Below, in pieces: positions 1 to 32,000 of a stretch of 32,000 bases of DNA (position 1 is its first letter; each line of letters begins with the position of its first letter). The stretch lies in assembly GCA_002309635.1 (NCBI GenBank), contig DBXO01000042.1, forward strand, positions 47,120 to 79,119, given 5' to 3'. The notes under the pieces were generated by a model. It was not told where the DNA came from. It saw only the letters and a program-made list of their open reading frames with translations, and searched no databases. Both the position numbers and the translations under genes were made by a program. The DNA comes from Ruminococcus flavefaciens. Its GTDB lineage: Bacteria; Bacillota; Clostridia; Oscillospirales; Ruminococcaceae.

Positions 1-998
1 TCCCTGCCCCGCTCGTTGAAGGCAAGTATCCTGCCATAGGGGGGAAGGTGCTTCATATCTTCCTTGGTTATACCGATAAGGAGAGCCAGCATTATTCTCC
101 TGATACGCGCCATAGTGTATCTCTTGGTCTTTACGGTAAACAGCAGCTCGTCAATAGAACCTGCCATTCTTGCACCGTATATCCTGTGTTCAAGCCCCTG
201 ACCCACGTCACATATCTGCCCTATCTCCTCGGCAGTGCTGCTTCTCAGCTTATAGAGCATTACTCTCTCAAGACGGCTTAGCGCAGCTATTTCGCCATTT
301 TTTGCAGCTGAGCGTATAGCCTCCGCCCACTCGGGCGTCATGAACTCAGACGTATCGGCTCCCCGTTCTATCATATCACGAATATTTGAAGCACTGGCAA
401 ATCCGTTCTCCGTCTCGGAGCCGTCATGCCGCGCATTGACACGCTTTACTGTAAAGGGCTTCATATCCGAGCCGAACCTTTTCAACGCACGCAAATACTC
501 CACAGCGAGGGTATTGTTGGGCTCGGCTATTATCGCCGCAGCCCCGGGATCGTACCCGTTAACAACGGAATTCAGCGCTCTCGGGTAGGTATAGCCCTTT
601 TCCATGATGCTTTTTATCTCGTCGGCATGTGTCAGAGCGGCAGTATCCACGGTCTCCATAGCTTTCAGTAGCCTGTCCGTATCACCGCATTCGCTGCCGA
701 ATGATATCTCGTCCACAGCCCCCAGCGAATCGAGCAGGTATACTGCTCCCGCTGCGAAATTCTCCGCAGAAGCAAGGCAGTACTGCACAGGGAGCTCTAT
801 AACCAGATCTGCTCCCGAACGCACGGCAAGACGCGCTCTTTCAAGCTTGTCTATCACCGCAGCGTCGCCGCGCTGTACGAAATTACCGCTCATTACAGCA
901 GCAATATGTGTCGCACCGTTTTCACGGGTCTTCCTGATGTGATAAAGATGTCCGTTATGAAACGGATTGTACTCGCAAACTATACCGCTGACTTTCAT
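1..998 (-). CDS. tmcAL: tRNA(Met) cytidine acetate ligase TmcAL (YlbM/UPF0348 family); N-terminal ~332 codons, 3' end lies beyond the left window edge
   Basis: My own minus-strand translation from the ATG (complement of 996-998) reads MKVSGIVCEYNPFHNGHLYHIRKTRENGATHIAAVMSGNFVQRGDAAVIDKLERARLAVRSGADLVIELPV. It carries the EYNPFHNGH nucleotidyltransferase signature of TmcAL/YlbM. The frame stays open to base 3 (ends ...KHLPPYGRILAFNERGR). It is absent from the ORF track only because there is no stop in the window. The + strand ORFs at 48-942 are shadow frames. Confidence 0.85.
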   Translation of the reverse strand, partial: MKVSGIVCEYNPFHNGHLYHIRKTRENGATHIAAVMSGNFVQRGDAAVIDKLERARLAVRSGADLVIELPVQYCLASAENFAAGAVYLLDSLGAVDEISFGSECGDTDRLLKAMETVDTAALTHADEIKSIMEKGYTYPRALNSVVNGYDPGAAAIIAEPNNTLAVEYLRALKRFGSDMKPFTVKRVNARHDGSETENGFASASNIRDMIERGADTSEFMTPEWAEAIRSAAKNGEIAALSRLERVMLYKLRSSTAEEIGQICDVGQGLEHRIYGARMAGSIDELLFTVKTKRYTMARIRRIMLALLIGITKEDMKHLPPYGRILAFNERGR

Positions 999-1190
999 TT
1001 TACTACCTCTCCTGTCAAATTTCAATGATTTTGGCTGATTTTTTATTTACTCTACATAATATTAACGGTTTTTTCTTATGTTTTGGGCGTTTTGCAAAAG
1101 GAACCCCTCATATTTTGCTGATGTGTATGCATAAAATGCGCTTTTTTCACGGGCATTTGCCCCGTAATGAACCTTTTTTCAAAAAAATAC

Positions 1191-1218
1191 TTGCAATTTT
1201 CCAAAAATAGTATATAAT
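1191..1218 (+). promoter_or_regulatory. sigma-A type promoter for ackA (TTGCAA, 16-nt spacer, TATAAT)
   Basis: TTGCAA at 1191-1196 and TATAAT at 1213-1218, about 40 nt upstream of the ackA ATG in an AT-rich divergent intergenic region. Confidence 0.5.
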
Positions 1219-1256
1219 AATATATGCAAAATATTTTTTGAAAGGATTTTTAATAT

Positions 1257-2456
1257 ATGATCATCTTAGTTGTTAATGCGGGAAGCTCCTCCCTGAAGTA
1301 TCAGCTCATCGACATGAGCGATGAGAGCGTTATCGCAAAGGGTAACTGTGACCGTATCGGTATCGACGGACATATCAGCCACAAGACTGCTGACGGAAGA
1401 AAGCTTGACGAGGACTGCGCGTTCCCGACTCACACAGAGGCTTTCATGAAGCTCGTTGAGTGCCTCACAAAGGGCGACGCAAAGGTTATCGACAGCATGG
1501 ACGCTATTTCTGCTGTTGGTCACAGAATAGTACAGGGTGCAGACGTTTTCGACAAATCTGTACTCGTAACAGATGAGGTCATCGATAAGATAGACGAGCT
1601 CCGCGAGCTTGCTCCCGTTCACAACCATGCTCACGCTCTCGCTCTCAGAGCATGCAAGAGCGTTATCCCCGCAAACGTACCTCAGGTAGTTGTATTCGAT
1701 ACAGCATTCCACCAGACAATGCCCCCCAAGGCTTTCATGTTCGGTCTTCCCTATGATGACTATGAGAAGCTCCACGTAAGAAAGTACGGCTTCCACGGTA
1801 CATCCCACAGATTCGTGTCCAAGGCTCTTGCAGAGGCAATGGGCAGGGACGTTAAGGACCTCAAGATCGTTTCATGTCACCTCGGAAACGGTTCATCAAT
1901 CACAGCTGTTGACGGCGGTAAGTCTGTAGATACTTCAATGGGCTTCACACCTCTCGACGGTGTTGTAATGGGCACAAGAACAGGTTCCGTAGACCCCTCC
2001 GCAGTTACATTCGTAGCTGACAAGCATGGCTTTACTCCTTCACAGATGAGCGAGTACATGAACAAGAAGTCAGGCTTCCTGGGAGTATCGGGCGTAGGCT
2101 CAGACAACAGAGACATTCAGGAAGCTGCTAACAACGGCAACCAGAAGGCTCAGCTCGTTTCCGACATGCTCGCATACGAGATACAGAAGTATATAGGCGC
2201 ATATGCTGCTGCAATGAACGGTATCGACGCTGTTCTCTTCACAGGCGGTATCGGCGAGAACTCATGGGAAGTAAGAGAGCAGGTATGCCAGAATATGGAC
2301 TACTTCGGAATCAAGATCGACGAGGCTCTCAACCGCACTATCAGAGGCAAGCTCACCAAGATCTCCACACCCGATTCAAAGATCGAGGTATGGATCGTTC
2401 CCACAAACGAGGAACTCCTCATCGCAAGAGATACGCTTGCTCTCATTTCCAAGTAA
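1257..2456 (+). CDS. ackA: acetate kinase
   Basis: 399-aa ORF with N-terminal ILVVNAGSSSLKYQL, FHGTSH, and TGGIGENS near the C-terminus. These are canonical acetate/propionate kinase motifs, and the length is right. Confidence 0.95.
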   Translation: MIILVVNAGSSSLKYQLIDMSDESVIAKGNCDRIGIDGHISHKTADGRKLDEDCAFPTHTEAFMKLVECLTKGDAKVIDSMDAISAVGHRIVQGADVFDKSVLVTDEVIDKIDELRELAPVHNHAHALALRACKSVIPANVPQVVVFDTAFHQTMPPKAFMFGLPYDDYEKLHVRKYGFHGTSHRFVSKALAEAMGRDVKDLKIVSCHLGNGSSITAVDGGKSVDTSMGFTPLDGVVMGTRTGSVDPSAVTFVADKHGFTPSQMSEYMNKKSGFLGVSGVGSDNRDIQEAANNGNQKAQLVSDMLAYEIQKYIGAYAAAMNGIDAVLFTGGIGENSWEVREQVCQNMDYFGIKIDEALNRTIRGKLTKISTPDSKIEVWIVPTNEELLIARDTLALISK

Positions 2457-2485
2457 TTATAACACAAATATTAAATAATAGCAAT

Positions 2486-2515
2486 AAAAACCTGCACTTT
2501 TCAGTGCAGGTTTTT
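2486..2515. terminator. bidirectional rho-independent terminator between ackA and the convergent DUF3737 gene
   Basis: AAAAA-CCTGCACT-TTTC-AGTGCAGG-TTTTT. This is a perfect 8-bp GC-rich stem flanked by an A-run and a T-run. Confidence 0.85.
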
Positions 2516-2518
2516 ATT

Positions 2519-3379
2519 TCATATACGGTGTCCGACAAGCTGGTCTTCGCAGATTATCGTGGTCTGACTCGGGTCTATCTTCTCCTGCTCAAGGATAATG
2601 ACGCCTATGGAATCAGCCTTGATGATACCTCCGCGCGGATTTCTTACGCTGTCGATATTTCCCACAATATCAACATTTATGGTAGAATACTCGAAAGCAA
2701 AGGAAGTATTCGGCATCTTGCAGTTCTTCATCATAAGATTGTCGATACCGCACAATCCCTCACGGCTCTCTACCGTACAGTTCACAAGGGATATATTCTT
2801 TGAATGCCAGCCGAAGCACTTGCCCTTGATCGTGGAATTGTATATGATAACGTTTTCGCAGTTCCAGAAAGCGTCGCGGCAGTTTATAACGGAATCGCGC
2901 ACCGTAACGTTTTTTACGCCGTCGAAGGCATAACCTCCTGTCAGCTCAAGTCCGCTGATCTCCATGCCGTCGCAGTCCATTGCGAAATAATCGCCGTTTA
3001 CCTTTACTCTGTCAAGACGAACGTTGTTGCACTTCCATAAAACCTCGTCACCATTTGGAAAGCTTACATTTCTCAGGCTGAGACCGCTGCAGCGGCGGAA
3101 GCACTTCGGCGCTTCAACGATGATATCATCGGCGCCTACCTCCTTTGAATACCATATTGCGGCACGTCCGTCCTCAGTCATCATGCAGTTTTTCAGCTTT
3201 ATCATCTCACTGTGCCATAACGGGAACTTTGATGAAAAGGTACTGTCCGACAGCTTGATGTAGCTGCTTCGCTTAAGCGGCGATTCGCCGTAGCCGAATG
3301 AAGTACCGCTTATTTTGAGTCCGTTTGCCTGATAAAGAGCTCTTTCCCCCGAAAAATGCTCATTCTGGATCTCTTTCAT
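2519..3379 (-). CDS. DUF3737 family protein (parallel beta-helix repeat protein of unknown function)
   Basis: The track ORF 2519-3388 starts at a GTG. The ATG at 3379 follows AAGGAG with 8-nt spacing and gives MKEIQNEHFSGERALYQ. The pattern GERALY...GESPLK...WYS...APKxFRR...DAFWNCENVIIYNS...GWHSKNISLVNC...AFEYS...NPxxGxIKADSIG matches my memory of DUF3737 proteins. Confidence 0.75.
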   Translation of the reverse strand: MKEIQNEHFSGERALYQANGLKISGTSFGYGESPLKRSSYIKLSDSTFSSKFPLWHSEMIKLKNCMMTEDGRAAIWYSKEVGADDIIVEAPKCFRRCSGLSLRNVSFPNGDEVLWKCNNVRLDRVKVNGDYFAMDCDGMEISGLELTGGYAFDGVKNVTVRDSVINCRDAFWNCENVIIYNSTIKGKCFGWHSKNISLVNCTVESREGLCGIDNLMMKNCKMPNTSFAFEYSTINVDIVGNIDSVRNPRGGIIKADSIGVIILEQEKIDPSQTTIICEDQLVGHRI

Positions 3380-3439
3380 AAATCTCACTCCTTATTGTAT
3401 ATCATTAAGACTTTAAAAAATCTAATGACCTCAAAATGT

Positions 3440-3468
3440 ATTATACCATATTTTTTGTTTAAAAGCAA
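3440..3468 (-). promoter_or_regulatory. sigma-A type promoter for the DUF3737 gene (TTGCTT, 17-nt spacer, TATAAT, TG-extended)
   Basis: On the minus strand, TTGCTT (complement of 3463-3468), a 17-nt spacer ending in TGG, then TATAAT (complement of 3440-3445). Confidence 0.5.
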
Positions 3469-3568
3469 CATTTATTCCAAAAATAAAACTTAACTAATTG
3501 TTAATGCCGCAAAAATGATAACAATAACTTATTTAATTTACATTTTATAATACCATACTTTGCAACAC

Positions 3569-3597
3569 TTTACATTTGCGCTCCGTATGTGTATAAT
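3569..3597 (+). promoter_or_regulatory. near-consensus extended -10 promoter (TTTACA, 17-nt spacer, TGTG-TATAAT) driving the micro-gene
   Basis: TTTACA at 3569-3574, a 17-nt spacer ending in TGTG, then TATAAT at 3592-3597. Confidence 0.65.
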
Positions 3598-3641
3598 GAA
3601 AGCACAACGTATACGCAAAGCTTTTGCGGGGAGGTGGGACA

Positions 3642-3734
3642 ATGACCGAAAACGATTTAAAGCTTATCACGCAAAGATCAAGGGAAGAAGGCTCCAAAGC
3701 ACTTTTCGACGAATACTGGAAGAATGGTAAATGA
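3642..3734 (+). CDS. 30-codon small ORF (MTENDLKLITQRSREEGSKALFDEYWKNGK), function unknown
   Basis: ATG at 3642 lies 5 nt after a strong SD (GGGGAGGTGGG, 3628-3638). It sits between its own promoter (3569-3597) and a 15-bp-stem terminator (3774-3815). It is below the length cutoff of the ORF track. Confidence 0.35.
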   Translation: MTENDLKLITQRSREEGSKALFDEYWKNGK

Positions 3735-3773
3735 TTCATCAAGCTTTTTAAGATATGACTGAATAAACATTTC

Positions 3774-3815
3774 AGCCCGTGAGCTGTCAATTACCGACAG
3801 CTCACGGGCTTATTT
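3774..3815 (+). terminator. rho-independent terminator (15-bp perfect stem plus T-run)
   Basis: AGCCCGTGAGCTGTC-AATTACC-GACAGCTCACGGGCT-TATTTTT. The T-tract is on the + strand only. The element abuts the stop codon of the convergent araC-type gene. Confidence 0.85.
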
Positions 3816-4619
3816 TTATATTGCTTCTTTTTCCTGCCATTCCCTGCGGAACTCAGTAGGGGTCATGCCGAGGCCGTTCTTGAACTGCCTGTTGAAATAG
3901 GAGGCATTGGGATAGCCTACAAGCTCGGCCACCTTGTTTATGGAATATTCAGGCTTTTTCAGCAGCTCCGCCGCCTTGTCGAGACGGCTGGTGATTATAT
4001 CCTTGGATATACTTACGCCGAATGTCTCGGAATAAAGGTGCTGCAAGCGTGAACGGCTAAGTGATATATCCGCTGCCATCTCGTCTATCGTCCACGATCT
4101 TGACGGCCAGCGGTAAATGCTCTCGCGCAGCCACAGGAGCTTCTCAACGTAAAGTCCCTCATGGACGGTGTTGAACCTTCTCAGGTCGGATACGCTCTCG
4201 TTGAGCTTGCGCAGGAGCAGCCTGAAATAAAGGTCTATGGAGTCCTCCCTGTTTTTGTTTGTGGAATAGTACTCCATGCTCATGCTCTTTATCATATCCG
4301 ATATCTGCATGAGATCGGCTGCAGGTACTATTCTGTTCAGCGGGATATTGAGCTCGCTGATGAGCTTTTCCTCATCGGCTGTCGGTATAAAGCTGATACT
4401 GTCCTCAGTGAAGCTCATATCGTCGCTGCGGTAGCCGAAGGGCTGCCGTGGTGTAAGTACAACGAAAGAATGCTCGGGAGACGGTATCTCCCTGTCACCG
4501 ATATTGAACACCGCCTTCGCCTTGACTACAAGCAGCTCCCAGCAATCGCTGCCTGTTCTGCGCTCATAATTAAAATTCCGCTCCCTTTTGTGATCGGAAG
4601 CTATATTCACAATTCTCAT
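3816..4619 (-). CDS. AraC/XylS family transcriptional regulator
   Basis: 267 aa with a C-terminal double HTH (…LSRSRLQHLYSETFGVSISKDIITSRLDKAAELLKKPEYSINKVAELVGYPNASYFNRQFKNGLGMTPTEFRR) and an N-terminal ligand-type domain. The SD TAAGGAG lies 7 nt upstream of the ATG. Confidence 0.9.
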   Translation of the reverse strand: MRIVNIASDHKRERNFNYERRTGSDCWELLVVKAKAVFNIGDREIPSPEHSFVVLTPRQPFGYRSDDMSFTEDSISFIPTADEEKLISELNIPLNRIVPAADLMQISDMIKSMSMEYYSTNKNREDSIDLYFRLLLRKLNESVSDLRRFNTVHEGLYVEKLLWLRESIYRWPSRSWTIDEMAADISLSRSRLQHLYSETFGVSISKDIITSRLDKAAELLKKPEYSINKVAELVGYPNASYFNRQFKNGLGMTPTEFRREWQEKEAI

Positions 4620-4673
4620 AAAACCGCTCCTTAAAAACTGCCCTCCAAAACGAGCAGTAATACCTCTACCGCT

Positions 4674-4702
4674 ATTCTATCATGATAGCACAAAGGTGTC
4701 AA
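4674..4702 (-). promoter_or_regulatory. promoter of the araC-type gene (TTGACA, 17-nt spacer, TAGAAT) overlapped by a 12-bp perfect palindrome
   Basis: On the minus strand, TTGACA (complement of 4697-4702), a 17-nt spacer, then TAGAAT (complement of 4674-4679). The palindrome CTATCATGATAG at 4677-4688 spans the spacer/-10 junction. Confidence 0.55.
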
Positions 4703-4805
4703 ACCGATAATATCAATTTCATGTCATTTCAGATAATTTAATGACATATTTATTATATTATCATGACTGTTTACATATATGTGCAGCATAATACTGCTAT
4801 CCTTA

Positions 4806-4834
4806 TTGACAAAGGTATGGGTTTGTTGTATAAT
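4806..4834 (+). promoter_or_regulatory. consensus sigma-A promoter (TTGACA, 17-nt spacer, TATAAT) for pdxK
   Basis: TTGACA at 4806-4811 and TATAAT at 4829-4834 with an exact 17-nt spacer. It lies inside the 5' part of track ORF 4763-5716, which argues for a downstream start codon. Confidence 0.7.
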
Positions 4835-4864
4835 TATAACCTGATAAACGTTATTTTTGAAAGA

Positions 4865-5716
4865 ATGATGATGATGAAAAAAGTTGTTACCATACAGGAT
4901 ATTTCCTGTTTCGGCAAATGCTCTCTTACGGTTGCTCTGCCCATAATCTCGGCTATGGGTATCGAAACAGCCGTTATACCCACTGCGGTGCTCTCCACTC
5001 ATACAGGCGAGGGCTTCACGGACTATACCTTCCGCGACCTTACAAGCGATATTCCTGCGATAGCTGCGCACTGGAAAAGCATGGAACTGAGATTTGACGC
5101 CCTTTATACGGGATATCTCGGCTCTCCCGAGCAGGTGGATATTATTTCCGACTTTTTTGACAGTTTCGGCAGAAGAGATAACCATATAATCGTAGACCCC
5201 GTCCTTGGCGACGCAGGAAGGCTCTATGCAGGCTTTACTTCATCATTTGTGGAGAAAATGAAAAAGCTCTGCGCGAAAGCAGATTTTATTATTCCAAATA
5301 TGACAGAGGTGTCGTTCCTGCTGGGGATACCATATACCGACAGCTACGACGAGGCTTACGTAAAGGACGTGCTCCGCAGACTTGCCGGGCTCGGGTGCAG
5401 GGTGCCGGTTATCACTGGTGTACACTTTGACAGTCTCATGCAGGGAGCTGCGGCTTACGACTCCGAAAAGGACGAGTTCTATTTTTCCTTTGACAAGAAT
5501 GTTGATCATCGCTTTCACGGTACGGGGGATATTTTCAGCAGCGTATTCACAGGCGCATGCGCCCTGGGTATGAGTCTCCAGCAATGCCTTGACATAGCCG
5601 TAAAATTCACTCTTGACTGTATCGAGGCAACTGTTCCTAATATTGAAGAAACATGGTACGGAAGCTGCTTCGAGCTCTGTCTCGGAAAGCTTATCGGCTA
5701 CGTTAAGGAGAAATAA
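4865..5716 (+). CDS. pdxK: pyridoxal/pyridoxamine kinase (ribokinase-like PdxK family)
   Basis: MMMMKKVVTIQDISCFGKCSLTVALPIISAMGIETAVIPTAVLSTHTG is a typical Firmicute pyridoxamine kinase N-terminus, and there is a C-terminal GTGDIFS anion-hole motif. I moved the start to the ATG run at 4865-4876 because the consensus promoter sits upstream. Which of the four ATGs is used is uncertain. Confidence 0.8.
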   Translation: MMMMKKVVTIQDISCFGKCSLTVALPIISAMGIETAVIPTAVLSTHTGEGFTDYTFRDLTSDIPAIAAHWKSMELRFDALYTGYLGSPEQVDIISDFFDSFGRRDNHIIVDPVLGDAGRLYAGFTSSFVEKMKKLCAKADFIIPNMTEVSFLLGIPYTDSYDEAYVKDVLRRLAGLGCRVPVITGVHFDSLMQGAAAYDSEKDEFYFSFDKNVDHRFHGTGDIFSSVFTGACALGMSLQQCLDIAVKFTLDCIEATVPNIEETWYGSCFELCLGKLIGYVKEK

Positions 5717-5720
5717 TGCC

Positions 5721-6116
5721 ATGACTGAGCTTATAAAGGCAACGTCCGTTTTTATAAGGGCGAATACAGGCTCTGAGGAAGCTTTAAAGGCTTCCGACGC
5801 TCTTGCAAATGCAATTGACGGAGCTATTTCCCTTACCTCAGCAGTTTCTGTTATATCCTCACTTCTTGGCAGGGAATTCCTTGTCAGGGACTGCGTTCCG
5901 AACGGTGCTACGGCTTTTGCGGTGAATGCAGTCAGGGAGCTGCAAAAGGCTCTCAGAGCTGATGAACCCGGTACTGCTTATGATATTGCCGATATTTTGC
6001 AGGCTCTGCCCGAAAAGGTTTATTTGACGGACAAAAGAGCGGTTTCCGACTTTAACAGGACTTATATAGCGCCGTTCAAAAAAAAACACGGGATAAAGCT
6101 CCCGTTAATAGTATGA
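5721..6116 (+). CDS. hypothetical protein (131 aa), translationally linked to pdxK
   Basis: ATG at 5721 follows AAGGAG (5705-5710), which overlaps the pdxK stop. The track ORF 5613-6116 has an implausible 5' extension inside pdxK. I recognised no family. Confidence 0.55.
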   Translation: MTELIKATSVFIRANTGSEEALKASDALANAIDGAISLTSAVSVISSLLGREFLVRDCVPNGATAFAVNAVRELQKALRADEPGTAYDIADILQALPEKVYLTDKRAVSDFNRTYIAPFKKKHGIKLPLIV

Positions 6117-6143
6117 AAGAGCAGCTGTGAGCTGCTCTTTTTT
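6116..6143 (+). terminator. rho-independent terminator after the pdxK operon
   Basis: AAAGAGCAGC-TGTGA-GCTGCTCTTT-TTT: a 10-bp perfect stem followed by a T-run. Confidence 0.8.
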
Positions 6144-6160
6144 ATGCCATTTATTCCCTG

Positions 6161-6190
6161 TGATTACTGTGAAGACAGAGGGCAATAATA
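6161..6190 (+). promoter_or_regulatory. possible forespore (sigma-F/sigma-G type) promoter upstream of sigG
   Basis: GGCAATAATA at 6181-6190 fits the sigma-F/G -10 pattern GGnnAnAHTR. A weak GATTA -35-like element lies 14 nt upstream at 6162-6166. I saw no sigma-A-like hexamers between the terminator and the sigG start. Confidence 0.3.
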
Positions 6191-6219
6191 TCCTTGTTAT
6201 CAAAAACGGAGGATATTGT

Positions 6220-6993
6220 ATGGCATATAACAAAGTCGTTATCGCAGGAATAAATACCTCAGAGCTGGAGGTCCTCAGGGAAAGCGAAAAGATAAGTCTG
6301 CTCAAGGAGATACGCGCTACGGGCAGCAAGGCTGCCAGGGACAGACTGGTAAACGGAAACCTCAGGCTCGTTCTCAGCGTTATACAGCGCTTTACCGGGC
6401 GTGGTGAGGATATCGACGACCTGTTCCAGATAGGTGTCATCGGACTTATCAAAGCGATAAACAATTTCGACCTCTCAAAGGAGGTGCGCTTCTCAACATA
6501 CTGCGTTCCCATGATAAGCGGTGAGCTGAGACGATATCTCAGGGACAACAGTCACGTAAAGGTCAGCCGCTCTCTGCGGGACCTTGCCTATAAAGCTATA
6601 CAGGCCAAGGAAAAGCTTACATTTTCGCTTGGCCGCGAGCCGAATATGGACGAAATAGCAAAGGAAATAGGTGAAAAGCGCTCAGATGTGGTAATTGCCC
6701 TCGAAAGCATAAGCGACCCTGTTTCGCTCTATGAGCCTGTTTATTCCGACTCTGATGATACGCTGTATATCATGGATCAGATAAGCGATATGAACGGCGT
6801 TGAGAGCCGTATGGATGAGCTCACGATCCGTGACGCCATTAACGGTCTCGACGAGCGTGAACGCAATATACTCTACCTCAGATTTTTCCGTGGAAAAACT
6901 CAGACGGAAGTGGCTGGAGAGATCGGCATCTCTCAGGCACAGGTGTCACGTCTTGAAAAAAGCGCTATCAGCAGAATAAAAAACAGCATATGA
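6220..6993 (+). CDS. sigG: sporulation sigma factor sigma-G
   Basis: ATG at 6220 follows the GGAGG SD; the track ORF from 6127 runs through the terminator. MAYNKVVIAGINTSELEVL...RDRLVNGNLRLVLSVIQRFTGRGEDIDDLFQIGVIGLIKAINNFD...FSTYCVPMISGELRRYLRDN...GISQAQVSRLEK is nearly collinear with B. subtilis SigG as I remember it. Confidence 0.85.
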   Translation: MAYNKVVIAGINTSELEVLRESEKISLLKEIRATGSKAARDRLVNGNLRLVLSVIQRFTGRGEDIDDLFQIGVIGLIKAINNFDLSKEVRFSTYCVPMISGELRRYLRDNSHVKVSRSLRDLAYKAIQAKEKLTFSLGREPNMDEIAKEIGEKRSDVVIALESISDPVSLYEPVYSDSDDTLYIMDQISDMNGVESRMDELTIRDAINGLDERERNILYLRFFRGKTQTEVAGEIGISQAQVSRLEKSAISRIKNSI

Positions 6994-7078
6994 TCATTTT
7001 ATGTTTACAAATTGTTAACAGCCAAGGCAAGCAGTACTTTCCGTATAAAAATATTTGTCGAAATATTGCCGCTCGTAC

Positions 7079-7107
7079 TTGAAAAGTTCATACTTTGATG
7101 GTATAAT
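7079..7107 (+). promoter_or_regulatory. sigma-A promoter for nfeD-SPFH operon (TTGAAA, 17-nt spacer, TATAAT, TG-extended)
   Basis: TTGAAA at 7079-7084, a 17-nt spacer ending in TGG, then TATAAT at 7102-7107. Confidence 0.6.
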
Positions 7108-7155
7108 GTTTTTATGTAGGGATTACTACAAATATTGCAGAAAGGGGGTCTCGCC

Positions 7156-7590
7156 ATGGAGATACTGTTCTGGGCATTGGCTGTTGTCGCTTTTGTGATC
7201 GCAGAGGTAATGACGATACAGCTCGTATCCATATGGTTTGCGGCAGGCGCGCTTGTAACGCTGCTTATGACCTATTTCTTCGAGCTGTCATGGATCGAGC
7301 AGCTGGGTGTATTCATAGCTGCTTCAACTGTATTCCTTATCATGAGCCTGCCGCTAATAAGAAAGCGGAAGAAAAACAGGGCAGTTGCCACAAATGCCGA
7401 TCTTGACGTCGGCAAGCACGCCACAGTTATTGAAGAAATAAACTGTGACAAAGGTACAGGACGAGTCACTTTAGGTGGGGTAAACTGGAGTGCTGTTCCT
7501 GAAAACGAAAACGATGTCATATCAGAGGGTACTGTCGTTATCGTGAAAAAGGTCATGGGTGCAAAATTACTGGTCGCACCCGAAAAATAA
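7156..7590 (+). CDS. NfeD family membrane protein (partner of SPFH protein)
   Basis: ATG at 7156 follows AAAGGGGG. There are two or three N-terminal TM helices, then a C-terminal OB-fold-like segment (GKHATVIEEINCDKGTGRVTLGGVNWSAV...GTVVIVKKVMGAKLLV) typical of NfeD. The gene sits directly upstream of an SPFH gene. Confidence 0.8.
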   Translation: MEILFWALAVVAFVIAEVMTIQLVSIWFAAGALVTLLMTYFFELSWIEQLGVFIAASTVFLIMSLPLIRKRKKNRAVATNADLDVGKHATVIEEINCDKGTGRVTLGGVNWSAVPENENDVISEGTVVIVKKVMGAKLLVAPEK

Positions 7591-7635
7591 TTACATATCA
7601 GACAATCTATTTATTTTATCTGGAGGTACTTAAAA

Positions 7636-8637
7636 ATGTTTAACAAATTAAGCTTGTTTATGGCAATGGATAATCCCGGCGTATTTATTGTTTTTTTAGT
7701 TATAATCTTCCTGCTTTTCATCATCATCAGATGCTTCAGGATAGTTCCTCAGGCTCATGTTTTCGTTATCGAGCGACTGGGCTCATTCCACGCTGAGTGG
7801 GATACGGGACTTCATATCCTCGTTCCCTTCATCGACAGGATCGCAGGCAAGGTATCACTCAAGGAAAAGGTCGTTGACTTCAAGCCGCAGCCAGTTATCA
7901 CAAAGGATAACGTTACTATGCAGATAGATACTGTTGTATTCTATCAGGTAACGGACGCAAAGCAGTACATCTACGGCGTTGAAAGACCTCTCGCAGCTAT
8001 CGAGAACCTTTCGGCAACAACTCTCCGTAACATCATCGGTGAAATGGAACTGGACGCTACTCTTACTTCAAGAGACGTAATCAATACAAAGATCACTTCT
8101 ATCCTCGATCAGGCTACCGACCGCTGGGGTATCAAGGTAAACCGCGTTGAGCTCAAGAACATTCTCCCGCCCCGTGAGATACAGGACGCTATGGAGAAGC
8201 AGATGAAGGCTGAGCGTGAGCGCCGTGAAAAGATACTTCAGGCAGAGGGTGACAAGAAGTCTCAGATCCTCGTTGCAGAAGGTGAAAAGGAATCTCAGAT
8301 ACTTCGTGCTCAGGCTAAGAAGGAAGCTCAGATCCTCGAGGCAGAGGCTCAGAAGCAGGCTATGGTCCTCAGAGCCGACGCCGTAAGAGAGCAGAAGATA
8401 CTGGAGGCTACCGGTGAAGCAAAGGCTATCGAAATGGTACAGCAGGCTCTTGCCGAGAGTATCGTAAAGCTCAATGACGCTAATCCTAACGAAAGAGTTA
8501 TACAGCTCAAGTCACTTGAGTCGTTTGCCAAGGCTGCTGACGGCAAGGCCACAAAGATCATTATCCCCAGTGAAATCCAGGGCCTTGCAGGTCTTGCAAC
8601 AGGTCTTAAGGCTCTTGTTGAAAAGGACAGTGAATAA
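7636..8637 (+). CDS. SPFH/band-7 (stomatin/prohibitin-like, slipin) membrane protein
   Basis: N-terminal TM, then an SPFH core (RIVPQAHVFVIERLGSF...VDFKPQPVITKDNVTMQIDTVVFYQVTD...TLRNIIGEMELDATLTSRD...WGIKVNRVELKNI), then a Glu/Ala/Gln-rich coiled coil. The SD GGAGG lies 9 nt upstream. Confidence 0.9.
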   Translation: MFNKLSLFMAMDNPGVFIVFLVIIFLLFIIIRCFRIVPQAHVFVIERLGSFHAEWDTGLHILVPFIDRIAGKVSLKEKVVDFKPQPVITKDNVTMQIDTVVFYQVTDAKQYIYGVERPLAAIENLSATTLRNIIGEMELDATLTSRDVINTKITSILDQATDRWGIKVNRVELKNILPPREIQDAMEKQMKAERERREKILQAEGDKKSQILVAEGEKESQILRAQAKKEAQILEAEAQKQAMVLRADAVREQKILEATGEAKAIEMVQQALAESIVKLNDANPNERVIQLKSLESFAKAADGKATKIIIPSEIQGLAGLATGLKALVEKDSE

Positions 8638-8649
8638 TGTCATAACGCC

Positions 8650-8676
8650 AAAGCTCCCCTTTCGGGGAGCTTTTTC
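8650..8676 (+). terminator. rho-independent terminator after the nfeD-SPFH operon
   Basis: AAAGCTCCCC-TTTC-GGGGAGCTTT-TTC: a 10-bp stem with a T-run. Confidence 0.85.
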
Positions 8677-8935
8677 TTGCTTAAAGACAATCCGCCGAGA
8701 TCAGTATCCGGCGCATTTACCCGGAAATGCGGCAGAATGATCCGTTTGATCCCCACATTCAAAACAGCTTTTTGATCCGGTCAAGTGAAAAAAGAATTTT
8801 CCTGAACCTTCAGCTGCGCCGGAGCGCACTATCAATAATGCTCCTATTTCTGCTCTCCCCTCTTTTTCCTCCGGAATGTTTTTTTCAAAGGCTGCAAAAA
8901 AGAAAGCAAAAATTGAAAATACCTGTCTTTTCCTC

Positions 8936-8964
8936 TTGCAATTGCTCCGATATTGTTGTATAAT
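8936..8964 (+). promoter_or_regulatory. sigma-A promoter of the MBOAT operon (TTGCAA, 17-nt spacer, TATAAT)
   Basis: TTGCAA at 8936-8941 and TATAAT at 8959-8964, which leaves a leader of about 120 nt before the MBOAT ATG. Confidence 0.6.
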
Positions 8965-9086
8965 TGATTATATAGGCATTATTGTATGCTTTTACAGAAA
9001 TAAGATCATATAAATATAATATTTTTTGCTGCGACTGCTTTTACGCGGTATACATATATAAAATTTGCAGCAAGGCGGTAGAACAA

Positions 9087-10487
9087 ATGGTATTTTCGAG
9101 ACTTTTCTTCATATATATTTTTCTCCCTGTCTGCCTGTTGTGCTATGGGCTGGCAAGAGGGACCAAACATAAAAATACGGTGCTGATATTTTTCTCGCTG
9201 ATTTTTTACGCTTGGGGCGAACCTGTCTATATCTTCCTTATGCTGGCTACAGCTGCGGTGAACTATGCCGCGGCGCTGTTCATCGGGAAGTATAGAGGCA
9301 AAGGAGGAGATACCGCCGCGACGGTCACTGCTGTCGTGTATGATCTTCTCATGCTTGGCGTATTCAAGTACAGCGGCTTTATCGTGGAAAATATCAACGC
9401 CGTTTTTTCGTCGTCCATACCAGTTCCCGATATAAGACTGCCTATCGGTATCAGCTTCTATACCTTCCAGACAATATCCTACATAATCGACTGCCACTGG
9501 GAAAAGGTGGAGCCACAGAGGAGCTTCAGGAACTTTCTGCTGTACATTTCTTTATTCCCGCAGCTCGTTGCAGGTCCTATCGTAAGATACAGCACCATAG
9601 AAAAAGAGATAAACGAGCGCACTGTGCAGCTCAGCGATGTTTCCTACGGTCTTAACAGAGTAGCGCTGGGTCTTGCCAAAAAGGTGCTCCTTGCCAATCA
9701 GATAAGCCTTATTTCCGATAAATTCCTTGGCAATATCGGCAGCTCAACAATGCTTGGAGCTTGGTACGGAGCTATCGCTTACGGCTTGCAGCTCTATTTT
9801 GACTTTTCGGGATACTCCGATATCGCTATCGGTCTCGGCAGGATATTCGGCTTTCACTTTGACGAGAACTTTGACCATCCGTTTATGTGCAGGGATATCA
9901 CTGAATTTTGGCAGCGCTGGCATATCTCACTCGGAACCTTTTTCCGCGACTACGTCCTCTATATCCCCATATTCGGCAAGCGCAGAAAATACGGCGGACT
10001 CCTCCTCGTATGGCTTTGTACGGGAATCTGGCACGGAGCAAGCTGGAACTTTGTAATATGGGGACTTTACTACGGACTTTTCATCTTTATCGAGATGCTC
10101 ATAGGCAAAAAGAGAATGAAGAAAGTCCCTGTGGCAATACGCCATATCTACAGCAAATTCGTGATTATCACCGGCTTTGCCATTTTCTATTTCGAGGATA
10201 TGGGAAAGCTGGGCACATTCTTCAAAACAGCTTTTGGATTAGGCAGAAACGGCTTTATTGCCGTGCAGGACAAGATATCTCTTGTGAACAACGTTTTTCT
10301 GCTGGCAGCTGCCGTGATATGCTGTTTCCCGATTATAAAGACTATAAAGGACGTTACGGACAAGCACTTTGTAACAAAGGCGACCATGTCGTCTGCCGCA
10401 GCTGTAGCTTCGGCTCTCCTGCTGCTGATAACAAGTATAATGCTTGTTGACTCTACGACCAATCCCTTTCTTTATTTCAGATTCTGA
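9087..10487 (+). CDS. MBOAT family membrane O-acyltransferase (AlgI/DltB/PatA class)
   Basis: I moved the start to MVFSRLFFIYIFLPV (ATG 9087), which is a typical AlgI/DltB N-terminus. Motifs present: PIGISFYTFQTISYIID and EFWQRWHISLGTFFRDY, with the invariant MBOAT His at residue 279 (nt 9921-9923). The protein is multi-pass. Confidence 0.9.
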   Translation: MVFSRLFFIYIFLPVCLLCYGLARGTKHKNTVLIFFSLIFYAWGEPVYIFLMLATAAVNYAAALFIGKYRGKGGDTAATVTAVVYDLLMLGVFKYSGFIVENINAVFSSSIPVPDIRLPIGISFYTFQTISYIIDCHWEKVEPQRSFRNFLLYISLFPQLVAGPIVRYSTIEKEINERTVQLSDVSYGLNRVALGLAKKVLLANQISLISDKFLGNIGSSTMLGAWYGAIAYGLQLYFDFSGYSDIAIGLGRIFGFHFDENFDHPFMCRDITEFWQRWHISLGTFFRDYVLYIPIFGKRRKYGGLLLVWLCTGIWHGASWNFVIWGLYYGLFIFIEMLIGKKRMKKVPVAIRHIYSKFVIITGFAIFYFEDMGKLGTFFKTAFGLGRNGFIAVQDKISLVNNVFLLAAAVICCFPIIKTIKDVTDKHFVTKATMSSAAAVASALLLLITSIMLVDSTTNPFLYFRF

Positions 10488-10502
10488 TACGAGGCATGCA
10501 AA

Positions 10503-11969
10503 ATGAATACTAATAAATTAAGCGGCGCTGCCGAAAAGGATAAAAACAATACCGCAGATACCTGCCGTCCCGAGCCCGCGATTTCCATAGAGGCCTCCGA
10601 TCGCAAGGGTACGGCTATAGATATTCCCATAAAGAACAAAAAGACCAAAAAGCAGCGCAGAAAAAAGACCATGAACAGTATCGCCCTTGCCAATATCATG
10701 CTCCTCGGAGCTGTATTCGCCGGCGGGTTCGTATATGTCACCCTGCTCCCCCATGAAACAAGAGCCGACGACGAGAACCGCTACCTTGCAAAGTTCCCGA
10801 GGTTCAGTGCAAAAGCCTATGCAAGCGGCGAATTCACTGAGGGAGTTGCTGATTACTTTGACGATACGGTGCATAATCGTACCGATATCAAGCAGTTCAT
10901 TGCCGATATGATCATGCCGCTCAAGGGTATGAAGTACGGCGGAGACAAAGCAGAGCTTTTCGGCAGCGGCTTTGAAAAGAATACTTCTCCTGTTGTCACT
11001 GCTGTTACTACATCAAGAGTAACGACTACAGCTGTAACCACAGAACCTCAGGAGGTCACTACTGCTGCCCCCGAGGAGGATAACGCAGGAGACGGAGAAC
11101 TCACAAACAATATCCTCATCGTAAACAAGCGCGGTATAAACCTTTACGGCGGAGCATGGGGCGGCGAACAGGAGTACGCTTCATACGTCAATGCCTACAA
11201 GGAGGCTCTCCCCGATATAAATGTATACTCAATGGTGCTGCCTACAGCGAGCTCATTCTATCTGCCCGACAAGTATAAGGACCTTTCCCAGAGTGAAAAG
11301 GCGGACTTTGACAGCCTTGAAGCCTCGCTCAGGAACGTTCTTCCGGTTGACGCATACAATATTCTTGAAGCTCACAAGGACGAGCCTATCTACTCCCGCA
11401 CCGACCACCACTGGCAGCCCCTGGGAGCTTACTATGCGGCTAAGCAGTTCGCGCTGACAGCGGGAGTTCCCTTCCCCGAGCTTTCGGAATACGAAAAGGT
11501 CACTCTGCCCAACTATGTCGGAACTCTCTATATGTACACTCAGAGCGCCACGCTTCTGAACAATCCCGAGGACTTCGTTTACTACAAGCCGAAGACCAAT
11601 GTTACCGTTACGCAGTACGATACCCGCTTCGCCAATCCTGTGGCGGCCAGTCTTCTGTTTGACACGTCTCAGATGCCAAATTCGGGATATTATATGGTAT
11701 TCGGCGCGGATGAAAGGATAGTCCATGTAAATACGGAGTGCAAGAACGGCAGGACCCTTGTCATATTCAAGGACAGCTACGGAAACGCTCTCCTGCCAAT
11801 GCTTACAAGCTCATTCGAGAATATCTATCTTTGCGACATAAGATACTTTGAACTCAACGCTCCCGAGTTCATAAGAAGTGTTCAGGCGACCGATCTCCTG
11901 TTCGCCATGTGTTCGTTCTCTGCTGTTGGCGGGAACAAATACAGCATTTACAATAATCTCATAAGATAA
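10503..11969 (+). CDS. DHHW family protein (AlgJ/AlgX-like extracytoplasmic O-acyltransferase/esterase candidate), single-pass
   Basis: Lys-rich cytoplasmic N-terminus, a TM (IALANIMLLGAVFAGGFVYVTLL), and a Thr-rich linker (VVTAVTTSRVTTTAVTTEPQEVTT). The eponymous motif YSRTDHHWQPLGAYY gives D301-H-H-W at nt 11403-11414. A downstream LVIFKDSYGNAL serine motif is also present. Confidence 0.85.
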   Translation: MNTNKLSGAAEKDKNNTADTCRPEPAISIEASDRKGTAIDIPIKNKKTKKQRRKKTMNSIALANIMLLGAVFAGGFVYVTLLPHETRADDENRYLAKFPRFSAKAYASGEFTEGVADYFDDTVHNRTDIKQFIADMIMPLKGMKYGGDKAELFGSGFEKNTSPVVTAVTTSRVTTTAVTTEPQEVTTAAPEEDNAGDGELTNNILIVNKRGINLYGGAWGGEQEYASYVNAYKEALPDINVYSMVLPTASSFYLPDKYKDLSQSEKADFDSLEASLRNVLPVDAYNILEAHKDEPIYSRTDHHWQPLGAYYAAKQFALTAGVPFPELSEYEKVTLPNYVGTLYMYTQSATLLNNPEDFVYYKPKTNVTVTQYDTRFANPVAASLLFDTSQMPNSGYYMVFGADERIVHVNTECKNGRTLVIFKDSYGNALLPMLTSSFENIYLCDIRYFELNAPEFIRSVQATDLLFAMCSFSAVGGNKYSIYNNLIR

Positions 11970-11978
11970 GGAGAGCAT

Positions 11979-13784
11979 ATGAAAGAACTCAATTTTCCTT
12001 TTGACAGCAAAGATATAATACGCAGGCGGCTGGCTATTAAAAAGGAGCTCCTTTCCGACGGTACTGCCCGCGTAAAAAAGAGGATAGCCGTTCTCGGCGG
12101 CTCCACCACCAATCATGTTATATCGGCACTGGAGCTTTTCCTGCTGAATTTCGGCATAGAGCCGGTTTTCTATCAGTCAGAGTACAATAAATTCTATGAG
12201 GATGCGGTTTTCGGCAATCCGGAGCTTGACAGCTTCGATCCCGATGTGATATATATACATACCACTTCGCGAAATATTACCAAGCTACCCGCTGGTCCTG
12301 CAGTAAGGGCCGAGCAGGTTCAGAACGACCTGAATGAACAGTTTGCCTGCTTCAAGCAGGTATGGGAGAGCCTCATGCAGAGATTCAGCTGTCCCGTAAT
12401 ACAGAACAATTTTGAGCTTCCCCTTTTCCGTCGCACGGGAAGCTACGACGGCTGGAGCGTTACCGGACATGCGGCTTTTATTGAAAGGCTGAACGTGATG
12501 TTCTCGGACTACGCGCGCTCCGTACATGGACTTTACATACACGATATCAATTACCTTTCGGCCGTATGCGGCCTTTCCAACTGGCATGACGCTGAGGCAT
12601 GGTATCTTTACAAGTACGCCATGAGCACATCTGTTATCCCTGATCTTGCCTACAGTCTCGCATGTATAATAAAATCTCTCTACGGCAAGAACCATAAAGT
12701 CATTGACCTTGACCTCGACAACACCCTCTGGGGCGGAGTTATCGGTGATGACGGTCAGGACGGCATAGAGATAGGTCCGGAAACGGCTATCGGTCAGTCA
12801 TTCAGCGAATTCCAGAGCTTTATCAAGGGCTATAAGGACTACGGCGTGGTCCTTGCGGTATGCTCGAAAAATGATGAAGAAAACGCCCTGCTTGGTCTCG
12901 AACACCCAAGCAGCGTACTGAAAAAGTCGGATTTTGTCTCCATAAAGGCCAACTGGGAGCCCAAGGACCGCAATATCGTTGAGTCCTCTCAGGACCTCAG
13001 CCTCGGTCTCGACAGCTTTGTTTTCATTGACGATAATCCAGCAGAATGCGCTATCGTTGAGGGACAGCTCCCCATGGTGCAGACCGTGAACCTCAGCAAT
13101 GTACATGATGCTATGTACAAACTCACACGCGGAGGCTATTTTGAGGTGACTACTGTTTCCGACGACGATATGCACCGCTCGGAAATGTACGCTGCAAATG
13201 CTCAGAGAGCCGCTCAGCGAAAGAGCTTCGACAGCTATGAGGACTACCTTGTCAGCCTTGAAATGAAGGCTGTGATCTGCGGCTTTAAACCTGTATATAT
13301 CCAGCGTATAACCCAGCTCACCAACAAGAGCAACCAGTTCAACCTCACTACACGCCGCTATAACGAAAACGAGATAACAGACGTAAGTACAAGTACAGAC
13401 CATATCTGCCTTTGCGGACGCTTGGTTGACAAATTCGGCGATAACGGCATTGTTTCCGTAGTTATCGGCAGGATAAACGGAAATGTCCTTGATATGGAGC
13501 TGTGGCTCATGAGCTGCCGCGTTCTCAAAAGGGACATGGAGCTTGCCATGCTCGACGAGCTTGTAAGACACGCAGCCGAAAAGGGACTTGCAGGAATAAA
13601 CGGCTATTACTATAAATCGCTGAAAAACAGCATGGTCTCGGAGTTTTACGGCTCTCTTGGCTTTGAACTCAAAGAAAAGCTTGAAAACGGCGATTCCGTA
13701 TGGCACCTTGATATAAAAAACTATAAAAACAAAAATAAAGTCATAAAAATACTTGATAAGGAGATACAAAATGAATGCAAATGA
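11979..13784 (+). CDS. FkbH-like / HAD-superfamily subfamily IIIC enzyme with C-terminal GNAT-like FkbH domain
   Basis: 601 aa, with TAAGGAG 6 nt upstream. HAD motif I is VIDLDLDNTLWGG (D245xD247xT249, nt 12705-12725). Motif II is AVCSKN and motif IV is VFIDDNP. The C-terminal FkbH-type segment is NQFNLTTRRY...DKFGDNGIVSVVIG...LWLMSCRVLKRDMELAML, with C513 at nt 13515-13517. Confidence 0.85.
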   Translation: MKELNFPFDSKDIIRRRLAIKKELLSDGTARVKKRIAVLGGSTTNHVISALELFLLNFGIEPVFYQSEYNKFYEDAVFGNPELDSFDPDVIYIHTTSRNITKLPAGPAVRAEQVQNDLNEQFACFKQVWESLMQRFSCPVIQNNFELPLFRRTGSYDGWSVTGHAAFIERLNVMFSDYARSVHGLYIHDINYLSAVCGLSNWHDAEAWYLYKYAMSTSVIPDLAYSLACIIKSLYGKNHKVIDLDLDNTLWGGVIGDDGQDGIEIGPETAIGQSFSEFQSFIKGYKDYGVVLAVCSKNDEENALLGLEHPSSVLKKSDFVSIKANWEPKDRNIVESSQDLSLGLDSFVFIDDNPAECAIVEGQLPMVQTVNLSNVHDAMYKLTRGGYFEVTTVSDDDMHRSEMYAANAQRAAQRKSFDSYEDYLVSLEMKAVICGFKPVYIQRITQLTNKSNQFNLTTRRYNENEITDVSTSTDHICLCGRLVDKFGDNGIVSVVIGRINGNVLDMELWLMSCRVLKRDMELAMLDELVRHAAEKGLAGINGYYYKSLKNSMVSEFYGSLGFELKEKLENGDSVWHLDIKNYKNKNKVIKILDKEIQNECK

Positions 13785-14013
13785 AATAATCCCGCGTCTT
13801 AATTCGGTTTTCAGAGATGTTTTCGGAGATGACAGCATTTCCGTTTCCGCAAAGACTACAGCCGACGACATCGATGACTGGGACAGTCTTGCACATATAA
13901 CCCTCGTTGAAGCTGTTGAACATGAGTTCGGACTGCGCTTCAGGATGAGAGAGGTCTCCTCAATGAAAAATGTGGGGGATATGATAAACATTATTGCCGA
14001 AAGAGGCAGCTGA
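13771..14013 (+). CDS. acyl/peptidyl carrier protein (phosphopantetheine-binding, DltC-sized)
   Basis: ATG at 13771 follows AAGGAG and overlaps the FkbH-like gene by 14 nt. The protein is 80 aa and contains DDIDDWDSLAHITLVEAVEHEF, i.e. the DSL attachment-serine motif (S39, nt 13885-13887) at the start of helix 2. The track ORF begins 6 codons earlier. Confidence 0.85.
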   Translation: MNANEIIPRLNSVFRDVFGDDSISVSAKTTADDIDDWDSLAHITLVEAVEHEFGLRFRMREVSSMKNVGDMINIIAERGS

Positions 14014-14846
14014 TGTCAAAAAAGAAACGAAAGCTGCTCATTGCTGCCGCTGTTATAATTGTACTGTCGGTTCTGTCAGCATGGGGCTTTGTCATGAAAA
14101 CTGTAAGATATACAGTAAAGTCAGACAAGTCTGACAGCAATATAAGGATAGCGTTCATCTCTGACCTGCATAACTGCTTCTACGGAGACAGTTCACAGTC
14201 CAAGCTCATACAGGAAGTTGAGAACAGCTCCCCCGATATCGTCATATTCGGCGGAGACGTCATCGACGCATGGGGCGGTACTAAATATGCTCTCCGCCTT
14301 ATCTCGAAGCTCAGCATGGAGTATCCATGCTTCTACGCTCCGGGAAACCATGAGGAAATGCGTGACGACAAGGAGGAGTTCTACAGTGAGGTTCAGAAAT
14401 ACTGCCCAATGCTTCTCGGAGAGTACAGTGAGATAAACATAAAAGGGCAGGCTGTCCGCATTTACGGAGTCCTCGACGATACTGCCTGGGGGAAAAGCAA
14501 GGCACAGATTGAAGAATGCTTCGATACCCTCGACAGCAGATGCTTCAATATACTTCTCGCACACCAGCCGGAACAGATAAACAGCTTTCTCGGCGATGAT
14601 GATAAGTACTTCGACCTCATACTCTCCGGACATGCTCACGGAGGACAGTGGAGGCTGCCGAAGATACTGGATCAGGGACTGTATGCTCCCGATCAGGGAA
14701 TACTCCCCGACTATACAACAGGTATGTACACCTACGGCAGAACGACCCATATAATCAGCCGCGGACTTGCAAGACCGCTGAGAATGATATTCATTCCCCG
14801 TATTTTCAACCGTCCCGAGCTGTCTGTAATCAATATAGAAAAGTGA
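14013..14846 (+). CDS. membrane-anchored metallophosphoesterase (YkuE/YaeI-like calcineurin-fold)
   Basis: The ATG overlaps the carrier-protein stop (TGATG). There is an N-terminal signal anchor (LLIAAAVIIVLSVLSAWGF). All MPE motifs are present: IAFISDLHN, GGDVID, GNHE, LLAHQP, SGHAHGGQ. Confidence 0.9.
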   Translation: MSKKKRKLLIAAAVIIVLSVLSAWGFVMKTVRYTVKSDKSDSNIRIAFISDLHNCFYGDSSQSKLIQEVENSSPDIVIFGGDVIDAWGGTKYALRLISKLSMEYPCFYAPGNHEEMRDDKEEFYSEVQKYCPMLLGEYSEINIKGQAVRIYGVLDDTAWGKSKAQIEECFDTLDSRCFNILLAHQPEQINSFLGDDDKYFDLILSGHAHGGQWRLPKILDQGLYAPDQGILPDYTTGMYTYGRTTHIISRGLARPLRMIFIPRIFNRPELSVINIEK

Positions 14847-14872
14847 CGGAAAAGTCCACGGATAAAAAATAC

Positions 14873-14901
14873 TTGTAATTTCATATCAATAATGGTATAA
14901 T
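14873..14901 (+). promoter_or_regulatory. sigma-A promoter upstream of rlmB (TTGTAA, 17-nt spacer, TATAAT, TG-extended)
   Basis: TTGTAA at 14873-14878, a 17-nt spacer ending in TGG, then TATAAT at 14896-14901. Confidence 0.55.
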
Positions 14902-14982
14902 AAAAATATCGTTTCCCCGACGGAAAAACACTAAAAAATACAGAACAAAAGGAGCTTGGGCACCTTGCGCCCACTGTAAAAT

Positions 14983-15741
14983 ATGGAAAAAGAGAAAATT
15001 TCAGCCGAAAAGTCCGCCAATATCATCTGCGGACGCAACCCCGTCATCGAGGCGCTGAAATCAGGCGCCAACATCGATACGATATATATAAACGGCAACG
15101 GCGGCAGTCTCGGGCTTATCCGACGGCTTGCAAAGGATAACGGCATCGTTGTCAAGGACGCAGACGACAAGAAGCTTTCAAGGCTTTCCGACGGCGCTTC
15201 GCATCAGGGCGTAGTGGCAGAAGGTGCCTGCGGCGAATATGTGTCTGTGGAGGATATACTTGAGGTATCCCGCAGAAAGGGTACAAAGCCTTTTATAATC
15301 ATCTGCGATGAGATCGAGGATCCTCACAACCTGGGCGCTATTATCCGTACTGCCGAAACCTCCGGTGCTGACGGAGTTATTATCCCAAAACGCAGGAGCG
15401 CCTCACTGAACTCAACAGTATTCAAGACCTCTGCAGGCGCAGCAAGCTATGTGCCGGTTGCAAGGGTCTCCAATCTTGCCGCTTGTATCGATACACTCAA
15501 GGAAAACGGCGTATGGATATATGGCACCGACGCCTCCGGCAGCGATTACAGCTCCACTGACTTTACAGACGGTGTCGGTCTCGTTATTGGCTCCGAGGGC
15601 TTCGGAATGAGCCAGATCATTCAGAAAAAATGCGATTTTATGATAAAGCTTCCAATGCTTGGAAAAATTAATTCACTCAACGCTTCCGTTGCGGCAGGCA
15701 TCTTCATGTACGAAGTACTCCGTCAGCGCAGAAGCATGTAA
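14983..15741 (+). CDS. rlmB: 23S rRNA (guanosine-2'-O)-methyltransferase, SpoU/TrmH group 3
   Basis: 252 aa with the N-terminal substrate-binding segment ICGRNPVIEALKSG and the SpoU motifs EDPHNLGAIIRTAE, LVIGSEGFGMS and NSLNASVAAGIFMYE. Confidence 0.85.
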   Translation: MEKEKISAEKSANIICGRNPVIEALKSGANIDTIYINGNGGSLGLIRRLAKDNGIVVKDADDKKLSRLSDGASHQGVVAEGACGEYVSVEDILEVSRRKGTKPFIIICDEIEDPHNLGAIIRTAETSGADGVIIPKRRSASLNSTVFKTSAGAASYVPVARVSNLAACIDTLKENGVWIYGTDASGSDYSSTDFTDGVGLVIGSEGFGMSQIIQKKCDFMIKLPMLGKINSLNASVAAGIFMYEVLRQRRSM

Positions 15742-15755
15742 ATAAGGAGATAATC

Positions 15756-18281
15756 ATGTCGGATCAGAAACCATCGCTTGAGGATATTCTGGACGAGTAT
15801 TCTCCGAACAGCAGCCATACCAGGGCGGCAGGCAGGGTCGATACACAGAAGGTGCTCAATTCGACCGTTGATACCCCTGATATCGTGCAGAAAGCAAAGT
15901 CCAGACCTCCAATATCACATGAGAAATCAGCGCTCTTCGACAATGCGCTGCGAAACGACAAACCCGCAGACGAATTCAAGCCTGCCGATATATCGCGGCA
16001 TAAAATAGCCGTGGTAAGCTCCGACGCAATGAGCGAGATACGTGCCAATCCGCAGAGGAAGGCCGTACCGTCAGGCACCATCACTCCCGTTCAGATGACT
16101 CCCGACGAAGCGCCGAAGATAAGGCGTATGAGCGAGTCTACCCGGGCCAAGGAGATGGAAAGCAAAAAGAACAAGAAAAAACGCCGCGGGAAAGACAATG
16201 ACTATACCTACGCAAAGGAAACTCCCGACGGAGAGTATATGTATACACCTCCCGAGTTCAAGAAGAAAAAGCGCAGCCGTATACAGATAATCAACGAAGC
16301 TGAAAGTCCCGAGGGCAAGAAACAGATAACCGATATCGTCCCCTCGCCTGCAGCTGTTGAAGCCGCAAAGCCTGTTGAGCCGGCTCCGAGAGCAGAGCTC
16401 ACAAGCATAAATCTAAGTGAAAAGCCTGATATCGACGCCGGCCAGCTTGACGTACATATCACTCAGGAAGCTGACGAATATATGTCTGTACACTCAAAAA
16501 ACAAGCGTACCAAAAGGATAGTCGATTTCAACTATTACGGCGACGTCGAGGATGTTGGCAGAGATATCTATGAGCTGAAAAGCACTATTGCGGCAAGAGT
16601 GGTCATTCTTGCAATGACCTCATTCCTCAGCCTGTTCATTACACTGGCTAACCAGTTCAATATCCCGATCATAGACGCTTTCAGTATGTCGCATATCAAG
16701 ACATACCTTTCAGTACACCTTATACTCGGAGCTCTTTCAATACTCTCGTCTATGGCAGTAATAACAAAGGGCGTGCGAAAGCTGTTTACAATGAAAGCAG
16801 ACAGCGACTCTATGACCGCTGTTACCGCGCTTTCCTGCCTAATCGCCATAATCCCTGCGTTTCTGAGCCCGCAGCTTGTCAGAACGGAAAATATCCATAT
16901 ATATATGCCTGTGGGAATACTTGCGCTGTTCATCAATGCTCTCGGAAAGCTTCTCATAATCAGGAGAGCGGCACGTAATTTCAGATTCGTTTCCAAGAAC
17001 TTCGACCGTCACGGCGTTACCTACGTCACTGACGAGGACCGCGCCGAGCGCATTACAAGAGGTACTCTCGGGGATTTCCCCATTCTTGCTTCAATGCGCA
17101 GGACCGACTTCCTTACTGACTTCCTGAGGTATACATATTCCTCGGATATGACCGACGATTTCTGCCGCAAGGCTTCTCCGCTCTGTCTTATAGCTTCAAT
17201 AGTCGTATCGCTGTTCCTTACTCTCTTCTGTAAGGGCAATCTCTTCACCCTTGACTCGGCAGCCTTCGGCTTTTCAATATTCAGCATGATAATATGCGCA
17301 ACCTCATGTATTGCAATGCCTTTCGTGGTAAATATCCCCCTTGAAAAAGTTTCAAAGAGTGCTATCAGGAATAAGGGAATAATGCTTGGATATCAGAGCG
17401 TTGACGACTTCTACGACACAAATTCCATACTTATCGACGCCAATACATTGTTTCCCGACGGAACGGTCCGACTTGACGGCATAAAGGTATTTTCCAATAC
17501 AAAGCTTGACGAAGCATTCCTTGAAGCTGCAAGTCTTACATCTACTGCGGGAAGTATCATGTCCCAGCTTTTTGCCGATGTCATAGCAGGCAGAAACGGC
17601 GCCCTTTATCCTATCGAGAACTACTCCTATGAGGAAGGCATGGGCATGTGCGGCTGGATAAACAACAAACGAGTTCTTTTCGGCAACCGTGAGCTCATGA
17701 CCAGCCATAATATCGAGGGAGTTCCCACAAAGGCTCAGGAAGCTGAGTCCGTTGACAGCGGCAAGGAGGCTCTTTACCTTTCAATTTCGGGAAATCTTGC
17801 TGCTATGTTCGTTGTCGATATCGTAGCTGACAGATATGTCAAGCGCTGGGCTAAAAAGCTGTGCAAAAACAAGATATGCATGTTCATAAAGTGCATAGAC
17901 CCCTGCATAACCGTGAAAAAGCTCAACAAGCTCTTCGGTATACCCGAGGAAATGGCAAGGATAATCCCCAAGAAGCACCACGAGGACTTCTACGAGGAGA
18001 CTAAAAAAGCAGTGCGTCTCAGCGCATCAATGGCTACAACAGGTAAGTTCTCATCACTTGCAGAGCTTCTTATCGGCACAAAGGTAGTCCATATCTCAGC
18101 TATAATCGGACTTATACTGCAAACCGCCTCGATCCTTCTCGGCTTTGTGCTATGTATGCTTCTGATACTCTCAAAGGCATTCAGATACAATTACGTCTAT
18201 ATGTCGGCAACTGCCCTGACAGTTTATAATCTCGCATGGACCTTGCTCACATATATCGCAGTAAAGCTGAAAAAAACATGA
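15756..18281 (+). CDS. P1B-type-ATPase-like polytopic membrane protein lacking the catalytic motifs, with a ~270-aa low-complexity N-terminal extension
   Basis: AAGGAG lies 6 nt upstream, 15 nt after the rlmB stop. There are eight predicted TM helices arranged 4+2+2 around two cytosolic loops. Recognisable P-type scaffold remnants include KGIMLGYQSVDDFYDTNSILIDANTLFPDGTV, VLFGNRELMTSHNIE and ALYLSISGNLAAMFVVDIVAD. DKTGT is DANTL, TGDN is CIDP, CPC is SCI, and TGES and GDGxND are absent. Confidence 0.6.
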   Translation: MSDQKPSLEDILDEYSPNSSHTRAAGRVDTQKVLNSTVDTPDIVQKAKSRPPISHEKSALFDNALRNDKPADEFKPADISRHKIAVVSSDAMSEIRANPQRKAVPSGTITPVQMTPDEAPKIRRMSESTRAKEMESKKNKKKRRGKDNDYTYAKETPDGEYMYTPPEFKKKKRSRIQIINEAESPEGKKQITDIVPSPAAVEAAKPVEPAPRAELTSINLSEKPDIDAGQLDVHITQEADEYMSVHSKNKRTKRIVDFNYYGDVEDVGRDIYELKSTIAARVVILAMTSFLSLFITLANQFNIPIIDAFSMSHIKTYLSVHLILGALSILSSMAVITKGVRKLFTMKADSDSMTAVTALSCLIAIIPAFLSPQLVRTENIHIYMPVGILALFINALGKLLIIRRAARNFRFVSKNFDRHGVTYVTDEDRAERITRGTLGDFPILASMRRTDFLTDFLRYTYSSDMTDDFCRKASPLCLIASIVVSLFLTLFCKGNLFTLDSAAFGFSIFSMIICATSCIAMPFVVNIPLEKVSKSAIRNKGIMLGYQSVDDFYDTNSILIDANTLFPDGTVRLDGIKVFSNTKLDEAFLEAASLTSTAGSIMSQLFADVIAGRNGALYPIENYSYEEGMGMCGWINNKRVLFGNRELMTSHNIEGVPTKAQEAESVDSGKEALYLSISGNLAAMFVVDIVADRYVKRWAKKLCKNKICMFIKCIDPCITVKKLNKLFGIPEEMARIIPKKHHEDFYEETKKAVRLSASMATTGKFSSLAELLIGTKVVHISAIIGLILQTASILLGFVLCMLLILSKAFRYNYVYMSATALTVYNLAWTLLTYIAVKLKKT

Positions 18282-18290
18282 CATAAGCAA

Positions 18291-18322
18291 AAGAACCTGT
18301 ACCCGTAACGGTACAGGTTCTT
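18291..18322 (+). other. 13-bp perfect stem-loop without a U-tract, between the ATPase-like gene and the LCP gene
   Basis: AAGAACCTGTACC-CGTAAC-GGTACAGGTTCTT followed by AAAGCA. The LCP SD starts 10 nt downstream. Confidence 0.6.
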
Positions 18323-18344
18323 AAAGCATAGAAAGGAGATCATA

Positions 18345-19727
18345 ATGCCACACAGATATAACGGCAGAGATGAAAACGAGATACCAAACACTGACAATGA
18401 GGAAACTATGCTGATATCGGGTATCCCCGATGAAGAAGCTCAGTACAGACAGGAGCTGCCGCCCCTCAGACGCGTCAACCGACGCACCGCTCAGCAAAGC
18501 AATGAGGACTTTTACCGCAACGATCAGTCTCAGCCGGAGGAGCTCCCGCAGTTCCCGCATACAACTCCGCCACCGCCGCCTCACCGGTATGATCATAACG
18601 ACGTGAACTACTACGATTACGCTCAGCAGCCACCTCAGAACAGCGGAGACTGCTATCCCCCGCCCCCCGCTCCAGAAGCACCGCACCAAAAAACGGAGCC
18701 GAAGAAAAAAACTGCTCCCCCTCCCGCAGCAGAGCCCGAGCAGCCGCAAAAGAAAAAAAAGAAGCACCATAAGTCGCTGCTCAGGAGGATAACCGGCAGG
18801 ATATTCAGAATAGTGCTTGTACTTTTCCTGTTAGTTTTCGGTATATACTCATGCACCTCAGTGTGTCTTATAAGAAAGGTCAATCACGTTCCCTCCGATA
18901 ACAGGACTCACTATGCGGATTCCGTGGGCCGAGGACATGTAAGAAGCGTGCTCGTCATAGGCACCGACGGCAGAACCGCCGATGACCGCGGACGCTCCGA
19001 CTCTATGATACTTGTTTCAATGAACAGTAAGACCAATGAGATAATAATGACCTCGTTCATGCGCGACTGCTATGTTGAGATACCCGACAACGGCTGGGAC
19101 AAGCTAAATGCCGCATACGCATACGGCGGTCCGGACCTGCTTATGGAAACGCTGGAGTACAATTTCGATGTGCGCATAGACGATTACGTATCAGTTGACT
19201 TCGCCTCGTTCGTATCGGTTGTAGACGCTGTCGGAGGTATAGATATCGAGGTTTCCGATCCTGAAGCAGAGCAGATAAATATTATCCTCATATCAGAAGT
19301 AAATGAACTCATGGGCGACGACAGGAACGCCGATCTTCTCAGCGGAGGCGGAAAGCTCCACCTGAACGGAAAGCAGGCACTCTCCTATTCACGTATACGC
19401 AACGTAGGAAACAACGACTTCGAGCGCACAGAGCGCCAGCGCAGGGTAATGTCCCTTATATTCGCAAAGCTCAAGTCATTCAAACCCTCAATGTTCAAGA
19501 ATCTTGCCTCAGACGTAATACCCGATGTAAGCACAAATATGACCGACCTGAAAATGTACCTTCTCTCCCTGAGAGTTCCTTTCGCGCTGAGATATGATAC
19601 AAAGCAGATACAGATACCCGCAGAGGGTACCTACTACGGAGACGATGTGGACGTAGGAAACGTTCTGCAGGTCGACAGAGACGCAAACAGCGATTTAATT
19701 GAAAGAGAAGTATTCTCACAAGGCTGA
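18345..19727 (+). CDS. LytR-CpsA-Psr (LCP) family glycopolymer phosphotransferase with a Pro/Lys-rich cytoplasmic tail
   Basis: AAAGGAG SD. Residues 1 to about 155 are Pro-rich and low-complexity, followed by a TM (IFRIVLVLFLLVFGIY). The LCP core is VLVIGTDGR...RSDSMILVSMN...SFMRDCYVEIP...KLNAAYAYGGPDL...DDYVSVDF...RIRNVGNNDFERTERQR. Confidence 0.9.
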   Translation: MPHRYNGRDENEIPNTDNEETMLISGIPDEEAQYRQELPPLRRVNRRTAQQSNEDFYRNDQSQPEELPQFPHTTPPPPPHRYDHNDVNYYDYAQQPPQNSGDCYPPPPAPEAPHQKTEPKKKTAPPPAAEPEQPQKKKKKHHKSLLRRITGRIFRIVLVLFLLVFGIYSCTSVCLIRKVNHVPSDNRTHYADSVGRGHVRSVLVIGTDGRTADDRGRSDSMILVSMNSKTNEIIMTSFMRDCYVEIPDNGWDKLNAAYAYGGPDLLMETLEYNFDVRIDDYVSVDFASFVSVVDAVGGIDIEVSDPEAEQINIILISEVNELMGDDRNADLLSGGGKLHLNGKQALSYSRIRNVGNNDFERTERQRRVMSLIFAKLKSFKPSMFKNLASDVIPDVSTNMTDLKMYLLSLRVPFALRYDTKQIQIPAEGTYYGDDVDVGNVLQVDRDANSDLIEREVFSQG

Positions 19728-19732
19728 CAGAA

Positions 19733-19757
19733 AAGCCCTCTCATATTGAGAGGGCTT
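19733..19757. terminator. terminator hairpin between the convergent LCP and aminotransferase genes
   Basis: AAGCCCTCTC-ATATT-GAGAGGGCTT: a 10-bp stem, with AAA upstream and TTTTA shortly downstream. Confidence 0.7.
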
Positions 19758-19763
19758 AACCTT

Positions 19764-21038
19764 TTATTCAGCGAGCAGCTTTTCAGCAGCTGCTATTTTA
19801 ACGCAGATAGTGAAGAGCTCCATTGCCTTTTCGAGATCCTCTATTGGAGGATATGTAGGAGCTATTCTTATATTTTTATCGTAGGGATCCTTTCCGTAGG
19901 GGAAGGTCGCTCCCGCACCTGTAAGAGTTACTCCTGCCTCGCTGCAAAGCTGAACGATCCTCTTTGCACAGCCGTCAGGCGCATTGAACGATATGAAGTA
20001 ACCGCCCTTTGGATCGGTCCAGCTGCCGATGCCGAGAGGAGCTATTTCCTTATCAAGCTTATCTATGACAAGCCTGAACTTAGGAGCAATGATAGCCATA
20101 TGCTTCTTCATGTGTGCCAGCATATTGTCAAAGTTTCCGAAGAATTTTACGTGACGGAGCTGATTCATCTTATCATAACTGATAATACTGATGCCGAGGA
20201 ACTGCCTGAGCTCATCGATATTCTTTTTGCTTCCGCCCATTACGGCTACACCGGCACCCGGGAATGTGATCTTTGAGGTCGAACCGAATACGTATACGAT
20301 ATCCTCATTGCCTGCCTTTTTGGCTTCATCAAGTATGTTGAGTACATACTTAGGCTCATCTGTGAGATGGTGTATGCAGTAAGCATTGTCCCAGAAGATA
20401 CGGAAGTCCTCAGCCGCAGGCTTAAGAGCAGCAAATCGCCTGACTGTATCGTCGCTGTAGCATATACCGTCAGGATTTGAATACTGAGGCACGCACCATA
20501 TACCCTTTATAGAATCATCATTCTTTACGAGCTCCTCGATCATGTCCATATCGGGACCTGTGGGAGTCATTGGTATATTTATCATTTCGATACCGAAGAA
20601 CTGAGTTACTTTGAAATGTCTGTCATATCCCGGAACAGGGCAAAGGAACTTTACCCTACCGCACTGTGACCACGGCTTGCTGCCGAGCACGCCCTTGTTG
20701 TATGCGCACTGAACTGCAAAGAACATAGCACTGAGGCTTGAATTTCCAAAAATGATTATCTCATCGGTGTTTACTCCGATCATATCCGAAAAGAGCTTCT
20801 TGGCCTCGGGTATACCGTCTGGCACACCATAGTTACGGACATCTGCACCGCATTCGCTCATAAAATCCCCGTTGTCGAAAACTCTGAGCATATCCACACT
20901 AAGCTGGAGCTGCTCCTTGCAGGGGTTTCCTCTTGCCATATTGAGGCAGAGACCTTTACCCTTGAAATCGCTGTAAAGCTTTTCATTTTCGCTCTTGAAC
21001 GCGCTGATTTCCTCTTTTGTCATCTGAGATAAATTCAT
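19764..21038 (-). CDS. PLP-dependent aminotransferase (fold type I, aspartate-aminotransferase-like family)
   Basis: The track ORF starts at a TTG (21059). The ATG at 21038 (MNLSQMTKEEISAF) follows GGTGA/GGAGA. Motifs: LNMARGNPCKEQLQLS, FGNSSLS, and FGSTSKITFPGAG (SxSK PLP-lysine motif). Confidence 0.8.
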   Translation of the reverse strand: MNLSQMTKEEISAFKSENEKLYSDFKGKGLCLNMARGNPCKEQLQLSVDMLRVFDNGDFMSECGADVRNYGVPDGIPEAKKLFSDMIGVNTDEIIIFGNSSLSAMFFAVQCAYNKGVLGSKPWSQCGRVKFLCPVPGYDRHFKVTQFFGIEMINIPMTPTGPDMDMIEELVKNDDSIKGIWCVPQYSNPDGICYSDDTVRRFAALKPAAEDFRIFWDNAYCIHHLTDEPKYVLNILDEAKKAGNEDIVYVFGSTSKITFPGAGVAVMGGSKKNIDELRQFLGISIISYDKMNQLRHVKFFGNFDNMLAHMKKHMAIIAPKFRLVIDKLDKEIAPLGIGSWTDPKGGYFISFNAPDGCAKRIVQLCSEAGVTLTGAGATFPYGKDPYDKNIRIAPTYPPIEDLEKAMELFTICVKIAAAEKLLAE

Positions 21039-21279
21039 TCTCCGGATCTCACCTTTCAAAAATTATTAAGTGCTGAAAAACAGCACAAAATCTCCAAATA
21101 AAAGTATAACACAGCATTACGACATTTTCAAGAGACAATATAACAAATTATATATCAGGAAAACTCCCTTTTTTAGTGCTTTCAGCACTAACGCCTATAT
21201 ATAGCGATATTCTCTTTTGGAATAGTTATTTTCACTAAAAAGCTCTTGTTAATTTTAGATGAATAAAAAGCGAAAAGGA

Positions 21280-21308
21280 TTGACTTTTTAGGTCATTTTG
21301 TGTATAAT
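21280..21308 (+). promoter_or_regulatory. near-consensus extended -10 promoter (TTGACT, 17-nt spacer, TGTG-TATAAT) for the dockerin transglutaminase-like gene
   Basis: TTGACT at 21280-21285 and TATAAT at 21303-21308, with the spacer ending in TGTG. Confidence 0.65.
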
Positions 21309-21364
21309 AAATATATAGATATCAATCGGGAATTGGTATAAACCGCTTCATAGGAGGGCTATGT

Positions 21365-22732
21365 ATGAAAAAATTGATCTCATCGACAATTTCAGCTGTG
21401 ACATCAGCCGCTGTACTTATGTGTTCCTGCCTCTGCACGGCTTTCGCGGCAGCAGAAGAGCCTGTATACTTTGATCCCGAATCGGCAGAGATATACCTTA
21501 GCGACATAGACGCGCTCGATCTCTCTATGGCAGGCAGCCCGAAAATACTGTCAAATTTCAATGAGGGCTCCTACAACTACGGCGACACACTCACCGGCAA
21601 CAACCTTGCCGTGTACAACGCTATAATGAAGCTTGACGGTCCTACTACAGATCAGCTGACCATAAAGCTCCCCGAATCTGTTACGCTTTCTCTCAAAACT
21701 CTGCCAAACTCCTCGGATTTCAGCAGCAGCGACGGCGAAGCCTATCAGAACGCTCTGTTTGAAAACTGCAAACCTGGTATAGACTGCGCTCTTTTCGACC
21801 GCCCCGAGCTATACTGGATCGAGCCCACGGGTATGGCCATTTCCGTAGGCAGAGACACAACTGTTACCCGCAATATGTTCTCTGATGGATATACGGTAAA
21901 GATACGTTCTCTGCTTATAGTTCCAAAGCTGCTCGACGGCTTTAAATCCGTTGCGGATGCCGAAAACTATGGCAGGCTGCTTGATGAGGCACTGGAAAAG
22001 GTACCCGTTACCGGCGCTAACAGGTATGAGATACTGAAAAATATACATGATTACATATCAAAAACAACATATTACGACCTCAATGCAAAGTTCAGCAGTT
22101 CCGCTCTCGGCGCTCTTGTTGAGCCGGGCGTTGTCTGCGAGGGCTATTCCGAAGCCTTCAAGCTCATATGCGACAGGCTTAATATCCCCTGCGTCTGCGT
22201 GTTCGGAAACCTCATTGAGGAGGACAACGCAGGTCATATGTGGAATTATGTCAAGATGGAGGACGGAAAATGGTACGGCATGGACGTTACATGGGACGAT
22301 CTTGACGGCTCGGGAGGTAAGGAAGTGAAGTATGAGTACTTCCTGAAAGGCTCCAAGAGCTTCTACATAAAGCATACACCGGAAAGTGATTACAAGATAA
22401 CTCAGCTGGTATATCCCGAGATCCCCGAATACGACTACGTTTTAGGAGCATCCGCAGGTACAACGGCAACAACAACAACAACAACAACAACTACTACTAC
22501 CACTACGACCGTTAAAACGACTACCAAAACTACTACTGCCACTACAACAACTCAGCCGCCTAAGCCGCTTGTAGGCGACCTTAACCGCGACGGAAACGTA
22601 AACGTTGCCGACCTTGTATACTGTCAGGGCTCACTTCTCGGCAAAATCAGGCCCGAGTATTCCTGTGACGCAAACAACGATGGAACAGACGATGTTTTCG
22701 ATGTGATATTCATGAGAAAACTGCTTATTTGA
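21365..22732 (+). CDS. secreted transglutaminase-like (papain-fold Cys-His-Asp) protein with Thr-rich linker and C-terminal dockerin
   Basis: TAGGAGGG SD and a signal peptide (…CLCTAFAAAEEP). The transglutaminase-core triad context is VCEGYSEAFKLICD ... AGHMWNYVKM ... GMDVTWDD. A 31-residue Thr-rich linker precedes a dockerin (GDLNRDGNVNVADLV ... DANNDGTDDVFDVIFMRKLL). Confidence 0.8.
   Translation: MKKLISSTISAVTSAAVLMCSCLCTAFAAAEEPVYFDPESAEIYLSDIDALDLSMAGSPKILSNFNEGSYNYGDTLTGNNLAVYNAIMKLDGPTTDQLTIKLPESVTLSLKTLPNSSDFSSSDGEAYQNALFENCKPGIDCALFDRPELYWIEPTGMAISVGRDTTVTRNMFSDGYTVKIRSLLIVPKLLDGFKSVADAENYGRLLDEALEKVPVTGANRYEILKNIHDYISKTTYYDLNAKFSSSALGALVEPGVVCEGYSEAFKLICDRLNIPCVCVFGNLIEEDNAGHMWNYVKMEDGKWYGMDVTWDDLDGSGGKEVKYEYFLKGSKSFYIKHTPESDYKITQLVYPEIPEYDYVLGASAGTTATTTTTTTTTTTTTTVKTTTKTTTATTTTQPPKPLVGDLNRDGNVNVADLVYCQGSLLGKIRPEYSCDANNDGTDDVFDVIFMRKLLI
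22460..22552 (+). repeat. Thr-codon low-complexity tract including (ACA)7(ACT)3
   Basis: ACA ACG GCA (ACA)7 (ACT)3 ACC ACT ACG ACC ... encodes TTATTTTTTTTTTTTTTVKTTTKTTTATTTT. This is an in-frame trinucleotide microsatellite within the linker. Confidence 0.9.
22574..22729 (+). other. dockerin module (two Ca-binding repeats)
   Basis: GDLNRDGNVNVADLVYCQGSLLG ... CDANNDGTDDVFDVIFMRKLLI. Confidence 0.85.
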
Positions 22733-22760
22733 CCATTCAGTTATTATCTTTATTCCTTTC

Positions 22761-22800
22761 AAACGACAAAAGCTCCGGATATCGGAGCTTTTGTCGTTTT
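22761..22800. terminator. bidirectional terminator between the convergent dockerin gene and the methyltransferase gene
   Basis: AAACGACAAAAGCTCCG-GATAT-CGGAGCTTTTGTCGTTT-TT: a 17-bp stem. It overlaps the TAA of the methyltransferase gene. Confidence 0.85.
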
Positions 22801-24869
22801 TATATCAGCGGGTGCCGTTTAAAATCACGGCTCGTTTCGTATGAATCGTATTCCGCCTTTGCTATTGCCGTGCATTCTTCCGCAAGTCGGTCAACTTCCT
22901 CCGACTTTTCATATATCACGGGAAACTTTGCAACCTCTCCCGACTGAAAATTAAGTGTGGGATTAAGCTGGCCGAAAATATACTCAAACACCTTTGAATT
23001 GAGCAGGGCGCAGATAAAGTTTTTCTTTTCACCGAGCCCGAATATGCAGCAGCCGCCGTTATCAAATATATATCCCTCACCGAACTGCCTTATGCTGAAT
23101 TTTCCGCTTGTGACCGTAGACCATGTGAGCCCCGCTTTTGTAAAGTACTGATAGTTGGCTATTACCGCAGTCGGTATTCTGCGTATCTCAGCTGCGTCAT
23201 CGTACCAGTCTATGAGATAGTCATTGAAACCATACCACTTCTGATAGCCTCCTCCCTTATTATAGGGGAACCACCGCCTTGTGAGAGTATCCTCCCTGTC
23301 AATTGAACTGCTGCCGAGGTTCATCTTATGCTTGTCAACTTCATGCCACAGGCGCAGGAAACGGTCGTTGTCGGAGGTGGAATTGCCCTTTCGCGGAGCT
23401 GAAATGCTGCCGAGGGGCGGATACTTGCTGTAGAGCTCCCTCACTCTGCCGCTTATCCAGTAGGCTGCGGGAGCATTTGGTATCTTCTCAAATTCCTTCG
23501 ATGAGGTCTCATAAACATTTGCAGAATCTTTGTCAGTTATAGCTGCAAGAAACTTTTCACGCTGCAAGGCAAGTCCACCTCTGAAATCCGTCAGGCGGAT
23601 ATAAACGCCCATGACGTCAGTTCGGCAGTTCCTCAATGTAAATGCGCAGACAGGGACAGTGGCGTCCTCAAAGGAAGAATACTCAAAATGCACCAGTGTT
23701 TCGAGAGTTTTTTCATTGAACATCATTCTGCGCAGCTTCTCATAGCTGCGTATGAACATCCATACATAAGGAGTAAGAAAGCCGAGATAGCCGCCCTCCT
23801 CCGCCAGCTCGCAGCAGCGGACGATAAACGCCGAGAACAGATCAGCATGATAATCCGCATATTCTCTTTTCAGGTAGCCGAGAAGCTCCTTATTCATGTT
23901 ACTGCACGACATATAGGGCGGATTGGTGACCACAGCGCTGTATTTCCTTGAAAGGATCCTGCAAGCCCCATTTGCAGCTTCATTTTTACTGAGCGGCAGA
24001 CCTGGACGTATCAGACTTCCAAATAGCTCCGCACCACTGAAACTCTCCGAACAGCCGTCAAGCCTTTCCGTATCATATACCTGCGGAACGACAGCGCTGC
24101 CGAGTATATTCCGGCTGTAATCAGCTGCCTTGAGCAGCAGGGCAGCGCGGGCTATCCTGCAAACCTTACTGTCGATATCTATGCCGAAAAGATTGTTTTC
24201 GAGTATCAGCACCGCCGCTTCCTCTTCAGATCTCCCCTGCGCCCTGTAAAGCTCCATGAACATATCAAAGGCGCAGACCAGTATATTTCCGCTGCCGACA
24301 CATGGATCAAGGAGAGTTATTTTTTCTGGCGGGAGCTTGCTTTTATCCGTTTTTCGCGTGATATAGTACTCAAGCTTTGAAATATCAAAGCCGCAGTGAG
24401 CTGAAAACAGCCGCCCGAGTGTATTTTCTGTCATATAACGTGCTATCCAGTCGGGGGTGAATATCTGAGTTGCCGTAGCCATATTCTCGTTACCAACTCT
24501 TGAACTGTTCCTGAGACCGCCGAGTATACTGTCTTTTTTCACGCTGTTGCAGTACTGATACAGCTGCCCGATAAACCTGACATTGCTTTTCCACATTCCG
24601 GAGGGTATTTCCGAAAGAAGTTCCTTTACCACAGCAGCACCCGCAGCTATATCCTGCTCCGCCTCATGTTCACGGAACACACAGGGCATAAGACGTGTCA
24701 GCTCCGCCCCGGTATACTCCTCTGTCAGCGCATTTTTGGACATATAGACAGAAACTGCCCCACGCAGAAAGGCTTCAAATAAAAGCTCCTCTCTGTCATC
24801 TCCACAAAATAATGACGTGAGCCTTTCTCTTATGGACAGTGCGAGGTTTTTTATTGCCGTTTTCTTTAT
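22800..24869 (-). CDS. solitary N6-adenine DNA methyltransferase, PglX/Eco57I-like (gamma class) with C-terminal target-recognition region; probable ATA start
   Basis: Motif I is LLDPCVGSGNILV and motif IV is VVTNPPYM. The PglX-type signature is QLYQY...ATQIFTPDWIARYMTENTLGRLF, and the C-terminal segment is WFPYNKGGGYQKWYGFN. The track ATG at 24959 has no SD and lies upstream of an internal promoter. A strong SD (GGAAGGGAGGGAG) sits 7 nt before the in-frame ATA at 24869-24867, which gives (M)KKTAIKNLALSIRERL. If the ATG is used, the span is 22800-24959. Confidence 0.8.
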   Translation of the reverse strand: MKKTAIKNLALSIRERLTSLFCGDDREELLFEAFLRGAVSVYMSKNALTEEYTGAELTRLMPCVFREHEAEQDIAAGAAVVKELLSEIPSGMWKSNVRFIGQLYQYCNSVKKDSILGGLRNSSRVGNENMATATQIFTPDWIARYMTENTLGRLFSAHCGFDISKLEYYITRKTDKSKLPPEKITLLDPCVGSGNILVCAFDMFMELYRAQGRSEEEAAVLILENNLFGIDIDSKVCRIARAALLLKAADYSRNILGSAVVPQVYDTERLDGCSESFSGAELFGSLIRPGLPLSKNEAANGACRILSRKYSAVVTNPPYMSCSNMNKELLGYLKREYADYHADLFSAFIVRCCELAEEGGYLGFLTPYVWMFIRSYEKLRRMMFNEKTLETLVHFEYSSFEDATVPVCAFTLRNCRTDVMGVYIRLTDFRGGLALQREKFLAAITDKDSANVYETSSKEFEKIPNAPAAYWISGRVRELYSKYPPLGSISAPRKGNSTSDNDRFLRLWHEVDKHKMNLGSSSIDREDTLTRRWFPYNKGGGYQKWYGFNDYLIDWYDDAAEIRRIPTAVIANYQYFTKAGLTWSTVTSGKFSIRQFGEGYIFDNGGCCIFGLGEKKNFICALLNSKVFEYIFGQLNPTLNFQSGEVAKFPVIYEKSEEVDRLAEECTAIAKAEYDSYETSRDFKRHPLI

Positions 24870-24900
24870 AAAGCTCCCTCCCTTCCGAATTATTATTAAT

Positions 24901-24929
24901 ATTATAACATAAAGCTGCGAAAAGAGCAA
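24901..24929 (-). promoter_or_regulatory. sigma-A promoter of the methyltransferase gene (TTGCTC, 17-nt spacer, TGT-TATAAT)
   Basis: On the minus strand, TTGCTC (complement of 24924-24929), a 17-nt spacer, then TATAAT (complement of 24901-24906) preceded by TGT. Confidence 0.5.
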
Positions 24930-25053
24930 TATTTGCAGAGAAAAACTCACGATCACCATACTGCAACGCCGAATGATAAAATATTCACTAAACTATGACG
25001 GTCACATATGGTTTTATTTTATAGTAAAAAATACTATATTCATATTATATCCA

Positions 25054-25082
25054 TTGACAAAAAAAGGTTATTATGTTAGAAT
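25054..25082 (+). promoter_or_regulatory. sigma-A promoter of the GGDEF/EAL gene (TTGACA, 17-nt spacer, TGT-TAGAAT)
   Basis: TTGACA at 25054-25059 and TAGAAT at 25077-25082, with the spacer ending in TGT. Confidence 0.6.
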
Positions 25083-25129
25083 TGATGTGAAATGTAATTA
25101 TTTTTAATTCATTTCAGGGGGGGTATGAT

Positions 25130-27118
25130 ATGAGAGCTATTCTGAATGCGCTTGGTTTGGAAAAACACAGCGATTATGTCCGTGATTACTTTGACAACGT
25201 CAATATGCGTAAATGCATATATATGTCGACTGTTATAATAGTTCTTGAATTATGGATGATAATCCGTCTTACCAGGAAAATTTTTAAAGATAGTCTGCAC
25301 AGTCAGTTCATGCATTTATTTGAGAAATACTACTCAAACTATCTTATCCTGCTGTTCATGGGACTGATAATGCTCATATACTCAATAAGGTTTATCCGCG
25401 GAAAATGCAGGAACCGTGCAATGATAATCCTTACAAAGATCGTATTCATGGTAGTATGCATCTATTTTGGCATAAAAGTATCACTTAACGACTATTACAA
25501 GGGTGAACAGATACTCACCTTCATTACTATGGAGCTCTTTGCCCTGTGTCTCCTGACGTGGAGGCCGTTTTCGGCGTTTATCATTTCGGGAGCGTCATTC
25601 ATGTACTTTTACTACAAAATGAATCAGATGATCGCCGTAAGCACCATGATAAACCGCAATACGCTCTCGATTGCAAACATAAGCGATACAGGCGTTACGG
25701 AAGCGACAAAGATCAACTTTTTCTTCATGTGGATATCCACTATAATGGTATGCATAGCAAATTACAACGGCATAAGGGCTCAGGCTCTGAAAGCCGAGAA
25801 TTTGCAGGAGGTCAACAACTACCTTTCAAAGCTCTCTGTTGAAGATGAGCTCACGGGCATACACAACATGGTATACTTCCGCAATGAAGCCGAAAAGGTG
25901 CTCAATTACGTCACTACTGACAGGGATAATATAGTTTTCCTCTTCTTTGATATTGAAAACTTCAAATCCTACAACGAAAAATACGGATTTCATGCAGGAA
26001 ACGATCTGCTCATCAAGATCGCTCACATGATAGATGACGCCTTTAACAACTCTCTTGTTTCAAGGTTTTCGGATGACCATTTCGTAGTGCTGACAAGCAT
26101 AGACGGAGCCAAGAACATAATAGGAAAGCTTTCGGGAGAGATAAAGAAGCTCCAGAAAGAAGTACACCTTGAGCTCAAATGCGGTGCATACAAGCCAATT
26201 GGCAACGAAGCTGACATAAGCCTTGCCTGTGACCGTGCACGATTTGCCTGCAACAGCATAAAAAAGCACTTTGACCGTACTCTCAGGCTTTACGACAAAA
26301 CACTGGAGGACAAGTTCCAGCTCAAGCAGTACATTGTAAACAACATCGACAACGCTATTGCAAACGGATATATAAAGGTATATTATCAGCCTATTCTACT
26401 TACAAAGAATAAAGAGATATGCGGACTTGAAGCCCTTGCAAGATGGCAGGATCCGAACTATGGTCTGCTCTCTCCGGGTATCTTCATAGAAATACTGGAG
26501 GAATACCGGCAGATCTACAAGCTTGATCAGTGCATAATCGAATCTGTTTGCAGGGATTACCGTGAAGCAGTGGACAGCAATAAGCCGTTTGCCCCCGTAT
26601 CACTTAACTTTTCAAGGCTCGATTTTGAGCTCTGCGATATAGTCGGTTTCCTATGTGAAGCTGTTAAGAAATACAACGTTCCAAAGGAATTCATCGACGT
26701 TGAGATCACTGAAAGCGCTCTTACCGACCAGCATGAATTTCTGCCGAATGCTATAAAGAATCTGCGTGAATTCGGTTACAGGGTATGGCTGGACGACTTC
26801 GGAAGCGGCTATTCCTCACTCAATGTTCTTAAGGATTATCATTTTGACGTGCTGAAGATAGATATGAAGTTCCTTTCGGGATTCAGCAATAACAACAAAA
26901 CACGGCCAATCCTTGAAAATATTGTGAGCCTTTCCAAGCAGCTTGATATGCTGTCTCTTACCGAGGGCGTAGAAACAAATGAGCAATGCGAATTTCTTAC
27001 TTCCATCGGCTGTGACCGCGTTCAGGGCTATCTTTTCAGCAAGCCCGTTCCGATCGAAACGCTGAGAGAAAGGATAGCAAAAGGCGAACTTACCATATGC
27101 GACGAATATAAAAGCTGA
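25130..27118 (+). CDS. membrane-bound c-di-GMP phosphodiesterase: multi-TM sensor region, degenerate GGDEF domain, intact EAL domain
   Basis: About six TM helices in aa 30-215. The GGDEF fold is recognisable (DELTGIHNMVYF ... FFDIENFKSYNEKYGFHAGNDLL) but the signature is RFSDDHF instead of RxGGDEF. The EAL motifs are all present: YYQPI, GLEALARW, SLNFS, VEITES, LDDFGSGYSSL, LKIDMKF, TEGVET, VQGYLFSKP. Confidence 0.9.
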   Translation: MRAILNALGLEKHSDYVRDYFDNVNMRKCIYMSTVIIVLELWMIIRLTRKIFKDSLHSQFMHLFEKYYSNYLILLFMGLIMLIYSIRFIRGKCRNRAMIILTKIVFMVVCIYFGIKVSLNDYYKGEQILTFITMELFALCLLTWRPFSAFIISGASFMYFYYKMNQMIAVSTMINRNTLSIANISDTGVTEATKINFFFMWISTIMVCIANYNGIRAQALKAENLQEVNNYLSKLSVEDELTGIHNMVYFRNEAEKVLNYVTTDRDNIVFLFFDIENFKSYNEKYGFHAGNDLLIKIAHMIDDAFNNSLVSRFSDDHFVVLTSIDGAKNIIGKLSGEIKKLQKEVHLELKCGAYKPIGNEADISLACDRARFACNSIKKHFDRTLRLYDKTLEDKFQLKQYIVNNIDNAIANGYIKVYYQPILLTKNKEICGLEALARWQDPNYGLLSPGIFIEILEEYRQIYKLDQCIIESVCRDYREAVDSNKPFAPVSLNFSRLDFELCDIVGFLCEAVKKYNVPKEFIDVEITESALTDQHEFLPNAIKNLREFGYRVWLDDFGSGYSSLNVLKDYHFDVLKIDMKFLSGFSNNNKTRPILENIVSLSKQLDMLSLTEGVETNEQCEFLTSIGCDRVQGYLFSKPVPIETLRERIAKGELTICDEYKS

Positions 27119-27128
27119 TAATTATTGT

Positions 27129-27157
27129 ACGGTGCAGCCAAGGCTGCGCCGTTTTTT
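27129..27157 (+). terminator. rho-independent terminator after the GGDEF/EAL gene
   Basis: ACGGTGCAGCC-AA-GGCTGCGCCGT-TTTTTT: an 11-bp stem with one mismatch (A opposite C). Confidence 0.8.
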
Positions 27158-27240
27158 GCACTTTAAGTGTACAAAAAGCACTGTTTTCGACCTAAATAGT
27201 ATTATTAATACCTAAAATATTATATTATAGCAAAATTATG

Positions 27241-27269
27241 TTGCACTTTCATGCTACTTATGGTATAAT
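27241..27269 (+). promoter_or_regulatory. sigma-A promoter of the GH5 gene (TTGCAC, 17-nt spacer, TATAAT, TG-extended)
   Basis: TTGCAC at 27241-27246, a spacer ending in TGG, then TATAAT at 27264-27269. Confidence 0.6.
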
Positions 27270-27325
27270 AACTATAGAAAATTATTTTGTTTCTTGGGAT
27301 ATTAAAATACTATGGAGGAATCGTT

Positions 27326-28771
27326 ATGAAAAAACAATTCATAAGCATCAGTCTGTCAGCTGTCATGCTCGCGTCAGTAATTCCGGCTGCCGGTAACAGC
27401 TTCACCTGCACGTCTGCCGCCGACTCGGAAATGCGTGATATGACAACTATGGAAATAGTCAGAGACATGGGAGTGGGCATAAACCTCGGAAACACGCTTG
27501 AAGCCTGCGGCGACTGGATAGCCGATGTGGACAGGCAGTGGGGCGACGGCATACTCACAGTGGAAGAATACGAGACCGCCTGGGGCAGCCCTGTTATCAC
27601 AAAGGAAATGATAAAGGGTATGGCAGATGAGGGATTCGGAGTTGTCAGAGTTCCCGTTGCATGGTCCAACCTTATGGAGGACGGCTACAAGATAAACAAG
27701 GACCTCGACGCAAGAGTCCATGAGGTCGTTGACTGGATAATCGAGTGCGATATGTATGCTATCATCAATATCCACTGGGATAACGGCTGGGTAAATACCT
27801 TTCCTGACAACAAGGACGAATGTATGCTCAGATATCAAACCATGTGGACGCAGATAGCCGACAGCTTCAAGGAGTACGGCGACAGACTCATGTTCGAGTC
27901 TCAGAACGAGGAGCTCGGCTGGGAAAAGCTCTGGAATCCGTGGGGCAGCACAGACGGCAAGGCTGAATCATATGCTCTTGTAAACGAGATAAATCAGAAA
28001 TTCGTTGACGTTGTCCGCAGTTCCGGCGGAAACAATCCTAAACGTCATCTGCTCATATCAGGCTACAACACAGGCTTTGACCGCACCTGCGATCCCCTGT
28101 TCAAAATGCCTTCCGATCCCGCAGACAGAATGGCAGTATCTGTCCATTACTACACTCCCGCAGGATTTGCCATACTCGAGGACGAGGACGCAGACTGGGC
28201 AAAGGCTCGTCCCACATGGGGCACCGACGCAGACTATAAGGAACTTTACGATAATATGGACATGATGAAAAAGGGATATATCGATAAAGGTATCCCGGTC
28301 ATCGTTGGTGAATACGGCTGTCCTTCAAAGGGCAAGGAACCCGATTCTGTCAGACTTTTCATCAGCTCCGTATGCAAGGCTGCTTACGAAAGAGGATTAT
28401 GTCCCGTATTATGGTCAACTCCAGGCGGACACTATGACCGCGAAAAATGTCAGATGGCAGATCAGGAGCTGAAAAAGCTTCTGAATGAGATATCAGGCTT
28501 TGAACCAAAGCAAACCGTTACTACAACAACTACTATTCCAGATACAACAACAGCTTCACCACAAACTACAGCTATGACAACGGAAAAACAGCCTCTCAGG
28601 GGAGATTTAAACAAGGACGGCTCTTTTAACGTTGCTGACCTTGTAGCCCTCCAGCAGTTCATTCTCGGAAATGGACAGCTGGAGGCGTGGGAAGCCGCAG
28701 ATTTGTGCGAGGATAAGGTTATCGATATCTTCGATGTTATCGCTATCAGGAAACTTCTCATATACAATTAA
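27326..28771 (+). CDS. cellulosomal glycoside hydrolase family 5 (endoglucanase-type) with Thr-rich linker and C-terminal dockerin
   Basis: I moved the start to ATG 27326 (MKKQFISISLSAVMLASV signal peptide), which follows GGAGGA. GH5 motifs: GINLGNTLEA, HWDNGW, FESQNEE (acid/base Glu), VHYYTP, VGEYG (nucleophile Glu). The dockerin is GDLNKDGSFNVADLVALQQFILG...EDKVIDIFDVIAIRKLL. Confidence 0.9.
   Translation: MKKQFISISLSAVMLASVIPAAGNSFTCTSAADSEMRDMTTMEIVRDMGVGINLGNTLEACGDWIADVDRQWGDGILTVEEYETAWGSPVITKEMIKGMADEGFGVVRVPVAWSNLMEDGYKINKDLDARVHEVVDWIIECDMYAIINIHWDNGWVNTFPDNKDECMLRYQTMWTQIADSFKEYGDRLMFESQNEELGWEKLWNPWGSTDGKAESYALVNEINQKFVDVVRSSGGNNPKRHLLISGYNTGFDRTCDPLFKMPSDPADRMAVSVHYYTPAGFAILEDEDADWAKARPTWGTDADYKELYDNMDMMKKGYIDKGIPVIVGEYGCPSKGKEPDSVRLFISSVCKAAYERGLCPVLWSTPGGHYDREKCQMADQELKKLLNEISGFEPKQTVTTTTTIPDTTTASPQTTAMTTEKQPLRGDLNKDGSFNVADLVALQQFILGNGQLEAWEAADLCEDKVIDIFDVIAIRKLLIYN
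28601..28768 (+). other. dockerin module of the GH5 enzyme
   Basis: GDLNKDGSFNVADLVALQQFILGNGQLEAWEAADLCEDKVIDIFDVIAIRKLLIYN. Confidence 0.85.
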
Positions 28772-28774
28772 TTG

Positions 28775-28806
28775 AAAAAAGCTTCACCGAAGGGTGAAGC
28801 TTTTTT
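28775..28806. terminator. bidirectional terminator between the convergent GH5 and GH43 genes
   Basis: AAAAAAGCTTCACC-GAAG-GGTGAAGCTTTTTT: a perfect stem with A/T runs on both sides. Confidence 0.9.
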
Positions 28807-28813
28807 CTTTATA

Positions 28814-31705
28814 TCAGCCGACCGTTACCCTGGCCGTTATTTTTTTGTTCTTTTCGGCAAGCTCTGCTTCGCCGGCAAGATTTATGACAGGATCGCCGTT
28901 ACCGTCAAAAGCCACGCGCCTTATGCGTGTATGCCTGCACGGGTCATACAGCGGGTCCTTGTTGTAGGTGCCGCAGTTTCCCGAAGAATGAGAATCGGGA
29001 CGGGCATGGTATACTATAAGCAGGTTCCCCAGCTCGTCTCGTACAAAGCAGTTATGCCCCGGTCCCGCACAGCCCTTGACATCTGCTGTTGAAAGCACAG
29101 GGCTGCTGATTTTTTTCCAGTTCTTTATATCCATAAGGTCAGAATCGATATCTGCCTCTATTCTGCCTACGCAGTACTCCGAGCCTGTTCCCGAAGCCGA
29201 GAAGAAAACATAGACCTTGCTGCCTGTTTTGAGTACTGCCGCTCCTTCATTTACGCGGTTATTTACCAGCTCCCAGCTGTATTCCGGCTTTGTAAGCATT
29301 ATCGGCTGCGAAATGAGCTTCCACGGCTGCGCAGGGTCTATCTCAGCCATAAAAAGTGAGGAATCTCCCTTAATCTCAGCCCATATCACATAATGTCTGC
29401 CTTTATTCTCGAAATAGGTCATATCCAGTGAAAAGCTTTGAAATGACTCGCTGTCCCCTGCCGAAGCCTGCATCTGTCCGCACTCCGTCCAGCTGCCTGT
29501 GTACGGGTCTCCGTCGCATTTCAGCACATATGGGCGTATAGCCCAGATATCATCGCTTGCTCCCGCCGCAAAGAATATATACCACGAGCCGCCTATATAG
29601 TGCATTTCGGGAGCCCATATGTGCTTTGCAAGTATGCCGCTTGAATGAGCCTTCCATATTGTTTTTTCCTCCGCGGAAGCAAGTCCTCCTACGGTATTGC
29701 TACGCCTGAGGATTATGCGGTCATAGCCCTTGTCAACGCTTCCGTAAGCGGGATAGGAGGCTGTAAAATAGTAGTAGCCGTTGCAGCCGTCAACTATATA
29801 TGGGTCGGCTCTTTCCTTTATGAAAGGGTCAGCATAGAGCTCTGAACTTGACCTTACCGTACCGCTCACGCTGTAAACTCCTGCCTTTGAGGTATCTATG
29901 CGGGCCACATCAGAGCTGTCCCAGTCCACGCTCATCTCGCATACACCGCCGCCTGTATACTCGGCAATAACCGTATCCGGCATATCCTTTTCGCAGCCGG
30001 TAACAATATTCACTGCGGGAGCTCTCATTCTTGTGTTTACAGGCGAAAGGCCGTCTGAAGGATAGGCGTTTATAAGAGCTGTGTACTGGTCGCCATTAAT
30101 GGGTATAACATAGCCGTGACGCGGCGTGAAGTTGAAGCTGTAGCTGCTCCTGCTGACTGTTCTGAAGTTTACCAGGTCCGTTGTCTCCTGCATTACATAG
30201 TAGCCGTCACCGTATGCATCAGACATCATAAGCCACTTGTCTGTGCCGATTAGATTGTAGATATTCGGACCCTCAACACCGATATCTCCCTCGGAGACCT
30301 GCTTTACTTCCGTGTAGGGACCGCTTGCATGGTCGGAGGTGGCAAGATAAATACGCTTATTTGTCTCGTTCTTATAGTACATATAATACTTGCCGTTCCG
30401 GAAAATAATATCGGAATCTATAGCATCATTGCCGTTTGCAGGGGCAAAGAGCATCTTCGGCTCGGTGTCGAGCTTCTTCATGTCTCTGCTGTATGCGTAG
30501 TACATGATAGTCCTGTCATCACGTCCGGGCACTCTCGCCGCATAGTATATCATGTAGGACTGCTTTTCGGGATCGTATATTGCCTGCGGAGCCCATGCGC
30601 GGTCAGCGCCCTGCATGAGCGGGTACTTGTTGGCGATTTCTATGCTTGTCTCATCGAACCAGTGTACAAGGTCGGTAGATTTCGCACTGAGAAGATTGCG
30701 ATTGCTGTTCCAGCCGAGTGAGGACTTCATATCCGTAGCAAGCATATAGTAGAAGTCGTCCTCGCCCTTGAAAATATATGGGTCGCGGAGACATTCCGTG
30801 CCTACTCCCGACTTCCATACCGCCTTGCCGCCGTTCAACGCCCTGAAGTTGTAGCCGTCGGTGCTGACAGCATAGGAAAGACGCTCCTGCTCGGGAGAAT
30901 TGCCGAGAAAGTAGGCGAAAAGATATGCTACATACGGCTTTTCAGCGGAAATAGTGCTGTAGGTCTCGATATTCACGTCTTTTCCTGCAAGAAAGCCTGT
31001 GAGCAGCACAAGGTCTGAGACATTCACTGTTCCGTCGCCGTTCATGTCCGCAACAGCTGTCATGGTATCATCAAAACCGCTTATCACTCCGCGCTGCATG
31101 ATGCTGCGATCAAAAACATCGGTATTTCCGTCAAAATTAAGATCACCGCGTACAAACTTGAAATCGCCGCCGACGGGACGGATATAGAACTTCTGTCCCT
31201 CGCCTGCCCAGTAGTCCCACTGGTCGATATTGGCACCGTTCTCGTAGCTTATATCGTAAACGTCAAGTGCGGAATTTCCCGAGCACTCCCCGGTGATATA
31301 GTATGCATCATCGGTTCGGTGAAGTATGAAGTGCTGAGCCGCTGTGTCCCTGTACTCCGAGAGATATATGTTGTTTCCGTTGGTATTGTCCCCGTTTTCA
31401 ACGGTAAGAGCCATTCTTCTGTCACTTCCCGAGAGTATGCAGCATTTTTCGTTTCCTGCGCTCTCTATGTGCCATATCTGTGAGCTGTCGCCCTTTTTCT
31501 CCCACTGCTGTACATTTCCGTCACTTGCAGCCGTAATGTACTTGCCGCTGAGCCGCACCATGATAGTATAATCGGCTCCGCTTATGACCTCGCCGTAACT
31601 GTCGGCAAAGTCGGCTGTGACCACAGCACGGACAGGCACAGGACAGGCAGCTATGATCAATGCTGCCGTGCTTGCAGCTGCAAGCACTTTTTTCAGTCTG
31701 TTCAT
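28814..31705 (-). CDS. multidomain cellulosomal hemicellulase: signal peptide, ricin-B/CBM13, internal dockerin, GH43 domain, Ig-like domain, second GH43 domain
   Basis: I moved the start to MNRLKKVLAAASTAALIIAACPVPVRA (complement of 31703-31705), which follows AGAGG. QxW repeats (QQW, QIW, DQW) mark the ricin-B domain. The dockerin is at aa 187-242. GH43 domain 1 has LRDPYIFKGEDDFYYMLATD and WAPQAIYD. An Ig-like segment is SVDWDSSDVARIDTSKAGVYSVSGTV. GH43 domain 2 has RADPYIV...YYFTAS, HIWAPEMHYIGGSWYIFF and NEGAAVL. Confidence 0.85.
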   Translation of the reverse strand: MNRLKKVLAAASTAALIIAACPVPVRAVVTADFADSYGEVISGADYTIMVRLSGKYITAASDGNVQQWEKKGDSSQIWHIESAGNEKCCILSGSDRRMALTVENGDNTNGNNIYLSEYRDTAAQHFILHRTDDAYYITGECSGNSALDVYDISYENGANIDQWDYWAGEGQKFYIRPVGGDFKFVRGDLNFDGNTDVFDRSIMQRGVISGFDDTMTAVADMNGDGTVNVSDLVLLTGFLAGKDVNIETYSTISAEKPYVAYLFAYFLGNSPEQERLSYAVSTDGYNFRALNGGKAVWKSGVGTECLRDPYIFKGEDDFYYMLATDMKSSLGWNSNRNLLSAKSTDLVHWFDETSIEIANKYPLMQGADRAWAPQAIYDPEKQSYMIYYAARVPGRDDRTIMYYAYSRDMKKLDTEPKMLFAPANGNDAIDSDIIFRNGKYYMYYKNETNKRIYLATSDHASGPYTEVKQVSEGDIGVEGPNIYNLIGTDKWLMMSDAYGDGYYVMQETTDLVNFRTVSRSSYSFNFTPRHGYVIPINGDQYTALINAYPSDGLSPVNTRMRAPAVNIVTGCEKDMPDTVIAEYTGGGVCEMSVDWDSSDVARIDTSKAGVYSVSGTVRSSSELYADPFIKERADPYIVDGCNGYYYFTASYPAYGSVDKGYDRIILRRSNTVGGLASAEEKTIWKAHSSGILAKHIWAPEMHYIGGSWYIFFAAGASDDIWAIRPYVLKCDGDPYTGSWTECGQMQASAGDSESFQSFSLDMTYFENKGRHYVIWAEIKGDSSLFMAEIDPAQPWKLISQPIMLTKPEYSWELVNNRVNEGAAVLKTGSKVYVFFSASGTGSEYCVGRIEADIDSDLMDIKNWKKISSPVLSTADVKGCAGPGHNCFVRDELGNLLIVYHARPDSHSSGNCGTYNKDPLYDPCRHTRIRRVAFDGNGDPVINLAGEAELAEKNKKITARVTVG
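30980..31147 (-). other. internal dockerin module of the GH43 protein
   Basis: GDLNFDGNTDVFDRSIMQRGVISG...ADMNGDGTVNVSDLVLLTGFLAGK. It lies between the CBM13 and the catalytic domains rather than at the C-terminus. Confidence 0.8.
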
Positions 31706-31840
31706 TTCAAAACCTCTTTTCATTCTGAGCAATTTCTGTGTATACGAACACATTTCGTTTCAAATTATTCCAAGAACATTTTAACCTATTTTCTCCAAAA
31801 AATCAATAGTTTTTTGTGCTTATTAATATCTTTTGACACA

Positions 31841-31869
31841 AAAAGCTCCGACTCACTGCCGGAGCTTTT
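31841..31869 (-). terminator. terminator hairpin downstream of the partial right-edge gene
   Basis: AAAAGCTCCG-ACTCACTGC-CGGAGCTTTT, located 11 nt after the TAA of the minus-strand partial CDS. Confidence 0.6.
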
Positions 31870-31880
31870 ATTGTTAAGTT

Positions 31881-32000
31881 TTACTTTATAAGACCCATGC
31901 CCCAGATAGTGAAGCTGCCGCTTCCGCTGATAGAAACGTCAAGTTCTCCCGTGGTATCCTGATAGTAGCCAAGCTCTGCGTCAGGACCGCCCCATGTGTA
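31881..32000 (-). CDS. 3' end (39 codons) of an unidentified protein gene that continues beyond the right window edge
   Basis: The minus-strand frame is open from the window edge to the TAA (complement of 31881-31883): YTWGGPDAELGYYQDTTGELDVSISGSGSFTIWGMGLIK*. A hairpin terminator follows. I recognised no family. Confidence 0.4.
   Translation of the reverse strand, partial: YTWGGPDAELGYYQDTTGELDVSISGSGSFTIWGMGLIK

Follow-up and report, generated by a model that had tools for sequence, protein, structure and literature searches.

In the 32,000-nt stretch of the Ruminococcus flavefaciens genome analyzed here (the window), five tightly packed genes on the forward strand span positions 9087–14846 and encode an MBOAT, a DHHW-family protein, an FkbH-like protein, a carrier protein and a metallophosphoesterase. 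The MBOAT and DHHW genes are separated by a 15-nt gap, and the DHHW and FkbH-like genes by a 9-nt gap; the end of the FkbH-like gene overlaps the start of the carrier gene by 14 nt. The carrier gene has an AAGGAG site 7 nt 5' of its ATG and is translationally coupled to the phosphoesterase gene, which it overlaps by 1 nt (TGATG). The ORF coordinates, strand and junctions are as in the preliminary description of the locus, and its five family assignments hold, each exceeding the curated cut-off in a profile search. A residue check found the motifs it quoted (FYTFQ and H279 in the MBOAT, D301 and FKDSYG in the DHHW protein, and S39 of DSL in the carrier) at the given positions.

The genes upstream of the operon encode NfeD and Band_7 proteins. 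A terminator-like hairpin on the forward strand (8650–8673; 10-bp stem with 6 GC pairs and a T-rich tail) would terminate this NfeD/SPFH gene pair and mark the 5' boundary of the operon. The probable promoter (8936–8964, forward strand) is comprised of TTGCAA, a 17-nt spacer and TATAAT with the TGTTGTATAAT extended -10 region, and matches the consensus at 10 of 12 positions. Consensus promoter matches in this region are no more common than in shuffled sequences (12 vs. 8.4 ± 3.2). Still, in the alignment of the window with three related Ruminococcus loci (L083, L084, and L001), TTGCA of the -35 box and the TGTTGTATAAT extended -10 region are invariant; this upholds the initial promoter assignment, and the site is probably the operon promoter, conserved in relatives. 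A site at 8991–9020 scores better, yet it is not conserved in the same alignment. The ribosome-binding region AAGGCGGT (9072–9079, forward strand), 5' of the MBOAT start codon, is also conserved, with alignment columns 273–280 (numbered from window position 8800) invariant. No convincing forward-strand terminator was found after the phosphoesterase gene.

The first gene (9087–10487, forward strand) encodes an MBOAT of 466 aa (Pfam MBOAT, 99.8 bits, cut-off 27, E = 2.5e-28), which aligns to DltB (PDB 6BUG, E = 1.6e-26) over a region that includes both WHxSL and WHG. It carries FYTFQ at 124–128 and W-H279-ISL, while H316, in WHG, is the universally conserved catalytic histidine. The protein ends with F461-L-Y463-F-R-F466, that is, with the acyl-shuttle motif FxYxxF (PMC12148441). 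Both this C-terminal tyrosine motif and H316 had been overlooked in the preliminary description. H316 and Y463 are present in all 58 linked MBOATs, and a six-residue C-terminal ending xxYxxx with an invariant tyrosine is found in 61 of 61, 59 of which fit F-[LIV]-Y-x-x-F. The fused C-terminal FLYFRF is typical of PatA/AlgI-type enzymes and not of DltB.

The second gene (10503–11969, forward strand) encodes a DHHW-family SGNH-like transferase of 488 aa (DHHW, 146.7 bits, cut-off 25, E = 1.5e-42), with ALGX as the second profile match (E = 8.8e-08). Its N-terminal tail is followed by a single transmembrane segment (59–77), a threonine-rich linker and the catalytic domain, which carries D301-H-H-W, S425 in FKDSYG, and D445-x-R447-Y448. 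The protein matches PDB 4NZK (E = 4e-81) and PatB1 of Bacillus cereus (5V8D, E = 2.4e-09); the KDS and DxRY motifs align. PatB1, the sole characterized DHHW member, O-acetylates wall polysaccharide (PMC9487903). Among the DHHW proteins of linked loci, the DHHW motif is retained in 30 of 30 and S425 in 29 of 30. The SGNH partner in the window is DHHW, whereas that of the Dlt system is DltD.

The FkbH-like loader of 601 aa (11979–13784, forward strand) matches the TIGR01686 FkbH domain (274.4 bits, cut-off 146.65), FkbH_N (32.5 bits, cut-off 27) and HAD-IIIC (65.5 bits, cut-off 35.75). It contains, in this order, FkbH_N, a HAD-IIIC phosphatase domain with D245-x-D247-x-T249, S296-K297 and D351-D352, and a C-terminal GNAT-fold domain with S512-C513-R514; all these residues are invariant in the FkbH proteins of 79 of 79 surveyed loci. 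The protein is similar to PDB 3SLR (E = 1.9e-42). In its AF2 model (pLDDT 92), the N-terminal two-thirds, containing the N-terminal domain and HAD, match 3SLR, and the C-terminus matches GNAT acetyltransferases.

The stand-alone carrier protein of 80 aa (13771–14013, forward strand; PP-binding, 21.4 bits, cut-off 20.8) has a predicted phosphopantetheine-attachment serine, S39, in D-W-D-S-L (D38-S39-L40). W37 and S39 are retained in all 74 carriers of the surveyed loci. The carrier fits generic ACP models best (PDB 2LML, E = 2.4e-16), and profile and PDB comparisons yielded no match to the DltC family or its structures. The earlier label "Dlt-like" therefore stands as a proposed role, but not by sequence, and homology gives no grounds for inferring that it docks on the MBOAT.

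The membrane-anchored calcineurin-like metallophosphoesterase of 277 aa (14013–14846, forward strand; Metallophos, 59.4 bits, cut-off 21.5, E = 8.5e-16) has a transmembrane segment at 5–23 and the motifs D51xH53, GD81, GNHE111 and GHAH206. It is YaeI-like, although the YaeI model score (76 bits) is under the cut-off of 188. The gene is found in L001, L083, and L084. Downstream of the carrier gene in the remaining type A loci (52–57% FkbH identity), no such gene was detected; the sequence of L020 (74% FkbH identity) stops ~650 nt past the carrier gene, too early to be informative. Hence the phosphoesterase, initially counted as part of the module, is a lineage-specific accessory of the R. flavefaciens group, outside the conserved core.

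We surveyed 79 loci from other species encoding FkbH relatives with 48–77% identity. The carrier gene adjoins the FkbH gene in 74 loci, and an MBOAT is nearby in 58; the nearest MBOAT is on the same strand in 57 of the 58 and at most 2 kb away in 46. The triad occurs in two gene orders, MBOAT-DHHW-FkbH-ACP and FkbH-ACP-...-MBOAT-partner, and the SGNH partner varies by locus: it may be DHHW or GDSL_2-type, belong to a family with a weak DUF1574 match, or come from families that match nothing in Pfam. In favor of the earlier proposal, the linked set recurs in many gut Clostridia, its range covering Oscillospiraceae, Lachnospiraceae, Christensenellaceae, uncultured Bacilli, and others, and the conserved core is comprised of FkbH, the carrier protein, the MBOAT and an SGNH partner.

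The linkage is not universal. An MBOAT is present in 33 of the 42 loci whose sequence extends 6 kb or more in both directions, and in the remaining nine FkbH-ACP loci (about one fifth) none was found within 6–10 kb. Some of the latter have a polysaccharide deacetylase-like gene and a second, uncharacterized gene instead, and the 4NZK lineage has DHHW-DHHW-FkbH-ACP with no adjacent MBOAT. This means that the FkbH-ACP cassette can serve other acceptors. Conversely, MBOAT-DHHW pairs exist without FkbH-ACP, such as PatA1/PatB1 of B. cereus, clostridial CcsH/CcsI, and a second pair in L017. The operon could therefore hold two independent systems, an acetyl-CoA-dependent O-acetyltransferase like PatA1/PatB1 and an FkbH-ACP pair giving glyceryl to an acyltransferase encoded elsewhere and acting on the same polymer or a cytoplasmic precursor. 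Consistent with this, an FkbH-domain gene lies in the flagellar glycosylation locus of Campylobacter jejuni (PMC7099621), and PatA, with the same C-terminal motif, auto-acylates its tyrosine from acetyl-CoA and then hands the group to the SGNH serine (PMC12148441). The window sequence is also compatible with acetyl-CoA, which counts against a carrier-bound donor. On the other hand, MBOAT linkage to FkbH-ACP survives changes of both SGNH partner family and gene order, a pattern not easily reconciled with independence of the two halves. Moreover, the window genes are packed, with short gaps and overlaps, and the four-gene core has no other enzyme using acyl-ACP, so that only the MBOAT could accept an acyl thioester. 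Hence we consider two systems unlikely.

According to a 2025 paper (PMC12148441), no carrier protein takes part in non-Dlt MBOAT/SGNH pathways, unlike in the window operon. The hybrid design proposed in the preliminary description is thus supported, as a PatA/AlgI-type MBOAT ending in FLYFRF and a DHHW partner occur together with a carrier protein, and a full-text literature search found no published FkbH/carrier/MBOAT/SGNH combination, in agreement with the earlier statement that no characterized system of this composition is known. On balance, we favor the operon as an MBOAT-SGNH envelope O-acylation machine whose donor is a carrier protein loaded by FkbH with a C3 hydroxyacyl group rather than acetyl-CoA. 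It probably decorates the cell surface with a new type of small acyl substituent, for which glyceryl is the likeliest candidate.

Given the observed gene content, motifs, folds and linkage, we infer the FkbH substrate, the acyl group, its transfer from carrier to MBOAT and the target polymer as follows. The substrate of the FkbH-like enzyme would be a phosphorylated C3 acyl phosphate, and homology points to 1,3-bisphosphoglycerate. The enzyme would form a thioester on C513 of the GNAT-fold domain, remove the phosphate by the HAD domain, and then load glyceryl onto the phosphopantetheine arm at S39 of the carrier. The acyl carrier protein would dock at the cytoplasmic face of the MBOAT. DltB receives its acyl group from the phosphopantetheine arm of a carrier protein, and acetyl-CoA, like acyl carrier protein, bears such an arm. 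Transfer catalyzed by H316 via the membrane tunnel may then yield acyl-Y463 in FLYFRF, from which the group would move, outside the cell, to S425 of the membrane-tethered DHHW enzyme, and this enzyme would esterify a hydroxyl of a wall glycopolymer, e.g., secondary cell-wall polysaccharide or a teichoic-acid-like polymer.

The same route could deliver a group other than glyceryl (e.g., lactyl, glycolyl, or phosphoglyceryl), if FkbH loaded a different small acyl phosphate or a phosphorylated hydroxy acid. The specificity is assigned by homology, and the glycan-associated clade of the window is only 28–36% identical to FkbH domains of large multidomain proteins. In addition, sister loci carry varied tailoring genes, which shows family-wide chemical diversification of the ACP-bound group: some encode a MaoC dehydratase and a short-chain reductase (SDR) in the interval between ACP and MBOAT, the tailoring expected for ACP-bound glyceryl, which would convert it to lactyl, and others a VOC/glyoxalase-family protein or a split transketolase with an aldo-keto reductase. 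However, the invariant HAD residues and the cysteine with its flanking serine and arginine are the same in distant FkbH domains, the FkbH-domain score is well above the cut-off (274 vs. 146.65 bits), and no tailoring enzyme is encoded in the window operon, meaning that the unmodified FkbH product would be delivered. A different acyl group is thus quite improbable.

As for the acceptor, the window contains no polysaccharide-synthesis genes, beside the operon or elsewhere, that would name the target; many dockerin-bearing surface proteins are displayed by the organism, and in the Dlt system a lipid-anchored polymer is acted on by an MBOAT-SGNH machine (PMC12148441). These observations would fit a membrane glycolipid, a lipoteichoic-acid anchor, or a surface or cellulosomal glycoprotein. 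Such an acceptor is nevertheless very improbable, given the wall-polysaccharide substrate of PatB1 and the position of some sister loci among GtrA, GtrB-like GT2, glycosyltransferase, nucleotide-sugar, and other glycan-decoration genes. The only related gene in the window, encoding an LCP ligase, lies 3.5 kb downstream.

The five genes of the window operon lie on the forward strand and encode an MBOAT (9087-10487, 466 aa), a DHHW protein (10503-11969, 488 aa), an FkbH-like protein (11979-13784, 601 aa), a carrier protein (13771-14013, 80 aa), and a metallophosphoesterase (14013-14846, 277 aa). The preliminary description gave the junctions correctly: gaps of 15 and 9 nt, a 14-nt overlap, and a TGATG overlap. 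An AAGGAG site is located 7 nt upstream of the ATG of the carrier gene. The preceding NfeD/SPFH gene pair is closed by a hairpin with a T-rich tail at 8650-8673. Promoter-like matches around the operon are no more frequent than in shuffled sequence. In an alignment of the window with three Ruminococcus relatives, the TTGCA and TGTTGTATAAT elements of the promoter proposed earlier at 8936-8964 are invariant. An alternative promoter at 8991-9020 scores higher, yet is not conserved in this alignment, and we prefer 8936-8964 because it alone is conserved. At the gathering thresholds, no Rfam elements were found in the whole window, and a permissive scan of the 5' leader yielded only sub-threshold chance matches, with no known riboswitch or leader among them. 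A 397-aa ORF (12798-13991, reverse strand) runs antisense across the FkbH-like and carrier genes; since the sense genes have strong homologues, we regard it as a probable by-product of the coding-strand composition.

All five families assigned in the preliminary description scored above curated thresholds. The first protein matches the Pfam MBOAT family (E 2.5e-28), and its catalytic core aligns with that of DltB (6BUG), H316 in a WHG sequence corresponding to the DltB WHG motif. On the DltB equivalog model it scores 152.9 bits, below the cut-off of 375. In addition to H279 and H316, it has the C-terminal end F461-L-Y463-F-R-F466. The DHHW protein matches PF14286 (146.7 bits at a gathering cut-off of 25; E 1.5e-42) and has a single TM segment (residues 59-77) followed by a Thr-rich linker and then by the catalytic domain, which probably sits outside the cell. 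The nearest structure of this domain is the uncharacterised 4NZK (E 4e-81), and the blocks D301-H-H-W, KDS (S425), and D445-x-R-Y align both with 4NZK and with the more distant B. cereus PatB1.

The FkbH-like protein exceeds the cut-offs of the TIGR01686 (274.4 vs. 146.65 bits) and HAD-IIIC (65.5 vs. 35.75) models and carries the HAD motifs D245-x-D247-x-T249, S296-K297, and D351-D352. Its AlphaFold model, based on a 37-sequence alignment, has a pLDDT of 92; the first ∼400 residues resemble PDB 3SLR (B. fragilis BF1531; N-terminal domain and HAD), and the last ∼160 residues have the GNAT fold of GNAT acetyltransferases. D245, D247, T249, S296, K297, D351, and D352, as well as S512-C513-R514, are conserved throughout the family, and we take C513 to be the acyl-enzyme site known from the OzmB/FkbH literature. 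The same HAD and S-C-R residues are kept in the FkbH domains of two giant multidomain proteins, except for T249V in one of them. The FkbH-containing multidomain protein P0252 was considered as a PKS, which was refuted, as it has radical-SAM/SPASM domains.

The carrier protein belongs to the PP-binding family and has S39 within D-W-D-S-L. Among solved structures, 2LML is the closest (E 2.4e-16); the PDB search returned ACPs and 2LML, and no DltC chains at E ≤ 1, while in NCBIfam every hit was to a generic ACP model at a score under its cut-off, with none to dltC. The fifth protein is anchored at its N-terminus and has all of the calcineurin-like metal-binding motifs.

With 13,726 clusters at 50% identity in an all-against-all HMMER search, the FkbH family is a large one. 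An alignment of 36 diverse representatives and the window protein was scanned against one genome per GTDB species, and the best 80 loci, 48-77% identical to the window protein, were taken. The ORFs called there were searched using the five proteins of the window operon, and the neighbors were then clustered. Among the 79 loci with an FkbH ORF, 74 had an adjacent carrier gene and 58 had an MBOAT in the examined neighborhood, both in Clostridia and in other taxa, so that the set does recur, a point which the preliminary description had left to a neighborhood check. Of the 42 loci whose flanks extend for 6 kb or more in both directions, 33 have an MBOAT. The nearest MBOAT is at most 2 kb away in 46 of the 58 loci and lies on the same strand in all but one of them (57/58). 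Since genomes carry only a few MBOAT genes, this linkage is far above chance, the background rate being our own estimate. The linkage of the module is thus strongly supported. The FkbH-ACP pair also occurs at loci lacking an MBOAT, and on balance we regard it as unlikely that two independent systems share one operon.

The predicted catalytic residues are kept along with the linkage (numbering as in the window proteins). FkbH D245, D247, T249, and C513 are present in 79/79 loci, carrier S39 in 74/74, MBOAT H316 and Y463 in 58/58, the DHHW motif in 30/30, and DHHW S425 in 29/30. The C-terminal six residues of all 61 linked MBOATs include an invariant Tyr, and in 59 of these proteins they read F-[LIV]-Y-x-x-F.

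The linked sets fall into two gene orders. Type A is MBOAT-DHHW-FkbH-ACP, the order seen in the window; its 24 loci all belong to Oscillospiraceae, Ruminococcus, Acutalibacteraceae, and comparable Clostridia, and in some of them DHHW is present as two to four tandem copies. In type B, the order is FkbH-ACP-(tailoring genes)-MBOAT-partner. Loci of this type come from Lachnospiraceae (Eisenbergiella tayi DSM 26961 and Blautia among them), Christensenellaceae, uncultured Bacilli, and further taxa, and their MBOATs are more distant from the window MBOAT (E from 1e-33 to 1e-62). The gene downstream of the type B MBOAT is not a DHHW gene: it encodes a ∼340-aa TM protein (cluster c4, 16 loci), a GDSL_2-type protein, or a member of other small families. 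Profile-profile alignment of c4 (340 aa) with DHHW detected no relationship (probability 1.5%). In Pfam, the partner clusters c4 and c69 had no matches, and c78 matched just DUF1574, below threshold. Except for the GDSL_2-type cluster c22, the type B partners are putative SGNH enzymes, as judged from their position and GxS/GDS-like motifs.

The set had originally been described as a five-gene operon. Its MBOAT-SGNH-FkbH-ACP part recurs, whereas the phosphoesterase does not extend beyond the R. flavefaciens group: its gene lies behind the carrier gene, again overlapping it by one nucleotide, in L001, L083, and L084 only (70-83% FkbH identity). It was not detected in the other type A loci (52-57% FkbH identity); L020 (74%) stops too soon after the carrier gene to be informative. 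Given this restriction, the phosphoesterase is best seen as a predicted genus-level accessory or passenger. The downstream genes of a SpoU methylase, an 841-aa protein, and an LCP protein are likewise syntenic in L001, L083, and L084. The window FkbH protein itself is 82-86% identical to proteins named Ruminococcus sp. or R. flavefaciens.

In its extracytoplasmic part, the operon resembles PatA1-PatB1 of B. cereus and B. anthracis and clostridial CcsH/CcsI, where an MBOAT adjoins a single-pass SGNH-like transferase of the DHHW family; as in the PatA1-PatB1-type systems, the window MBOAT has the catalytic His and, fused at its C-terminus, the Tyr motif. PatB1, the only characterised DHHW enzyme, is a wall-polysaccharide O-acetyltransferase working with the MBOAT PatA1 (PMC9487903). 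It differs from the window DHHW protein by low similarity (E 2.4e-09), the nearest structure being 4NZK instead. Moreover, PatA1-PatB1 and CcsH/CcsI install acetyl without a carrier or a loader, whereas the window operon adds the conserved FkbH-ACP pair.

A similar likeness is seen to Gram-negative PatA/PatB, AlgI/AlgJ/AlgX, and WssH/WssI. PatA auto-acetylates the Tyr of its C-terminal FxYxxF, and the acetyl then passes to the SGNH partner (PMC12148441). FxYxxF of PatA/AlgI-type systems corresponds to FLYFRF in the window MBOAT, and the relay of these systems, from the MBOAT His to the FxYxxF Tyr, the SGNH Ser, and the polymer (PMC12148441), is predicted for it as well. In contrast to the window system, PatA/PatB, AlgI, and WssH use acetyl-CoA as the donor and have no carrier (PMC12148441), and the SGNH partner is PatB or AlgX rather than a DHHW protein. 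According to the same 2025 mechanistic paper, MBOAT/SGNH pathways other than Dlt have no carrier protein (PMC12148441). In all structural criteria that were examined, the sequence of the window system places it in the MBOAT-SGNH class.

The Dlt system shares with the window operon a small carrier encoded together with an MBOAT and an SGNH transferase, and phosphopantetheinylation of the window carrier is predicted. To our knowledge, the Dlt MBOAT is the only bacterial one known to receive its acyl group from a carrier protein. The differences are several. In place of the adenylating ligase, the window has an FkbH-type HAD/GNAT loader, and a Pfam scan of the 23 larger ORFs of the window found no DltA-like adenylation-domain protein. 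The window carrier falls outside the DltC family, and the SGNH partner is DHHW rather than DltD. In Dlt, the acyl-shuttle motif is on the microprotein DltX and not on the MBOAT (PMC12148441); the window operon has no DltX, as its shuttle motif is fused to the MBOAT. Hence none of the Dlt-specific features (ligase, DltC-family carrier, separate DltX, DltD) is apparent in the predicted window proteins.

The loader has its own relatives. As in the FkbH-ACP pairs of polyketide and tetronate pathways, a stand-alone ACP comes after an FkbH domain that has the HAD motifs and the conserved Cys. Those pairs, however, supply polyketide or tetronate assembly by way of dehydrogenases, an O-methyltransferase, a FabH-like enzyme, or a PKS, whereas the Pfam scan of the 23 larger ORFs found no PKS, FabH-like, or FkbK/I/G genes in the operon or the window, the neighbors being the MBOAT and the DHHW protein. 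In its sequence features, the window protein is a predicted FkbH loader without a polyketide context. Characterised FkbH loaders convert 1,3-bisphosphoglycerate into glyceryl-S-ACP (PMC7489565), and FkbH-like enzymes are known in surface-glycan settings, as C. jejuni cj1302 from the flagellar glycosylation island (PMC7099621). Like cj1302 and B. fragilis BF1531 (PDB 3SLR), the window protein is an FkbH-like enzyme outside polyketide synthesis; unlike the window operon, these two uncharacterised proteins have no MBOAT reported alongside. Any acylation at the cj1302 and BF1531 loci would presumably be cytoplasmic.

DltB takes its acyl group from the phosphopantetheine arm of DltC, and acetyl-CoA and acyl-ACP present the identical phosphopantetheine thioester. 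Loading by FkbH, DltB-like donation from the carrier, and a PatA-type relay make up the best-supported reading. The FkbH-like enzyme would charge the carrier protein with glyceryl, and the MBOAT would accept the acyl group from the phosphopantetheine arm of the carrier, as DltB does from DltC. The acyl group would then pass from the C-terminal Tyr of the MBOAT to the Ser of the SGNH partner and on to the polymer, as in PatA-type systems (PMC12148441). In the conserved four-gene core (FkbH, carrier, MBOAT, and SGNH partner), only the MBOAT could consume acyl-ACP. Transfer from the carrier to the MBOAT is likely, and the conserved FkbH-ACP pair argues for the carrier protein rather than acetyl-CoA as the predicted donor. 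We infer that the acyl group is glyceryl and that the target is a wall glycopolymer. The whole chain, from the FkbH-loaded carrier through the MBOAT and the SGNH partner to the wall glycopolymer, we consider reasonably probable.

In the type B sister loci, a MaoC-like dehydratase (14 loci, ∼140 aa) and an SDR (12 loci, ∼244 aa) are encoded between the carrier and MBOAT genes; their place is taken by a VOC/glyoxalase-family protein (∼131 aa) in 11 loci. Inserts of these families occur in L021, L034, L037, L043-L045, L056, L070, L072, and L077 (e.g., L070:3444-4178 and L056:11776-12201). Dehydration of the ACP-bound 2,3-dihydroxypropanoyl followed by reduction of the 2-oxoacyl would give lactyl-ACP before delivery to the MBOAT. 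The bryostatin BryA loading module, DH-KR-FkbH-ACP, has been proposed to make a D-lactyl starter by converting glyceryl to pyruvoyl and then to lactyl. The sister loci follow the same logic, with the MaoC dehydratase and the SDR after FkbH-ACP, but the BryA domains are fused in a PKS, whereas the sister loci have free-standing genes that would feed an MBOAT. The MaoC/SDR tailoring is absent from the window operon itself, and an unchanged relay carrying an acyl group other than glyceryl appears quite unlikely.

At L018:16987-18752, L028, L048, L073, and L079, a split transketolase, with the N- and C-terminal halves in separate genes, adjoins FkbH-ACP, often accompanied by an aldo-keto reductase, which points to another possible path to a C2/C3 hydroxyacyl unit. 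Loci lacking an MBOAT tend to have a polysaccharide-deacetylase-like gene and an unknown 330-aa gene, and several acceptor enzymes therefore seem to have recruited the FkbH-ACP cassette as a general donor module.

As to the acceptor, the set is embedded in three Lachnospiraceae loci among genes for GtrB-like GT2, GtrA, DUF6020, and DUF6044 membrane proteins, which is a context of extracytoplasmic glycan decoration. An acceptor other than a polysaccharide would be very improbable.

Several loci depart from the two gene orders. The 4NZK locus of [Eubacterium] siraeum was considered as a full MBOAT-DHHW-FkbH-ACP module, but is in fact DHHW-DHHW-FkbH-ACP (L081:5561-11661, L082); the 443-aa membrane protein upstream belongs to DUF308 rather than to the MBOATs. 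Since the contig of this lineage stops 630 nt past the ACP gene, its MBOAT could be elsewhere. In the Lachnospiraceae locus L054:240-7075, two different MBOATs surround one FkbH-ACP pair, in the order FkbH, type A-like MBOAT, weak DHHW-like protein, ACP, 142-aa protein, and type B MBOAT. The type B or FkbH-ACP loci L038, L055, and L042 (∼50% identity to the Ruminococcus protein) come from bins labelled Odoribacter splanchnicus, Alphaproteobacteria, and Duodenibacillus; mis-binned Firmicutes contigs or horizontal transfer may be the reason.

The full-text literature, with subscription journals mostly uncovered, yielded no prior description of an FkbH-ACP-MBOAT-SGNH system, in agreement with the preliminary description, whose author knew of no characterised system of such composition. 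The sole co-mentions of FkbH and MBOAT in the searched literature concern the cyanobacterial aeruginosin and suomilide clusters. MBOAT-SGNH systems govern surface charge, resistance to lysozyme and antimicrobial peptides, S-layer anchoring, and properties of the biofilm matrix, and are currently split by mechanism into acetyl-CoA-fed systems of the PatA/AlgI type and the single carrier-protein-fed Dlt. Tentatively, with confidence slightly short of even, we propose that gut and rumen Clostridia and some uncultured Bacilli possess a third class of MBOAT envelope O-acylation, besides acetylation and D-alanylation, in which a dedicated carrier, charged by an FkbH-type enzyme straight from a glycolytic intermediate, donates glyceryl across the membrane via a PatA-type MBOAT onto wall glycopolymers, while sister loci with a dehydratase and a reductase deliver lactyl or other C2-C3 hydroxyacyl groups. 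This would be of clear interest for the envelope-acylation field. If true, PatA-type MBOATs would be able to use carrier-protein donors, and a widespread carrier-fed system of this type would break the split between acetyl-CoA and Dlt, provide a natural test of how MBOATs recognize a carrier protein versus CoA, and imply a family of unrecognised surface ester modifications in abundant commensals. Glyceroyl and lactoyl esters are predicted for the cell walls of the fibre degraders that dominate the rumen and gut, where they could influence phage adsorption, immune recognition, and the architecture of the cellulosome or the cell surface. The system is tractable, as the module has four genes and 4NZK, a close relative of the DHHW protein, has a crystal structure.

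Other features of the window were also recorded. The LCP (LytR-CpsA-Psr) gene, from a family of wall-glycopolymer ligases, is located 3.5 kb downstream of the operon (18345-19727, forward strand) and is syntenic in relatives; its product could attach the polymer putatively decorated by the operon. The preceding 841-aa ORF (15756-18281, forward strand) is Lys-rich and probably disordered in its N-terminal third, contains many hydrophobic segments, and has no Pfam matches. Its position between the SpoU methylase and LCP genes is conserved in L083 and L084 (841 and 809 aa). Three genes encode dockerin-bearing proteins, a transglutaminase-like protein (21365-22732, forward), a GH5 cellulase (27287-28771, forward), and a GH43 protein with ricin-B lectin and Big_4 domains (28814-31753, reverse), and the window therefore comes from a cellulosome-producing Ruminococcus. 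Finally, a gene for a 719-aa Eco57I/MmeI-like N6-adenine methylase (22800-24959, reverse) adjoins the kilobase of the lowest GC content (25001-26000, 0.374), which overlaps the start of a GGDEF-EAL gene (25130-27118); the methylase gene and the low-GC kilobase may be a horizontally acquired patch.
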